Source: Escherichia coli 042 | GTDB taxonomy: Bacteria > Pseudomonadota > Gammaproteobacteria > Enterobacterales > Enterobacteriaceae | DNA length: 64,000 bases | Direction: 5' to 3' (one strand) | Assembly: GCF_000027125.1 (NCBI RefSeq) | Contig: NC_017626.1 | Part shown: one piece after another, positions 1-64,000 of the stretch | Layout of the letters: the number at the start of each line of letters is the position of its first letter | Numbering within the stretch: the stretch's first letter is position 1 | Position numbers and translations under genes: made by a program | Notes under the pieces: model-generated | Databases searched by the model: none | Seen by the model: the letters and a program-made list of their open reading frames with translations, nothing else | What the model was told of the DNA's origin: nothing

Positions 1-611
1 GCCTGTTGCTGCGCGTTGGCCTGCGGGAAAGCGACGCTGGTGCGTAAAATACCGTCCTGATGCAGGTTATGCGTCAGCGGATAAAATACGGTGCTGCCAT
101 CAAAGCCGCGCGCACCAACCAGCGACACTTCACCAGAGAAGTTTATGCCCTGCTCGACAATACATTCGCCGTAGGATTCAGCCGGTAACTGTTCGGTTTC
201 ATCGGCGCGTAAACGCCATTGACCGCGTCCGTCATAGCCACCAGTGCGACGCTTAACAATCGCCAGCTCACCTAAACGATCAAACACCGCAGGCCACTCG
301 CTGCGATCGGCAAGTAACTGCCACGGTGCGGTCGGTAGGTGAAGCTTGTCGAAAAGCTGCTTCTGAGTCAGACGGTCAGCAATAATCGGGAATACATCGC
401 GGTTCACAAAGGCCGGATGGCGCGCCAGCTCGCGGGTTAATGCGGTTTCCGGCCAGCGTTCGATCTCAGCGGTAATCACGCTTTGTTGAAAAGGCACCGC
501 CGCCGGTTCAGCGTCCAGCCCGACTGGCCAGACAGCAATGCCTAACGGTTCGCCTGCCTGGCGCAGCATACGGCCTAACTGCCCGTTACCGAGGACGCAA
601 ACCTGTTTCAT
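1..611 (-). CDS. purK: N5-carboxyaminoimidazole ribonucleotide synthase PurK, 5' portion only (3' end lies beyond window start)
   Basis: Minus-strand frame open to position 1; ATG at ~609-611 reads [13 protein letters not shown] and overlaps the purE stop; conserved purE-purK order. Confidence 0.85.
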
Positions 612-1117
612 GCCGCACCTCGCGGGTCTGGGTTTTCCAGCACTTCGTCAGTCTGGGCTTTGCGCCAGTCATTCAGACGCTGGTGTAGCTCTTTATCATG
701 AGTTGCAAGAATTTGTGCTGCCAGTAACGCCGCGTTTGCCGCGCCAGCTTTACCAATCGCCAGTGTACCCACCGGAATGCCGCGCGGCATTTGTACGATG
801 GAGTAGAGGCTATCGACACCGCTCAGTGCGGCGCTCTGTACTGGCACGCCCAGCACTGGCACCAGCGTTTTGGCGGCAATCATGCCAGGCAGGTGCGCTG
901 CGCCGCCTGCGCCCGCAATAATCACCTGATAACCGTTCTCTTCGGCACTTTCGGCGAAGCTGAACAGTTTATCGGGGGTGCGGTGAGCAGAAACCACTTC
1001 AACGTGGTGTGGGACATTCAGGATTTCGAAGATTTCGGCGGCGAACTGCATGGTAGCCCAGTCGCTTTTGGACCCCATCACGATGGCGACACGCGCCGGA
1101 TTATTGCGGGAAGACAT
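608..1117 (-). CDS. purE: N5-carboxyaminoimidazole ribonucleotide mutase PurE
   Basis: ORF 608..1144 trimmed to [20 protein letters not shown] start, 169 aa; PurE-type sequence. Confidence 0.92.
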
Positions 1118-1234
1118 GCGTCTTAAAACTCCTGTGGTGCACAACTCTCGGCTTTAGAGGGCACAGAGAATAGCACGGAAAGAGAGCAAGGAAAACGGTT
1201 GCGTGGCTGTGAAATCAGCAAAGTTGCGGGTTTT

Positions 1235-1957
1235 TTAAAACGGGAAATGAATTAGCTCAACGTCATCCGCCGTGACTTTCACCATTGAACCTTCCGTATG
1301 CCAGGCACCCAGCACGACGCGGAAAGCAGGTTGCTGATTGGCGATAAGTTCATGTACTGCCGGGCGATGGGTATGCCCGTGAATCAGCCATTGCACCTGA
1401 TGTTTTTCCATCGCACTGACCACCGCGTTTTGGTTTACGTCCATGATCGCCAGCGATTTACTGCTGTTGGCTTCTTTGCTGTTCGCTCGCATTCGCGCGG
1501 CAATGCGTTTGCGCACAAACAACGGCAGGGCGAGGAATAGCGTCTGCAGCCACGGCTTGTGGACTTTGGCGCGAAAAGCCTGATAACCCGCGTCATCGGT
1601 GCACAGCGTGTCGCCATGCATAATCAACACCCGACGACCATACAGTTCGAGCACCTTTTCTTCCGGCAATAACGTCATGCCGCTTTCACGGGCAAAGCGT
1701 TTGCCGAGCAGAAAATCACGGTTGCCATGAATGAAATAACAGGGAACGCCGGAATCGGACACCGCTTTGATCGCTGCCGCCATCTGGCGATGGAGTGGGT
1801 TGGGATCGTCGTCGCCAATCCATGCTTCAAACAGATCGCCAAGAATATACAGCGCGTCGGCCTTGCGGGCTTCCCCCGCTAAAAAACGCAGAAAACCGGC
1901 GGTGATCGCCGGTTCTTCCGCGCAGAGATGAAGATCTGCAATAAAGAGTGTCGCCAC
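1235..1957 (-). CDS. lpxH: UDP-2,3-diacylglucosamine hydrolase LpxH
   Basis: 240 aa ORF with calcineurin-like metallophosphoesterase motifs (DLHL, GDLFE, GNRD, GHTH). Confidence 0.92.
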
Positions 1958-1959
1958 GA

Positions 1960-2454
1960 TTACTCGCTAACGGTCACGCTTTCAATGATAACGTCTTCTT
2001 TTGGCACGTCCTGGTGCATACCGCTACGACCGGTTGCAACACCTTTGATTTTGTCTACCACGTCCATGCCTTCAACCACTTCAGCAAACACGCAGTAACC
2101 CCAACCTTGCAGGCTTTCGCCAGAGAAGTTCAGGAAGTCGTTATCAACCACGTTGATGAAGAACTGTGCAGTTGCAGAGTGCGGTGCCTGAGTACGGGCC
2201 ATTGCCAGCGTACCACGGGTATTTTTCAGACCGTTGTTGGCTTCGTTTTTGATCGGTTCTTTGGTGGCTTTTTGTTTCATACCCGGTTCAAAACCGCCGC
2301 CCTGAATCATAAAGCCGTTGATAACACGGTGGAAAATGGTGTTGTTGTAAAAACCTTCGCGGCAGTAGTCCAGGAAGTTTTTAACTGTTTCAGGTGCTTT
2401 ATCGTCAAAAGTTTTGATGACAATATCGCCGTGATTGGTGTGGAAAGTAACCAT
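1960..2454 (-). CDS. ppiB: peptidyl-prolyl cis-trans isomerase B (cyclophilin)
   Basis: 164 aa ORF, cyclophilin fold sequence ([15 protein letters not shown]). Confidence 0.93.
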
Positions 2455-2627
2455 TTTTGCATCCTGTTCCGTTTGATTGGTGCTTCAACCCGGTTCGGGT
2501 CATATATAGGGTGGTGTTATAGCATAACCGCACGATCGGATCATCACGCAATGTATGCTGATTCGCGCGGGAAATATGGGTATTATACGCAACTCAATTA
2601 CCCACACATGTCTAAACGGAATCTTCG

Positions 2628-4013
2628 ATGCTAAAAATCTTCAATACTCTGACACGCCAAAAAGAGGAATTTAAGCCTATTCACGCCGGGGAAGTCGGCA
2701 TGTACGTGTGTGGAATCACCGTTTACGATCTCTGTCATATCGGTCACGGGCGTACCTTTGTTGCCTTTGACGTGGTTGCGCGCTATCTGCGTTTCCTCGG
2801 CTATAAGCTGAAGTATGTGCGCAACATTACTGATATCGACGACAAAATCATCAAACGCGCCAATGAAAATGGCGAAAGCTTTGTGGCGCTGGTGGATCGC
2901 ATGATTGCCGAAATGCACAAAGATTTTGATGCTTTGAACATTCTGCGCCCGGATATGGAGCCGCGCGCGACGCACCATATCGCAGAAATTATTGAACTCA
3001 CTGAACAACTGATCGCCAAAGGTCACGCTTATGTGGCGGACAACGGCGACGTGATGTTTGACGTACCGACCGATCCGACATATGGCGTGCTGTCGCGTCA
3101 GGATCTCGACCAGCTGCAGGCCGGCGCGCGCGTTGACGTGGTCGACGACAAACGCAACCCGATGGACTTCGTTCTGTGGAAGATGTCGAAAGAGGGCGAA
3201 CCGAGCTGGCCGTCGCCGTGGGGCGCGGGCCGTCCAGGCTGGCACATTGAATGTTCGGCAATGAACTGCAAGCAGCTGGGTAACCACTTTGATATCCACG
3301 GCGGCGGTTCTGACCTGATGTTCCCACACCACGAAAACGAAATCGCTCAGTCCACCTGTGCTCATGATGGCCAGTATGTGAACTACTGGATGCACTCGGG
3401 GATGGTGATGGTTGACCGCGAGAAGATGTCCAAATCGCTGGGTAACTTCTTTACCGTGCGCGATGTGCTGAAATACTACGACGCGGAAACCGTGCGTTAC
3501 TTCCTGATGTCGGGCCACTATCGCAGCCAGCTTAACTATAGCGAAGAGAACCTGAAGCAGGCGCGTGCGGCGCTGGAGCGTCTCTACACTGCGCTGCGCG
3601 GCACAGATAAAACCGTTGCGCCTGCCGGTGGCGAAGCGTTTGAAGCGCGCTTTATTGAAGCGATGGACGACGATTTCAACACCCCGGAAGCCTATTCCGT
3701 GCTGTTTGATATGGCGCGTGAAGTGAACCGTCTGAAAGCAGAAGATATGGCAGCGGCGAATGCAATGGCATCTCACCTGCGTAAACTTTCCGCTGTATTG
3801 GGCCTGCTGGAGCAAGAACCGGAAGCGTTCCTGCAAAGCGGCGCGCAGGCAGACGACAGCGAAGTGGCTGAGATTGAAGCGTTAATTCAACAGCGTCTGG
3901 ATGCCCGTAAAGCGAAAGACTGGGCGGCGGCAGATGCGGCGCGTGACCGTCTTAACGAGATGGGGATCGTGCTGGAAGATGGCCCGCAAGGGACCACCTG
4001 GCGTCGTAAGTAA
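2628..4013 (+). CDS. cysS: cysteine--tRNA ligase
   Basis: 461 aa ORF with class I aaRS HIGH motif (CHIGHGR) and KMSKS motif. Confidence 0.95.
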
Positions 4014-4023
4014 TTGCGCTATT

Positions 4024-4050
4024 GCCGGATGCGAGTTTTCGCATCCGGTT
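4024..4050. terminator. GC-rich hairpin between convergent cysS and ybcI (possible bidirectional terminator)
   Basis: Inverted repeat gccggatgcg...cgcatccgg read directly from sequence; coordinates approximate. Confidence 0.4.
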
Positions 4051-4570
4051 ATCGTCTGCGCCACCACAACATTCCCATCAGTAGCATCCCCGGCAACCAC
4101 ACCCACATCAATTCAGAAATAATCACCTGATGCCCGTACGGCGTGGTGTAACGAGACAATGCAAACGGCGCGACTTTAATCACCTGCCAGGGAGCGAAAA
4201 AGCGTTCATCTGACCACGGCCACAGCCAGCCAACGCCCTTACCACCAGTGGTTACCGCATCCAGCAAGCTGTGCGATAACAACGAGACGGTTAAAAACAG
4301 CCAGCAGCGAATCAGCCCAGCCCTGAACCATCGACGTCCAATCAGCACACATAACAGCGGGACAACAAACGCAAACACCAGCGAATGGGTAAACCCGCGA
4401 TGACCAAAAACATTGCCGTAAGCAACGCCAAATTTAAACGACAATACGTCGGCATCGGGCAGCATCGCCAGGATGATTCCGGCAAATAACAGGCGCGGAG
4501 GGATGACTTTCGAACCCAACCCTAAAGCAATGCAAAGGGGAACGGCTGCGTGCGTAATAACGGTTGGCAT
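4049..4570 (-). CDS. ybcI: inner membrane protein YbcI (DUF457 family)
   Basis: 173 aa hydrophobic ORF in conserved position after cysS. Confidence 0.85.
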   Translation of the reverse strand: MPTVITHAAVPLCIALGLGSKVIPPRLLFAGIILAMLPDADVLSFKFGVAYGNVFGHRGFTHSLVFAFVVPLLCVLIGRRWFRAGLIRCWLFLTVSLLSHSLLDAVTTGGKGVGWLWPWSDERFFAPWQVIKVAPFALSRYTTPYGHQVIISELMWVWLPGMLLMGMLWWRRR

Positions 4571-4677
4571 GATGGTCGCTTCGGCAAAATGTCGATGCTA
4601 TCAGCATGGATGAACGGGGCGTAGAGGGCAAAAGTCTGAAAAGAGAACCGGCCTGTTGTTACAGGCCGGGAAAGGGA

Positions 4678-4890
4678 TCAGGCAACAACCTGTACGCTGT
4701 GACCGGCAAAACTCACTGTCTGCCCGGCAACGATTTTGCAGCGTTTGCGCGTTTCAACCGCACCGTCGACTTTCACCTGGCCTTCGGCAATCGCGATTTT
4801 CGCCTGCGCGCCGCTTTCGCTCCAGCCTTCCAGTTTCAGCAAGTCGCACAGCTCAACGTGCGGATGTTTACCTAAAGAAAATGTCGCCAT
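4678..4890 (-). CDS. ybcJ: S4-like RNA-binding protein YbcJ
   Basis: ORF 4678..4944 trimmed to MATFSLGKHPHVELCDLLK start (70 aa); sits just upstream of folD on the same strand. Confidence 0.85.
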   Translation of the reverse strand: MATFSLGKHPHVELCDLLKLEGWSESGAQAKIAIAEGQVKVDGAVETRKRCKIVAGQTVSFAGHSVQVVA

Positions 4891-4891
4891 G

Positions 4892-5758
4892 TTACTCACC
4901 CTGTGGATCATGATATTCAACGCACGCCTGTAGCGTGTTTTCAATTAGCGTGGCAACCGTCATCGGGCCAACGCCGCCGGGAACAGGCGTAATGTATGAG
5001 GCGCGTTTAGCCGCGTCTTCAAACACGACGTCGCCCACAACTTTGCCATTTTCCAGACGGTTGATGCCGACATCAATCACAATTGCGCCTTCTTTGATCC
5101 AGTCACCGGGAATAAAGCCTGGCTTACCGACGGCAACGATCAATAGATCGGCATTTTCTACGTGGTGACGCAGATTTTTAGTGAAACGGTGAGTCACGGT
5201 GGTGGTGCAACCTGCCAGTAGCAGTTCCATGCTCATCGGGCGGCCAACGATATTCGATGCGCCAATCACCACGGCGTTGAGGCCGAAGGTATCAATGTTG
5301 TAACGCTCAAGCAGCGTGACAATACCGCGCGGGGTGCAGGGACGCAGACGCGGCGCGCGCTGGCACAGGCGACCGACGTTATAAGGATGGAAACCGTCTA
5401 CGTCTTTGTCCGGGTGAATTCGTTCCAGCACTTTGACGTTATCAATACCCGCCGGTAACGGCAGTTGAACCAGAATGCCATCGATGGTGTTGTCGGCATT
5501 CAGCGTATCGATAAGCTCCAGCAGCTCCGCTTCGCTGGTGGTTTCCGGGAGGTCGTAAGAGCGGGAGACGAACCCGACTTCTTCACAAGCCTTGCGTTTG
5601 CTTGCGACATAAATTTGCGATGCAGGGTTACTACCCACCAGCACAACGGCCAGTCCTGGTGCCCGCAGTCCGGCTGCAATACGCGCCTGAACTTTTTGAG
5701 CAACTTCAGAGCGCACCTGCTGCGCAATCGTTTTACCGTCAATAATCTTTGCTGCCAT
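4892..5758 (-). CDS. folD: bifunctional methylenetetrahydrofolate dehydrogenase / methenyl-THF cyclohydrolase FolD
   Basis: 288 aa ORF, FolD family sequence. Confidence 0.95.
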
Positions 5759-6228
5759 CAGAGAGAGGATTCCATCTGTTACGTAGGTCGAAGGGGATGC
5801 GCCTATTTTGTCAGAAGCGGGGCGCGCTGTCAGGTTTCGTTTCAGATTTATCGCGTGAAGCGACCTCGTGCGAAGGTGAGGCGCACTGTCGCTGAGATTG
5901 AAAGCTTCATTTTTCGTCCATGATGGCGTTGTAAATCTGGAACTGACTTATTTCCTTGTCAAAGGATTAAGATAATTTAAGAAATACCTGACAATATAAA
6001 AAGAATTTTCAGCCTGGTAATTTACCGCTTCAGGTCTATATTTGTGTTGAATATATTTTGCGCGGAAGTATTCATCTAACGGGGCTCTCTATTTTTTAGA
6101 ATAGAGTGCATATTTTCAATTAAGACATTCTTAGAGGATAAAAAGGAATTTACTACTATCAGTGTCTTAAATAAAGTAATCGGTTATATACGGATGTGGA
6201 GTCGATAAATGAGATTGAAGGAATATAT

Positions 6229-6771
6229 ATGAAATTAAGATTTATTTCGTCTGCGCTGGCCGCCGCACTATTCGCCGCTACGGGTAGTTATGCTGCCGTT
6301 GTAGATGGCGGTACAATTCACTTTGAAGGCGAACTGGTGAATGCTGCCTGTTCAGTGAATACTGACTCGGCAGACCAGGTTGTCACACTCGGTCAATATC
6401 GTACCGATATTTTCAATGCTGTTGGTAATACCTCTGCATTAATTCCATTCACTATACAGTTGAACGACTGCGATCCTGTCGTTGCCGCTAATGCTGCCGT
6501 TGCATTTTCTGGTCAGGCGGATGCAATCAATGATAATTTATTGGCCATTGCATCCAGTACTAATACAACAACAGCAACGGGTGTCGGTATTGAAATACTT
6601 GATAATACATCCGCAATTCTCAAACCTGATGGGAATAGCTTCTCAACCAACCAGAACTTGATCCCCGGGACCAACGTTCTTCATTTTTCTGCACGTTATA
6701 AAGGCACCGGTACAAGTGCATCAGCAGGGCAAGCAAATGCTGACGCGACTTTTATTATGAGATACGAATAA
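6229..6771 (+). CDS. sfmA: type 1-like fimbrial major subunit SfmA
   Basis: ORF 6196..6771 trimmed to [22 protein letters not shown] signal peptide; fimbrial subunit with conserved Cys pair. Confidence 0.85.
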
Positions 6772-6990
6772 TCAAAACCACGTTGTTTTGAATTATATAT
6801 CACGTCTTATAACAAAGTAATGTACCGGTTGTCTGAAGCGGTATGGTGGCAATGTAAATCGAAATCATATTCACTTTGTATCATGCCGCTTTATTAAATG
6901 AAAAGGGAATGATGTGTTGTAAGAAACCAAAGCAATCATTTCTTTATACTCCTTATTTTTGCCGTCAGGAATACACAAGGCGTATTAACT

Positions 6991-7683
6991 ATGATGACTA
7001 AAATAAAGTTATTGATGCTCATTATATTTTATTTAATCATTTCGGCCAGCGCCCATGCTGCCGGAGGGATCGCATTAGGTGCCACGCGTATTATTTATCC
7101 CGCTGATGCTAAACAGACTGCGGTATGGATTAGAAATAGCCATACCAATGAGCGCTTTCTGGTCAATTCGTGGATTGAAAACAGCAGCGGTGTAAAAGAA
7201 AAGTCATTCATCATTACACCGCCACTGTTTGTTAGTGAACCCAAAAGCGAAAATACTTTGCGTATTATTTACACCGGTCCACCGCTGGCGGCAGATCGTG
7301 AGTCTCTGTTCTGGATGAATGTTAAGACGATCCCTTCGGTAGATAAAAATGCATTGAACGGCAGGAATGTTTTGCAACTGGCGATTTTATCGCGCATGAA
7401 ATTATTTCTCCGTCCAATTCAATTACAAGAATTACCCGCAGAAGCGCCGGACACACTCAAGTTTTCGCGATCCGGTAACTATATCAATGTTCATAATCCA
7501 TCACCTTTTTATGTCACCCTGGTTAACTTGCAAGTGGGCAGCCAAAAACTGGGGAATGCTATGGCTGCACCCAGAGTTAATTCACAAATTCCCTTACCCT
7601 CAGGAGTGCAGGGAAAGCTGAAATTTCAGACCGTTAATGATTATGGTTCAGTAACCCCGGTCAGAGAAGTGAACTTAAACTAA
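6991..7683 (+). CDS. sfmC: periplasmic fimbrial chaperone SfmC
   Basis: 230 aa ORF with signal peptide; PapD-like chaperone sequence. Confidence 0.85.
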
Positions 7684-7713
7684 CCGAATCATCTGACAAT
7701 ATCAGAGCTAATT

Positions 7714-10323
7714 ATGAAAATACCCACTACTACGGATATTCCGCAGAGGTATACCTGGTGTCTGGCCGGAATTTGTTATTCATCTCTTGCCATTTTACCC
7801 TCCTTTTTAAGCTATGCGGAAAGTTATTTCAACCCGGCATTTTTATTAGAGAATGGCACATCCGTTGCTGATTTATCGCGCTTTGAGAGAGGTAATCATC
7901 AACCTGCGGGCGTGTATCGGGTGGATCTCTGGCGTAATGATGAGTTCATTGGTTCACAGGATATCGTATTTGAATCGACGACAGTAAATACAGGTGATAA
8001 ATCAGGTGGGTTAATGCCTTGTTTTAATCAGGCACTCCTTGAACGAATTGGCCTTAATAGCAGTGCATTCCCCGAGTTAGCCCAGCAGCAAAATAATAAA
8101 TGCATTAATTTACTGAAAGCTGTACCTGATGCCACAATTAACTTTGATTTTGCAGCGATGCGCCTGAACATCACTATTCCTCAGATAGCGTTGTTGAGTA
8201 GCGCTCACGGTTACATTCCGCCTGAAGAGTGGGATGAAGGTATTCCTGCTTTACTCCTGAATTATAATTTCACCGGTAACAGAGGTAATGGTAACGATAG
8301 CTATTTTTTTAGTGAACTCAGCGGGATTAATATTGGCCCGTGGCGTTTACGCAACAATGGTTCCTGGAACTATTTTCGCGGAAATGGATATCATTCAGAA
8401 CAGTGGAATAATATTGGCACCTGGGTACAGCGCGCCATTATTCCGCTGAAAAGTGAACTGGTAATGGGAGACGGTAATACAGGGAGTGATATTTTCGATG
8501 GCGTCGGATTTCGAGGTGTACGGCTTTATTCTTCCGATAATATGTATCCTGATAGCCAGCAAGGGTTTGCCCCAACGGTACGTGGGATTGCCCGTACGGC
8601 GGCCCAGCTAACGATTCGGCAAAATGGTTTTATTATCTATCAAAGCTATGTTTCCCCCGGCGCTTTTGAAATTACAGATTTACACCCGACATCTTCAAAT
8701 GGCGATCTGGACGTCACCATCGACGAGCGCGATGGTAATCAGCAGAATTACACTATTCCGTATTCGACAGTGCCAATTTTACAACGCGAAGGGCGTTTCA
8801 AATTTGACCTGACGGCGGGTGATTTTCGTAGCGGTAATAGTCAGCAATCGTCGCCTTTCTTTTTTCAGGGCACGGCACTCGGCGGTTTACCACAGGAATT
8901 TACTGCCTACGGCGGGACGCAATTATCTGCAAATTACACCGCCTTTTTGTTAGGGTTGGGGCGCAACCTCGGGAACTGGGGCGCAGTGTCGCTGGATGTA
9001 ACGCATGCGCGCAGTCAGTTAGCCGACGACAGTCGTCATGAGGGGGATTCCATTCGCTTCCTCTATGCGAAATCAATGAACACTTTCGGCACCAATTTTC
9101 AGTTAATGGGTTACCGCTATTCGACACAAGGTTTTTATACCCTTGATGATGTTGCGTATCGTCGAATGGAGGGGTACGAATATGATTACGATTATGACGG
9201 TGAGCATCGCGATGAACCGATAATCGTGAATTACCACAATTTACGCTTTAGCCGTAAAGACCGTTTGCAGTTAAATATTTCACAATCACTTAATGACTTT
9301 GGCTCGCTTTATATCTCTGGTACCCATCAAAAATACTGGAATACTTCGGATTCAGATACCTGGTATCAGGTGGGGTATACCAGCAGCTGGGTTGGCATCA
9401 GTTATTCACTCTCATTTTCGTGGAATGAATCTGTAGGGATCCCCGATAACGAACGTATTGTCGGACTTAATGTTTCAGTGCCTTTCAATGTTCTGACCAA
9501 ACGTCGCTACACCCGGGAAAATGCGCTCGACCGCGCTTATGCCTCCTTTAACGCCAACCGTAACAGCAACGGGCAAAATAGCTGGCTGGCAGGCGTTGGT
9601 GGGACCTTACTGGAAGGCCACAACCTGAGTTATCACGTAAGCCAAGGCGATACCTCGAATAATGGGTATACGGGCAGCGCCACGGCAAACTGGCAGGCCG
9701 CTTACGGTACGCTGGGGGTCGGGTATAACTACGACCGCGATCAACATGACGTTAACTGGCAGCTGTCTGGCGGTGTGGTCGGGCATGAAAATGGTATAAC
9801 GCTGAGCCAGCCTTTAGGGGATACCAATGTTTTGATTAAAGCGCCAGGCGCAGGCGGTGTACGCATTGAAAATCAAACTGGAATTTTAACCGACTGGCGC
9901 GGCTATGCGGTGATGCCGTATGCCACGGTTTATCGGTATAACCGTATCGCGCTTGATACCAATACGATGGGGAATTCCATCGATGTTGAAAAAAATATTA
10001 GCAGCGTTGTGCCGACGCAAGGCGCGTTGGTTCGTGCCAATTTTGATACCCGCATAGGCGTGCGGGCGCTCATTACCGTTACCCAGGGCGGAAAACCGGT
10101 GCCGTTTGGATCACTGGTACGGGAAAACAGTACCGGAATAACCAGTATGGTGGGTGATGACGGGCAAGTTTATTTAAGCGGTGCGCCATTGTCTGGTGAA
10201 TTACTGGTTCAGTGGGGAGACGGCGCGAACTCACGCTGCATTGCGCACTATGTATTGCCGAAGCAAAGATTACAGCAAGCCGTCACTGTTATTTCGGCAG
10301 TTTGCACACATCCTGGCTCATAA
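7714..10323 (+). CDS. sfmD: fimbrial outer membrane usher SfmD
   Basis: 869 aa ORF, usher family, in chaperone-usher operon context. Confidence 0.9.
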
Positions 10324-10335
10324 AGGAAATTATCA

Positions 10336-11343
10336 ATGAAGATAATCTGCAGATTATTATTGGCAATGGCATGTTTGTGTCTGGCAAACATATCCTGGGC
10401 TACTGTTTGTGCAAATAGTACTGGCGTAGCAGAAGATGAACACTATGATCTCTCAAATGTCTTTAATAGCACCAATAACCAGCCAGGGCAGATTGTTGTT
10501 TTACCGGAAAAATCCGGCTGGGTAGGTGTATCAGCAATTTGTCCACCCGGCACGCTGGTGAATTATACATACCGTAGTTATGTCACCAACTTTATTGTTC
10601 AGGAAACTATCGATAATTATAAATATATGCAATTAAATGATTATCTATTAGGTGCGATGAGTCTGGTTGATAGCGTGATGGATATTCAATTCCCTCCGCA
10701 AAATTATATTCGTATGGGAACAGATCCTAACGTTTCGCAAAACCTTCCGTTCGGGGTGATGGATTCTCGTTTGATATTTCGTTTAAAGGTTATTCGTCCC
10801 TTTATTAACATGGTGGAGATCCCCAGACAGGTGATGTTTACCGTGTATGTGACATCAACGCCTAACGATCCGTTGGTTACACCTGTTTATACCATTAGTT
10901 TTGGTGGCCGGGTTGAAGTACCGCAAAACTGCGAATTAAATGCCGGGCAAATTGTTGAATTTGATTTTGGTGATATCGGCGCATCGTTATTTAGTGCGGC
11001 AGGGCCGGGGAATCGACCAGCTGGTGTCATGCCGCAAACCAAGAGCATTGCGATCAAATGTACGAATGTTGCTGCGCAGGCTTATTTAATAATGCGTCTG
11101 GAAGCCAGTGCCGTTTCTGGTCAGGCGATGGTGTCGGACAATCAGGATTTAGGTTTTATTGTGGCCGATCAGAACGATACGCCGATCACGCCTAACGATC
11201 TCAATAGCGTTATTCCTTTCCGTCTGGATGCAGCTGCGGCAGCCAATGTCACACTTCGCGCCTGGCCTATCAGTATTACCGGTCAAAAACCGACCGAAGG
11301 GCCGTTTAGCGCGCTGGGGTATTTACGCGTCGATTATCAATGA
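10336..11343 (+). CDS. sfmH: fimbrial minor subunit / adhesin-like SfmH
   Basis: 335 aa ORF with signal peptide following the usher gene. Confidence 0.8.
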   Translation: MKIICRLLLAMACLCLANISWATVCANSTGVAEDEHYDLSNVFNSTNNQPGQIVVLPEKSGWVGVSAICPPGTLVNYTYRSYVTNFIVQETIDNYKYMQLNDYLLGAMSLVDSVMDIQFPPQNYIRMGTDPNVSQNLPFGVMDSRLIFRLKVIRPFINMVEIPRQVMFTVYVTSTPNDPLVTPVYTISFGGRVEVPQNCELNAGQIVEFDFGDIGASLFSAAGPGNRPAGVMPQTKSIAIKCTNVAAQAYLIMRLEASAVSGQAMVSDNQDLGFIVADQNDTPITPNDLNSVIPFRLDAAAAANVTLRAWPISITGQKPTEGPFSALGYLRVDYQ

Positions 11344-11353
11344 GGTACGGAGA

Positions 11354-11869
11354 ATGAGAAGAGTACTTTTTAGCTGTTTCTGCGGGCTACTGTGGAGTTC
11401 CAGTGGATGGGCAGTTGACCCTTTAGGAACGATTAATATCAATTTGCACGGTAACGTTGTTGATTTCTCCTGTACCGTAAACACAGCGGATAAGGATAAG
11501 ACGGTAGATTTAGGCAGATGGCCTACGACACAATTACTGAGCGCTGGCGATACCACGGCACTCGTCCCTTTTAGCCTGCGGCTGGAGGGATGTCCTCCGG
11601 GTTCAGTTGCGATTTTATTTACGGGAACGCCGGCATCTGATGCCAACCTGCTGGCTTTGGATGATCCCGCAATGGCACAAACCGTCGCCATCGAATTACG
11701 TAATAGCGATCGCTCCCGGCTCGCACTGGGGGAGGCGAGCCCGACTGAGGAAGTAGATGCAAATGGCAATGTCACACTAAACTTTTTTGCCAATTATCGA
11801 GCGTTAGCCAGCGGTGTTCAGCCAGGTGTGGCGAAAGCGGATGCGATATTTATGATCAATTATAATTAA
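11354..11869 (+). CDS. sfmF: fimbrial minor subunit SfmF
   Basis: ORF 11159..11869 trimmed to internal ATG (MRRVLFSCFCGLLWSSSGWA signal peptide); fimbrial subunit. Confidence 0.8.
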   Translation: MRRVLFSCFCGLLWSSSGWAVDPLGTININLHGNVVDFSCTVNTADKDKTVDLGRWPTTQLLSAGDTTALVPFSLRLEGCPPGSVAILFTGTPASDANLLALDDPAMAQTVAIELRNSDRSRLALGEASPTEEVDANGNVTLNFFANYRALASGVQPGVAKADAIFMINYN

Positions 11870-11871
11870 TA

Positions 11872-12504
11872 TTATATTAATTCATATAATTTGGCATAGT
11901 CGATAAGCTCTACAATTGAATGCAAACCTAGCTTGCCATAAATATTAGATTTATGCGCACTAACTGTTTTATTGCTAAGTAATAACTTATCGGCAATTTC
12001 TTTATTGGATAATCCGCTAACCAGATAACGTAATATGGTCACTTCACGATTAGATAGCACCGTGACCGTTGAACTATTCGTACTGCATTTATTGCTTTTT
12101 ATATAGTTGAGCGTTTCGCTGGGGAAAAAAGTGTATCCGGAGAGGATCATCTGAACGGCGTGAAAAATATCATTTTGATCATTGCATTTACTGACAAAAC
12201 CGTTAGCACCAGCTTGTATCGCTCTGCCAGCATAAAAGCATTCTGATTTCGATGATAAAAATAATACTTTCACTGTGCTCTGGATTTGTTTGATCCTTTT
12301 CAGGAAGGTAAAACCGTCTGTTCCGGGCAAGTCTATATCCATAATGATTAAATCAACAGGACGGGTTCGGAGATAATCGATGGTTATGCGATAATCATCC
12401 GTTTTCAGGACAATTTGCAATTCATTGTTTTTTTGCAACAGAACTTCAATAGACATTCTGATGATAGGATGAGTATCCATAATGATCACCGACGTTGGTT
12501 TCAT
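11872..12504 (-). CDS. fimZ: LuxR/FixJ-family response regulator FimZ
   Basis: ORF 11872..12567 trimmed to MKPTSVIIMDTHPI start (210 aa); receiver domain plus C-terminal LuxR-type HTH. Confidence 0.85.
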   Translation of the reverse strand: MKPTSVIIMDTHPIIRMSIEVLLQKNNELQIVLKTDDYRITIDYLRTRPVDLIIMDIDLPGTDGFTFLKRIKQIQSTVKVLFLSSKSECFYAGRAIQAGANGFVSKCNDQNDIFHAVQMILSGYTFFPSETLNYIKSNKCSTNSSTVTVLSNREVTILRYLVSGLSNKEIADKLLLSNKTVSAHKSNIYGKLGLHSIVELIDYAKLYELI

Positions 12505-12746
12505 AGTTACCAGTCTCATTGGATCGGACAATTTTCCGTTAGGGCGGGAAATTGTACTTTGATACATGAAAATACGGGTTTTCTTGATTCAGACGCGCAG
12601 CGATGTGCGTTTGTTTGCCGCTATAGCGAAATAAATCAGAAAATCAGACGCGGTCGTTCACTTGTTCAGCAACCAGATCAAAAGCCATTGACTCAGCAAG
12701 GGTTGACCGTATAATTCACGCGATTACACCGCATTGCGGTATCAAC

Positions 12747-12823
12747 GCGCCCTTAGCTCAGTTGGATAGAGCAACGACCTTCTAAGTCGTGGGCCGCAGG
12801 TTCGAATCCTGCAGGGCGCGCCA
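12747..12823 (+). tRNA. argU: tRNA-Arg (anticodon UCU)
   Basis: 77 nt sequence gcgcccttagctcagttggatagagcaacgaccttctaagtcg...ttcgaatcctgcagggcgcgcca with acceptor stem, D-loop, UCU anticodon loop, T-loop and CCA. Confidence 0.9.
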
Positions 12824-12868
12824 TTTCTTCTTCATTTATCCCCGTCTTATCCGTTTCCGCTTTGCCCT

Positions 12869-13630
12869 TCACCACATCACTTTTTGTCGCTGTTTGGCGA
12901 GATAATTCAACGGTGTCAGGCCGTAAAACGCCTTAAAAACAGAGATAAAGTACGACGTGCTGCTATAGCCACATAATTGCGCTACCTGAGTGATATTTTT
13001 GTTATCCATCAATAACATCTGTACGGCGTAACGCATACGACACTCTGTGACAATCTGGCTATAGCTGGTATTTTCGTTTTTTAATTTCTTTTTGAGCAGG
13101 CTGGGGCTTAAACATAGCGAACTGGCGACAATTCGCAGATTCCAGTAATGCTGAATATCGCTTTGAATAATGCGGCAGACGCTGTCGCGGACGCTGCTGC
13201 GTAAGATATACATCAGTAGGGCAATAAACCGCGATTGCTCAAGAAAGTTAGACAATACGGTAAAAAGCAATGCGCGCGTCAACTCCGCTTCGCAGGGTTT
13301 GCTGGGTTGCTGCTTGCTGTGGTTGGCGGCTAGCCGGAACACTTCCGGTGTACGGCTATGACAAGCGATAACCGGGGTTGCCAGCCGCGACCAGGGCTTT
13401 ACACAGGTTAAGTTCTTATTTAAAAACAACAGATAATCGTTGATGATGTTGCGGTTGATGTGGGTGATTAATACGTGATTTAACGTTGAGAGTTCAATGA
13501 CGTTATTGTTGCACGCGAAGGCGGCCAGGTAATTTTTCGGAAGGGTAAACGTGGCATGGTTATTGACGCTTACCTCTACCTCTTTTTCGGTCAGGATCAC
13601 CACGCAAGGTTCACTGCTGCTCAATTGCAT
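12869..13630 (-). CDS. envY: AraC-family transcriptional regulator, EnvY-like
   Basis: 253 aa ORF with C-terminal AraC-type HTH; length and position upstream of ybcH-nfrA match envY. Confidence 0.75.
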   Translation of the reverse strand: MQLSSSEPCVVILTEKEVEVSVNNHATFTLPKNYLAAFACNNNVIELSTLNHVLITHINRNIINDYLLFLNKNLTCVKPWSRLATPVIACHSRTPEVFRLAANHSKQQPSKPCEAELTRALLFTVLSNFLEQSRFIALLMYILRSSVRDSVCRIIQSDIQHYWNLRIVASSLCLSPSLLKKKLKNENTSYSQIVTECRMRYAVQMLLMDNKNITQVAQLCGYSSTSYFISVFKAFYGLTPLNYLAKQRQKVMW

Positions 13631-13812
13631 TTCGCACTCCTCAGATATCAGAAACTCCGCTCAAAGGATCTATGCTTCCTGCATGAGTGATCGGCCCGTT
13701 CGCCGATAACGATCTTCTTTCTTTAGCACGCTTTTTAGCAATTAATCTTGATGGAATTCTGACGAGAGCGAAAGAGGTAAGCCAGGTCGTACCCGACTTA
13801 CCTGGAGGAGAT

Positions 13813-14703
13813 TTAATACTCGAGAATGCCGTGCGCAACGGGCAAATAGCGCAGAGAGAAATAGAGCGTGTCTTTACCGCAAGAGGAACGTTTCGCTAAC
13901 AGCGAGGCGATCTCTGCATCCGGTTTCGGTTTCGCTGTAAAGGTTTTACCTTTGCCGGCGACAAACAGTTCATAAACAATGCCGCTGGCAGGGGCGGAAC
14001 TTTGGCAATCGGCGCTGGCCTGTAGATAACGTTCACGCTGTTCAGCGGTAAGTTTATTCACGCCGCTGCCATCCTGTACCCAGACATTAACGCCGGTTGT
14101 TTTAACTTGTTCCAGCAGTTGGCGATAGCCATCGGGCGACATGTTTCCGGCGAAAAAACTACTGATATAAACCGGTTTTGCTGAAACATCGCTAATCAAC
14201 CGCTGCGCGTTGTTTAACCATGTCAGCAACGGTTGACGGGCGGCTTCGCTGCGCCAGTTCAGGTCGTCAATTTCCGCGCTGATGTACCAGCCATCCGGCG
14301 TTACGCCAGGCGCGGCGCTCCATAATCTGGCTTGCTGGAGATCGGCAGCCAGCAGGCGATTAAGATAGCTTTCCAGCGCCGCGGATGACTGTTTCTGGTG
14401 CATAAAAAATTCCGGATCGGCATTCAGCCCGACAATCAGCTTCAGGCCAGCCTGTTGCGCAGCTGCTGCACGCTTAAACAATAACGCGCGCTGTTCTGGC
14501 TGGGTGAATGCATCGCCGTAACGGGTCCATTGCAAAACCAGGGTATCGAAGCCTTGCAAACGTAACTGACTCATCAGCCCCTGCCACTGGGTATCGGTAA
14601 CCTGACTATCACGGTTTTGTGGTTGCCAGATAATACCTTTCATCGCAAAGGAAAAAGGGCTGACCAAAAGCAGTGTCAGCAATACGAAAATGAACTTACG
14701 CAT
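13813..14703 (-). CDS. ybcH: periplasmic protein YbcH (nfrA-associated)
   Basis: 296 aa ORF with signal peptide immediately downstream of nfrA on the same strand. Confidence 0.8.
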   Translation of the reverse strand: MRKFIFVLLTLLLVSPFSFAMKGIIWQPQNRDSQVTDTQWQGLMSQLRLQGFDTLVLQWTRYGDAFTQPEQRALLFKRAAAAQQAGLKLIVGLNADPEFFMHQKQSSAALESYLNRLLAADLQQARLWSAAPGVTPDGWYISAEIDDLNWRSEAARQPLLTWLNNAQRLISDVSAKPVYISSFFAGNMSPDGYRQLLEQVKTTGVNVWVQDGSGVNKLTAEQRERYLQASADCQSSAPASGIVYELFVAGKGKTFTAKPKPDAEIASLLAKRSSCGKDTLYFSLRYLPVAHGILEY

Positions 14704-17676
14704 TTACCAGTGCACTCCAATGGTGAGAAACGCGTTGTTGCGCTCTCCGTTACGTTGATTAATTGCCTTAAAGGTATGTTGATACTCGACGCCGAGACTG
14801 ACTTTGTGCGGCCAGGCGTCGTAGTGCGTCTCGCCGGTCCAGATATTCCAGCGGACCCCGACACCGCCAAGCTGCGCGCCCTGAGTGCCTTTATCACGAT
14901 AACCGTTGTCCTGAACGTGAGCGTAAGGCTCAATAGTCTGTCCGTTCGCCACCTTCTGATGCCAGCTGACGCGATAATCTGCCGTCCACGCCTGAATATC
15001 CTGGCGGACATATTGCGCCGCATCGAGGTACAGGTTTTGGGCAAACCAGCCTGAACCGTTCGGGTGCCATTCATCGCTGTATTTGCCGCCATTAAAGAAT
15101 GAGGCGCTGGCGCGCAGCATGGTATCGGATGCGCCATTTTGCCCGTTCAGCGGCAACTGCTGTTCGACGGCGAGGAAAAAGATCTGATCGCGCAGCGGCT
15201 TCCAGCGCAGACCGGTGCCGGACATCGGATTTTTCACCGGCATCATCACCCCGTTTTCTCCGGTATCGGCAAATACACGGCTGTAAACCGAGAGCAGGTC
15301 GCCTTCCAGCAGCATATTGCGTCCGATGCGGTACTCGGCTTCCAGTTGCCCGTAGCTACGATAGCTTTTCCCTGGCGCTGCGCCGCCGACATTATTGTTA
15401 GCGGTACTCATCGCGCCGGAACGCAAGCCGATGGAAGAATCGAAACTGAACGTCCAGCGGCGACCGACCTCCTCATGCAGACGGCGGAAATTGAAGCGTT
15501 GCTGATTTTGCTCTGGGGTCAGTGGGGTTATCAGCGCCTGATTATCAATGTCATCAATCACCAGCCGGGCGTAGTGCTGCGTCGCAGGCATGTCATCCAG
15601 ACGCTGGTTCACGTAGGCCAGTTGTCGGATAAGTGCCGGATCGTCCGGTAGCCCTTTATGCGCCTGTTCGAGCATTTCCCGCGACTGTGCGATATCACCG
15701 CTATCCCACAAGGCGTAACCGAGCGCTGCCTGGGTGTTGCTATTATTCGGCTCCAGTTCCAGCGCGGCGCGCAAATCACTCACTGCCGCTGGGACATTAT
15801 GACGTTGGCGATAAATTGTCGCCCGCGCAACGTAAGCGTTGGCAGAAGGCGCAATATTGATTGAGCGCGTGAGATCGTTCAGTGCGAGTTCCGGCTGACC
15901 AGGAATGTAACGTTGCGCATGCAGCCACCAGTAGAGGGCATTGTTTCCCAGCCCACGTTGTTCTGCCTGCTGAAGCCAGCGATCGCGAGCCGCACCATTT
16001 CCTGCCGCCTGGGCGGTATTGGCAGCAGCAAGCAGATCCTCATTGCTCATGTCGTGAAGACTGATTTTCTGCCAGGCCGCCAGTGCGGTGGCGTAGTCCT
16101 CAACCTGATACGCTTGATAGGCTACCGCACGATGTTGCCAGGCGTTCGGTTGTCGTTGTTCGGCCTGAAGCCATGCATACAACGCCACACCGGGTAGCGT
16201 GTCCCGATAACACTTTGCCAGACGGTTCCAGGCGGCGGCATCGTAGGAAGGCGACATATCGCCCAGCAAGCGAACTATTGCCGGGCAATTATCTGCAATA
16301 CCCGGCAACTGACTTTGCCACTGACGTTGCTCCGCCAGCGGTAAGGGTTTCGATAAAATCGCCACCTTCGCCGGCGTTGCCAGGTAAGGATGACTTTCCA
16401 GCAGAGACGCCAGTCGCGCCATTAAAGTCTGGCTGACACGCGCATCGCCCTGGAAAGGATAGCGTTGCAGCAATAAATCGGCAGCTTCGCGTGACTGCTC
16501 GTTCTGCATCAGTTGCCAGGTCAGTTGATCCAGGCGGGTAAGATTTGCCGGTTCTTGCTGATACAGCAATCGTGCCAGACGCAGAGCTTCAGCCTTGTTA
16601 TGGGTCGCTACGCTAACGGTATAACGCTCCTCAAGCATTTCATTGGCGGGGAGGGTGGCGAGCAGTTTTTGCGCTGCGTCGTACTGACCTTCTTTTAACA
16701 GCACCGGTAGCGTCGCGCCAACAACATACTGGCGGTTGTCGGCAAACTGTACCGTATAATTCGCCAACGCCTGAACGGGGTTGCCGCTGTATTTAGATAA
16801 CAGATAGAGCCAACTTTTCTCTTGTGCGTCCGTGGTAAATAGCGGAGTATTTTCAATGAGATAACGCTGGAGGCGTGCTTTTTCGTCACGATAAGCCAGC
16901 GCGGTCGCGTAAGTAATATATGACTGCGGATCGGTGAAGATCCCCTGTGATTGCAGCGCCAGGATCCGATCGTCCAGCTGCCCGGCAAGAAGCACATCAA
17001 ACCACTGGCGGCGTTCTGCCGCGCTTAATGTGTTCTGCTGGCGTGCTTCATTGTATAGCGTATCTGCCTGGGACCATTGCTTCAGGTAGATTGCCCGTTG
17101 CAGCAGATCGGTTCGCAGCGTTTTTCCTTCCGGCGATGCAGCAAACGTCGCATCGTTCAGTTGCGCTCTGGCGACAGGTAATTGTGCCAGCCGCAGGGCA
17201 TTCTGCCCAACTTCACTGCGACAACGCAGGGTCGGCGCAGCATCGCACGCTTTTTGCTGGGCAAGCAGTTCTTCAACTGTCGTAACGCTTTTCACTTCAA
17301 CTGGAATAGCCGCCAGACTGCGCTCAAGTCGGGCATCTCCTGGGTGACGTTTCAGTTGATCCTCAAGCAACAGCCGCGCCCGGTCATCATGACCAAAATA
17401 GCGATAGGCTTCCGCAAGGTATAAAGCCAGCGGAATATTATCCGGCACCTGCTGGTGTATATATTCAAATTCGCGGATGGCGGTTGCTTCGTCGTTATTT
17501 TTCTGTGCCTTCAGCGCCTTATCGAGACGGGGATAAATAACAAAATGGCGATAATCGCTCAGCCCCAGCTCTTCTGCGCTGGTGCCGATATTGTCTGCGA
17601 GTGCGCTGGTACTCAATAAAGACGTCAGCAGTAAACCAGACCATCCGATGACGCGATTAAGGTTATTCTCCTTCAT
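14704..17676 (-). CDS. nfrA: outer membrane TPR-repeat protein NfrA (phage N4 adsorption protein A)
   Basis: ORF 14704..17697; likely start MKENNLNRVIGWSGLLL (990 aa); TPR-rich N-terminal part and beta-rich C-terminus ending in F/W. Confidence 0.85.
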   Translation of the reverse strand: MKENNLNRVIGWSGLLLTSLLSTSALADNIGTSAEELGLSDYRHFVIYPRLDKALKAQKNNDEATAIREFEYIHQQVPDNIPLALYLAEAYRYFGHDDRARLLLEDQLKRHPGDARLERSLAAIPVEVKSVTTVEELLAQQKACDAAPTLRCRSEVGQNALRLAQLPVARAQLNDATFAASPEGKTLRTDLLQRAIYLKQWSQADTLYNEARQQNTLSAAERRQWFDVLLAGQLDDRILALQSQGIFTDPQSYITYATALAYRDEKARLQRYLIENTPLFTTDAQEKSWLYLLSKYSGNPVQALANYTVQFADNRQYVVGATLPVLLKEGQYDAAQKLLATLPANEMLEERYTVSVATHNKAEALRLARLLYQQEPANLTRLDQLTWQLMQNEQSREAADLLLQRYPFQGDARVSQTLMARLASLLESHPYLATPAKVAILSKPLPLAEQRQWQSQLPGIADNCPAIVRLLGDMSPSYDAAAWNRLAKCYRDTLPGVALYAWLQAEQRQPNAWQHRAVAYQAYQVEDYATALAAWQKISLHDMSNEDLLAAANTAQAAGNGAARDRWLQQAEQRGLGNNALYWWLHAQRYIPGQPELALNDLTRSINIAPSANAYVARATIYRQRHNVPAAVSDLRAALELEPNNSNTQAALGYALWDSGDIAQSREMLEQAHKGLPDDPALIRQLAYVNQRLDDMPATQHYARLVIDDIDNQALITPLTPEQNQQRFNFRRLHEEVGRRWTFSFDSSIGLRSGAMSTANNNVGGAAPGKSYRSYGQLEAEYRIGRNMLLEGDLLSVYSRVFADTGENGVMMPVKNPMSGTGLRWKPLRDQIFFLAVEQQLPLNGQNGASDTMLRASASFFNGGKYSDEWHPNGSGWFAQNLYLDAAQYVRQDIQAWTADYRVSWHQKVANGQTIEPYAHVQDNGYRDKGTQGAQLGGVGVRWNIWTGETHYDAWPHKVSLGVEYQHTFKAINQRNGERNNAFLTIGVHW

Positions 17677-19900
17677 TTTCGGACTCCAGTTGCGCAACCT
17701 GTTCTGTGTTTAAACCTGCTTTGAGTAATAGTGATTGCATCGAAACTTGTAATTCGCGTTGAATTGTCAGGACGCGATCCAACGTTTCCTGGCTGATAAC
17801 GCCTTCGGTGACCAAAAACTTGCCGAGCGGCAGAGAACTGCGTTCATGGCGCAATAACAACACGTTAATTGCTGAACGATTAATATGACCGAGCGTGGTC
17901 AGTATTTCGGCGAACAGGAACTGATGCGGCACATATTGCCGCCAGATTTCACCGGCCTGCTGTTCCGTGAGCCACTGATGCTGAACCGCATTGTACAACA
18001 TTGCCCGCGGATCGTGACCGCGTCGGCGCGCATACCAGTGGCGTAACCCCGTGACAATTTGTCCCCGCAGAACAATGACGTAACGCACTTTGCGTCCGAC
18101 TTTACGCGTCAGGGCCGCCAGCGAAACCGGGTCAATACCATCTTCACTGCCGACAATTAACTCATCATTTTCCAGACGCAGCGGCAGCACTGCATAATGC
18201 AGCGCCACGGAGGCCGGCATTTCGGCAATCAGTGATGAAGGGATCTGCCAGGCGTCGATCGACTCCCACGCCACGCCGTTTTGCTCTGCCAGCGCCTGTG
18301 CCAGCTGTTCGGCGCTAATCAGCCCCTGCATCAGCATTGAACCGCCCAGGCGTAGACCTTCGACGCGATTACGCAGTGCTGTATCGAGTTGTTCTTCAGT
18401 GATGACCTGATTTTCCAGCAGGATTTGACCTAACGGACGCAACGAGCGGGTATCGCCAGTCACGCTGGGGAAGTCATGCGTTGTTTTATCCCACGCGACA
18501 CGACGTGGATCGCCGTGTTGAAGTACCTGTTTTAACGCGCGCCAGTTGGCCATGAAGTTAATCAGGTTGCCCCAGAAAAGACGCAGGACAGATAGCAGCC
18601 CCTGCGTCAGGCCGTAGTAGCCAGTAACGAAAATCACCCGCTGCACGATGCGGTTAATCATCAAGCCAAAGTTTAGCCACAGCAGAGTCATTAACCATGC
18701 GCTGCCGCTGAAAATAGAAAGGAAATGCCAGGCATCGGGCCACAAACTTTCATACGCCAGCAACAGCAAAAGCTGGATCATCACCAGCATCGCGAGGAAG
18801 CTGACAAAGTTACTGATTGCCCCTTTGCGGTCGCGCCAGAGAAAGTAGTTCAGCGTCAGACTGGAGGTCCATTTGTGGGTTTTAAAGCCCTGGAAAACAA
18901 TGCCGATGATCCAGCGAGATTTTTGTCGAACCGCAGTCGAAAAGGTATCGGGGAAATATTCGCGCACGCAGATCATGTTTGACGTCCGCGCGTGCTGTAA
19001 AAATTTACGCTGCTCGCGTTCTTTGGCTTCGTCCACCACCGGAAAACGGACAAAAATTTCCGTCATACCTTTTTCTTTCAGGCGGAAACCAATGTCGTAA
19101 TCTTCAGTAAGACTCTGCACGTCGAAAGCAATACCATCACCGTCAGCTAACAGTGCGGTCACGGCGCGGCGGCTGAAACAAGTACCGACGCCTGCGCTGG
19201 GCACCTGTCCGGCGAGGGCTTCACGCACCGGAACATCTTTGCCATGCAGTTCTGAAAACTCATCAATGTAAGTCATGCTGGTGAAGTGCGTCCATTCGCG
19301 TTCGAATGGGTATACCGGGATCTGAATCAGATCTTTACGCTCGACCAGATAGTTGAACAGACGCAATTCCATCGGTGAAATTACGTCTTCGGCGTCATGC
19401 AGAATAAAACCAGCAAAAGCGAAATTGGCGCTACGCTCAAACTGGGTGATGGCGTCCAGCACGTTGTTCAGGCAGTCGGCTTTGCTGGTGGGGCCAGGAC
19501 GCGCGCAGACTACCTTATGCACGTTTGGGAAGCGAGCGCACACTTCGTCAACATCACGCTGAGTATCGGGGTCGTTGGGGTAGGTGCCAACAAAGATATG
19601 ATAGTTTTCATAGTCGAGCGTGGTCGCCGCCAGCTCGGCCATATTGCCGATGACGCCCGTTTCATTCCACGCCGGAACCATAATCGCTAACGGTTTTTCA
19701 TCTGGTTTATACAGTTCGCGGTAACTCATTCGCGGGTAGCGGCGATAAACACTCAACTTGCGTTTAATGCGGCGTACCCAGTAGACGACATCAATAAAAA
19801 AATCGTCCAGCCCGCTGATGAACATGATGACCGCTAACGTTATCGCGATTACTTTTAAGCCGTAGAGCCAGGTAGCAAAAACATCAAGAAGCCAGTCCAC
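17663..19900 (-). CDS. nfrB: inner membrane glycosyltransferase NfrB (phage N4 adsorption protein B)
   Basis: 745 aa ORF, family-2 glycosyltransferase-like N-terminal region with TM segments; overlaps nfrA start. Confidence 0.9.
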   Translation of the reverse strand: MDWLLDVFATWLYGLKVIAITLAVIMFISGLDDFFIDVVYWVRRIKRKLSVYRRYPRMSYRELYKPDEKPLAIMVPAWNETGVIGNMAELAATTLDYENYHIFVGTYPNDPDTQRDVDEVCARFPNVHKVVCARPGPTSKADCLNNVLDAITQFERSANFAFAGFILHDAEDVISPMELRLFNYLVERKDLIQIPVYPFEREWTHFTSMTYIDEFSELHGKDVPVREALAGQVPSAGVGTCFSRRAVTALLADGDGIAFDVQSLTEDYDIGFRLKEKGMTEIFVRFPVVDEAKEREQRKFLQHARTSNMICVREYFPDTFSTAVRQKSRWIIGIVFQGFKTHKWTSSLTLNYFLWRDRKGAISNFVSFLAMLVMIQLLLLLAYESLWPDAWHFLSIFSGSAWLMTLLWLNFGLMINRIVQRVIFVTGYYGLTQGLLSVLRLFWGNLINFMANWRALKQVLQHGDPRRVAWDKTTHDFPSVTGDTRSLRPLGQILLENQVITEEQLDTALRNRVEGLRLGGSMLMQGLISAEQLAQALAEQNGVAWESIDAWQIPSSLIAEMPASVALHYAVLPLRLENDELIVGSEDGIDPVSLAALTRKVGRKVRYVIVLRGQIVTGLRHWYARRRGHDPRAMLYNAVQHQWLTEQQAGEIWRQYVPHQFLFAEILTTLGHINRSAINVLLLRHERSSLPLGKFLVTEGVISQETLDRVLTIQRELQVSMQSLLLKAGLNTEQVAQLESENEGE

Positions 19901-20236
19901 ACAAAAACCTTACATTAACGCTGGTTATGTTTAGGGTGGCGTATATTAAGGTTTTTTATGAATTGTGACAGCTTTTTACCATTAATAGGTATGACTATTG
20001 CGGCACGTTATTTTTACACTGGTTATAAAAGTTGCCGTTTGCGTAGAATGTAGACAAAAGCGTGGTGTCAAGGAGGGGCGGTAAACGTCATAGTGAAGAG
20101 GAGTGGTGGCACCGATCAGGTCATCATGTAGTGTAAGCGTCTGGAGGAGGTGAGCAGGGGAGATCATTTTCCCCGTGCTGAACAAAAAGACGGCGTTGCT
20201 GTGGGTACAGGAAGGCTAACTTCATTTCTCTTTAGA

Positions 20237-20773
20237 TTATTTAAGTTTAATATTCAACCAGGAAATAAAGAACGTTAAAATAACAAAGGAAAAAACAATC
20301 AAAGAGACATTCCTGAAAAATACGTGCTCATAAAAAAGATAAAAAACGTACAAAATTGGGCACGCAACTTTCAGGACGTTTATATGTTTAGAATTCTCTT
20401 TATCTTTAAAGTTAAAATTACATAAAAATATAAAGAAATATGAAAGCATGGCTGAAAACATCATTGATAAGGCGCGATATGGCAGTCCTGAATTAAAGGT
20501 TTCGACTCCTAATAATATTGTCGATAGCGTTGCAATTATAATTGCCACTTTTTTACTAGAGGTGAAAGTAACGACAAAAAATATCAATGATATAAATAAG
20601 AAAGAAAAAAATATGTAAATATTTGTTGATATATGTACTTTATGAGGAACTGTAAAATAGGTATAACTGATTGTAATTATGATGGTAATTATTCTGTATA
20701 GCATGCATGCTAACAGGCCAATCAGTAGTTTGTTCGCAAATTTATAAGGGGATTCGCTATTGGTTGATTGCAT
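20237..20773 (-). CDS. hypothetical multi-pass membrane protein (low GC, island-borne)
   Basis: 178 aa ORF dominated by I/L/F/V stretches consistent with ~5 TM helices; strongly AT-rich codon usage unlike flanking core genes. Confidence 0.6.
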   Translation of the reverse strand: MQSTNSESPYKFANKLLIGLLACMLYRIITIIITISYTYFTVPHKVHISTNIYIFFSFLFISLIFFVVTFTSSKKVAIIIATLSTILLGVETFNSGLPYRALSMMFSAMLSYFFIFLCNFNFKDKENSKHINVLKVACPILYVFYLFYEHVFFRNVSLIVFSFVILTFFISWLNIKLK

Positions 20774-20837
20774 GGTTATTATGCTCTTGAATTGTGTATT
20801 TTATTGGAATGTTTCTTGGTTAACTAAAACAATGCAT

Positions 20838-21266
20838 TTAATAGGTGGTGGTGTAAATATCAATGTCATACTCATTATCACAGACTACTATTACTCTACG
20901 AGTTATGTCAAAAAATAACGTTAAATCATAGGTTCCCTGTTCTCTGAAAATACTCTGCGCAAATGACGTGAAATTATTCCCATTTATAACTATTTTTACT
21001 TTACCTTCATAGATAAGCCAGCAACGAAAACATTCAGCTGTACCAGATAATGTCACTATCTGACTGATTAGAAGATTTATATTTACCGGATGAGGTAAAA
21101 AAAGTCTGTCGTTGAGGCAATCAATATTATGTGTTTGATGAAACTCTTTTCTCATTAATGAAGAGTTATCATATAGCAGGGTTATACTAAACGAGTCAAT
21201 TCCGTCAAGCTTTTGCATAAATTTGTTTGCTTTATAAATAAGCAACTTTGCTTGTGTTTTTGTCAT
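20838..21266 (-). CDS. hypothetical protein (island-borne, candidate orphan immunity protein)
   Basis: 142 aa ORF, AT-rich, tightly spaced with neighbours on the same strand. Confidence 0.5.
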   Translation of the reverse strand: MTKTQAKLLIYKANKFMQKLDGIDSFSITLLYDNSSLMRKEFHQTHNIDCLNDRLFLPHPVNINLLISQIVTLSGTAECFRCWLIYEGKVKIVINGNNFTSFAQSIFREQGTYDLTLFFDITRRVIVVCDNEYDIDIYTTTY

Positions 21267-21293
21267 GATGGTGATCTTTTATGCAAGGGGGAA

Positions 21294-21740
21294 TTATTGG
21301 AATTCAAATGTTTTATATTCCTCTGTAATCATCTTTAAACTTAACATAGCCATGTCTCGGGTATCTTCATCATCAGATTGTAGAGAAATATTTAATCCTT
21401 TAATTAAGGTGTTATCGGGAAAAGCCATTGCCAATAATGTATACCAACATCGGACACTTTTTATTGTCAGAGGATTTTCCAGTATGTTGGCGATATTTGA
21501 AGCTATAATGTTTTTATCACACTTGTACAAAAAATCTTCGACCAACTGATATACACCGAAGCCATCACCTTCCCCAAACGATTGTAAAAATAACGGTATG
21601 GCTTCTTCAGCAGGATTTGCAGAAAAATAAAGCCTTACATTGTTATATTTATTGATAAGTTCCTGAGTGATGTCATAATCATTTGGCATAGGTTGGTTTA
21701 GAGCAAGGAATGCTAATGCTTCTTTTTTAGTCATATTCAT
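21294..21740 (-). CDS. hypothetical protein (island-borne, candidate orphan immunity protein)
   Basis: 148 aa ORF, AT-rich, 27 bp from upstream and downstream ORFs. Confidence 0.5.
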   Translation of the reverse strand: MNMTKKEALAFLALNQPMPNDYDITQELINKYNNVRLYFSANPAEEAIPLFLQSFGEGDGFGVYQLVEDFLYKCDKNIIASNIANILENPLTIKSVRCWYTLLAMAFPDNTLIKGLNISLQSDDEDTRDMAMLSLKMITEEYKTFEFQ

Positions 21741-21767
21741 AATGGTTAATATTGCTTGCTGGAAGAA

Positions 21768-22313
21768 TTAAGGTAAAAATGGTTCATAGACAGAATTAAA
21801 TAGGAAGTCTTGTTTCCAGATAACTTTATCATGAAAAAGAGATTTGGCTTGATGCGTATAAAGATTATGAGGATAAATAGTTTCTCCACCATAAATGATG
21901 TTCTTTCCCGTTACACCGGAGAATTCATTGGCTATAATCTGTCGTTTAAGCCAGTGAATGACTTTACATAAGCATATTAATTTATCCTTAGAATCAGTTG
22001 TGTTAATTTCAGTAAGTTGTAAAATCTTTTCCCCATTATACTCAACTAAATGCCCCGGCTTTATTTCAATTCAACCACAATAACGATCAATGCTACTAAA
22101 CTTTATTCTTCTATTGTTAGGTTTAATGCTGGGCATAAGATAAATTCGATGTGCTACGGCAGGGATCTTTTCTGTTAAGACATTTAATTGCTTAGAGTAT
22201 TCATCTTGTAGTGTAAACCAAATTGAATGTAATTTGTATTTTGAGGCTACAATCGCGAGCCAATTAGACAGTTCCTCGTTCGTGCAAAAAACATTTATCC
22301 TGGCAGTTGCCAT
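21768..22313 (-). pseudogene. hypothetical gene interrupted by an in-frame TGA (80-codon ORF plus ~100 stop-free codons in the same frame)
   Basis: ORF 22071..22313 ends at TGA; manual translation of the same frame continues IEIKPGHLVEYNGEKILQ...SVYEPFLP to a TAA at ~21768 with no start codon, which is unlikely by chance in AT-rich DNA. Confidence 0.4.
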
Positions 22314-22346
22314 TCGTAATCCTTTTTATATAAGATTGTGTGAATG

Positions 22347-22556
22347 TCACCGAAACAACTTGATATGAATAAAATAGCTAAAGCGAAATGGATGACGTGT
22401 TACTAAAAAACCATTCTGAAAAGGAAGCCTGAATAAACGCGATGACGAAACTTCCACTCTCCATGTTTCATCAGAAAAATAACTAAATTCGATGTGGTTT
22501 TCATATAATCTCATTTCACGTAAGGTTCCGCTACCATAAGGGACCGCAATCAGGGA
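22347..22556 (-). pseudogene. short remnant ORF abutting the H-repeat end (possible truncated toxin-tip coding sequence)
   Basis: 78-aa ORF 22347..22583 whose 5' end lies inside the H-rpt terminus; the equivalent position next to H-rpt copy 2 holds a toxin-domain fragment. Confidence 0.25.
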
Positions 22557-31196: not shown

Positions 31197-31564
31197 TTTC
31201 TTGTTGGATATTTGCTACGGGGCATTCTTTATATTAATTTTTCTTCCTTATGGAGTATCTCTGTTTGACACTTTAAAGTCTCTATGAGAATTATAAGATT
31301 TTTTTTAAAATAATACGTTTTCAGATTTAGCAACAGGATTTTCACTCATACGATTAATATACGATATTTTAATCTCAAAAATATATTTGGCTGGTGAAGC
31401 TATCTGGGGTGTATATTCACACCACATATATTATCAAAAGGCAGTTACGCTACCGCCATACCCTGATAAAACTCACCATCTGCACGAAACGGATTTTACG
31501 CTTTTTCTTCCGGCGAAATATCAAATTCTCAATTCAAATAATATCTATTGCGTTATATGACCTA

Positions 31565-33013
31565 TCACTCCCTCTCCGGCAGCACAATCACAAACCTTGT
31601 TCCTCGCGCATCTGACGTTACCGCAACTGTGCCTTTATGCGCGACAACAATCGATTTCACTATCGCCAGCCCAATGCCGCTACCTTCGCCTTTTCGCTGG
31701 CGGGAAGGATCAACGCGGTAGAAACGGTCAAACAATCGCGGTAAGTGTTCGGGCGCAATGGGCGTACCGGGGTTTTCGACGGTAACTTGCACCTGATGAT
31801 CGACCGCCTGGCAGCGTACTACAATAGCCTCTCCGGGTGGCGTATAACGCAGGGCATTAGAAAGCAGGTTGTTTAACGCCCGACGCAGCATCAGAGGATC
31901 GCCCGCAACCTGACATTCGTCGCCAACAAACCGCAGCACCACGCCACGATCTTCCGCTAATGCCTCGAAAAAATCGAACACTTTGCCGACTTCATCCGCC
32001 AGGTTGAGCATTTTCTTTTCGGGGATTAACTGGTTGTTATCGGCCTGGGCGAGAAACAACATATCGCTGACCATTTTCGCCATTCGCGTCAGCTCTTCGA
32101 GATTAGAGTAGAGCACATCTTCCAGCTCCTTCTGGCTGCGCGACTGGCTGAGGGCGATTTCCGTTTGCGTTATGAGATTCGTAATCGGTGTACGAATTTC
32201 GTGAGCGATGTCCGCTGAGAAATTGGACTGGCGGGTAAAGACATCCTCAATACGCTCGATCATGTGGTTGAACGACAGTACCAGCTGTTCCAGCTCAATG
32301 GGCACGGTCTGCGGGTCAAGGCGAACGTCGAGATCTTTCGAGGTGATATTCTGGATTTGACGGCTGACGCTGCGGATCGGTGCGTGACCTTTATGTACCG
32401 CCAACAGCACGATAAAGACGATCAGGATGCTGATGATCGATGCGGTCATAATAAGTTTATTCATCAAATCATTTATGTAATGAAGATGAAAATCGATCGA
32501 AAGCGCAATGTAGAGCGTATAAATCGGTTTGCCGTCCACCAGTGGGCCAACCGGCAAGCTAATCATCCGCCAGTTGCTGTGTTCCATATGCCCGTGACCG
32601 TGGCCCGGCATCATAATCGTCGGGCCGGAAAGGAGATACACCTCGCCGCCCCGCGCGTCTTTATCGGGTATGGCATCACGTGCAAACTCGCGGATATCGG
32701 GCGCGTCGGGGGAGTGATACACCGTTTTACCGTGGCTATCTGCCAGGGAGATCAACACATTGGAATAACCACTGACAATATCTTCCAGCGTCATTAAGCG
32801 TCGGGCTTGCGTTTCGTCAGGGTGATTAAGTACCCGTTCAAGTGTGGCGCTAATCTCTTTTAAATCATTAATATCCTGCTCGGCAAAATGCACTTTTACC
32901 GAGTGGATCATGATCCAGGCAAAGGCGAAAAACGCCGCAATGGTGGCCAGGCTGATAAAAAAGGTCAGGCGGGTTGCCAGCGAAAACGGGCGCTGAAATG
33001 GCTTACTGACCAT
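31565..33013 (-). CDS. cusS: copper/silver sensor histidine kinase CusS
   Basis: ORF 31565..33025 trimmed to [19 protein letters not shown] start; HAMP, HisKA and ATPase regions; partner of cusR. Confidence 0.92.
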
Positions 33014-33686
33014 CCGGCACCTCAAGCATGTAACCCACGCCGCGCACGGTCTGAATCAACTTTGGTTCAAAATCATTGTCGATTTTGCCGCGTAGCCGCT
33101 TCACCGCCACATCAATAGCGTTAGTGTCGCTGTCGAAATTCATGTCCCACACCTGCGAGGCGATAAGCGAGCGGGGCAGCACTTCGCCTTGATGGCGGAG
33201 GAAAAACTCCAGCAGAGTAAATTCTTTACTGGTCAGAGTGATGCGCGTGCCGCTGCGGGTGACTTTGCGGCTAACGAGATCGACCATCAAATCGGCAACC
33301 TGAAACTGACTTTCGATAATCACCGCCGCTCCGCGCCGTAGTAGGGTGCGCACCCGCGCCAGCAGTTCAGCAAAAGCGAACGGCTTCACCAGGTAGTCAT
33401 CGGCCCCCAACTCCAGCCCCTTGACGCGATGTTCAATGGTGCCAAGCGCGGTAAGCAACAGAATCGGCATTCCTTTATTGGCGGAGCGCAACATGCGCAC
33501 GATATCCCAGCCGTTCACGTCCGGCAGCATAATATCGAGGATTATCAGATCATAATCACCGGTCATCGCCAGATGGTAGCCATTCAGCCCGTTGTCGGCC
33601 AAATCGACTACAAAACCGGCTTCGGTTAACCCTTTGGTCAAGTATTCTCCGGTTTTCTTTTCATCTTCGACAATCAACAGTTTCAT
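33003..33686 (-). CDS. cusR: copper/silver response regulator CusR (OmpR family)
   Basis: 227 aa [19 protein letters not shown]..., receiver plus winged-helix domain. Confidence 0.93.
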
Positions 33687-33751
33687 ATTTCCTCCGCATG
33701 TTGCCCGGGCAATTCTAGAGTAGCGGGATCAGATGGCAATCGCTTATTGGC

Positions 33752-33773
33752 AAAATGACAATTTTGTCATTTT
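33752..33773. promoter_or_regulatory. CusR-box palindrome in the divergent cusR-cusC promoter region
   Basis: Perfect palindrome aaaatgacaattttgtcatttt between cusR and cusC; matches the known CusR box. Confidence 0.6.
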
Positions 33774-33842
33774 CCTGTCACCGGAAAATCAGAGCCTGGC
33801 GAGTAAAGTTGGCGGCATAAAATCACCAGAAATTATGAGCCT

Positions 33843-35225
33843 ATGTCTCCTTGTAAACTTCTGCCATTTTGTGTGGCCCTTGCGCTAACCGGTTGTTCAC
33901 TGGCACCGGATTATCAGCGTCCGGCAATGCCCGTGCCGCAGCAGTTCTCACTCAACCAGAACGGCCTGGTTAACGCAGCGGATAACTACCAGAACGCGGG
34001 CTGGCGCACCTTTTTTGTTGATAATCAGGTGAAGACGCTGATTAGCGAGGCGCTGGTGAATAACCGGGATTTGCGCATGGCGACGCTGAAAGTGCAGGAG
34101 GCACGGGCGCAATATCGTCTGACCGATGCTGACCGCTACCCACAGCTCAGTGGCGAGGGCAGCGGCAGCTGGAGCGGCAATCTTAAAGGCGATTCAGCCA
34201 CGACGCGGGAGTTCTCGACCGGCCTTAACGCCAGCTTTGATCTCGATTTTTTCGGTCGCTTAAAGAACATGAGCGAAGCCGAACGACAAAATTATTTAGC
34301 CACTGAGGAAGCTCAGCGCGCGGTGCATATTCTGCTGGTTTCTAATGTCGCGCAAAGCTATTTCAATCAGCAGCTGGCGTATGCGCAATTGCAAATAGCC
34401 GAAGAAACGCTGCGTAATTATCAGCAGTCATATGCGTTTGTCGAAAAACAACTGTTGACCGGTAGCAGCAATGTTCTGGCGCTGGAACAGGCTCGCGGGG
34501 TGATTGAAAGTACCCGCAGCGACATCGCTAAACGTCAGGGGGAACTGGCGCAGGCGAATAATGCATTGCAACTGTTATTGGGAAGCTACGGCAAGCTGCC
34601 GCAAGCGCAGACAGTAAACAGCGACAGCCTGCAAAGCGTTAAATTACCGGCGGGCTTGTCGTCGCAAATCTTATTGCAGCGCCCTGATATTATGGAAGCT
34701 GAACACGCGTTAATGGCGGCTAATGCCAATATTGGTGCTGCGCGTGCGGCATTTTTCCCGTCTATCAGCCTGACCAGCGGAATATCAACCGCCAGCAGCG
34801 ATCTGTCGTCATTATTTAACGCCAGCAGCGGGATGTGGAATTTTATCCCTAAAATTGAGATCCCCATTTTTAATGCCGGACGCAACCAGGCCAATCTGGA
34901 TATCGCCGAAATTCGCCAGCAGCAGTCGGTGGTGAATTATGAACAGAAAATCCAGAACGCCTTTAAAGAAGTGGCAGATGCGCTGGCATTACGTCAAACC
35001 CTGAACGATCAAATCAGCGCCCAGCAGCGTTATCTGGCGTCGCTGCAAATTACCTTGCAACGGGCGCGGGCATTATATCAGCACGGCGCAGTCAGTTATC
35101 TGGAAGTGCTGGATGCTGAACGTTCTTTATTTGCAACCCGACAAACTTTACTTGACCTGAATTATGCCCGTCAGGTTAACGAAATTTCTTTATATACCGC
35201 ACTTGGTGGCGGTTGGCAGCAATAA
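33843..35225 (+). CDS. cusC: outer membrane efflux channel CusC (TolC family lipoprotein)
   Basis: 460 aa ORF with lipoprotein signal (LTGCSLAP) and OMF family sequence. Confidence 0.92.
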   Translation: MSPCKLLPFCVALALTGCSLAPDYQRPAMPVPQQFSLNQNGLVNAADNYQNAGWRTFFVDNQVKTLISEALVNNRDLRMATLKVQEARAQYRLTDADRYPQLSGEGSGSWSGNLKGDSATTREFSTGLNASFDLDFFGRLKNMSEAERQNYLATEEAQRAVHILLVSNVAQSYFNQQLAYAQLQIAEETLRNYQQSYAFVEKQLLTGSSNVLALEQARGVIESTRSDIAKRQGELAQANNALQLLLGSYGKLPQAQTVNSDSLQSVKLPAGLSSQILLQRPDIMEAEHALMAANANIGAARAAFFPSISLTSGISTASSDLSSLFNASSGMWNFIPKIEIPIFNAGRNQANLDIAEIRQQQSVVNYEQKIQNAFKEVADALALRQTLNDQISAQQRYLASLQITLQRARALYQHGAVSYLEVLDAERSLFATRQTLLDLNYARQVNEISLYTALGGGWQQ

Positions 35226-35248
35226 TTTTTAACTCCAGGAGAGAATAA

Positions 35249-35581
35249 ATGAAAAAAGCACTGCAAGTCGCAATGTTCAGTCTGTTTACCGTTATTGGCT
35301 TTAATGCCCAGGCTAACGAACATCATCATGAAACCATGAGCGAAGCACAACCGCAGGTCATTAGTGCCACAGGGGTGGTAAAAGGTATTGATCTGGAAAG
35401 CAAAAAAATCACCATCCATCACGATCCGATTGCTGCCGTGAACTGGCCGGAGATGACTATGCGCTTTACCATCACTCCGCAGACGAAAATGAGTGAAATT
35501 AAAACTGGCGACAAAGTGGCGTTTAATTTTGTCCAGCAGGGCAACCTTTCTTTATTACAGGATATTAAAGTCAGCCAGTAA
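35249..35581 (+). CDS. cusF: periplasmic copper/silver-binding protein CusF
   Basis: 110 aa ORF with signal peptide and His/Met-rich metal-binding region. Confidence 0.9.
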   Translation: MKKALQVAMFSLFTVIGFNAQANEHHHETMSEAQPQVISATGVVKGIDLESKKITIHHDPIAAVNWPEMTMRFTITPQTKMSEIKTGDKVAFNFVQQGNLSLLQDIKVSQ

Positions 35582-35596
35582 CCCAGGTTTAATGAG

Positions 35597-36820
35597 ATGA
35601 AAAAAATCGCGCTTATTATCGGCAGCATGATCGCGGGCGGTATTATTTCTGCGGCAGGTTTTACCTGGTTTGCAAAGGCTGAACCGCACGCAGAAAAAAA
35701 GCCGACCGCAGAACGTAAAATTTTATTCTGGTACGACCCGATGTATCCCAATACGCGGTTCGATAAACCAGGTCAATCGCCGTTTATGGATATGGATCTG
35801 GTGCCGAAATATGCCGATGAAGAGAGTTCTGCGTCTGGTGTGCGCATTGACCCGACTCAGACGCAGAATCTGGGGGTGAAAACGGCTACCGTCACGCGCG
35901 GGCCGCTGACTTTTGCCCAGAGTTTCCCGGCGAATGTCAGTTATAACGAGTATCAGTATGCCATTGTGCAGGCCCGCGCCGCCGGGTTTATCGACAAGGT
36001 GTATCCGCTTACCGTGGGCGATAAAGTACAAAAGGGCACACCGCTTCTCGACCTGACCATTCCCGACTGGGTGGAAGCGCAGAGTGAGTATTTACTGCTG
36101 CGCGAAACCGGCGGTACGGCGACCCAGACTGAAGGCATTCTTGAGCGGCTGAGACTGGCGGGAATGCCGGAGGCGGATATTCGCCGCCTGATCGCCACGC
36201 AAAAAATCCAGACGCGCTTTACGCTCAAAGCGCCCATTGATGGCGTGATCACCGCGTTTGATCTGCGCGCGGGAATGAATATCGCCAAAGATAACGTGGT
36301 CGCGAAAATTCAGGGTATGGACCCGGTGTGGGTCACTGCTGCGATCCCGGAGTCCATCGCCTGGCTGGTGAAAGATGCCTCGCAGTTTACGCTCACCGTT
36401 CCGGCGCGACCTGATAAAACACTCACCATCCGCAAATGGACGCTGCTACCTGGCGTGGATGCCGCGACCCGCACGCTGCAGCTGCGTCTGGAAGTCGACA
36501 ACGCCGACGAGGCGCTAAAACCGGGCATGAACGCCTGGTTGCAACTCAATACCGCCAGCGAACCGATGCTGCTCATTCCGTCACAGGCGCTGATTGATAC
36601 CGGCAACGAACAGCGGGTGATTACCGTTGATGCCGACGGACGCTTTGTACCGAAACGCGTTGCCGTTTTCCAGGCATCGCAAGGCGTCACCGCGTTACGC
36701 TCTGGTCTGGCGGAAGGTGAAAAGGTGGTTTCCAGCGGCCTGTTCCTGATTGATTCCGAAGCTAATATTTCTGGCGCACTGGAGCGGATGCGCTCTGAAA
36801 GTGCTACCCATGCGCATTGA
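35597..36820 (+). CDS. cusB: membrane fusion protein CusB
   Basis: 407 aa ORF, RND adaptor family, between cusF and cusA. Confidence 0.92.
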   Translation: MKKIALIIGSMIAGGIISAAGFTWFAKAEPHAEKKPTAERKILFWYDPMYPNTRFDKPGQSPFMDMDLVPKYADEESSASGVRIDPTQTQNLGVKTATVTRGPLTFAQSFPANVSYNEYQYAIVQARAAGFIDKVYPLTVGDKVQKGTPLLDLTIPDWVEAQSEYLLLRETGGTATQTEGILERLRLAGMPEADIRRLIATQKIQTRFTLKAPIDGVITAFDLRAGMNIAKDNVVAKIQGMDPVWVTAAIPESIAWLVKDASQFTLTVPARPDKTLTIRKWTLLPGVDAATRTLQLRLEVDNADEALKPGMNAWLQLNTASEPMLLIPSQALIDTGNEQRVITVDADGRFVPKRVAVFQASQGVTALRSGLAEGEKVVSSGLFLIDSEANISGALERMRSESATHAH

Positions 36821-36831
36821 GGGAATAACCA

Positions 36832-39800
36832 ATGATTGAATGGATTATTCGTCGCTCGGTGGCGAACCGTTTTTTGGTGCTGATGGGCGCGTTGTTTCTG
36901 AGCATCTGGGGCACCTGGACCATCATTAACACGCCAGTGGATGCGCTGCCGGATCTCTCCGATGTGCAGGTGATTATTAAAACCAGCTATCCCGGTCAGG
37001 CACCGCAAATCGTTGAAAATCAGGTGACTTATCCGCTAACCACCACCATGTTGTCGGTGCCTGGCGCGAAGACTGTGCGTGGTTTCTCGCAGTTTGGCGA
37101 CTCTTATGTGTATGTCATTTTCGAAGATGGTACCGATCCGTACTGGGCGCGTTCGCGGGTGCTGGAGTACCTCAACCAGGTACAGGGTAAGCTGCCTGCG
37201 GGAGTCAGCGCCGAGCTGGGGCCAGATGCCACGGGTGTTGGCTGGATCTATGAATATGCACTGGTGGATCGCAGCGGTAAGCACGATCTGGCCGATTTAC
37301 GCTCATTGCAGGACTGGTTTCTCAAATATGAGCTGAAAACCATCCCTGACGTTGCGGAAGTGGCGTCGGTAGGCGGTGTGGTGAAAGAGTATCAGGTGGT
37401 TATCGATCCTCAGCGCCTGGCGCAATATGGCATCAGTCTCGCCGAAGTAAAAAGCGCGCTGGATGCTTCAAACCAGGAAGCGGGCGGTTCGTCGATCGAA
37501 CTGGCGGAAGCGGAATATATGGTGCGCGCCAGCGGCTATCTGCAAACGCTCGACGACTTTAATCACATCGTTTTAAAAGCCAGTGAAAATGGCGTGCCCG
37601 TTTATCTGCGTGATGTTGCGAAGGTCCAGATTGGCCCGGAGATGCGCCGGGGCATTGCCGAACTAAACGGCGAAGGCGAAGTGGCGGGCGGGGTGGTGAT
37701 CCTGCGCTCCGGCAAAAACGCCCGTGAAGTGATCGCCGCCGTGAAGGATAAACTGGAAACGCTGAAAAGTAGTCTGCCGGAAGGCGTGGAGATAGTTACA
37801 ACATACGATCGCAGCCAGCTCATTGACCGCGCCATCGACAACCTCAGCGGCAAGCTACTGGAAGAGTTTATTGTGGTGGCGGTAGTCTGTGCGCTGTTTC
37901 TCTGGCATGTGCGCTCGGCGCTGGTGGCGATTATTTCGTTGCCGCTGGGGTTGTGTATTGCTTTTATTGTCATGCACTTCCAGGGACTGAATGCCAATAT
38001 TATGTCGCTGGGCGGTATTGCGATTGCCGTCGGGGCGATGGTCGATGCCGCTATCGTCATGATCGAGAATGCGCATAAACGGCTGGAAGAGTGGCAGCAC
38101 CAGCATCCTGACGCCACGCTGGATAATAAAACGCGCTGGCAGGTGATCACCGATGCATCTGTTGAAGTAGGCCCGGCGCTGTTTATCAGTCTGCTGATTA
38201 TCACACTGTCGTTTATCCCGATCTTCACCCTGGAAGGGCAGGAAGGGCGTCTGTTTGGCCCGCTGGCGTTCACCAAAACGTATGCGATGGCGGGCGCGGC
38301 GCTGCTGGCGATCGTAGTGATCCCGATCCTGATGGGTTACTGGATCCGTGGCAAAATTCCGCCGGAAAGCAGTAACCCGCTCAATCGCTTTTTGATTCGT
38401 GTTTATCATCCGCTGTTGCTGAAAGTACTGCACTGGCCGAAAACCACGCTGCTGGTGGCAGCGCTTTCGGTGCTGACGGTTCTTTGGCCGCTCAATAAAG
38501 TTGGCGGGGAATTTTTACCGCAGATCAATGAAGGCGACTTGTTGTATATGCCATCGACGCTGCCGGGGATTTCCGCAGCAGAGGCGGCGAGTATGCTGCA
38601 AAAAACCGACAAGCTGATTATGAGCGTACCTGAAGTGGCGCGGGTATTTGGCAAAACCGGGAAAGCGGAAACCGCCACCGATTCTGCTCCGCTGGAGATG
38701 GTAGAAACGACCATCCAGCTTAAGCCACAGGAGCAGTGGCGGCCAGGCATGACAATGGACAAAATCATTGAGGAACTGGATAACACCGTGCGTCTGCCGG
38801 GGCTGGCGAATCTGTGGGTGCCGCCAATTCGTAACCGTATCGATATGCTCTCAACCGGCATTAAAAGCCCCATCGGCATTAAAGTTTCCGGCACTGTGCT
38901 GGCGGATATCGACGCGATGGCTGAGCAAATTGAAGAAGTGGCGCGAACGGTGCCAGGCGTGGCTTCAGCGCTTGCTGAGCGTCTGGAAGGTGGGCGCTAT
39001 ATCAACGTTGAGATTAACCGTGAAAAAGCCGCGCGTTACGGTATGACGGTGGCGGATGTGCAGTTGTTTGTGACTTCTGCGGTGGGCGGGGCGATGGTTG
39101 GCGAAACGGTGGAAGGGATTGCCCGTTATCCAATTAATCTGCGTTATCCGCAAAGCTGGCGCGATAGCCCGCAGGCGCTGCGCCAGCTACCGATCCTGAC
39201 GCCGATGAAGCAGCAAATCACCCTGGCAGACGTGGCCGACGTTAAAGTCTCTACCGGACCGTCGATGCTGAAAACCGAGAATGCGCGCCCGACGAGCTGG
39301 ATTTATATCGATGCCCGCGATCGTGACATGGTGTCGGTGGTTCACGATTTGCAAAAAGCGATAGCTGAAAAAGTGCAGTTAAAACCGGGCACCAGCGTGG
39401 CATTCTCCGGGCAGTTCGAGCTACTGGAGCGCGCCAACCATAAGCTGAAACTCATGGTGCCGATGACGTTGATGATCATCTTCGTGCTGTTGTATCTGGC
39501 GTTCCGTCGGGTGGGCGAAGCGTTGCTGATTATCAGCAGCGTACCGTTTGCGCTGGTGGGCGGCATCTGGTTGCTGTGGTGGATGGGCTTTCATCTTTCT
39601 GTGGCAACGGGCACTGGCTTTATCGCCCTTGCGGGGGTCGCCGCCGAATTTGGCGTGGTGATGCTGATGTATTTACGTCACGCCATAGAGGCCGAGCCGT
39701 CGTTGAATAATCCGCAAACATTCAGCGAGCAGAAGCTGGATGAGGCGTTATATCACGGCGCGGTCCTGCGCGTGCGCCCGAAAGCGATGACGGTGGCGGT

Positions 39801-39975
39801 GATTATCGCCGGTCTGCTGCCGATTCTGTGGGGAACAGGAGCAGGTTCAGAGGTGATGAGCCGGATTGCCGCGCCGATGATTGGCGGCATGATCACCGCG
39901 CCTTTGCTGTCGCTGTTTATTATCCCGGCGGCGTATAAGCTGATGTGGCTGCACCGACATCGGGTACGGAAATAA
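36832..39975 (+). CDS. cusA: RND heavy-metal efflux pump CusA
   Basis: 1047 aa ORF, RND permease with 12 TM segments. Confidence 0.95.
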
Positions 39976-40076
39976 AAGCAGGATACCCGGTTTAACCGTG
40001 TGGATTGTGTCTTGCGACGATGGGCACTAAATGTTAAAAGGTGCCCCTCAACAAAAAAGACACACAGGGGAAAGGC

Positions 40077-41454
40077 GTGAAAAACGCGTCAACCGTATCG
40101 GAAGATACTGCGTCGAATCAAGAGCCGACGCTTCATCGCGGATTACATAACCGTCATATTCAACTGATTGCGCTGGGTGGCGCTATTGGTACAGGTCTGT
40201 TTCTTGGCATTGGCCCGGCGATTCAGATGGCGGGTCCGGCTGTATTGCTGGGCTACGGCGTCGCCGGGATCATCGCTTTCCTGATTATGCGCCAGCTCGG
40301 CGAGATGGTGGTCGAAGAGCCGGTATCCGGTTCATTTGCCCACTTTGCCTATAAATACTGGGGACCGTTTGCGGGCTTCCTCTCTGGCTGGAACTACTGG
40401 GTGATGTTCGTGCTGGTGGGAATGGCAGAGCTGACCGCTGCGGGCATCTATATGCAGTACTGGTTCCCGGATGTTCCAACGTGGATTTGGGCTGCCGCCT
40501 TCTTTATTATCATCAACGCCGTTAACCTGGTGAACGTGCGCTTATATGGCGAAACCGAGTTCTGGTTTGCGCTGATTAAAGTGCTGGCGATCATCGGTAT
40601 GATCGGCTTTGGCCTGTGGCTGCTGTTTTCTGGTCACGGCGGCGAGAAAGCCAGTATCGATAACCTCTGGCGTTACGGTGGTTTTTTTGCCACCGGCTGG
40701 AATGGGCTGATTTTGTCGCTGGCGGTAATTATGTTCTCCTTCGGCGGTCTGGAGCTGATTGGGATTACTGCCGCTGAAGCGCGCGATCCGGAAAAAAGCA
40801 TCCCTAAAGCAGTGAATCAGGTGGTTTATCGCATCCTGCTGTTTTACATCGGTTCACTGGTGGTTTTACTGGCACTCTATCCGTGGGTGGAAGTGAAATC
40901 CAACAGTAGCCCGTTTGTGATGATTTTCCATAATCTCGACAGCAACGTGGTAGCTTCTGCGCTGAACTTCGTCATTCTGGTAGCATCGTTATCGGTGTAT
41001 AACAGCGGGGTTTACTCTAACAGCCGGATGCTGTTTGGCCTTTCTGTGCAGGGTAATGCACCGAAGTTTTTGACTCGCGTCAGCCGTCGCGGCGTGCCGA
41101 TTAACTCGCTGATGCTTTCCGGAGCCATCACTTCGCTGGTGGTGTTAATCAACTATCTGCTGCCGCAAAAAGCGTTTGGTCTGCTGATGGCGCTGGTGGT
41201 AGCAACGCTGCTGTTGAACTGGATTATGAATCTGCCTGGCGCATCTGCGTTTTCGCGCGGCGATGCGACGCCAGGGGCGTGAAACACAGTTTAAGGCACT
41301 GCTTTATCCGTTCGGCAACTATCTTTGCATCGCCTTCCTCGGCATGATTTTGCTGCTGATGTGCACGATGGATGATATGCGCTTGTCAGCGATTCTGTTG
41401 CCGGTGTGGATTGTATTCCTGTTTGTAGCGTTTAAAACGCTGCGTCGGAAATAA
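40077..41454 (+). pseudogene. pheP: phenylalanine-specific permease PheP with apparent +1 frameshift near ~41229
   Basis: APC-family permease split across ORFs 40041..41282 (frame 0) and 41263..41454 (frame +1); total span 1378 bp = 1377+1; frame +1 from ~41230 reads the permease-like ICLAHLRFRAAMRRQGRETQFK...; extra A at atgAatc. Confidence 0.7.
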
Positions 41455-41495
41455 GGCATTCACGCCATATCCGACAAAATGATGTCAACCATCCG

Positions 41496-41532
41496 AAACC
41501 GCTCTCATCCATTCGATAAGAGCGGTTTTTTT
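41496..41532 (+). terminator. rho-independent terminator after pheP
   Basis: Hairpin ccgctct...agagcgg followed by a T7 run, read directly from sequence. Confidence 0.5.
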
Positions 41533-41534
41533 AA

Positions 41535-42830
<1,296 letters not shown>

Positions 42831-42889
42831 TTATGCAAATCAGGAGAATCTGAGGGGAAATAGCCGGGCAGATGCCCGGCAAGAGAGAA

Positions 42890-43543
42890 TTACACTTCGG
42901 TTAAGGTGATGTTTTGCGGCAGACGAGATTTCGGCAGCGTAGCGTTAAAATCTTCAACGCTGTGATGACCCACCGGAACAACCACCAGACTGGTGTAGCC
43001 TTTCTCTTTCAGACCAAATTCTGCATCGAGGATGGCGGCGTCAAAACCTTCGATGGGTACCGCGTCCAGACCCAGCGCCGCCACGCCGAGCAGGAAGTTG
43101 CCGACGTTGAGATAAACCTGTTTTGCCATCCACTCTGCATCATCATGCAGATCTTTACGGTGCATATCAGCGAAGAACTTGCGACCTTTATCGTTCGCGG
43201 CTTTCGCTTCCGGCGTGGCAAAGCGGCCATCAGCATCTTCCTGGTCAACAACCAGCTTCAGCCAGGCATCGTCCATCGCGGTTTTTGCACAGAACACCAC
43301 GACGTGCGAGGCATCAAGTATTTTACGTTCGTTGAACACATAATTACCGGCAGCGGATTTGGCAACACGCGCTTTACCTTCTTCCGTGCTGGCAACAATA
43401 AAATGCCACGGCTGGGAGTTGGTGCTGGATGGGCTGTATTGCAGGAGAGTTTTGATCTGCTCGGCCTGTTCCGGGGTAAGTTTTTTGCTGGCATCAAATG
43501 CCTTAGTGGAATGACGCTTTAAGGCGACAGAAATGATATCCAT
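42890..43543 (-). CDS. nfsB: oxygen-insensitive NAD(P)H nitroreductase NfsB
   Basis: ORF 42890..43594 trimmed to [16 protein letters not shown] start (217 aa). Confidence 0.9.
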
Positions 43544-43636
43544 AAAGACTCCATGTGAAAGTAATTTTGCGTGCCAGCAGATTACAAGGTTCAACGAGAA
43601 ATGGTAAGCGAGAAAAATGCGCTATAGATTTCCGCT

Positions 43637-44005
43637 TTAGCCTGGACGCACTCTTTTTTGATCGCGTTTAGCCAGACCATCAACCACCAGATTCCACGAA
43701 TCGTTGATCAGATCGCGAAGTAACGCTTCGGAGATTTCCTCGCCGGGATACACCGAAATCCAGTGCTTTTTATTCATGTGATACCCTGGCTTAATGCTCG
43801 GGTATATCTGCTGATTTAACAGGGATTTTTGTGGATCGGACTTCAGATTGATAAAGGGGACGTCGCGCAGCTCCGACGACAGCATAAAAATCTTGCCGCC
43901 AATTTTAAAAACATCGAACTCCGGGCCAAAAGGCCAGCAAAGCTCGACAAAGGGTAACTCAAGGGCCAGGCGTTTCGCCGTTTCGTGCAGTGATTGCTTA
44001 TCCAT
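43637..44005 (-). CDS. ybdF: conserved protein YbdF
   Basis: ORF 43637..44125 trimmed to [13 protein letters not shown] start (122 aa). Confidence 0.8.
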
Positions 44006-44069
44006 AAACGTTCCTTTAGGCGAAGGAGAATAAGCAAAGTATGCCGCGAAGTACGGCGATAATCGACGT

Positions 44070-44318
44070 TTAATCCGCCAGCGAGAACCAGCGTCGCCAG
44101 ATAAAGCGCAGAACAAAATACTCAATAGCGCCCAGCACTAAAAACCACAGACAAAACAATAAAGTGTAAAGCTGGCTAAGAACCATCAGATGGAACATGG
44201 TCACCAGTTTTTGTGCCAGCGTCAGCCCCAGTGCGGGGGCGGGCAGCAGCAGGCAAGAAAGGAAAGCCATCAGCAAAATGCCTGCTGCGGTGGTCAAGGT
44301 TTCTAAAGGGTGTTTCAT
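44070..44318 (-). CDS. ybdJ: small inner membrane protein YbdJ
   Basis: 82 aa ORF with two predicted TM segments. Confidence 0.8.
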
Positions 44319-44383
44319 AACATTGTTAAATGTAAGTTAAAACACCATTGTCAGGGATATTCTTCTGTAAGGCAATTCCCGGC

Positions 44384-45511
<1,128 letters not shown>

Positions 45512-45855
45512 TTATGTTGGCGTTTTCTATTCAGTATAGAAGTCGGAGCGGCTGGGCGAGATGCGGAAGTTCTGGAATGCTTCTTTTTTTTGGTGATGGT
45601 GAACTGATTGTGACTGAAGAAGTTTGGCTACTTTTGCAATGTGACAAGTTATGGCAGAGCTGGCTGGTGGCGAAGAATTTTGACGATTGAGGCATGCAGA
45701 AAAATACGGGTTCAGCTTCAGTTGATCAAATGAGGAGTGAGAAGTCCGAAACAGGACTCACTGTATAAATAAACAGCTATTTTGCTGAAGAAGGGTAAGA
45801 TAACGGCGGGTGCCTGAAGCTTTCCGGTTTCAGGTTTACTCTGAGGTCTGGAAAG

Positions 45856-46044
45856 ATGAAGCCCCAGGACGATATTTCTATCAACCCTGGGGCTGCCACT
45901 CCAAACCCAAACAATTTGGATGGTAGTCCCTTCTTCGCATGGAGGCAATATAAACATGCTGACGAAATATGCCCTTGTGGCTGTCATAGTGCTGTGTTTA
46001 ACGGTGCTGGGATTTACGCTTCTGGTCGGAGACTCGCTGTGTGA
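45856..46044 (+). CDS. mokE: mok-like overlapping reading frame of hokE copy 1
   Basis: 62-codon ORF overlapping the hok start in another frame, as in hok/mok/sok loci. Confidence 0.45.
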
Positions 46045-46108
46045 GTTTACGGTGAAGGAACGTAATATTGAGTTTAAGGCTGTTCTCGCTTACGAACCGA
46101 AGAAGTAG
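45956..46108 (+). CDS. hokE: Hok-family small membrane toxin HokE, copy 1
   Basis: [50 protein letters not shown], 50 aa, within ORF 45920..46108. Confidence 0.85.
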
Positions 46109-46243
46109 CCGTTGTGCGGGGAGTAATCCCCGCATATCCGGTTGTCAGGTCAGGGTGGTAAGGCACCTGCTTTACACTTTCGCCCGCGGTCAGCAATGGC
46201 TGCGGGCGATTTCGTTTTACGAACAATAACGAGCGTTGCCAAC

Positions 46244-46711
46244 AGAAGTCCGAAACAGGACTCGCTGTATAAATAAACAGCTATTTTGATAAGGAAGGGT
46301 AAGATAACGGCGGGTGCCTGAAGCTTTCCGGTTTCAGGTTTACTCTGAGGTCTGGAAAGATGAAGCCCCAGGAGATATTTCTATCAACCCTGGGGCTGCC
46401 ACTCCAAACCAGACAATTTGGATGGTAGTCCCTTCTTCGCATGGAGGCAATATAAACATGCTGACGAAATATGCCCTTGTGGCAGTCATAGTGCTGTGTT
46501 TAACGGTGCTGGGATTTACGCTTCTGGTCGGAGACTCGCTGTGTGAGTTTACGGTGAAGGAACGTAATATTGAGTTTAAGGCTGTTCTCGCTTACGAACC
46601 GAAGAAGTAGCCGTTGTGCGGGGAGTAATCCCCGCATATCCGGTTGTCAGGTCAGGGTGGTAAGGCACCTGCTTTACACTTTCGCCCGCGGTCAGTGATG
46701 GCTGCGGGCGA
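46244..46711 (+). repeat. hokE locus tandem duplication, copy 2
   Basis: Near-identical to copy 1 apart from two 1-bp indels in the mok leader region and a few substitutions. Confidence 0.75.
46458..46610 (+). CDS. hokE: Hok-family small membrane toxin, copy 2 (identical protein)
   Basis: Same 50 aa Hok peptide; here part of a longer in-frame ORF 46314..46610 because upstream indels merge the mok leader with the hok frame. Confidence 0.8.
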
Positions 46712-46731
46712 ATCGTACCAGAAGTTGTCAA

Positions 46732-47352
46732 TTAATCGTGTTGGCACAGCGTTATGACTATCTTTTCTTTTATCTGCCAGTGCACAGCAAACTGCTCATC
46801 CTCTAGTCGAATGATGATCCGCTGTTTATTCCAGCTAATTATCTGATAATCCAGAAAACCTTGAGCGGCCTGTATCTTGCTTGCCTTAAATGCGCTCTCT
46901 TTGGCGGAAAATGCCAGTGTCAGCGCCAGAGAAAAGGTTAAACCGCATTCTGCGAGTCGCTCGTGTTCTGCTGGTGTAATAATGTTGTCTGTCAATTCTC
47001 TTGCGGTTTGTACAGAGAAAATCTCTTCGATATCAATGCCAATCGGTTGACGAGATACCACGGCTAATGCCGTAGTCCCGCAGTGGCTAATACTGCCGTA
47101 TACCTCCGCAGGCCACACAGGTTGGCGTAGCTCGCCGATAGCGGGCACATATTTATAGCCATATTCCCGCAAGGCATAAACAGCAGCGATTCGTCCAGCT
47201 AAATGCTCTGTTTTACGTTTACGTCCAGCGTGTTGCAGTTGTGCGTAGTGTGGCAGCCAGAGTAAATCCTGCTCGCGAAAACTCGCCGGATCGAACTCAA
47301 CAAAATGCAGCGTATGTCCGGCAAAGGGGAGGGCGGTATGCGTAGTTTTCAT
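46732..47352 (-). CDS. entD: enterobactin synthase phosphopantetheinyl transferase EntD
   Basis: ORF 46732..47502 trimmed to MKTTHTALPFAGHTLHFVEFDP start (206 aa). Confidence 0.9.
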   Translation of the reverse strand: MKTTHTALPFAGHTLHFVEFDPASFREQDLLWLPHYAQLQHAGRKRKTEHLAGRIAAVYALREYGYKYVPAIGELRQPVWPAEVYGSISHCGTTALAVVSRQPIGIDIEEIFSVQTARELTDNIITPAEHERLAECGLTFSLALTLAFSAKESAFKASKIQAAQGFLDYQIISWNKQRIIIRLEDEQFAVHWQIKEKIVITLCQHD

Positions 47353-47383
47353 ATCGACTATATTCGAGACTGATGACAAACGC

Positions 47384-47490
47384 AAAACTGCCTGATGCGC
47401 TACGCTTATCAGGCCTACATGGTCCTGCAATATATTGAATTGGCAAGATTTTTGTAGGCCGGATAAGGCGTTCACGCCGCATCCGGCATG
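47384..47490. repeat. REP/BIME elements between fepA and entD
   Basis: Two REP-type palindromes gcctgatgcgctacgcttatcaggcctac and tgtaggccggataaggcgttcacgccgcatccggca. Confidence 0.6.
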
Positions 47491-47526
47491 AACGACGCGC
47501 ACTTTGTCAACAATCTGACGTTAGCA

Positions 47527-49767
47527 TCAGAAGTGAGTATTAATGCTCATATACCACGTACGTCCCGGCTCGTTATAGGTATACGCCCCGGCACCGGCGA
47601 TATAGTTGGCTCCTGCCAGATCGCCCGTGGTCTGGGCATTACCCGCACGCCACAAACGTTTGTCGAACAGGTTGTCCACGCCGCCGGTCAGACTGACATT
47701 CTTCGTTACATCCCAGGTCGCGCTCAGGCCAACAATGCTGTACGGGCTGATTTCTTTGGTTTCCGGTCCAACCGCTGGCTGACCTTTATAGTTGTACTTC
47801 TTCGGCTGCTGCTTGCCGTACCAGGTGAAGGTTGTTTGCATCGACAAATCTTCCCGTGCCTGCCAGCTCAGCGTTGAGTTCAACGTATACTCCGGGATGA
47901 TCGACAAACGGTCGCCCGTGGTTTTGTTTTCACTCTTCAGCATATAAGTGATGTTATTGGTCCACATCACCGTTTCGCTAACCGGTACGTTTAACGATCC
48001 TTCCAGACCTTCAACCACCGCTTTCGGTACGTTATCCCACTGATAGAGATCGGTGCCGACTGCGTTTTGCCCTACAGCCACATAGCCCGCTTCAATCTTA
48101 TTGCGATAATCGTTACGGAACCAGGTGACGCCCGCCAGCCAGCCGTCGCGTTTGAACTCCAGACCAATCTCCTTGTTGATACTGGTTTCCGCTTTCAGGT
48201 CATCATTACCTTGCAGATAGCAGCCGCCCGCGCTGGCATAGCAGCCCTGACCTTTACTGTAGAGAATGTAGTTTGGGTTAGTCTGGTACAGACTCGGCGC
48301 TTTATAAGCACGGGCAATGCCCATTTTCAGCGTGAAGTCATCGCCTAAACCTTGCGAGATATTCAGCGCCGGACTCCAGTTATTGCCAACAATGCTGTGA
48401 TGATCGAAACGCAGCCCCGGCGTTACGATGGTGCTGTCAGTCAGCTCCATATTGTTTTCGGCAAACAGCGAGAAAATTTCTGCTTTTGAATATGGGCTAC
48501 GGTCGGTGGCACTCACGCCATCAATAGCGCCACCGGTATTCGTCCCGGTGAGCGCCTGGGTGTTGGAACTTAAGTCCTTCATCCGTTGCTGATTCCACTC
48601 CGTACCCAGCGTCAGCGTCTGGTTAACGAGGAAATCAATCGGCAGGTTAACTTCGCTATGCAGCATCACGTCATCGAGATCGATATCGACGAAATCCTGT
48701 GTCGCTTTTTCGTTAAATTTCCCTTCTGTGCCGCCCGCCAGACCTTCCGGGATGCGCGAGTTACGGGTGTGTTCGTACTGCACCCAGTTGCTGGTGGTCA
48801 CGCCGTTATCCCAGCCGCCGTTCCAGGTCAGCGAGTAGTTCTGGCGATACAGACGGTTGGTTTCATCGCCATATTTCGAGCGGGTATAGGAGTCAGAGTT
48901 GGTGTTCTGGGTATCGCCCGCATACAGGTTACCCTGGCGGCTGTAACCCGCTTCCAGTTCCAGCGATTGCAATGGTGCGAAGTCCCAGCGCACCACGCCA
49001 TTAATATCTTTGTTGATCACCCCTTCGCGCCCGGCTGGTAACGTCGTGGCATAGGTTCCGGCACGCGCGGACTGATGGCCCTGGTTGATATCCCACGCGT
49101 CAGCCTGGGTTTTGTCGAGGTTGCCATACAAGCGGAAGCTGAATTCGTCGCCCAGCGGACCGGTGAGGCTAAAGTTAGTGCGTTTGGTGGCACCTTCCTC
49201 TTTATGTTCTGGCGCATTGAAATATGCGTCCCAGGAGCCGTGCCACTCACCACTGCCTTTTTTGGTAATGATGTTAACCACGCCGCCCGCCGCGCCGTTG
49301 CCATAACGCGCAGCTGCCGGACCACGCAGAACTTCAATACGTTCAATCATTTCAGGTGGCACCCAGGAGGTATCACCACGGGTATCGCGCTCGCCACGCC
49401 AGCCCTGACGCACCGAGTTACGGCTGCTTACCGGCTTGCCGTCAATCAAAATCAGCGTGTTTTCCGGACCCATGCCGCGAATATCAATTTGTCGGTTATT
49501 CCCACGCTGACCACTGGTGGAGTTACCGGTCAGGTTAACGCCTGGCATGGTACGGATGATCTCCGACACATCGCGGGCAACGGGGTTTTTGCGGATTTCA
49601 TCTGCGGTGATGGTCGAAACGCCAGGCGCTTGCAAGTTCTGCTCGGCGGCGGTAACGACAATGGTATCGTCGTGTGAAACAGGAGTATCGGTTGGCTCTT
49701 GTGCCTGTGCTACCCCATAAATCCCCAGATTGACCAACAAGGCCAGGGAATGAATCTTCTTGTTCAT
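47527..49767 (-). CDS. fepA: TonB-dependent ferric enterobactin outer membrane receptor FepA
   Basis: ORF 47527..49824 trimmed to MNKKIHSLALLVNLGIYGVAQA signal peptide (746 aa); TonB box and C-terminal aromatic residue. Confidence 0.95.
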   Translation of the reverse strand: MNKKIHSLALLVNLGIYGVAQAQEPTDTPVSHDDTIVVTAAEQNLQAPGVSTITADEIRKNPVARDVSEIIRTMPGVNLTGNSTSGQRGNNRQIDIRGMGPENTLILIDGKPVSSRNSVRQGWRGERDTRGDTSWVPPEMIERIEVLRGPAAARYGNGAAGGVVNIITKKGSGEWHGSWDAYFNAPEHKEEGATKRTNFSLTGPLGDEFSFRLYGNLDKTQADAWDINQGHQSARAGTYATTLPAGREGVINKDINGVVRWDFAPLQSLELEAGYSRQGNLYAGDTQNTNSDSYTRSKYGDETNRLYRQNYSLTWNGGWDNGVTTSNWVQYEHTRNSRIPEGLAGGTEGKFNEKATQDFVDIDLDDVMLHSEVNLPIDFLVNQTLTLGTEWNQQRMKDLSSNTQALTGTNTGGAIDGVSATDRSPYSKAEIFSLFAENNMELTDSTIVTPGLRFDHHSIVGNNWSPALNISQGLGDDFTLKMGIARAYKAPSLYQTNPNYILYSKGQGCYASAGGCYLQGNDDLKAETSINKEIGLEFKRDGWLAGVTWFRNDYRNKIEAGYVAVGQNAVGTDLYQWDNVPKAVVEGLEGSLNVPVSETVMWTNNITYMLKSENKTTGDRLSIIPEYTLNSTLSWQAREDLSMQTTFTWYGKQQPKKYNYKGQPAVGPETKEISPYSIVGLSATWDVTKNVSLTGGVDNLFDKRLWRAGNAQTTGDLAGANYIAGAGAYTYNEPGRTWYMSINTHF

Positions 49768-49926
49768 TGTTTTATTCCTGCATTTTTGCCACGAATTGCA
49801 ACTGTCGGGCATGGTCGTCATCAATACGACGCACCCCGCTACCGCGAAAACCTTTGATCCTGAAAGACACGCAGTGCAGTTGGTTAATTAATGTCCGCGC
49901 TTCCCACGGCGCGCCATTACGCTATT

Positions 49927-49960
49927 GCAAATGCAAATAGTTATCAATAATATTATCAAT
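49927..49960. promoter_or_regulatory. Fur box region in divergent fepA / fes promoter
   Basis: gcaaatgcaaatagttatcaataatattatcaat resembles the Fur consensus gataatgataatcattatc. Confidence 0.55.
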
Positions 49961-50009
49961 ATATTTCTGCAATCAATGAAAAATTGCACAGTAAACATGG
50001 GGTTATGGT

Positions 50010-51212
50010 GTGACGGCGTTAAAAGTAGGAAGTGAGAGCTGGTGGCAGTCGAAACATGGCCCGGAATGGCAGCGTCTGAATGACGAAATGTTTGAGGTCA
50101 CTTTCTGGTGGCGTGATCCCCAAGGTTCTGAAGAATACTCGACGATAAAGCGGGTATGGGTCTACGTCACTGGTGTGACCGATCACCATCAGAACAGCCA
50201 GCCCCAGTCGATGCAGCGAATTGCAGGCACCAACGTCTGGCAGTGGACGACACAACTCAATGCCAACTGGCGCGGCAGCTACTGTTTTATTCCCACCGAA
50301 CGCGATGACATTTTTTCTGCACCATCCCCCGATCGCCTCGAATTACGTGAAGGCTGGCGAAAACTATTACCCCAGGCGATAGCCGATCCGCTGAATCCAC
50401 AAAGCTGGAAAGGCGGGCGAGGGCACGCTGTTTCTGCACTCGAAATGCCGCAAGCGCCTCTGCAACCGGGATGGGATTGTCCGCAAGCGCCAGAAATACC
50501 TGTCAAAGAAATTATCTGGAAAAGTGAACAGTTGAAAAATTCACGCCGTGTATGGATTTTTACCACCGGCGATGCAACAGCAGAAGAACGCCCGCTGGCA
50601 GTTTTGCTTGATGGCGAATTTTGGGCGCAGAGTATGCCCGTCTGGCCTGCGCTGACTTCGCTGACCCATCGTCGGCAACTTCCTCCCGCCGTGTATGTGT
50701 TGATCGACGCTATCGACACCACGCACCGCGCTCACGAACTGCCGTGTAATGCGGATTTCTGGCTGGCAGTACAGCAAGAGTTATTACCCCTGGTGAAAGC
50801 TATTGCCCCTTTTAGCGATCGCGCCGATCGCACCGTGGTCGCCGGGCAGAGTTTTGGTGGGCTTTCCGCGCTGTATGCCGGACTGCACTGGCCTGAACGT
50901 TTTGGCTGTGTATTAAGCCAGTCAGGATCGTACTGGTGGCCGCATCGGGGCGGGCAGCAAGAAGGTGTTTTACTTGAGCAACTTAAAGCTGGTCAAGTTA
51001 GCGCCGAAGGTCTGCGCATTGTGCTGGAAGCGGGTATTCGCGAGCCGATGATCATGCGGGCCAATCAGGCGCTGTATGCGCAATTACACCCCATAAAAGA
51101 ATCCATTTTCTGGCGTCAGGTTGACGGCGGACATGATGCGCTTTGTTGGCGCGGTGGCTTGATGCAGGGGCTAATCGACCTCTGGCAACCACTTTTCCAT
51201 GACAGGAGTTGA
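50010..51212 (+). CDS. fes: enterochelin esterase Fes
   Basis: 400 aa ORF (GTG start) MTALKVGSESWWQSKHGPEWQRL... Confidence 0.92.
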   Translation: MTALKVGSESWWQSKHGPEWQRLNDEMFEVTFWWRDPQGSEEYSTIKRVWVYVTGVTDHHQNSQPQSMQRIAGTNVWQWTTQLNANWRGSYCFIPTERDDIFSAPSPDRLELREGWRKLLPQAIADPLNPQSWKGGRGHAVSALEMPQAPLQPGWDCPQAPEIPVKEIIWKSEQLKNSRRVWIFTTGDATAEERPLAVLLDGEFWAQSMPVWPALTSLTHRRQLPPAVYVLIDAIDTTHRAHELPCNADFWLAVQQELLPLVKAIAPFSDRADRTVVAGQSFGGLSALYAGLHWPERFGCVLSQSGSYWWPHRGGQQEGVLLEQLKAGQVSAEGLRIVLEAGIREPMIMRANQALYAQLHPIKESIFWRQVDGGHDALCWRGGLMQGLIDLWQPLFHDRS

Positions 51213-51214
51213 AT

Positions 51215-51433
51215 ATGGCATTCAGTAATCCCTTCGATGATCCGCAGGGAGCGTTTTACATTTTGCGCAATGCGCAGGGGCAATTCAGTCTGTGGCCGCA
51301 ACAATGCGCCTTACCGGCAGGCTGGGTCGTTGTGTGTCAGCCGCAGTCACAGGCGTCCTGCCAGCAGTGGCTTGAAGCCCACAGGCGTACTCTGACACCG
51401 GCGAATTTCACCCAGTTGCAGGAGGCACAATGA
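51215..51433 (+). CDS. ybdZ: MbtH-like protein YbdZ (EntF partner)
   Basis: 72 aa MbtH-like ORF (MAFSNPFDDPQGAFYILRN...) immediately upstream of entF. Confidence 0.85.
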   Translation: MAFSNPFDDPQGAFYILRNAQGQFSLWPQQCALPAGWVVVCQPQSQASCQQWLEAHRRTLTPANFTQLQEAQ

Positions 51434-54400
51434 GCCAGCATTTACCTTTGGTCGCCGCACAGCCCGGCATCTGGATGGCAGAAAAACTGTCGGATTTACC
51501 CTCCGCCTGGAGCGTGGCGCATTACGTTGAGTTAACCGGAGAGGTTGATGCGCCACTACTGGCCCGCGCGGTGGTTGCCGGAATAGCGCAAGCAGATACG
51601 CTGCGGATGCGTTTTACGGAAGATAACGGCGAAGTCTGGCAGTGGGTCGATGATGCGCTGACGTTCGAACTGCCAGAAATTATCGACCTGCGAACCAACA
51701 TTGATCCGCACGGTACTGCGCGGGCATTAATGCAGGCGGATTTACAGCAAAATCTACGTGCCGACAGCGGCAAACCGCTGGTCTTTCATCAGCTCATTCA
51801 GGTGGCAGATAACCGCTGGTACTGGTATCAGCGTTATCACCATTTGCTGGTCGATGGCTTCAGTTTCCCGGCCATTACCCGCCAGATCGCCAATATTTAC
51901 TGCGCATGGCTGCGTGGCGAACCAACGCCTGCTTCGCCGTTTACGCCTTTCGCTGATGTCGTGGAAGAGTACCAGCAATACCGCGAAAGCGAAGCCTGGC
52001 AGCGTGATGCGGCATTCTGGACGGAACAGCGTCGTCAACTGCCGCCGCCCGCGTCACTTTCTCCGGCACCTTTACCGGGGCGCAGCGTCTCGGCAGATAT
52101 TCTGCGCCTGAAACTGGAGTTTACCGACGGGGAATTCCGCCAGCTGGCTACGCAACTTTCAGGTGTGCAGCGTACCGATTTAGCACTTGCGTTGGCAGCC
52201 TTGTGGCTGGGGCGATTGTGCAATCGCATGGACTACGCCGCCGGATTTATCTTTATGCGTCGACTGGGCTCGGCGGCGCTGACGGCTACCGGACCCGTGC
52301 TCAACGTTTTGCCGTTGGGGATTCACATTGCGGCACAAGAAACGCTGCCGGAACTGGCAACCCGACTGGCAGCACAACTGAAAAAAATGCGTCGTCATCA
52401 ACGTTACGATGCCGAACAAATTGTCCGTGACAGCGGGCGAGCGGCAGGAGAGGAACCGCTGTTCGGTCCGGTACTCAATATCAAGGTATTTGATTACCAA
52501 CTGGATATTCCTGGTGTTCAGACGCAAACCCATACCCTGGCAACCGGTCCGGTTAATGACCTTGAACTGGCCCTGTTCCCGGATGAACACGGTGATTTGA
52601 GTATTGAGATCCTCGCCAATAAACAGCGTTACGATGAGCCAACGTTAATCCAGCATGCTGAACGCCTGAAAATGCTGATTGCCCAGTTCGCCGCGGATCC
52701 GGCGCTGTTGTGCGGCGATGTCGATATTATGCTGCCAGGTGAATATGCGCAGCTGGCGCAGATCAACGCCACTCAGGTTGAGATTCCAGAAACCACGCTG
52801 AGCGCGCTGGTGGCAGAACAAGCGGCAAAAACACCGGATGCTCCGGCGCTGGTTGATGCGCGTTACCAGTTTAGCTATCGGGAAATGCGCGAACAGGTGG
52901 TGGCGCTGGCGAATCTGCTGCGTGAGCGCGGCGTTAAACCAGGCGACAGCGTGGCGGTGGCGCTACCGCGCTCGGTCTTTTTGACTCTGGCGCTACATGC
53001 AATTGTTGAGGCTGGTGCGGCCTGGTTACCGCTGGATACCGGCTATCCGGACGATCGCCTGAAAATGATGCTGGAAGATGCGCGTCCGTCGCTGTTAATT
53101 ACCACCGACGATCAACTGCCGCGCTTTAGCGATGTTCCCAATTTAACAAACCTTTGCTATAACGCCCCGCTTACCCCCCAGGGCAGTGCGCCGCTGCAAC
53201 TTTCACAACCGCATAACACGGCTTATATCATCTTTACCTCTGGCTCCACCGGCAGGCCGAAAGGGGTAATGGTCGGGCAGACGGCTATCGTTAACCGCCT
53301 GTTGTGGATGCAAAATCATTATCCACTTACAGGTGAAGATGTCGTTGCCCAAAAAACGCCGTGCAGTTTTGATGTCTCGGTGTGGGAGTTTTTCTGGCCG
53401 TTTATTGCCGGGGCTAAACTGGTGATGGCTGAACCGGAAGCGCACCGCGACCCGCTCGCTATGCAGCAATTCTTTGCCGAATATGGTGTAACGACCACGC
53501 ACTTTGTGCCGTCGATGCTGGCGGCATTTGTTGCATCGCTGACTCCGCAAACCGCTCGTCAGAATTGCGCGACGTTGAAACAGGTTTTCTGTAGTGGTGA
53601 GGCCTTACCCGCTGATTTATGCCGCGAATGGCAACAGTTAACCAGCGCGCCGTTGCATAATTTATATGGCCCGACGGAAGCGGCGGTAGATGTCAGCTGG
53701 TATCCGGCTTTTGGCGAGGAACTGGCACAGGTGCGCGGCAGCAGTGTGCCGATTGGTTATCCGGTGTGGAATACGGGCCTGCGTATTCTTGATGCGATGA
53801 TGCATCCGGTGCCGCCGGGTGTGGCGGGAGATCTCTATCTCACCGGTATTCAACTGGCGCAGGGGTATCTTGGACGACCCGATCTGACCGCCAGCCGCTT
53901 TATTGCCGATCCTTTTGCCCCTGGCGAACGGATGTACCGTACCGGAGACGTTGCCCGCTGGCTGGATAACGGCGCGGTGGAGTACCTCGGGCGCAGTGAC
54001 GATCAGCTAAAAATTCGCGGGCAGCGTATTGAACTGGGCGAAATCGATCGCGTGATGCAGGCACTGCCGGATGTCGAACAGGCCGTTACCCACGCCTGCG
54101 TCATTAACCAGGCTGCCGCAACGGGAGGCGATGCGCGTCAGTTGGTTGGGTATCTGGTGTCGCAATCAGGCCTGCCGCTGGATACCACTGCATTGCAGGC
54201 GCAGTTGCGCGAAACATTGCCACCGCATATGGTGCCCGTGGTTCTGCTGCAACTTCCGCAGTTGCCGCTTAGCGCCAACGGCAAGCTGGATCGCAAAGCC
54301 TTACCGTTGCCTGAACTGAAGGCACAAGCGCCGGGGCGTGCGCCGAAAGCGGGCAGTGAAACGATTATCGCCGCGGCATTCTCGTCGTTGCTGGGTTGTG

Positions 54401-55311
54401 ACGTGCAGGATGCCGATGCTGATTTCTTTGCGCTTGGCGGTCATTCGCTACTGGCAATGAAACTGGCTGCGCAGTTAAGTCGGCAGTTTACCCGCCAGGT
54501 GACGCCGGGGCAGGTGATGGTCGCGTCAACTGTCGCCAAACTGGCAACGATTATTGATGGTGAAGAAGACAGCTCCCGGCGCATGGGATTCGAAACCATT
54601 CTGCCGTTGCGTGAAGGTAATGGCCCGACGCTGTTTTGTTTCCATCCGGCCTCCGGTTTTGCCTGGCAGTTTAGCGTGCTTTCGCGTTATCTCGATCCAC
54701 AATGGTCGATTATTGGCATTCAGTCGCCGCGCCCTCATGGCCCCATGCAGACCGCGGCAAACCTGGATGAAGTCTGCGAAGCGCATCTGGCAACGTTACT
54801 TGAACAACAACCGCACGGCCCTTATTACCTGCTGGGGTATTCGCTGGGCGGTACGCTGGCGCAGGGCATTGCGGCGCGACTGCGTGCCCGTGGCGAACAG
54901 GTGGCATTTCTTGGCTTGCTGGATACCTGGCCGCCAGAAACGCAAAACTGGCAGGAAAAAGAGGCTAATGGCCTGGACCCGGAAGTGCTGGCGGAGATTA
55001 ACCGCGAGCGCGAGGCCTTCCTGGCGGCACAGCAGGGAAGTACTTCAACGGAGTTGTTTACCACCATTGAAGGCAACTACGCTGATGCTGTGCGCCTGCT
55101 GACGACTGCTCATAGCGTACCGTTTGACGGTAAAGCGACGCTGTTTGTTGCTGAACGCACGCTTCAGGAAGGTATGAATCCCGAACGCGTCTGGTCGCCG
55201 TGGATAGCCGAGCTGGATATCTATCGTCAGGATTGTGCGCATGTGGATATTATCTCTCCAGGGGCATTTGAAAAAATTGGGCCGATTATTCGCGCAACGC
55301 TAAACAGATAA
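51430..55311 (+). CDS. entF: enterobactin NRPS EntF (C-A-T-TE, serine-activating)
   Basis: 1293 aa ORF with condensation, adenylation (FTSGSTGRPKG), thiolation (LGGHSL) and thioesterase (GYSLGG) motifs. Confidence 0.95.
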   Translation: MSQHLPLVAAQPGIWMAEKLSDLPSAWSVAHYVELTGEVDAPLLARAVVAGIAQADTLRMRFTEDNGEVWQWVDDALTFELPEIIDLRTNIDPHGTARALMQADLQQNLRADSGKPLVFHQLIQVADNRWYWYQRYHHLLVDGFSFPAITRQIANIYCAWLRGEPTPASPFTPFADVVEEYQQYRESEAWQRDAAFWTEQRRQLPPPASLSPAPLPGRSVSADILRLKLEFTDGEFRQLATQLSGVQRTDLALALAALWLGRLCNRMDYAAGFIFMRRLGSAALTATGPVLNVLPLGIHIAAQETLPELATRLAAQLKKMRRHQRYDAEQIVRDSGRAAGEEPLFGPVLNIKVFDYQLDIPGVQTQTHTLATGPVNDLELALFPDEHGDLSIEILANKQRYDEPTLIQHAERLKMLIAQFAADPALLCGDVDIMLPGEYAQLAQINATQVEIPETTLSALVAEQAAKTPDAPALVDARYQFSYREMREQVVALANLLRERGVKPGDSVAVALPRSVFLTLALHAIVEAGAAWLPLDTGYPDDRLKMMLEDARPSLLITTDDQLPRFSDVPNLTNLCYNAPLTPQGSAPLQLSQPHNTAYIIFTSGSTGRPKGVMVGQTAIVNRLLWMQNHYPLTGEDVVAQKTPCSFDVSVWEFFWPFIAGAKLVMAEPEAHRDPLAMQQFFAEYGVTTTHFVPSMLAAFVASLTPQTARQNCATLKQVFCSGEALPADLCREWQQLTSAPLHNLYGPTEAAVDVSWYPAFGEELAQVRGSSVPIGYPVWNTGLRILDAMMHPVPPGVAGDLYLTGIQLAQGYLGRPDLTASRFIADPFAPGERMYRTGDVARWLDNGAVEYLGRSDDQLKIRGQRIELGEIDRVMQALPDVEQAVTHACVINQAAATGGDARQLVGYLVSQSGLPLDTTALQAQLRETLPPHMVPVVLLQLPQLPLSANGKLDRKALPLPELKAQAPGRAPKAGSETIIAAAFSSLLGCDVQDADADFFALGGHSLLAMKLAAQLSRQFTRQVTPGQVMVASTVAKLATIIDGEEDSSRRMGFETILPLREGNGPTLFCFHPASGFAWQFSVLSRYLDPQWSIIGIQSPRPHGPMQTAANLDEVCEAHLATLLEQQPHGPYYLLGYSLGGTLAQGIAARLRARGEQVAFLGLLDTWPPETQNWQEKEANGLDPEVLAEINREREAFLAAQQGSTSTELFTTIEGNYADAVRLLTTAHSVPFDGKATLFVAERTLQEGMNPERVWSPWIAELDIYRQDCAHVDIISPGAFEKIGPIIRATLNR

Positions 55312-55326
55312 ATTAACATTATCTAT

Positions 55327-55363
55327 AAACCCATAATTACAGAAAATAATTATGGGTTTTTTA
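55327..55363 (+). terminator. rho-independent terminator after entF
   Basis: Hairpin aaacccataatt...aattatgggttt followed by a T run. Confidence 0.5.
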
Positions 55364-55525
55364 TTTGTTTGATTTATAGGTTTGATGAATATTTCTCTTA
55401 AATAGAGTGAATGTTGCATTCAGTGGAAGGAATTTACAAACTTCAGCTTCGGATAATTATCACCAACTGGTAAAGTGAGCGCCGTGGAGATTTCCCCTAT
55501 TGGACTCATTTTCAGGTTATACCCC

Positions 55526-64000: not shown

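Follow-up and report, generated by a model that had tools for sequence, protein, structure and literature searches.

The junction between argU and envY in the 64-kb window, the whole stretch of DNA analysed here, can be assigned with high confidence as an unoccupied attB site (BOB′) for DLP12-type lambdoid phages, lying inside argU and spanning positions 12747–12869. The site is organized around a 47-bp att core (O) that starts two bases before the anticodon and ends two bases past argU. Five-way alignment of the window, K-12 attL, K-12 attR and the attP sequences of phages 2G7b and Kati reveals 47 invariant columns, a length that agrees with that of attR in the passage of PMC6379469 describing it, there citing Lindsey et al. 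1989. On the left, the arm of the window (the 5′ half of argU) is that of attL. On the right, it aligns with the right arm of K-12 attR, with two mismatches in the first 25 nt, and gives no alignment with the int-side arm of attL and attP. The same pattern, attL on the left and attR on the right, holds against the CB6837 lysogen, and no scar is present at the argU–envY junction. In the terms of the Campbell scheme, the five-way alignment places the phages as POP′, K-12 attL as BOP′, K-12 attR as POB′ and the window as BOB′. With up to 3 mismatches allowed, a search for the last 25 nt of argU finds a single site in the window (0 expected by chance), so there is no second att copy. The original prediction had taken this junction for an unoccupied attachment site and proposed its alignment to the K-12 argU–intD and ompT–envY junctions; that alignment returns a shared core of 47 bp in one copy and bears the reading out, the junction being an exact recombinant of the attL left arm and the attR right arm of K-12.

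The tRNA gene that houses the site is intact and is the only one in the 64 kb. ARAGORN, run over the whole window, identifies a single tRNA-Arg(TCT), and the Rfam tRNA model (RF00005) scores 72 bits at the same coordinates (Table 1). The gene is identical to K-12 argU across the aligned gene. It is convergent with envY, whose 253-aa reading frame shares 99.6% identity with K-12 EnvY over its full length; genomes that are 100% identical across the junction carry the envY annotation as well. Exactly 45 bp (12824..12868) separate the last argU base from the envY stop codon, in agreement with the predicted direct succession of the two genes at a distance of about 45 bp. The surroundings are chromosomal on both sides, with fimZ and the sfm fimbrial operon to the left of argU and ybcH, nfrA and nfrB to the right of envY. 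Strain 266917_2, which is 100% identical to the window over 12300–13700, carries a PGAP-annotated fimZ at coordinates matching those given for the window, and the window match is indel-free through this part. Downstream of argU, a sequence scan found no terminator-like site; between argU and envY there is no stable structure (fold z-score 0.29), and Rfam finds the tRNA alone. On the antisense strand of argU (12747..12821, −), a sub-threshold Rfam match to the Plastid-ycf2 5′UTR RNA (34.7 bits, where the gathering score is 65.7) is almost certainly a spurious tRNA-like similarity.

Table 1. Features of the argU–envY junction and of the nfrB–cusS insertion, in window coordinates.
Feature	Coordinates	Strand	Evidence
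fimZ, LuxR-family fimbrial regulator, left chromosomal neighbour	11872..12504	-	ORF; PGAP in relative; K-12 colinearity
Promoter-like site upstream of argU: TTGACT, 16-nt spacer, TATAAT; 11/12 matches	12688..12715	+	Consensus scan, pattern match only
argU, intact tRNA-Arg(UCU), anticodon 12781..12783	12747..12823	+	ARAGORN; Rfam RF00005; K-12 alignment
47-bp att core (O), anticodon loop through argU 3′ end plus 2 nt, single copy	12779..12825	.	Alignments
Right (B′) arm of attB, chromosomal spacer to envY stop codon	12826..12868	.	Alignment to K-12 attR
envY, AraC-family regulator, right chromosomal neighbour	12869..13630	-	253-aa ORF; K-12 EnvY match
Intact ISAs1-family transposase in nfrB–cusS insertion	22561..23697		
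SUKH-3 immunity protein in nfrB–cusS insertion	24063..24524		
Two tandem 346-aa WD40/BNR-like paralogs in nfrB–cusS insertion	28679..29719, 29831..30871		

Comparison with K-12 MG1655 (548000–640000 with its annotation; K-12 560000–590000 as blastn query against the window) delimits precisely what is missing. K-12 551984..564801 aligns to window 1..12825 and K-12 586054..593320 to window 12776..20042, each at about 98.1% identity, and the two flank alignments overlap in the window by 50 bp within the core region. The absent K-12 interval measures 21.25 kb, runs from intD to ompT and lies inside the RefSeq span labelled 'cryptic prophage DLP12' (564755..586056). Apart from this interval, the window is colinear with K-12 around the junction. 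The DLP12 interior (K-12 564802..586053) has no blastn match anywhere in the 64 kb, and tblastn with IntD, OmpT, EmrE, YbcK, RusA, QuuD, RrrD, BorD, NohD and YbcL returns no match in the window better than E = 0.78. For IntD, the best tblastn match in the window has E = 6.7, and no integrase lies directly 3′ of argU. Likewise, neither search finds prophage cargo (ompT, appY, emrE, rusA or lysis genes) between argU and envY. AppY and YbcM do give tblastn matches, both falling on envY at 44% and 29% identity, respectively; they reflect AraC-family paralogy.

The DLP12 cargo (ompT, appY, emrE, nmpC, rusA and the lysis cassette) is thus missing as one unit, and ompT and appY are absent from the window because their carrier phage is absent. 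The searches uphold the claims that no integrase or phage genes occur here and that the window encodes no OmpT, a statement that covers these 64 kb, as ompT could sit elsewhere in the genome, as it does in O157:H7. A search of the window for DLP12 or ompT sequence, which the original prediction had named as a possible refutation, found none. One point requires revision. While the placement of DLP12 at the 3′ end of argU in K-12 stands, the description of ompT and appY as separate genes preceding envY does not, since both lie inside the prophage and, in intact relatives, adjoin attP. Their absence from the window accordingly counts as a single event. As judged from the sequence of the locus, no OmpT-mediated proteolysis would be expected from the argU site.

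The phages that match this site are represented by intact genomes. The 47-bp core is present at 47/47 in thirteen phage records, all of E. coli phages of about 45–50 kb, including Kati, Turner, 2G7b, ev243, PhiR26_1, PhiR29_1, PhiR29_2, PhiR30_1, PhiR49_1 and PhiR68_2, and two Salmonella phages, SEN22 and BIS08P22, carry it with 95.7% identity. The annotated gene order in 2G7b is alpha/beta hydrolase, OmpT, core, integrase, and that in Kati is a 249-aa regulator, a 317-aa protein, core, integrase. Proteins of the two phages are 99.2–99.5% identical to IntD and 98.7–99.7% identical to OmpT, with Kati additionally showing 100% identity to AppY, and in the alignment the left arm of both phages matches K-12 attR and their right arm K-12 attL. 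The near identity of their integrase to IntD makes these phages natural partners of the window attB. Phages that use the argU site are currently active, and ompT and appY are phage cargo adjoining attP.

In the integration model that fits this arrangement, a DLP12-type phage carries a tyrosine integrase beside its attP, and the 47-bp core of that attP duplicates the 3′ portion of argU. Campbell integration then places int beside a regenerated argU, forming attL, and the appY/ompT end of the map beside the displaced old argU 3′ half, forming attR, before envY. The window is the locus without this event, and argU runs straight into the spacer and envY. The site is predicted to be still integration-competent, and argU would offer a free, sequence-perfect landing site to extant ompT-carrying lambdoid phages.

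Close relatives display both states of the locus. The junction is 100% identical to that of the ST38 strains 28Eco12 and 266917_2, identity to the latter amounting to 99.07% over the first 20 kb; another strain, NMBU_W05E18, is described as ST38, phylogroup D (PMC6963479, PMC7311804). The wider haplotype of the window is closest to CB6837, A10 and GN25, and window 32000–56999 is 100% identical to CB6837, ECA64 and GN25. No complete genome matched the window along its entire length, and the window is a mosaic. A10, 2021CK-01784 and GN25 possess the same empty argU–envY junction as the window. CB6837 carries two perfect 47-bp cores 59,598 bp apart, enclosing a near-complete DLP12-like lambdoid prophage (59.6 kb) that ends in alpha/beta hydrolase–ompT before envY. 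Its right flank is 99.88% identical to the window, and the last 540 bp of its left flank are 100% identical. Empty and occupied sites in such close relatives indicate that both argU states segregate within a narrow haplotype. As a separate observation, the major capsid gene of the CB6837 prophage has been interrupted by an element of roughly 10.5 kb (27555..39151 of the retrieved locus) encoding a tyrosine integrase, an Icd-like protein, a primase, SSB, a major capsid protein, a head decoration protein and a small terminase subunit; it looks like a capsid-forming phage satellite residing inside the capsid gene of its likely helper.

Because precise excision regenerates BOB′ exactly, a site that was never occupied and one that was cured are alike in sequence, and the choice between them depends on the relatives. 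The argU site was probably unoccupied in the recent ancestry of the window, a reading favoured over curing since three other close relatives are empty and the prophage of CB6837 looks recently gained. The main alternative is a cured attB, from which a former DLP12-like prophage was lost either when Int/Xis excised it precisely or when the two 47-bp direct repeats recombined. This history is possible but on balance improbable. It draws on the nearest local haplotype found, CB6837, whose near-complete prophage between two perfect cores is an excisable configuration, on Hha-induced DLP12 excision in K-12, reported in literature as quoted in a passage of PMC4632033, and on DLP12-type remnants in distant phylogroups (K-12 in group A; ST131), which make occupancy old and widespread. 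However, precise excision is traceless and leaves no positive evidence in the window, and A10, GN25 and 2021CK-01784 are empty as well. Moreover, the prophage of CB6837 retains its full length and its cores show no decay, a picture more readily explained by recent acquisition in that strain than by the loss of an old prophage here; the old ST131 attR core, by contrast, has 5 mismatches. A narrower version, in which curing was recent and removed an active DLP12-like phage that carried ompT, like the one still resident in CB6837, is more doubtful still. If it were true, OmpT would be a mobile, phage-borne, virulence-associated trait switching on and off within a phylogroup-D-like lineage, and ompT-carrying phages with a matching attP are already in public records.

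Two further explanations of the empty junction are highly improbable next to recent non-occupancy. A non-specific deletion of DLP12 and ompT, for example an IS-mediated one of the kind seen in E. coli B/BL21 derivatives, does have precedent at this locus, as BL21-derived records retain fimZ–argU only, lacking ompT and envY. In the window, however, both chromosomal flanks are complete to the base, argU is intact and the 45-bp spacer matches the attR flank, while envY, ybcH, nfrA and nfrB are present and colinear with K-12, and no IS is present at the junction. The base precision of the flanks excludes a deletion of the BL21 type. Repeats can in principle cause misassembly, but there is no specific support for a prophage collapsed out of the assembly between 47-bp repeats, which are far too short to collapse about 20–60 kb of unique sequence, and the identical junction recurs in 2504 independently finished genomes.

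The adjacency of argU and envY is itself old, as the ST131 locus demonstrates. In ST131 (O25b:H4), the whole sfm operon and fimZ are absent and folD is followed directly by argU (17977..21607 of the retrieved locus), immediately after which lies a DLP12 stump comprising an int fragment, a tfa fragment, a methyltransferase and ompT. A diverged envY 3′ end directly follows the degenerate attR core, accompanied by the envY–ybcH intergenic region, so envY was deleted internally there. The possibility that envY is fossil cargo of an older prophage, explaining its absence from ST131, was prompted by its 44% paralogy to phage AppY, its position abutting the core and its being missing in ST131; it was rejected because ST131 keeps this envY 3′ end remnant. 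The GC content of envY (about 46%, against 52–58% for nfrA) alone proves nothing about its origin. Genome contigs were scanned for outgroup junctions with a pattern joining the core 3′ end to 6 nt of the right arm, and two loci were recovered. One, in an alphaproteobacterial MAG (999..1081), is a tRNA-Arg with 92.8% similarity to argU, a chance match to the pattern. The other is the terminal 155 bp (1..155) of a 3.5-kb contig in a Collinsella MAG, consisting of E. coli attR-type sequence (core plus envY end) at 98.7% identity, and is probably E. coli contamination of the bin.

The empty site is widespread. The 1.4-kb junction (window 12300–13700) is found unbroken in 2504 of the 5426 complete E. 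coli genomes, ATCC 8739 (Crooks) and O157:H7 included, the resulting 46% describing a complete-genome collection skewed to clinical lineages and not a population frequency. This survey answers the concern, raised with the original prediction, that envY might not adjoin argU elsewhere. The DLP12-type attL, the K-12-type argU–intD junction, is found in 1613 of the 5426 genomes when a query joining the window left flank to K-12 intD is counted at a coverage of at least 80%, and ompT is detectable in 3095 of 5426. A chimeric query of junction plus ompT, with 60 records sampled evenly down the ranking, resolves how the two combine. An empty junction occurs in 28 of the 60 records, 24 of which have no ompT on the chromosome, while the other 4 carry ompT elsewhere and are of the O157:H7 type. 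The remaining records display K-12-like ompT–envY adjacency (18/60), ompT without a detectable adjacent envY, as in ST131 (11/60), a partial ompT-side match only (1/60), or, in BL21 derivatives, neither ompT nor envY (2/60).

The sampled O157:H7 strains combine an empty argU junction with an ompT elsewhere on the chromosome. In strain TR01, an ompT 100% identical to that of K-12 lies at the tail-fibre (distal) end of another lambdoid prophage, one located near minCDE, at 14001..14954 of the retrieved locus. O157:H7 shows that ompT moves as phage cargo between integration sites. In the literature, Table 2 of PMC3032704 records no element at argU for E. coli W and Crooks, and DLP12 is scored as present in 74% of 638 strains (PMC6379469); PMC2947995 contains nothing on the argU att site. 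The empty argU site is therefore a common, already published presence/absence polymorphism and holds no new biology.

Beyond the junction, the window carries several further differences from K-12 and from its relatives. Compared with K-12, the window has an insertion of 11.5 kb between nfrB and cusS (window 20043..31586). Its features are given in Table 1, and relatives have PAAR-like and HNH/EndoVII toxin-2 genes annotated; the insertion looks like a polymorphic-toxin/immunity 'orphan' island. The ST38 strain 266917_2 has a different, VgrG–Rhs–metallopeptidase toxin island at the same spot, marking nfrB–cusS as a variable T6SS-effector hotspot. A second ISAs1 copy in the window (24702..26769) is split by IS1 at about 25204..25970 and is uninterrupted in A10 and 2021CK-01784. 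Identity to these two strains is about 99.2–99.3% to the left of IS1 (1..25203) and 99.94–99.97% to its right, which suggests a recombination boundary at IS1 (about 25200..25970); the argU region and the cus/ent region would accordingly have different histories. Further along, window 45741..46632 holds a tandem duplication whose unit of about 502 bp carries the hokE/sokE toxin–antitoxin locus, with two identical 50-aa HokE reading frames ending at 46108 and 46610. The window lacks the IS186 located after hokE in K-12, strain 266917_2 (ST38) has one copy of the unit, and TRF missed the duplication, its period being greater than 500. Finally, nfrA (14704..17697) is an intact long reading frame of 997 aa from a TTG start. 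The gene is annotated as frameshifted in 266917_2 (ST38), and IS1 truncates it in GN25.

The value of the finding is one of bookkeeping only. The empty argU site explains in one step the absence of ompT, appY, emrE and the other DLP12 genes at the locus. For typing and annotation, it means that scoring ompT, as is commonly done for an ExPEC marker, mostly reports whether a phage occupies argU and not whether a chromosomal gene has been lost.

Among known systems, the closest counterparts are E. coli Crooks (ATCC 8739) and W, which have the same arrangement as the window, with no large mobile element at argU (PMC3032704). Crooks shows a contiguous fimZ–argU–envY junction with 99.0% identity to the window. 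The backgrounds nevertheless differ, as Crooks belongs to phylogroup A and W to B1, whereas the junction allele of the window is 100% identical to that of ST38/phylogroup D strains. K-12 shares the 47-bp core and the chromosomal arms with the window, its flanks being 98.0–98.1% identical, but represents the occupied state, in which a decayed prophage of 21.25 kb is interrupted by IS3 and IS5, while the window is unoccupied. E. coli B/BL21(DE3) resembles the window in that ompT is absent at this locus; its derivatives, however, keep only fimZ–argU and have also lost envY, a deletion into the chromosome, whereas the attB of the window is intact. From the phage side, the attP of DLP12-like coliphages has the same core as the window, yet both of its arms are phage sequence, one leading to ompT and the other to int, these sequences being phage genomes and the window a chromosome. 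A further parallel is Salmonella phage epsilon34, whose attP lies in argU with a 43-bp identity to the gene and whose integrase is about 80% identical to the DLP12 integrase (PMC2629481). By the description given there, it shares the target tRNA gene and the integrase lineage, although epsilon34 is a P22-like podovirus of Salmonella.

Follow-up and report, generated by a model that had tools for sequence, protein, structure and literature searches.

The four small genes at positions 20237-22313 of the window (the whole stretch of 64,000 nucleotides of the Escherichia coli 042 chromosome that was analyzed) are best explained as a toxin-less orphan immunity array, located at that end of a decayed Rhs/T6SS effector locus which lies nearest to nfrB. 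The probability of this reading is estimated at about 0.8. Such an array is a known kind of feature, which is built here of new, unannotated gene families. An orphan immunity array had been one of the possibilities raised in an earlier note on this DNA, and evidence from gene neighborhoods now argues for it in the case of three of the four genes (B, C and D).

Organization of the gene cluster

The genes are named A to D from upstream to downstream, and they are listed with their borders in Table 1. Coordinates and spacing of the four minus-strand ORFs were confirmed, with gaps of 27 bp between A and B, 27 bp between B and C, and 64 bp between C and D. The low GC content and nfrB-proximal position that had been reported for the cluster were also reproduced: the GC content is 0.30-0.35 across positions 20500-22500 compared to 0.47-0.58 in nfrA and nfrB, and the cluster lies between nfrB and ISEc1. 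At the composition of the cluster, stop codons make up ∼7.5% of random codons, and the probability that a frame stays open for 142 codons or more is ∼2e-5. With four such frames on one strand, the ORFs cannot be attributed to chance. The low dN/dS values of A, B and C, which were calculated pairwise against orthologs across Escherichia lineages, together with the full-length relatives of D, indicate that each of the four is a real gene or once was one.

Table 1. Positions in the window of the four genes, the neighboring gene remnant and the genes bordering the cluster.
Feature	Position	Strand	Description
D	20237-20773	minus	Intact ORF, 178 aa; polytopic inner-membrane protein, 5-6 TM (hydropathy)
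C	20838-21266	minus	ORF, 142 aa; cytoplasmic protein
B	21294-21740	minus	ORF, 148 aa; helical protein
A	21768-22313	minus	Pseudogene of a 181 aa protein; 80 codons (22071-22313), then in-frame TGA (22071-22073)
U'	22347..22550	minus	∼66-codon 3' remnant of the U gene (151 aa); from blastn map
ISEc1 transposase gene (ISAs1-family, 'H-repeat')	22561..23697	minus	ORF and PGAP annotation; cusS-side boundary of the cluster
nfrB	17663..19900	minus	Core gene; other boundary of the cluster

The nfrB-cusS interval corresponds to Rhs locus 4, a conserved Rhs locus (Jackson et al., 2009; Table 3, PMC2935791). In the window, the same island contains Rhs fragments, a SUKH-3 immunity gene, PAAR-like and HNH toxin-2 fragments, and two ISEc1 copies, the one that borders the cluster and a second one that was found in the window. 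In the RefSeq annotation (PGAP) neither A nor D is called. This exposes a systematic annotation error, in which a 56 aa antisense ORF takes the place of D and the pseudogene A is left unannotated. A promoter and terminator scan of the cluster gave no signal above the shuffled expectation, and promoter-like sites were fewer than in the shuffled sequences. In an Rfam search of the cluster no RNA family was matched.

Profile and structure searches with the four proteins

The 142 and 148 aa products had been described as unrecognized, and indeed neither was matched in a public profile library. A, B and C gave no match in NCBIfam, PADLOC, PHROGs or Pfam, immunity models included, and no significant match was obtained for D in NCBIfam, PADLOC and PHROGs. 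The sole PADLOC match was a very weak one of D to '2TM effector' (E 0.36). In the profile libraries searched, no defense, phage or housekeeping family was matched; clear homology to housekeeping proteins, which the earlier note had named as evidence that would speak against its reading, was thus not found there. PDB sequence searches with profiles of A, B, C and the toxin tip linked to B (see below) returned nothing significant. AlphaFold2 models on shallow alignments had a mean pLDDT of 49 for A and 43 for C, which is too poor for fold tests.

B and C belong to families encoded next to toxin genes

Homologs of B were found in 19 clusters in Enterobacterales and at 29 loci across phyla. An upstream toxin ORF ends at or overlaps the start of the B homolog in 18 of 30 loci, where the end of the toxin ORF lies between -22 and +79 nt from this start, typically in an ATGA overlap. 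The toxin-linked loci belong to Enterobacterales, Bacteroidota, Clostridia, Planctomycetota and other taxa. The toxins have in common an unannotated C-terminal domain of ∼120 aa with the motif GEDLYVGTY...HTPHHAIQNA...NRQL.ELIRQNK. This tip is carried by varied delivery modules, namely full-length Rhs toxins of 1452-1530 aa (L019, L022, L029), Rhs fragments, Hint-type proteins (L036, L043) and a 1334 aa Clostridium protein (L031). Between B and its toxin-linked homologs the identity amounts to 45-65%, and the dN/dS of B against orthologs is 0.09-0.24. From gene context and homology, B is identified as an orphan member of an immunity family predicted to be cognate to the unannotated ∼120 aa polymorphic-toxin tip. 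Within E. coli, where an active toxin for B was sought, the B-type tip is carried by 22 genomes; in the single one of these that was inspected the tip is an IS3-truncated fragment.

For C, a paralog was identified at L048:12516-12950 (33% identity, E 9e-22), which overlaps the stop codon of a 1298 aa Rhs protein by 11 nt. The gene order at this locus is VgrG, two small ORFs, the Rhs gene, which is complete, and the C paralog. The C-terminal tip of this Rhs protein matches PF15657 (Tox-HNH-EHHH) with an E-value of 2.6e-9. This locus holds the one clear toxin-adjacent member of the C family, and the remaining members seen are all orphans. A small-ORF array of Gilliamella holds both a C homolog and a B homolog. 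The dN/dS of C, determined pairwise against orthologs, is 0.29-0.45. By its relationship to the toxin-adjacent paralog, C is identified as an orphan member of a putative Rhs-immunity family, the partner toxin tip of which is predicted to be a Tox-HNH-EHHH nuclease.

D relatives overlap a VgrG-linked effector gene

The 178 aa product had been proposed to span the membrane ∼5 times and to resemble immunity proteins against membrane-targeting toxins. The hydropathy profile agrees with the former proposal, as 5-6 hydrophobic segments were detected and six TM segments with the N and C termini inside gave the best positive-inside fit. A codon-position test did not discriminate between D and the antisense frame with which it has third positions in common, and therefore the reality of D is deduced from its distant full-length homologs (P0034 with 42% and P0036 with 33% identity). 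An intact allele of 176 aa is represented by P0032.

The proposed role as an immunity protein is strengthened by the gene contexts of D relatives, which were taken from a search of representative genomes. In L015 the order is VgrG C-terminus, a 264 aa effector and the D homolog. In L016 and L055-L058, a degraded effector copy is followed by the D homolog and tssE, inside T6SS clusters and downstream of vgrG, and these degraded copies show 62% identity to the 264 aa effector. At these loci (L015, L016, L055-L058) the D relatives overlap the 3' end of the effector gene or its remnant by ∼20 nt. The 264 aa effector has no Pfam or NCBIfam match, and a scan of genome contigs with a narrowed D alignment gave no confirmed relative. 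D is identified from these overlaps as an orphan member of a predicted immunity family that is paired with the ∼264 aa VgrG-linked T6SS effector, and its toxin partner would act at the membrane. D is frameshifted or nonsense-mutated in several other Escherichia lineages.

A is a pseudogene in a neighborhood of immunity genes

An in-frame TGA followed by ∼100 stop-free codons had been noticed in A, and this was confirmed: past the TGA the frame contains 100 stop-free codons, after which it ends with TAA at 21768-21770. Orthologs in E. albertii, Escherichia sp. and other E. coli have Trp81 (TGG) at this position and encode an intact 181 aa product. Across 150 complete E. coli genomes the A region of 566 bp shows an identity of 99% or more, and in one variant of the TGA lineage that was read directly the TGA is still present. 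Because the TGA is common to ∼150 complete genomes, it represents a real pseudogenizing mutation and a sequencing error is ruled out. Readthrough or incorporation of selenocysteine at this TGA was rejected, as the orthologs plainly encode Trp there. The pairwise dN/dS of A against orthologs is 0.13-0.20, which indicates that the A family is under purifying selection.

The A family is confined to Escherichia, where 7 clusters were seen. Wherever A occurs it adjoins B with a 27-nt gap, and in every genome seen it is flanked by immunity-type genes (SMI1/KNR4, Imm57, B, CdiI_N). No toxin is adjacent to A in any of the 7 clusters or in any context seen. Comparison of A with C, Imm57, SMI1/KNR4 and U using hhalign gave no relationship, and the profile, PDB, hhalign and AlphaFold2 attempts connected A with no family, fold or toxin. 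Judged solely by its gene neighbors (guilt by association), A is probably an immunity gene. In E. albertii and Escherichia sp., A is preceded by the full-length 151 aa gene U. Here U is cut by the insertion of ISEc1, the end of which maps to ∼22551 (blastn map), and the same truncation is present in all 151 E. coli genomes carrying U'.

The cassettes are orphans and vary between strains

B is directly preceded by A, C by B and D by C, and no toxin is adjacent to them. A tblastn search of the window with the 264 aa effector, the only partner toxin that was searched for, gave no match. Of 5426 complete genomes, 151 contain the full cluster, and its near-identity across these 151 genomes may reflect recent common ancestry. 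Different subsets occupy this site in other Escherichia genomes: the pair A-B, the pair C-D, or only B, only C or only D. In L006 a deletion has removed C together with most of D (blastn map). The mosaic map and the alternative arrays show that cassettes have been gained and lost independently between strains at one locus. In 150 genomes in which A is dead, B, C and D are unchanged. Taken together, the frameshifts of D in other lineages and the broken A in this one imply that the array is at least partly decaying and not uniformly maintained.

Discussion

The proposed model is that of a head-to-tail array of independent immunity cassettes from which the toxin genes were lost. Each product would bind and neutralize one specific toxin domain from neighboring bacteria, with the exception of D, which would shield the membrane instead. 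B would act against the unannotated ∼120 aa tip of Rhs and other polymorphic toxins, C against the HNH-EHHH-type nuclease tip of Rhs toxins, and D, within the inner membrane, against the ∼264 aa VgrG-borne T6SS effector, whereas A would probably be a fourth immunity gene that was inactivated in this lineage by a TGG-to-TGA change. The array may have been assembled and reshuffled cassette by cassette via recombination, deletion and ISEc1 activity. Where cassettes are retained, resistance to the toxins of other strains would pay even without the weapon. Immunity is usually highly specific, and C and B share 33% and 45-65% identity, respectively, with their toxin-linked relatives, which weighs against protection by these copies. 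The diverged orphan copies may nevertheless still protect, with which purifying selection is consistent without being proof of it.

The tight same-strand spacing, the constant A-B adjacency with its 27-nt gap and the very weak '2TM effector' match of D could also be explained by one self-contained toxin-antitoxin or anti-phage operon, with A or C as effector, B as neutralizer and D as membrane effector. A small independent system had likewise been suggested in the earlier note, but this suggestion was not supported. No significant match was obtained in PADLOC, PHROGs, NCBIfam or Pfam, and gene combinations differ between genomes: B can be present when A is absent, C and D can each be present when the other is absent, and A-B can be present when C-D is absent. 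Elsewhere, B, C and D have different secreted toxins as partners, and the loss of A has left B, C and D unchanged in 150 genomes. A single system is therefore considered very improbable. The cluster might instead be functionless, horizontally acquired AT-rich debris that has not yet been deleted, as the pseudogene A, the truncation of U by ISEc1, the broken D of other lineages, the deletion in L006, the restriction of the full cluster to just 151 of 5426 complete genomes, the absence of a promoter signal and the failure of PGAP to call A and D would suggest. However, B, C and D are intact here, and the dN/dS values of 0.09-0.24 (A, B) and 0.29-0.45 (C) point to long-term purifying selection without an adjacent toxin, which makes mere debris unlikely.

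For A alone, it is conceivable that the gene is unrelated cargo, a regulator or a mobile-element remnant, hitch-hiking with B. This is a doubtful but serious possibility in view of the lack of a toxin neighbor, fold or family and the restriction to Escherichia, but at the Rhs locus A is found among SMI1/KNR4, Imm57, CdiI_N and B in every genome seen, and in size, AT-richness and purifying selection it matches these neighbors. The orphan immunity array can also be extended to a more speculative proposal. The cusS-nfrB site would then be a chromosomal 'immunity bank' of weaponless cassettes, kept under selection against other Enterobacterales or distant phyla; A and U would found new immunity families directed at toxins yet to be discovered, and two toxin families that are new in sequence and activity would be represented by the B-linked tip and by the 264 aa effector. 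In this full form the proposal is rather unlikely.

In the gut, orphan immunity genes influence which strains withstand contact-dependent attack. With the orphan immunity array, functional context is gained for three 'hypothetical protein' families. Two putative toxin families are added that lie outside Pfam, NCBIfam and PDB; one is the widespread ∼120 aa tip of polymorphic toxins, the other the VgrG-linked effector of 264 aa, which is accompanied by a membrane immunity protein. The catalogue is thereby extended, and the understanding of these systems is unchanged.

Comparison with known systems

Polytopic membrane immunity proteins against membrane-acting T6SS effectors form a general class. 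D resembles this class in being a small multi-pass inner-membrane protein, the gene of which, in the relatives of the family, overlaps the 3' end of a VgrG-linked effector gene. It differs in being unrelated by sequence to all annotated families, the comparison being made with the class and not with a specific member, and its effector is only presumed to act at the membrane. SUKH/SMI1-KNR4, Imm57 and CdiI_N (Pfam) are immunity families present in sister arrays. B follows the same pattern as these families, as a small protein encoded 3' of a variable tip, distributed across phyla, with the tip placed on different modules. In contrast to them, A, B, C and D fall outside the existing Pfam and NCBIfam immunity models, and the tip linked to B and the effector linked to D are also unannotated.

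Orphan immunity arrays, or 'acquired interbacterial defense' islands, occur in Bacteroidales and Vibrio cholerae, and related poly-immunity clusters appear in the abstracts of published studies. Like these islands, the array consists of tandem immunity genes against toxins that the host does not encode, is reshuffled between strains and is variably decayed. Unlike them, it has no dedicated integrase or recombinase, shows no sign of mobility as a unit and is fixed at one chromosomal Rhs locus.

The orphan rhs genes of Salmonella are reportedly the topic of a separate study. In Enterobacteriaceae, according to the C-terminal displacement model, rhs genes are followed downstream by orphan toxin-tip/immunity modules (Jackson et al., 2009, PMC2935791). 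The array differs from these modules in that positions 20237-22313 contain immunity-type genes only, without an rhs core or toxin-tip fragment, and in that cassette D belongs with a VgrG-linked effector and not with an Rhs tip. It shares with them (PMC2935791) the nfrB-cusS site, the ISEc1/H-repeat, the Rhs fragments and the small AT-rich downstream ORFs, and in both cases displaced cassettes accumulate in the same manner.

Gene content and setting of the cluster

Four minus-strand ORFs (A to D) were found beside nfrB exactly where an earlier note on this sequence had placed them, and the same gaps of 27, 27 and 64 bp were measured between them. The in-frame TGA that splits A and the ~100 stop-free codons behind it were likewise confirmed. 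The GC content of the cluster block is 30-35%, compared with 47-58% for the nfr genes in the window, and at the base composition of the cluster the chance probability of an open frame reaching 142 codons is ~2e-5 (arithmetic). The cluster consists of four real genes, one of which is broken, and no toxin gene adjoins them in the window. The nfrB-cusS interval is listed as the conserved Rhs locus 4 of E. coli and Shigella (Jackson et al., PMC2935791), and therefore the cluster is the end of a vestigial Rhs locus that lies next to nfrB.

Features of the nfrA-cusS region in the window
Feature	Coordinates	Strand	Source
nfrA	14704-17697	-	ORF/annotation
nfrB	17663-19900	-	ORF/annotation
D, 178 aa	20237-20773	-	ORF
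C, 142 aa	20838-21266	-	ORF
B, 148 aa	21294-21740	-	ORF
A, 80 codons up to the TGA	22071-22313	-	ORF
A, distal part, 100 more open codons	TGA at 22071-22073, TAA at 21768-21770	-	translation
U', 3' remnant of a further gene upstream of A, cut by ISEc1	22347-22550		blastn map
ISEc1 (ISAs1/H-repeat) transposase gene	22561-23697		ORF/annotation
Separate Rhs-repeat fragment	23776-24045		
SUKH-3 immunity gene	24063-24524	-	
66 aa ORF, short, toxin-tip-like, C-x-x-C at its end	24527-24727	-	
Second ISEc1 copy, split by IS1	24712-26625		
insA/insB-like ORFs of the IS1 insertion	25219-25916		
WD40/BNR-like, PAAR-like, 336 aa hypothetical and HNH toxin-2 genes, before cusS	26865-31196	-	

Further remnants were observed towards cusS. 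The 66 aa ORF, directly upstream of the SUKH-3 gene and downstream of an Rhs-repeat fragment other than the one at 23776-24045, looks like a putative orphan toxin tip with its own immunity gene. The second ISEc1 copy is unbroken in strain 118UI, and therefore the IS1 insertion sets the strain studied here apart within its lineage. The stretch from the ISEc1 copies to cusS contains a pair of 346 aa WD40/BNR-like genes, a gene for a PAAR-like protein, one for a 336 aa hypothetical protein and a 99 aa fragment annotated as 'HNH/endonuclease VII toxin-2'. These names come from 118UI, where the region is identical, and the genes are more effector/immunity module remnants at Rhs locus 4.

A, B and C gave no significant match in NCBIfam, PADLOC, PHROGs and Pfam, D gave none in NCBIfam, PADLOC and PHROGs, and sequence and profile searches of the PDB with A, B and C were empty. 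AlphaFold2 models of A and C, built on shallow alignments, were unusable (pLDDT 49 and 43). Therefore, the identity of the proteins was sought in the genomic context of their relatives. No signal stood out in a promoter/terminator scan of the array, and an RNA family search found none.

Homologs of B, C and D adjoin toxin genes elsewhere

The B family comprises 19 clusters in Enterobacterales. In a Cronobacter Rhs orphan array the B homolog overlaps the stop codon of an Rhs fragment made up of an RHS core, a DPxGL motif and a tip of ~120 aa. When species-representative genomes were scanned with the B alignment, 29 loci were identified, in Enterobacterales, Gilliamella, Pseudomonas, Clostridium, Bacteroidota, Oscillospiraceae, Helicobacteraceae, Planctomycetota and Chloroflexota; of 30 loci examined, 18 have a toxin ORF that ends at or overlaps the start of the B homolog. 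The 18 toxins have one conserved domain in common at the C terminus (LAKxGEDLYVGTY...SGLNPTHTPHHAIQNA...GITIN.RKDLHELT...DLRKIL.NAGY...NRQL.ELIRQNK), carried by full-length Rhs proteins of 1452-1530 aa, Rhs fragments, Hint-domain proteins and a 1334 aa clostridial protein; it has no match in Pfam, NCBIfam or PDB. Because one tip is joined to many delivery modules and followed by one constant partner, the B family and the tip show the pattern characteristic of a polymorphic toxin and its immunity protein. In the window A, and not a toxin gene, sits upstream of B, and hence B is an orphan.

The ~120 aa tip (GEDLYVGTY...HTPHHAIQNA...NRQL.ELIRQNK) was observed at L019:5640-6004, L022, L029, L008:5420-5786 and 14 other loci in several phyla. 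Within E. coli, 22 genomes carry a related tip together with its immunity gene; the single genome inspected has the tip as a fragment truncated by IS3. In Hafnia alvei (L002:5311-8432) the B homolog is the last of six small same-strand ORFs without Pfam match, two of them encoding membrane proteins, next to a large autotransporter gene; this string is a possible further orphan immunity array, located at a site with no relation to this one.

Only five clusters, all from Escherichia, make up the C family, and every one is an orphan, located at the cusS-nfrB site or where this site has been rearranged. A C paralog (33% identity, E 9e-22, tblastn) was found in E. coli 64A:C in the order VgrG, two small ORFs, a complete 1298 aa Rhs protein and the C paralog, which overlaps the Rhs stop by 11 nt. 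Since the tip of this Rhs protein matches Tox-HNH-EHHH (PF15657, E 2.6e-9), C is a predicted member of a family of Rhs immunity proteins for which a nuclease tip of the HNH type is the known partner. Another C homolog occurs together with a B homolog in a small-ORF array of Gilliamella.

For D, the codon-position test alone could not establish a gene, the antisense frame having the same third positions. A full HMMER search returned eight representatives, and full-length relatives at 89, 42 and 33% identity establish D as a real gene. Hydropathy gives five to six transmembrane segments, where about five had been proposed, and the distribution of Lys and Arg fits six with both termini inside. 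At L015 the order is a VgrG C-terminus (34 aa aligned to a bona fide VgrG at 65% identity), a 264 aa protein (300-1094) without match in Pfam or NCBIfam, and a D homolog overlapping its stop by about 20 nt. At L055-L058 a frameshifted copy of this protein (62% identity across the full 264 residues) immediately precedes the D homolog, and the two are flanked by vgrG and tssE in a complete T6SS cluster; L016 has the order effector remnant, D homolog, tssE. From these neighborhoods, D would be the membrane-embedded immunity protein that matches a VgrG-linked effector, and of this effector no trace was found within the window.

In this ~264 aa T6SS effector family a D-type multi-pass membrane protein is always next. 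A degraded copy lies at 9229-10017 in L055, and others occur in L056-L058 and L016; L055-L058 carry a second partial copy about 600 bp further downstream.

The TGA in A is a lineage-fixed mutation

Of 5426 complete E. coli genomes, 151 carry the entire cluster in essentially identical form; the remaining ones share with the window just 93-209 bp adjoining nfrB. Across 150 genomes the A region shows at least 99% identity, and orthologs in five or six other E. coli genomes, E. albertii and Escherichia sp. read TGG (Trp81) in an unbroken 181 aa A. Therefore the TGA is a genuine G-to-A nonsense mutation, fixed in the lineage. A sequencing error was ruled out by the agreement of the 150 genomes and by a one-substitution variant, read directly, that retains the TGA; recoding was ruled out by the TGG of the orthologs. 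P0020, a 181 aa ENA metagenome protein cluster 99% identical to A of the window, has Trp at position 81 and may be either a true TGG allele or a gene call under a code reading TGA as Trp.

The dN/dS of A is 0.13-0.20, which shows past purifying selection on the unbroken protein. Between the window allele and orthologs it is 0.17-0.20, the same as among unbroken alleles, so pseudogenisation looks recent. In RefSeq (PGAP), B and C are hypothetical proteins, A is not annotated, and instead of D a 56 aa plus-strand ORF antisense inside it (20448-20618) is called; this error is probably systematic across about 150 genomes.

The A family comprises seven clusters, all from Escherichia. A toxin neighbor was absent in every context examined, and at this locus immunity-type genes surround A in all contexts: cusS, SMI1/KNR4, A, B in one type; cusS, U (a 151 aa gene), A, B, toxin tip with CdiI_N, D in E. 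albertii; and U, A, Imm57 in Escherichia sp. By association alone, we infer that A was formerly an immunity gene.

The array consists of separable cassettes

The blastn map showed the block to be a mosaic of an A-B module (22329-21308) and a C-D module (21285-19901). D occurs alone in E. albertii, with a boundary about 30 nt upstream of its ATG, and C alone in E. fergusonii; L011-L013 have B with no more of A than its final ~55 nt, then another small gene, then C-D, and in L006 C and most of D are deleted. Compared with L013:9001-9429, from another E. coli lineage, residues 1-80 of C are strongly diverged and 81-142 nearly identical, and therefore a recombination breakpoint lies within the gene. 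These comparisons indicate that cassettes have been reshuffled among strains at a known Rhs locus. A single four-gene system, the earlier note's second proposal, is disfavored because the modules occur independently.

Between E. coli lineages, the dS of A and B (21294-22313 versus L006, L013 and L017) is 0.20-0.36, two to three times that of adjacent nfrB (0.09-0.11, core reference). Array alleles therefore look older than the flanking backbone or independently imported, which fits old A/B alleles swapped by recombination.

The main rival is functionless decay, supported by the nonsense mutation in A, the truncation of U and the D alleles of other Escherichia lineages, which carry 7-nt or 10-nt frameshifting deletions and once an extra nonsense codon; D is unbroken in the window and in one other allele (P0032). 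Against decay, dN/dS is clearly below 1 for A, B and C. An orphan immunity array, the note's first proposal, is favored with a probability of about 0.8, as three of the four families elsewhere lie directly 3' of three different predicted secreted toxins. The array would be transcribed, and its products would still bind or counteract incoming toxins and protect the cell, the effector matching D acting at or across the inner membrane.

The novelty is modest: three 'hypothetical' families are given a context, two toxin families outside Pfam, NCBIfam and PDB are flagged, and an annotation error is brought to light. Orphan immunity arrays at Rhs/T6SS loci are already well known, and the site figures among the Rhs loci already catalogued.

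Follow-up and report, generated by a model that had tools for sequence, protein, structure and literature searches.

The window analysed here, a stretch of 64 kb in its full length, is part of the E. coli chromosome and carries, in this order, purK, sfm/fimZ, argU, envY, nfrAB, the cus genes, pheP and ent/fep. In the cus region the regulatory genes cusRS and the efflux genes cusCFBA are arranged divergently, and all six open reading frames (cusS, R, C, F, B, A) are full length and free of internal stops. Gene identities were assigned by full-length matches to NCBIfam equivalog and subfamily models, and the RefSeq annotation of a 100%-identical stretch from E. coli strain A10 agrees with these assignments. 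The cus genes are:

31565–33013, minus strand: cusS, Cu(I)/Ag(I) sensor kinase, 482 aa (NF007345, 982 bits, profile positions 1–481 of 482)
33003–33686, minus strand: cusR, response regulator, 227 aa (NF007346 equivalog, 507.9 bits, full length)
33843–35225, plus strand: cusC, outer-membrane channel, 460 aa (NF007347, 900 bits, full length)
35249–35581, plus strand: cusF, periplasmic metallochaperone, 110 aa (NF007348)
35597–36820, plus strand: cusB, membrane fusion protein, 407 aa (NF007303, full length)
36832–39975, plus strand: cusA, RND permease, 1047 aa (TIGR00914, 1667 bits, full length)

The divergent genes cusR and cusC are separated by a spacer of 156 bp with 46% G+C. An earlier note on this DNA had placed a CusR box within positions 33740–33780, in the divergent cusRS/cusCFBA promoter region. 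Open reading frames, NCBIfam models and RefSeq annotation agree on this setting, and the 22-mer AAAATGACAATTTTGTCATTTT indeed lies inside the interval, 65 bp from the ATG of cusR and 69 bp from the ATG of cusC:

33752–33773, no strand assigned: CusR box, AAAATGACAA-TT-TTGTCATTTT

The two arms (33752–33761 and 33764–33773) form a perfect 10-bp inverted repeat around the non-symmetric 2-bp spacer TT, and the symmetry ends at the arm ends, without outward extension. Compared with its own reverse complement, the 22-mer differs at 2 positions. The element had been described as a perfect palindrome of 22 bp; the inverted repeat and its perfect arms are real, but with the TT centre only 20 of the 22 positions are self-complementary. 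The 22-mer is present as a single exact copy in the 64-kb window, where no second copy was found at ≤3 mismatches either, and 100 dinucleotide-preserving shuffles of the window yielded 0 matches (expected 0.00). Only three inverted repeats in the window combine perfect arms of 10 bp with a spacer of 0–4 bp, at a random expectation of about 0.3 (64000 × 5 / 4^10, our own arithmetic). The other two are located at 26869–26891 (ATGCAAAACGTCCCGTTTTGCAT, within the island described below) and at 4025–4048 (CCGGATGCGAGTTTTCGCATCCGG, GC-rich and similar to a REP element or a terminator). Regulators of the OmpR/PhoB family usually bind direct repeats, whereas the CusR box is an inverted repeat.

For the CusR site that E. 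coli has between cusRS and cusC(F)BA, PMC11195947 gives AAAATGACAAnnTTGTCATTTT, citing Yamamoto & Ishihama 2005. The comparison with this published recognition sequence showed agreement at 20 of the 20 specified positions and no mismatch, as the earlier note had anticipated, and no evidence contradicting the identification was encountered. Judged by sequence, 33752–33773 is thus almost certainly the CusR box of E. coli, the operator through which the CusS/CusR two-component system responds to copper and silver. It is a textbook operator and as such already known. By ChIP-chip a single CusR peak was reported for the genome, and it lies within the cusR/cusC spacer; in genomic SELEX unphosphorylated CusR bound this spacer only. 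Phosphorylated CusR activates both PcusC and PcusR, and copper induction of cusC requires CusRS. In K-12, whose box is identical, the literature has established that Cu(I) or Ag(I) in the periplasm activates the kinase CusS, that CusS phosphorylates CusR, and that phospho-CusR bound to the inverted repeat in the 156-bp spacer switches on both divergent promoters. The rightward output is the CusCFBA efflux pump and the leftward output cusRS itself, which constitutes a positive feedback loop.

The spacer aligns without gaps to that of K-12 MG1655 and differs from it by one base, at position 33774 (C here, T in K-12), directly 3′ of the box. CusR is identical to the K-12 protein at 227 of 227 residues, and its DNA-binding domain is therefore unchanged. 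Identity to K-12 is also complete for CusF (110/110) and reaches 1045/1047 for CusA and 401/407 for CusB; 452 residues of CusC and 463 residues of CusS are identical, the C-terminal tail of CusS being different. The K-12 locus thus shares the 22 bases of the box including its TT centre, the 156-bp spacer, the position, CusR and the flanking operons with the window, but has T at 33774, another cusS tail and no 11.5-kb island after cusS. No IS element is present in the spacer of the window. With box, spacer, CusR and all cus open reading frames intact, the response to copper and silver should follow that of K-12. The earlier note had likewise expected intact regulation, a view that is backed as far as sequence data can back it: a single spacer base, outside the box, departs from K-12, CusR is unchanged, and the six open reading frames are whole.

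The same control region is widespread in the species. The 22-bp box is invariant in the six diverse E. coli spacers that were aligned (K-12 included), among which both the C and the T allele of 33774 are represented. Of 5426 complete E. coli genomes, 5333 have the spacer at ≥95% identity and 5147 have the exact 34-mer 33740–33773, which contains the box. A naturally disrupted cus control region was observed in strain 730V1 (E. coli O19:H7; locus L005, about 3110–4220), in which an IS903B copy 46 bp 3′ of the CusR box parts the box from cusC, with ISKpn26 causing a further break within cusC. Further downstream, the gap between cusC and cusF (35225–35249) measures 23 bp in the window and 157 bp in K-12, where 127 bp of extra sequence are found. 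CusC has 460 aa here and 457 aa in K-12, with a different C-terminus.

On the far side of cusRS the window carries an insertion between nfrB and cusS:

20043–31586, no strand assigned: island of about 11.5 kb, absent from K-12

Its limits correspond to the breaks in the alignment of K-12 with the window, at 20042 and 31587. According to the annotation of the near-identical strain A10 (99.95% DNA identity to the window in the cusS region), the island encodes transposases of the ISAs1 family (including ISEc1), a SUKH-3 protein, a PAAR-like protein, two WD40/BNR-repeat paralogues and one HNH/EndoVII toxin-2 protein. The WD40/BNR-repeat paralogues are about 91% identical over 728 bp (28607–29333 vs. 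29759–30485). The nfrB–cusS site looks like a variable hotspot for type VI effector/immunity genes, because other strains hold vgrG/Rhs genes at the same junction. The right junction of the island falls within the last codons of cusS (31565–31586), and for this reason the tail of CusS differs from that of K-12: CusS of the window has 482 aa and ends with VLPERE, K-12 CusS has 480 aa and ends with TLPA. A cusS gene for 482 aa is annotated in RefSeq for other strains as well. The distance from the box to the island is about 2.2 kb, and the spacer is untouched by it. The efflux locus for copper and silver on the chromosome has thus retained its native control region despite a variable toxin/IS island abutting cusS. 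Beyond annotation the significance of this is little.

A scan for the exact box, with one genome per species, retrieved 37 loci. Since these loci were found by the exact box, its invariance among them is partly given by construction and was not counted as independent evidence; this does not apply to the co-occurrence with cusR and to conservation outside the box. A CusR homologue (61–100% protein identity to CusR of the window) is encoded in 14 of the 37 loci, and in 11 of these 14 the box occupies the spacer where cusR begins. Among the loci concerned are three from Escherichia, one from Citrobacter koseri, seven from Providencia (five named species, one Providencia sp. MAG and P. rettgeri) and one from a Rhodocyclaceae MAG. 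In Providencia the box is kept beside cusR at 70% CusR identity. In the box-anchored alignment the bases GTCA at 33777–33780, which belong to a third half-site described below, do not vary across C. koseri, six Providencia species and the Rhodocyclaceae MAG. A hexamer TAnnnT follows exactly 30 nt after the box, as TAAAGT in E. coli, TAAGGT in C. koseri and TACnnT in Providencia. Outside box, half-site and hexamer the Providencia spacers are unalignable. In Shimwellia pseudoproteus (L011, 5520–5541) and Acinetobacter dispersus (L043, 1803–1824) the exact box is located just past the 3′ end of cusS, which suggests a co-directional layout of cusRS, box and target.

Most of the remaining box loci belong to low-GC genomes and have no cus gene nearby. 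The exact 20-base pattern occurs in about 20 low-GC genomes or MAGs of this kind, which by our own arithmetic is about what chance yields at AT-rich composition, so that the element of the window could be thought an AT-rich palindrome or hairpin (a terminator or RNA element) without operator role. We consider this exceedingly improbable: the shuffled windows gave an expectation of zero, the box lies upstream of both transcription starts proposed below, more than 5100 E. coli genomes carry it unchanged, and it persists next to cusR in Providencia. No terminator-like site was found in the spacer, nor did the spacer give any Rfam match at E ≤ 1, and the reading as terminator or structured RNA was rejected on these grounds. 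By conservation together with the literature a chance palindrome is effectively refuted.

A second group of loci carries the pattern with a CG centre. The sequence AAAATGACAACGTTGTCATTTT adjoins genes for LacI-family regulators in a Comamonadaceae MAG, in Xylophilus sp. and in Klebsiella spallanzanii, and CG-centred copies are located at 1529–1550 of L008, 3299–3320 of L012 and 4221–4242 of L030, all in high- or mid-GC loci without cus genes nearby. A CG centre is typical of LacI-family operators, and the copies have probably arrived at this sequence by convergence, as operators of the LacI type. The element of the window might accordingly be asked to serve a LacI-family repressor, but its centre is TT instead of CG and its neighbours are cusR and cusC, no LacI-family gene flanking it. 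As neither the centre nor the neighbourhood is that of such an operator, this assignment was rejected; there is next to no likelihood in its favour. Because of the CG-centred copies beside LacI-family genes the 20-base pattern is not diagnostic by itself; it is diagnostic only in the context of cusR, the context in which the CusR box of the window stands.

The plasmid-borne silR/silC spacer was found via coding similarity and is therefore independent of the box search. It contains AAAATGACAACATTGTCATTAT, then CCTGTCACC and then TAAAGT, the latter exactly 30 nt after the box. The core TGACAAnnTTGTCA, CTGTCAC and TAAAGT are shared with the cus spacer at the same spacings, and regulator and pump genes have the same divergent layout. 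The SilR operator differs in an imperfect outer arm (TTAT instead of TTTT), in its centre CA and in the longer leader of silC. A second site resembling the CusR/SilR core, TGACATCTTTGTCA, was noticed on a sil plasmid (L046, 7207–7220) between silS and silE, upstream of silE. The HprR/CusR box at hiuH-hprR (CATTACAAAATTGTAATG), a locus outside the window, shares the inverted-repeat form and the A/T-rich centre and is a recognition site for CusR as well as for HprR, but has the half-site TTACA/TGTAA where the window has TGACA/TGTCA. A palindrome common to several OmpR-family regulators (CusR/CopR/CzcR) is known from Pseudomonas paraeruginosa (ATTCATnnATGTAAT). It is also a single site in a divergent spacer between cusR and its target and activates in both directions, and it differs in the sequence of the half-site and in its target operon, pcoA2.

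Transcription starts of cusC and cusR were derived from promoter scans in combination with conservation across genera; the biosensor papers, promoter-mapping papers and supplement examined contain no mapped coordinates for them. The proposed promoter elements are:

33804–33809, plus strand: putative cusC −10 element TAAAGT, 30 nt after the box, with a start near 33816
33712–33739, minus strand: cusR promoter-like site, −35 TTGCCA (33739–33734), 16-bp spacer, −10 TAGAAT (33717–33712)

On the cusC side no promoter was detected by the standard sigma-70 scan, and a relaxed scan returned several weak −10 candidates. Among these TAAAGT was preferred because no other candidate stands at a constant distance from the box in Citrobacter, Providencia and the sil plasmids. 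It matches TATAAT at 4 of 6 positions and has no good −35 in the relaxed scan, a lack that would fit a promoter dependent on an activator. The hexamer TAAAAT at 33818–33823 scored better and was dropped, its spacing to the box not being kept across genera. With TAAAGT as −10, the centre of the box would be positioned near −53.5 of the cusC promoter, which agrees with what we take to be the RegulonDB value. The cusR promoter-like site is the sole sigma-70-like site at the scan threshold, with 10 of 12 matches. The hexamer TAGAAT recurs on the side of cusR in C. koseri and in Providencia, in the latter 13 bp nearer to the box. From this site cusR transcription would start near 33705, and the box centre would lie near −57.5. 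It is the spacing conserved across genera that settles the probable geometry of the promoter.

The right arm of the box is at the same time part of a direct repeat:

33765–33782, plus strand: Pho-box-like direct repeat TGTCATTTTCCTGTCACC, formed by TGTCA of the right arm (33765) and a third TGTCA (33776–33780)

Its two TGTCA-type repeats are 11 bp apart, the repeat distance of a Pho box. In K-12 a PhoB site at cusR/cusC was determined by ChIP-seq as TGTCATTTTTCTGTCACC (PMC10294691), and the window sequence matches it at 17 of 18 positions. The deviating position is 33774 with C instead of T, so that the only difference of the spacer from K-12 falls into the spacer of the published PhoB direct repeat. 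With canonical Pho boxes, whose consensus resembles CTGTCATAAAACTGTCAT at pstS, the window has in common the TGTCA repeats 11 bp apart at 33765–33782. It differs from them in that the repeat coincides with the CusR box at the right arm only, carries one substitution relative to K-12 and, by the geometry proposed above, would lie farther upstream from the −10 by roughly one turn of the helix.

Under phosphate limitation the deletion of phoB lowered cusC from 208 to 50 expression units, an approximately 4-fold drop (PMC10294691), and PhoB had been placed at cusR/cusC before by ChIP-chip, reporters and EMSA. For HprR the highest peak in genomic SELEX is the cusR/cusC spacer. On these data the site could be regarded as mainly a PhoB (Pho box) or HprR operator in vivo with CusR in a secondary role, which we hold to be very unlikely: PhoB and HprR represent extra inputs and not alternatives, the copper response of cusC depends on CusRS, the sole CusR peak in ChIP-chip is found in this spacer, and the full 10+10 box co-occurs with cusR homologues across genera. 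Nevertheless, since HprR and PhoB sites are published for the same spacer, the operator region is common to the three response regulators CusR, HprR and PhoB and not exclusive to CusR. In K-12, through the binding of HprR and PhoB to the spacer, peroxide/HOCl and phosphate-starvation signals reach the cus promoters in addition to the copper/silver signal transmitted by CusR.

In the proposed geometry the third TGTCA half-site (33776–33780) would cover positions −40 to −36, in place of the missing −35. A half-site over a missing −35 is typical of an activator-dependent promoter of the OmpR/PhoB family. On the cusR side no third half-site was seen in the box-anchored alignments read, an asymmetry which therefore favours cusC. 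One may tentatively ask whether the operator is larger than the textbook box of 22 bp and extends as TGACA-N4-TGTCA-N6-TGTCA over 33756–33780, the proximal half-site being needed by CusR/SilR and not by PhoB alone; we regard this as possible, with the odds rather against it. If it were true, C or T at 33774 could tune the induction of the pump by phosphate starvation or copper between E. coli lineages. The layout of three half-sites at a fixed spacing to the −10 and the lone polymorphism within the published PhoB site are mildly new.

Apart from the cus locus and the island, two further features of the window were recorded. At 12747–12900 a tRNA-Arg gene (anticodon TCT, the argU position) is directly followed by envY, and the cryptic prophage DLP12 of K-12 is absent here. 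A tandem duplication of about 470 bp with 98% identity (45740–46209 and 46244–46711) carries hokE, and in a near-identical strain two hokE copies are annotated at this duplication.

Follow-up and report, generated by a model that had tools for sequence, protein, structure and literature searches.

The question raised by this locus is whether the enteroaggregative strain Escherichia coli 042 (EAEC O44:H18) still encodes a working phenylalanine permease, or whether the interrupted pheP gene of its reference chromosome reflects a sequencing artefact, an unusual but functional protein, or a true pseudogene. The locus lies in the window, that is, the whole 64,000-nucleotide stretch of contig NC_017626.1 (assembly GCF_000027125.1) that was analysed here. 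An earlier note, made from the sequence alone, had recognized the gene as pheP, described its frame as stopping at 41282 with the rest of the protein (ICLAHLRFRAAMRRQGRETQFKALLYPFGNYLC...KTLRRK) continuing in the +1 frame to 41454, and placed a single extra A at atgAatc (~41229). We consider it very probable that this extra base is a genuine, recent and strain-private insertion in the chromosomal pheP of 042, which has become a frameshift pseudogene. The features on which the argument turns are the following.

40077..41282, plus strand: truncated pheP reading frame, 401 codons and a TGA stop, comprising 384 native residues and 17 out-of-frame residues.
41229..41230, plus strand: the lesion, a one-base A insertion, which is the sole gap in the 37.3-kb alignment with strain GN25.
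41230..41454, plus strand: 3' part of pheP, displaced into the +1 frame, codons 385-458 (ICLAHLRFRAAMRRQGRE...KTLRRK) and a TAA stop, from the frame translation.
41263..41454, plus strand: 63-codon ORF starting at ATG (MRRQGRETQF...KTLRRK) within the displaced tail, from the ORF list.

The identity of the gene is established by both score and synteny, in agreement with the name given to it earlier. When compared with the NCBIfam equivalog NF007602 ('phenylalanine transporter'; 458 profile positions, curated cutoff of 851 bits), the truncated ORF obtained 869.6 bits over profile positions 1-384 of 458, and its score with the AroP model was lower (607.2 bits); the intact or repaired allele reached 1041 bits over positions 1-458. 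The gene order cusA-pheP-ybdG-nfsB, as found in the annotated relatives A10 and GN25, is collinear with the window, and both genomes are annotated with an intact 458-aa pheP (WP_000786320.1). Likewise, a 201-base query around the site matched an annotated 'pheP: phenylalanine transporter' in 5,402 of the 5,426 RefSeq complete E. coli genomes. The locus is the same as that of K-12 PheP, a member of the APC superfamily (amino acid transporter family; NF007602 / PRK10249; PF00324, AA_permease), with cusA located upstream and a convergent ybdG downstream. The frameshifted gene is thus a PheP family member by score and synteny which, as encoded, falls short of the full length and of the twelve transmembrane (TM) segments of the family. 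Its coverage of the profile is split rather than continuous: the 63-codon ORF of the tail corresponds to positions 396-458, and positions 385-395 belong to a stretch of the +1 frame that no start codon precedes.

Direct reading of the sequence, together with the ORF list, places the pheP frame between GTG 40077 and a TGA codon at 41280-41282, exactly where the earlier note had it stop. Translation from GTG 40077 yields a product of 401 aa, in which native PheP extends from residue 1 to residue 384, ending in ...ATLLLNWIM, and is followed by NLPGASAFSRGDATPGA (residues 385-401), the 17 wrong codons that separate the insertion from the stop. The remainder of the protein, also as anticipated, is read in the +1 frame from 41230 to a stop at 41452-41454, a segment encoding the end of TM10, a cytoplasmic loop, TM11 and TM12. 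The mechanically generated ORF list begins the pheP frame at GTG 40041, 12 codons upstream of GTG 40077, and the resulting ORF (40041..41282, 413 aa) was found by exact-sequence look-up to be identical to CBG33435.1, 'phenylalanine-specific permease [Escherichia coli 042]'. Since GTG 40077 corresponds to position 1 of the curated PheP profile NF007602 and displays the better Shine-Dalgarno pairing (-6.5 kcal/mol versus -2.4 kcal/mol for GTG 40041), the N-terminus of CBG33435.1 is probably over-extended.

The lesion itself was located by aligning the window with its 65.5-kb counterpart in GN25, which is the closest genome in RefSeq. Over 37,321 columns (window positions 26680-64000), the two sequences differ by 17 mismatches and one gap; being the lone indel in an alignment of this length, the extra A is not a chance feature. 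A base-by-base walk reads actggattatga[A]tctgcc in 042 and ACTGGATTATGATCTGCC in GN25, and the additional base, in a context changing from A to AA, can be either of the two A's at 41229 or 41230, which agrees with the position proposed earlier. As a result, the wild-type codons ATG ATC TGC CTG GCG CAT (M I C L A H) become ATG AAT CTG CCT GGC GCA (M N L P G A). A further effect of the insertion is that bases 41227-41229 now read TGA in the +1 frame, which is consequently open only from 41230. Removing the extra A restores a continuous ORF of 458 codons, as the earlier note had expected, and the product of this repaired gene is identical to WP_000786320.1 of the nearest relatives. When the shift is disregarded, the 042 protein sequence shows no difference from the intact allele of these relatives, either in residues 1-384 or in the displaced residues 385-458. 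Both parts of the gene are undecayed, and the insertion event is therefore recent. Relative to the intact orthologues of the nearest relatives, the reading frame of 042 is disrupted, and this disruption is the derived state. The same base turns a wild-type GATC (a Dam methylation and MutH site, 41226-41232) into GAATC, a change from which no consequence is inferred.

Comparison with relatives also documented several other features of the window. A region of 10.4 kb (16272-26680), in which nfrB and part of nfrA are found together with small hypothetical genes and ISAs1/ISEc1 sequences, is missing from the otherwise nearly identical GN25, in which an IS1 abuts a 5'-truncated nfrA; this absence looks like an IS1-mediated deletion. 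In the window, nfrA (14704-17697) and nfrB (17663-19900) are long uninterrupted ORFs. A 768-bp IS1 (~25204-25971) is inserted inside an ISAs1-family transposase gene, the remaining minus-strand ORF pieces of which occupy 24712-25176 and 26040-26625, and this interrupted gene is adjoined by an intact ISEc1 transposase gene (22561-23697, minus strand). The relative KK19-02 has the second ISAs1 gene, which is devoid of IS1 there but contains an internal stop. Two adjacent paralogous genes with WD40/BNR-like repeats (ORFs 28679-29719 and 29831-30871, minus strand) share 90.8% identity over 728 bp (28607-29333 and 29759-30485), and a gene encoding a PAAR-like domain (28311-28625) lies beside them. 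Finally, two tandem copies of ca. 470 bp (45740-46209 and 46244-46711), 98% identical, each contain a hokE toxin locus, and GN25 is also annotated with two hokE genes at this site.

How far the extra A is distributed beyond 042 was examined in several collections. The best of the 5,402 matching RefSeq genomes aligned with the 201-bp query at 200 of 201 positions, the A being missing, and the nine closest genomes, each at 200/201, were all devoid of it. A 42-base query centred on the insertion, for which a megablast seed is possible only when the insertion is present, found no match in the 5,426 RefSeq complete E. coli genomes. In metagenome contigs, a 37-mer carrying the insertion was matched by none, while the wild-type 36-mer used as a control was matched by 26. 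On these grounds, a lineage-wide or recurrent allele was rejected and, as far as these collections show, the insertion appears to be private to strain 042.

An allele with this distribution could also be an artefact of the 2010 capillary-sequenced reference, the real pheP of 042 being intact at 458 codons. The lesion is an indel of one base and the gene is perfectly conserved apart from it, no other RefSeq complete E. coli genome has it, and the authors of the genome neither annotated nor discussed pheP as a pseudogene, all of which would suit such an error. The sequencing runs available for this allele speak differently. The exact 401-aa product was found on 16 Logan contigs (de novo assemblies of public sequencing runs), and a 40-mer with the extra A is present in contigs from SRR18207507, ERR007507, ERR007651, SRR31383023, ERR14126810 and ERR007508, which were identified by the 401-aa match, as well as from SRR31383025, SRR31383026, SRR18207506 and ERR2720675, which were added by a look-up of the 63-aa ORF. 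These represent at least 10 independent runs from at least five accession series (ERR0075xx/ERR0076xx, ERR2720675, ERR14126810, SRR182075xx and SRR313830xx). The earlier note had named resequencing with one fewer A as the result that would speak against a frameshift; the de novo assemblies of these runs carry the extra A.

The insertion-bearing contigs are 99.86-100% identical to the window, and identity is complete over 2.0-7.2 kb, with the exception of those from SRR31383026 (one mismatch) and ERR14126810 (four mismatches). The longest contig is 100% identical over 37077-44282 and has the 042 alleles at 37404, 41467 and 44182, three positions at which GN25 differs, and the confirming runs are best read, from these matches, as deriving from strain 042 or its derivatives. 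In the ERR14126810 contig, the insertion allele is present, and the differences from the window (39447, 39477, 42063 and 42096) all fall within ca. 150 bp of the contig ends and correspond to alleles found in other E. coli. The contig probably stems from a sample containing more than one strain; less likely, it comes from a recombinant or from a natural relative with the same frameshift.

As the insertion was reproduced by reference-free assemblies, it is a property of the strain rather than a fault of the reference assembly. Nor is this reference prone to indels, with one gap in 37 kb when compared with its nearest relative, and the A to AA context involves no long homopolymer. An assembly error, which the ten runs and the lone gap lead us to regard as essentially excluded, was rejected as extremely unlikely. 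A genuine insertion in the 042 chromosome thus remains the preferred reading.

The insertion is derived and reproducible, and the parts of the protein that are lost have been identified. The intact allele displays 12 hydropathy peaks (Kyte-Doolittle, 19-residue window), with peak 10 at residues 369-387 (LLMALVVATLLLNWIMICL), peak 11 at 412-430 and peak 12 at 434-452. The shift at residue 385 falls inside peak 10, and the ORF as written, which is devoid of peaks 11 and 12, does not reach the twelve TM segments expected for PheP. The estimate of the earlier note, according to which roughly the last two TM segments are lost, was accurate, and can be extended to the last residues of TM10, at its cytoplasmic end, and to the arginine-rich loop RFRAAMRRQGR that connects TM10 to TM11. 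The positive-inside rule and the published topology of PheP, which has 12 spans with both termini inside the cell (N-in/C-in), place this loop in the cytoplasm. In contrast to K-12 PheP, the coding sequence of 042 is therefore split by a one-base insertion, and the 401-aa product contains only 10 of the 12 hydrophobic segments and ends in a nonsense tail of 17 residues. The closest homologue with a solved structure, the lysine-specific permease LysP (PDB 9eyd), aligns over residues 21-424 (E = 7e-78), and the match of the NWIMICLAHLRFR region with AWLGIAISHYRFR indicates that the disruption affects a conserved part of the fold. LysP has another substrate class and is a paralogue, not an orthologue, of PheP, and this comparison serves only to document the conservation of the disrupted region.

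Whether the two parts of the gene might still provide a permease depends in part on the 63-codon ORF of the displaced tail, which is called as a separate gene in Logan assemblies. No Shine-Dalgarno sequence precedes ATG 41263: the 20 nt upstream pair with the anti-Shine-Dalgarno sequence at -1.7 kcal/mol, which is no better than for other ATG triplets within pheP and compares with the -6.5 kcal/mol of the true start at 40077. With such a weak signal, translation of this ORF as a separate protein is unlikely to occur to a useful extent. The exact 63-aa sequence was found in more than 100 index blocks of the protein collection used for the look-up. Among the ten loci examined, those that were not 042-like (a metagenome scaffold, one run assembly and three fragmented GenBank assemblies) were ca. 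97% identical, rich in indels, and had either other lesions or a wild-type site. The idea that these carriers share the 042 insertion was accordingly dismissed.

Two arrangements can be envisaged in which the permease would remain functional. In the first, TM1-10 would suffice as a 5+5 LeuT-fold core; in the second, the protein would work as a split permease, with the 63-aa fragment supplying TM11-12 after re-initiation at ATG 41263. Split permeases such as LacY can reassemble, ten-helix proteins exist in the APC superfamily, and a TM1-10 core is conceivable in principle; these precedents are in favour of both arrangements. The overlap geometry, with ATG 41263 lying 17 nt upstream of the TGA, would allow termination-reinitiation coupling, which is conceivable here in a weak form only. 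The weak pairing upstream of this ATG argues against the split permease, as does the fact that profile positions 385-395, where TM10 ends and the positive loop starts, are contained in neither ORF. The undecayed state of the two fragments would fit a functional permease, but is equally expected for a very recent mutation, and an arrangement private to one strain is difficult to reconcile with a selected architecture. Taken together, we regard a functional permease of either kind as very unlikely. Were it to exist, it would show, in a natural setting, that an APC/LeuT-fold amino acid permease can do without its TM11-12 or receive them in trans.

A further possibility is that full-length PheP is restored at a regulated level by programmed recoding, either through +1 ribosomal frameshifting or through transcriptional slippage. 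From 41230 onwards the +1 frame contains no stop before the natural one, and a change of frame at any point within 41230-41279 would produce a protein of nearly full length. The geometry thus bears a formal likeness to the +1 frameshift of prfB, the downstream part being in the +1 frame. The resemblance stops there: the 042 pheP site is unconserved, and has neither a slippery/stop site of the CUU-UGA type nor a stimulatory internal Shine-Dalgarno sequence. Within 41220-41285, no prfB-type signals were found, that is, no slippery P-site codon next to a stop, hungry or rare codon, and no Shine-Dalgarno sequence ca. 3 nt upstream; the context of the 0-frame stop, GGG GCG TGA A, offers no option for re-pairing. 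Slippage of the RNA polymerase would call for a run of at least eight A or T, and there are only two A's at the site. Programmed frameshifts are, moreover, conserved among orthologues, and the one considered here is absent from 5,426 genomes and confined to one strain, the closest relatives having a plain uninterrupted ORF. Having neither conservation nor signals on its side, recoding by frameshifting or slippage was rejected, and we give it practically no credence.

The reading that we favour thus remains that of a genuine and recent frameshift pseudogene. The one-base insertion shifts the pheP frame at residue 385, and a 401-aa product starting at GTG 40077 would be made, consisting of 384 native residues followed by the 17-residue nonsense tail. 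This product is predicted to be inactive or unstable, with the end of TM10, the positive loop, TM11 and TM12 gone, and to have lost its transport activity, as judged from the protein segments that are missing. Strain K-12 has further routes of phenylalanine import, namely the general aromatic permease AroP and the LIV-I/LS system. Strain 042 may tolerate the loss of PheP for the same reason, with phenylalanine entering the cell via AroP and LIV-I/LS; such a redundant import is the most plausible ground for tolerance by analogy with K-12, and the aroP and LIV-I/LS loci are located outside the window. In the 042 genome paper (PMC2808357), aroP is listed as conserved in Table S2, but so is the frameshifted pheP. 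Table S4 of that paper, a phenotype-array table of compounds on which MG1655 outperformed 042, displays no phenylalanine-related difference, and none would be expected for a redundant transporter.

In PMC2808357, pheP appears only in the supplementary list of core genes, and the text mentions neither pheP nor phenylalanine. A full-text literature search for the pheP frameshift, for EAEC 042 pheP and for the run accessions found no paper on the lesion. Comparable strain-specific frameshifts are nonetheless described in PMC2808357, with efeU in K-12 MG1655 and the RTX gene Ec042-0527-0530. The pheP lesion resembles these cases in that one or a few indels affect an otherwise conserved and undecayed gene, are private to a strain or lineage, and concern a function that is probably redundant; it differs in being unmentioned in that study.

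The pheP of strain 042 is a textbook case of a strain-specific frameshift pseudogene affecting a well-characterised and redundant transporter, with nothing mechanistically new, and its significance beyond annotation is small. CBG33435.1 is a truncated frameshift product that should be treated as a pseudogene, and tblastn-derived core-genome lists, of which Table S2 of PMC2808357 is an example, score pheP as conserved despite its broken frame. The insertion could be used as a simple one-base marker for strain 042 and its derivatives, and metabolic models or transport studies on this strain should not assume a working PheP.

What the first reader, a model, noticed from the sequence alone, without database searches (positions are those of the whole stretch)
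45739..46711. Tandem duplication of the hokE toxin locus; IS186 absent; mok and hok frames fused in copy 2
Two direct copies (~505 bp period) each encode the identical 50 aa Hok peptide. In K-12, as I recall, hokE is single-copy and followed by IS186 (insL), which is not present here. Copy 1 has the usual arrangement with a mok-like ORF overlapping hok in another frame. In copy 2, two 1-bp indels in the leader (gacgat to gagat; cccaaac to ccagac) place the upstream ORF in frame with hok, giving a 98-codon ORF. Because Hok translation normally depends on coupling to mok, copy 2 may be regulated differently or inactive.
Basis: partly seen in the sequence, partly recalled or inferred. Interest (0 to 1): 0.55.

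Follow-up and report, generated by a model that had tools for sequence, protein, structure and literature searches.

The report
Common tandem pair of hokE toxin loci
The window carries two complete, adjacent copies of the SOS-linked hokE/sokE toxin-antisense RNA module, an arrangement already annotated and present in about 44% of complete E. coli genomes, and the reported "fused 98-codon ORF" is an artefact of ORF calling, not a mok-hok fusion.

Summary
The duplication is real. Two hokE units (45740-46209 and 46244-46711, about 98% identical) lie between ybdK and entD, separated by a 34-nt spacer. Each encodes the same 50-aa Hok. There is no IS186, unlike K-12.

It is also ordinary. The window is identical to E. 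coli 118UI, where RefSeq annotates two hokE genes. The tandem junction occurs in 2398 of 5426 complete E. coli genomes and in other Escherichia species.

Both 1-bp indels are confirmed, but they lie inside the antisense sokE gene, at a bulge and a hairpin loop of the hok leader. They are common population alleles that occur in all four combinations.

- The 98-codon ORF starts at a GTG that is nucleotide 3 of the predicted transcript.
- The real mok-like ATG in copy 2 (46360) opens only 22 codons.
- In-frame "fusion" of that ATG with hok is the state in K-12 and E. albertii. Copy 1's overlapping 62-codon ORF is one of three alternative states.

Both mRNAs keep the same fold, including the 5'/3' end-pairing. 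Single-copy alleles look like recombinational collapses of the pair. Verdict: already known, low interest.

The parts
45740..46209 (+). hokE/sokE unit 1 (repeat copy 1)
   Evidence: Direct repeat families D1, D2 and D4; alignment A1; BLAST of the unit.
45761..45776 (.). LexA-type box CTGTATAAATAAACAG upstream of hokE-1, overlapping the presumed -35 region
   Evidence: Read from the sequence. The CTGT-N8-ACAG form is kept in all 23 units aligned; one unit (SCPM c2) has a substitution inside the N8. hokE is listed as a LexA-box SOS gene in PMC2826370 and PMC11228462.
45808..46219 (+). Predicted hokE-1 mRNA: 5' element 45808-45815 pairs with 46161-46168 (tac/fbi-like closure); terminator hairpin 46180-46209 followed by a T-rich tail
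   Evidence: Rfam RF01794 match 45808-45964, 82.4 bits against a gathering score of 59. Fold -172.1 kcal/mol, z -6.84. End-pairing invariant in 20 units. Terminator scan. The 5' end is inferred from the model and a TAAGAT -10 at 45796-45801.
45852..45912 (-). sokE-1 antisense RNA gene, mapped from the K-12 sokE annotation. Presumed promoter: -10 TACCAT (complement of 45920-45925) and -35 TTGCCT (complement of 45943-45948). Contains the extra C at 45870 and the CCC run at 45906-45908.
   Evidence: K-12 sokE coordinates mapped by alignment. Hairpin plus U-rich tail fold, z -5.2. The promoter was read from the sequence and was not found by the stricter consensus scan.
45856..46044 (+). mok-like ATG ORF of copy 1: 62 codons, overlapping hok out of frame
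   Evidence: ORF list; frame table; no NCBIfam match.
45956..46108 (+). hokE-1 CDS (50 aa). SD GGAGG at 45941-45945 pairs with CCUUC at 45929-45933. Tyr46 codon TAC at 46091-46093.
   Evidence: ORF list. RefSeq annotation WP_000956465.1 HokE. Hok-family HMM hits below cut-off. SD hairpin is columns 122-126/134-138.
46210..46243 (.). 34-nt spacer found only in tandem alleles. Its first 10 nt give copy 1 a T-rich terminator tail.
   Evidence: Alignments. No significant similarity to either flank. The junction query finds 2398 genomes.
46244..46711 (+). hokE/sokE unit 2 (repeat copy 2), with LexA-type box at 46265-46280
46312..46711 (+). Predicted hokE-2 mRNA, with the same architecture as copy 1. 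End-pairing is 46312-46319 with 46663-46670. Terminator hairpin 46682-46711 has no T tail.
   Evidence: Rfam RF01794 match 46312-46466, 83.7 bits. Fold -177.5 kcal/mol, z -7.75. Consensus structure.
46356..46414 (-). sokE-2 antisense RNA gene. It carries both 1-bp deletions and the A>G, so its 5' tail (GUCUGGUUUGG) differs from that of SokE-1 (GUUUGGGUUUGG).
   Evidence: Mapping from K-12 sokE; fold; duplex energies.
46360..46428 (+). mok-like ATG ORF of copy 2: only 22 codons. Its stop TAG at 46426-46428 lies 3 nt before the CCUUC (46431-46435) that sequesters the hok SD (46443-46447).
   Evidence: ORF list; frame table; structure columns.
46314..46610 (+). It starts at a GTG at transcript position 3 and is judged not to be a gene.
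   Evidence: ORF list; transcript start from the Rfam model. The same GTG frame is 38, 77 or 98 codons in other strains depending on the indels.
46458..46610 (+). hokE-2 CDS (50 aa, identical protein; one synonymous difference from copy 1). Tyr46 codon at 46593-46595.

Best explanation
This is a natural, old and very common tandem pair of complete hokE/sokE type I toxin-antitoxin modules in the ybdK-entD intergenic region of an extraintestinal E. coli.

Each unit carries:
- its own LexA-type box and promoter;
- a highly structured hok mRNA of about 400 nt whose 5' end pairs with a 3' element, the inert, fold-back form known from plasmid R1 hok;
- an antisense sokE gene with its own promoter, overlapping the leader;
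- a short upstream ATG ORF (mok-like);
- the 50-aa Hok pore-forming peptide, whose Shine-Dalgarno sequence is held in a local hairpin.

The two 1-bp indels that separate the copies lie inside the sokE gene, at a bulge and a hairpin loop of the leader. They are recombining population alleles, not private lesions of copy 2.

Inferred: what matters for Hok expression is that a ribosome starting at the upstream ATG reaches the CCUUC anti-SD arm. The peptide it makes does not matter, which would explain why the frame of that ORF drifts between three states. In copy 2 the 22-codon ORF stops 3 nt before that arm, so coupling is still plausible.

The 98-codon ORF is not expressed as such. Single-copy alleles (K-12, O55:H7, F11) are best explained as collapses of the pair by recombination between the repeats. 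In K-12 an IS186 insertion then cut the 3' fold-back element away.
For: Repeat structure and identity.

Identity of the locus: 100% match to strain 118UI with two annotated hokE genes between ybdK and entD.

Prevalence: the junction-specific 60-nt query hits 2398 of 5426 complete genomes at full coverage. Tandem pairs are also found in E. whittamii, Escherichia sp. MOD1-EC7003 and a further GTDB representative.

RNA features:
- Rfam hok-leader model hits both copies above the gathering score.
- Both mRNAs have the same fold with end-pairing, z -6.8 and -7.8.
- In the consensus of 20 units, the end-pairing and the SD hairpin are invariant, the indels fall at unpaired columns 63 and 99-103, and there are AU<->GC compensatory changes at columns 96/110.

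Frame states: all three ATG-to-hok distances occur among 23 units, and all four indel combinations occur. The exact copy-1 and copy-2 leader haplotypes are each found in hundreds of records, including O157:H7.

Collapse: the O55:H7 single copy equals O157 copy 1 in its 5' half and O157 copy 2 in its 3' half.

K-12: single hokE, annotated sokE, and IS186B with a target duplication inside the 3' UTR.

Literature: hokE is a LexA-box gene. Hok 'islets' arise by local duplication, and 13.5% of Escherichia chromosomal hok genes lie in islets. Tandem type I TA loci are described in general.
Against: - No expression data were available. Transcript ends, sok promoters and the use of the upstream ATG are inferred from homology, the K-12 annotation and folding.
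- The consensus promoter scan found no sigma-70 match in the region, so both promoters rest on weaker hexamers read by eye.
- The upstream ATG has a poor Shine-Dalgarno sequence (GGAAAG abutting the ATG).
- In K-12 hokE was not induced in one recent SOS transcriptome.
- Chromosomal hok loci have been reported as unable to mediate post-segregational killing, so either or both copies may be functionally silent.
- The origin of the 34-nt spacer is unexplained. The direction of change, pair to single or single to pair, is shown only for the O55/O157 lineage.
Confidence: 0.85

Rival explanations
1. Copy 2 is a decaying, translationally dead module. Truncating the mok-like ORF to 22 codons uncouples hok translation, leaving copy 2 as at most a source of extra SokE antitoxin.
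For: The ATG ORF stops 29 nt before the hok ATG. In plasmid R1, Hok translation depends on mok translation (established knowledge; summarised in PMC1635323). Copy 2 lacks a T tail after its terminator hairpin.
Against: - The same 22-codon state is the only hokE copy in O55:H7. It is copy 1 in O157 and both copies in MOD1-EC7003.
- The exact 74-nt copy-2 leader occurs in many genomes, up to 655 records.
- The Hok ORF, the SD hairpin, the end-pairing and the sok promoter are all intact and identical to copy 1.
- The stop codon lies 3 nt from the anti-SD arm, within reach of a terminating ribosome (inference).
Confidence: 0.25
2. The two copies have been driven apart at the Sok 5' tail and its target loop, so that each SokE preferentially controls its own hok mRNA. 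This would be insulation of paralogous modules by diversifying selection.
For: - The 20-nt segment at the Sok 5' tail and target loop has mean pairwise difference 0.19, against 0.038 for the whole unit.
- Non-cognate tail duplexes are 7-10 kcal/mol weaker.
- Sok recognises its target through its 5' single-stranded tail (Thisted et al. 1994, cited).
Against: - More than 50 nt of perfect complementarity remain between non-cognate pairs (-110 to -114 against -124 to -127 kcal/mol).
- In strain A5 the two copies have identical leaders.
- The same variants occur in single-copy genomes.
- The variable positions are loop nucleotides, so relaxed constraint explains them equally well.
Confidence: 0.12
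3. The duplication is an assembly artefact: a single locus that was wrongly expanded.
For: None found.
Against: - The two copies differ at several positions and are separated by a unique spacer.
- The junction is present in 2398 complete genomes from many laboratories and in three other Escherichia lineages.
Confidence: 0.01
4. Copy 2 makes a 98-aa Mok-Hok fusion protein.
For: An uninterrupted frame runs from GTG 46314 to the hok stop.
Against: - The GTG is 2 nt from the predicted 5' end, has no SD, and lies inside the end-pairing helix.
- The mok-like ATG is in another frame.
- The length of this GTG frame (38, 77 or 98 codons) simply tracks the indel state across strains.
Confidence: 0.02

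Closest known systems
hokE/sokE locus of E. coli K-12 (b4415/b4835), one of the five chromosomal hok homologues
   Same: - Same genomic site (ybdK-entD).
- Nearly identical Hok peptide (one residue differs).
- Same leader, sokE gene, LexA-type box and 3' elements; 98% DNA identity over the shared part.
   Different: - K-12 has one unit, here there are two.
- K-12 carries IS186B 18 nt after the hok stop, separating hok from its fold-back element and terminator. Here both units are uninterrupted.
- K-12's upstream ATG is in frame with hok (83 codons). Here it gives 62 codons out of frame in copy 1 and 22 codons in copy 2.
hok/sok/mok of plasmid R1 (parB), the paradigm type I toxin-antitoxin system
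   Same: - Hok-family peptide.
- Antisense Sok RNA overlapping the leader and the start of an upstream ORF.
- Strongly structured mRNA with 5'/3' end-pairing.
- hok SD sequestered.
- The Rfam hok-leader model matches both copies.
   Different: - Chromosomal, and preceded by a LexA-type box.
- The upstream ORF starts about 55 nt further 5' than R1 mok in the model alignment.
- Its frame relative to hok is not conserved.
- No evidence of post-segregational killing.
Tandemly repeated type I toxin-antitoxin loci (ldr/rdl, ibs/sib, zor/orz; Hok 'islets')
   Same: Head-to-tail repeats of whole toxin-plus-antisense modules in one intergenic region, variable in copy number between strains (PMC2887945; bioRxiv 10.1101/2025.08.07.668861).
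   Different: This is simply the hokE instance of that pattern. None of the papers read here names hokE specifically, but RefSeq annotates the two genes routinely.

Membership tests
Hok/Gef toxin family (hokE) | About 50-aa peptide with an N-terminal hydrophobic helix and the conserved Hok C-terminal part; homology to Hok proteins | tested here: met
   Both ORFs are identical to RefSeq WP_000956465.1 'type I toxin-antitoxin system toxin HokE'. NCBIfam Hok-family HMMs hit at E 2.6e-10 to 3.8e-13 but below the curated cut-offs, which are tuned for HokA and other subfamilies. There is one residue difference from K-12 HokE.
[quoted passage not shown] | cis-encoded antisense Sok RNA overlapping the hok leader, with its own promoter and terminator | tested here: inconclusive
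   The sequence is homologous to the annotated K-12 sokE in both copies. It folds as a hairpin plus U-rich tail with z about -5.2. A TTGCCT-17-TACCAT promoter can be read on the minus strand, but the consensus scan did not call it. There are no expression data for this strain.
[quoted passage not shown] | hok mRNA leader structure, and 5' (tac) / 3' (fbi) end-pairing that keeps the full-length mRNA inert | tested here: met
   - Rfam RF01794 scores 82.4 and 83.7 bits against a gathering score of 59.
- Nucleotides 1-8 pair with 354-361 in both minimum-free-energy folds and in the consensus of 20 units.
- These eight pairs never vary, so they carry no covariation support.
[quoted passage not shown] | An overlapping mok reading frame whose translation is needed for hok translation | tested here: inconclusive
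   An upstream ATG covered by SokE exists in all 23 units. Its frame and length are not conserved: 83 aa in frame (with one in-frame unit, F11, cut short at 17 aa by a stop), 62 aa overlapping, or 22 aa. Whether it couples to hok cannot be tested with these tools.
LexA (SOS) regulon | LexA box (CTGT-N8-ACAG) overlapping the promoter; LexA-dependent induction | tested here: inconclusive
   A CTGTATAAATAAACAG box is present in both units. The CTGT-N8-ACAG form is conserved across Escherichia; one unit has a substitution in the N8. hokE is listed as a LexA-box gene, but it was not induced by AZT in K-12. Induction in this strain was not tested.
Simple recent tandem duplication | A junction made only of sequence that flanks the single-copy locus | tested here: not met
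   The 34-nt spacer has no significant similarity to the upstream or downstream flank (shuffle p 0.47 and 0.76). The pair is present in several Escherichia species.

The most novel reading that the evidence does not exclude
In hokE the upstream 'mok' ORF works in a frame-independent way: any ribosome that reaches the anti-SD arm unlocks hok. The hypervariable Sok 5' tail and target loop is under diversifying selection, which partly insulates tandem paralogues from each other's antitoxin. A genome with two units would then carry two separately titratable SOS-linked toxin switches.
Probability: 0.12. Interest if true: 0.4.

Novelty: already known. Interest (0 to 1): 0.12.

Why it matters
It matters mainly as a caution. 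K-12, with a single hokE disrupted by IS186, is not representative: close to half of complete E. coli genomes carry two intact hokE/sokE units. ORF-level reasoning about mok is also unreliable at this locus, because the frame of the upstream ORF flips between three states within the species.

For specialists, two modest leads follow. The frame polymorphism and the local diversity peak at the Sok tail bear on how strictly Hok translation needs Mok, and on cross-talk between paralogous antitoxin RNAs. [quoted passage not shown]

Tried and rejected
1. Spacer origin. I suspected the 34-nt spacer was a diverged copy of the sequence downstream of copy 2, which would make the repeat unit 504 bp. Global alignment against 2000 shuffles gave p 0.76 for the window and 0.64 for the O157 type, so I rejected this.
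2. Counting tandem genomes from long queries. This failed because the tool joins the two query halves onto a single subject copy. I replaced it with a 60-nt junction-specific query.
3. Tandem Repeats Finder reports nothing, because the period slightly exceeds its 500-nt limit.
4. The consensus promoter scan found no sigma-70 site in 45500-46800. Both promoters are therefore read by eye and by homology only.
5. Pedersen & Gerdes 1999 and Gultyaev et al. 2000, which would define mokE and the hok-family RNA elements, are not held in the library. What I say about them is from memory or from citing papers.
6. Two paper searches for hokE/sokE/mokE were mostly noise.
7. NCBIfam gave no match for the 62-aa mok-like ORF or for the 89-aa antisense ORF.
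8. I looked for reciprocal monophyly of copy 1 and copy 2 sequences. It is rejected: trees for the 5' and 3' halves disagree and the copies are mosaics.

Full report
**What is in the sequence**

Between ybdK (44384-45502, minus strand) and entD (46732 onward, minus strand) there are two direct repeats with start-to-start spacing of 502-504 bp. A pairwise alignment shows the shared unit runs from 45740 to 46209 and from 46244 to 46711. It has two 1-bp gaps and a handful of substitutions, about 98% identity. A 34-nt spacer (46210-46243) separates the units and matches neither outer flank.

Each unit contains an identical 50-aa ORF, at 45956-46108 and 46458-46610. Both units match the Rfam hok-leader model RF01794 above its gathering score, at 45808-45964 and 46312-46466. 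Tandem Repeats Finder is silent only because the period is just over its limit. So the observation of a tandem hokE duplication with identical peptides is confirmed.

**Where it comes from and how common it is**

The 1.6-kb region is 100% identical to the chromosome of E. coli 118UI, a urine isolate. There RefSeq annotates two hokE genes (same protein, WP_000956465.1) between ybdK and entD.

A junction-specific query (13 nt of copy 1's end, the spacer, 13 nt of copy 2's start) finds a full-length match in 2398 of 5426 complete E. coli genomes, with up to three junctions per genome. These include O157:H7, O104:H4 and ST131 strain EC958.

An exact-pattern scan of one genome per GTDB species finds the tandem pair, in the same ybdK-entD context, in E. 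whittamii, Escherichia sp. MOD1-EC7003 and a further Escherichia representative. Single units occur in E. albertii and Escherichia sp. E1V33. The duplication is therefore an old, widespread polymorphism and not an assembly artefact.

K-12 has one unit, with IS186B starting 18 nt after the hok stop and a target duplication inside the 3' UTR. The fold-back element and terminator are thus displaced by 1.3 kb. The lack of IS186 here is the state in every one of the 14 other genomes I aligned, and K-12 is the only one carrying the insertion. Local duplication of hok genes into 'islets' is described in the literature: 13.5% of Escherichia chromosomal hok genes lie in islets. [quoted passage not shown]

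**Anatomy of each unit**

From the sequence, each unit begins with a small hairpin and a CTGTATAAATAAACAG box, at 45761-45776 and 46265-46280. This has the CTGT-N8-ACAG form of a LexA site. That form is kept in every unit examined across the genus, with one substitution inside the N8 in a single unit. hokE is listed among LexA-box SOS genes, although it was not induced in one K-12 data set.

A TAAGAT -10 lies 7 nt before the first base of the Rfam match, which I take as the transcript start (45808 and 46312). This is an inference.

The annotated K-12 sokE maps to 45852-45912 and 46356-46414 on the minus strand. Upstream of it on that strand I read TTGCCT-17 nt-TACCAT, overlapping the hok Shine-Dalgarno region. 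The stricter consensus scan did not call it. The predicted SokE RNAs fold as a strong hairpin with a U-rich tail and a free 5' tail, z about -5.2.

Both full-length hok mRNAs fold to the same architecture, with z-scores of -6.8 and -7.8:
- nucleotides 1-8 pair with AGGCACCU near the 3' end;
- a 5' hairpin;
- two leader hairpins under SokE;
- a local hairpin pairing CCUUC with the hok GGAGG;
- a terminal hairpin.

A consensus fold of 20 units from 14 genomes keeps all of these. The end-pairing and the SD hairpin are invariant, so they are uninformative for covariation. There are AU-to-GC compensatory changes at columns 96/110.

**The indels and the reading frames**

Both 1-bp differences and the adjacent A>G lie inside the sokE gene:
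- The C at 45870 is a bulge (alignment column 63).
- The second indel and the substitution lie in the loop (columns 99-103) of the hairpin that the Sok 5' tail targets.

The mok-like ORF of copy 1 starts at ATG 45856, which sits under the 3' end of SokE, and runs 62 codons out of frame into hok. In copy 2 the same ATG (46360) reads only 22 codons and stops at 46426-46428.

That is the third nucleotide of the predicted transcript, with no ribosome-binding site, inside the end-pairing helix. In other strains this GTG frame is 38, 77 or 98 codons long, simply according to indel state. It is a mechanical ORF and not a mok-hok fusion.

Across 23 units the ATG-to-hok distance takes three values:

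| Distance | State | Units | Examples |
|---|---|---|---|
| 99 nt | in frame with hok, 83 aa | 11 (one, F11, with a premature stop at 17 codons) | K-12, E. albertii, both E. whittamii copies |
| 100 nt | 62 codons, out of frame | 5 | copy 1 here |
| 98 nt | 22 codons | 7 | copy 2 here, O157 copy 1, the sole O55:H7 copy, both MOD1-EC7003 copies |

All four indel combinations occur, in copy 1, in copy 2 and in single-copy loci. The exact leader haplotypes of copy 1 and copy 2 each recur in hundreds of records. Those bins may include some partial matches. So 'fused in frame' is the reference and probably ancestral state, copy 1 is not 'the usual arrangement', and copy 2's state is a common allele.

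**How it most likely works**

Shown:
- Both units retain every sequence and structural element of a hok/sok module.
- The differences between the copies fall at unpaired positions.

Inferred from the R1 paradigm:
- The full-length mRNA is inert because of end-pairing.
- After 3' trimming, translation from the upstream ATG opens the hok SD, unless SokE binds first.
- LexA adds transcriptional control of hok.

Since the upstream frame is not conserved but the ATG, the anti-SD arm and the SD hairpin are, I infer that coupling needs ribosome transit and not a particular peptide. In copy 2 the stop codon lies 3 nt before the anti-SD arm (46431-46435), within the footprint of a terminating ribosome. 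Coupling there is plausible but unproven. I put about 25% on the rival that copy 2 is translationally dead.

**Evolution of the pair**

Copy 1 and copy 2 sequences are not reciprocally monophyletic. Trees of the 5' and 3' halves disagree, and within-genome differences range from 2 (strain A5) to 22 (O157) over 402 columns. This indicates gene conversion and recombination.

The single O55:H7 copy is identical in pattern to O157 copy 1 in its 5' half and to O157 copy 2 in its 3' half, including a chimeric Hok protein. That is the signature of collapse by recombination between the repeats.

Single-copy loci always have copy 1's upstream flank and copy 2's downstream flank, and they lack the spacer. 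The spacer's origin is unexplained.

**A possible lead**

The 20 nt at the Sok 5' tail and target loop show mean pairwise difference 0.19, against 0.038 for the whole unit. Non-cognate Sok-tail duplexes are 7-10 kcal/mol weaker than cognate ones.

This could reflect selection for insulation between paralogues. Relaxed constraint on loop bases fits equally well, for three reasons:
- more than 50 nt of perfect complementarity remain between non-cognate pairs;
- some genomes have identical leaders in both copies;
- the same variants occur in single-copy genomes.

I give the insulation idea about 12%.

**Verdict**

The feature is an already annotated, very common allele of a known system. Novelty: already known. 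Interest: low (0.12).

Noticed in passing
window 45718-45987 (-) and the equivalent 46340-46489 (-): RefSeq/PGAP annotates an 89-aa 'hypothetical protein' (WP_071592639.1) antisense to the hokE-1 leader, and a frameshifted pseudogene at the same place in copy 2. It has no NCBIfam match, and its frame breaks wherever the leader indels differ. It is probably a spurious call that propagates through E. coli annotations.
   Followed up: partly
window 46210-46219 versus 46712-46721: Copy 1's terminator hairpin is followed by a T-rich tail (TTTCGTTTTA) supplied by the spacer. Copy 2 and all single-copy loci, including K-12, have AATCGTACCA with no T run. The distal or only hokE transcript therefore lacks a canonical intrinsic-terminator tail and faces convergent entD.
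   Followed up: partly
window 46091-46093 and 46593-46595: The Tyr46 codon of both hokE copies is TAC in a UACG context. This is the kind of TadA A-to-I editing site (Tyr to Cys) that a recent preprint says applies to hokC, hokD and hokE at position 46. It is conserved in all units aligned.
   Followed up: no
window 45888-45915 / 46390-46417 (alignment A2 columns 88-107): There is a local diversity peak at the Sok 5' tail and target loop: mean pairwise difference 0.19, against 0.038 for the whole unit across 20 hokE units. A compensatory AU<->GC change occurs in the adjoining stem.
   Followed up: partly
E. coli genome collection; L006 3800-6300: Some genomes carry up to three tandem junctions (arrays of more than two hokE units), and two junction hits lie on plasmids. 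In strain CCUG 73778 the sequence right after copy 2 is not entD but SDR oxidoreductase and ABC transporter genes, so the hokE pair marks a rearrangement or insertion boundary there.
   Followed up: no
window 47411-47517: REP/BIME-like elements lie between entD and fepA: an ES036 (RF02751) match at 47411-47452 (-) above the gathering score, and a partial naRNA4 match at 47457-47498 (+) below it.
   Followed up: no
window 12747-12820 (+): A tRNA gene is the only other Rfam gathering-level hit in the 64-kb window.
   Followed up: no
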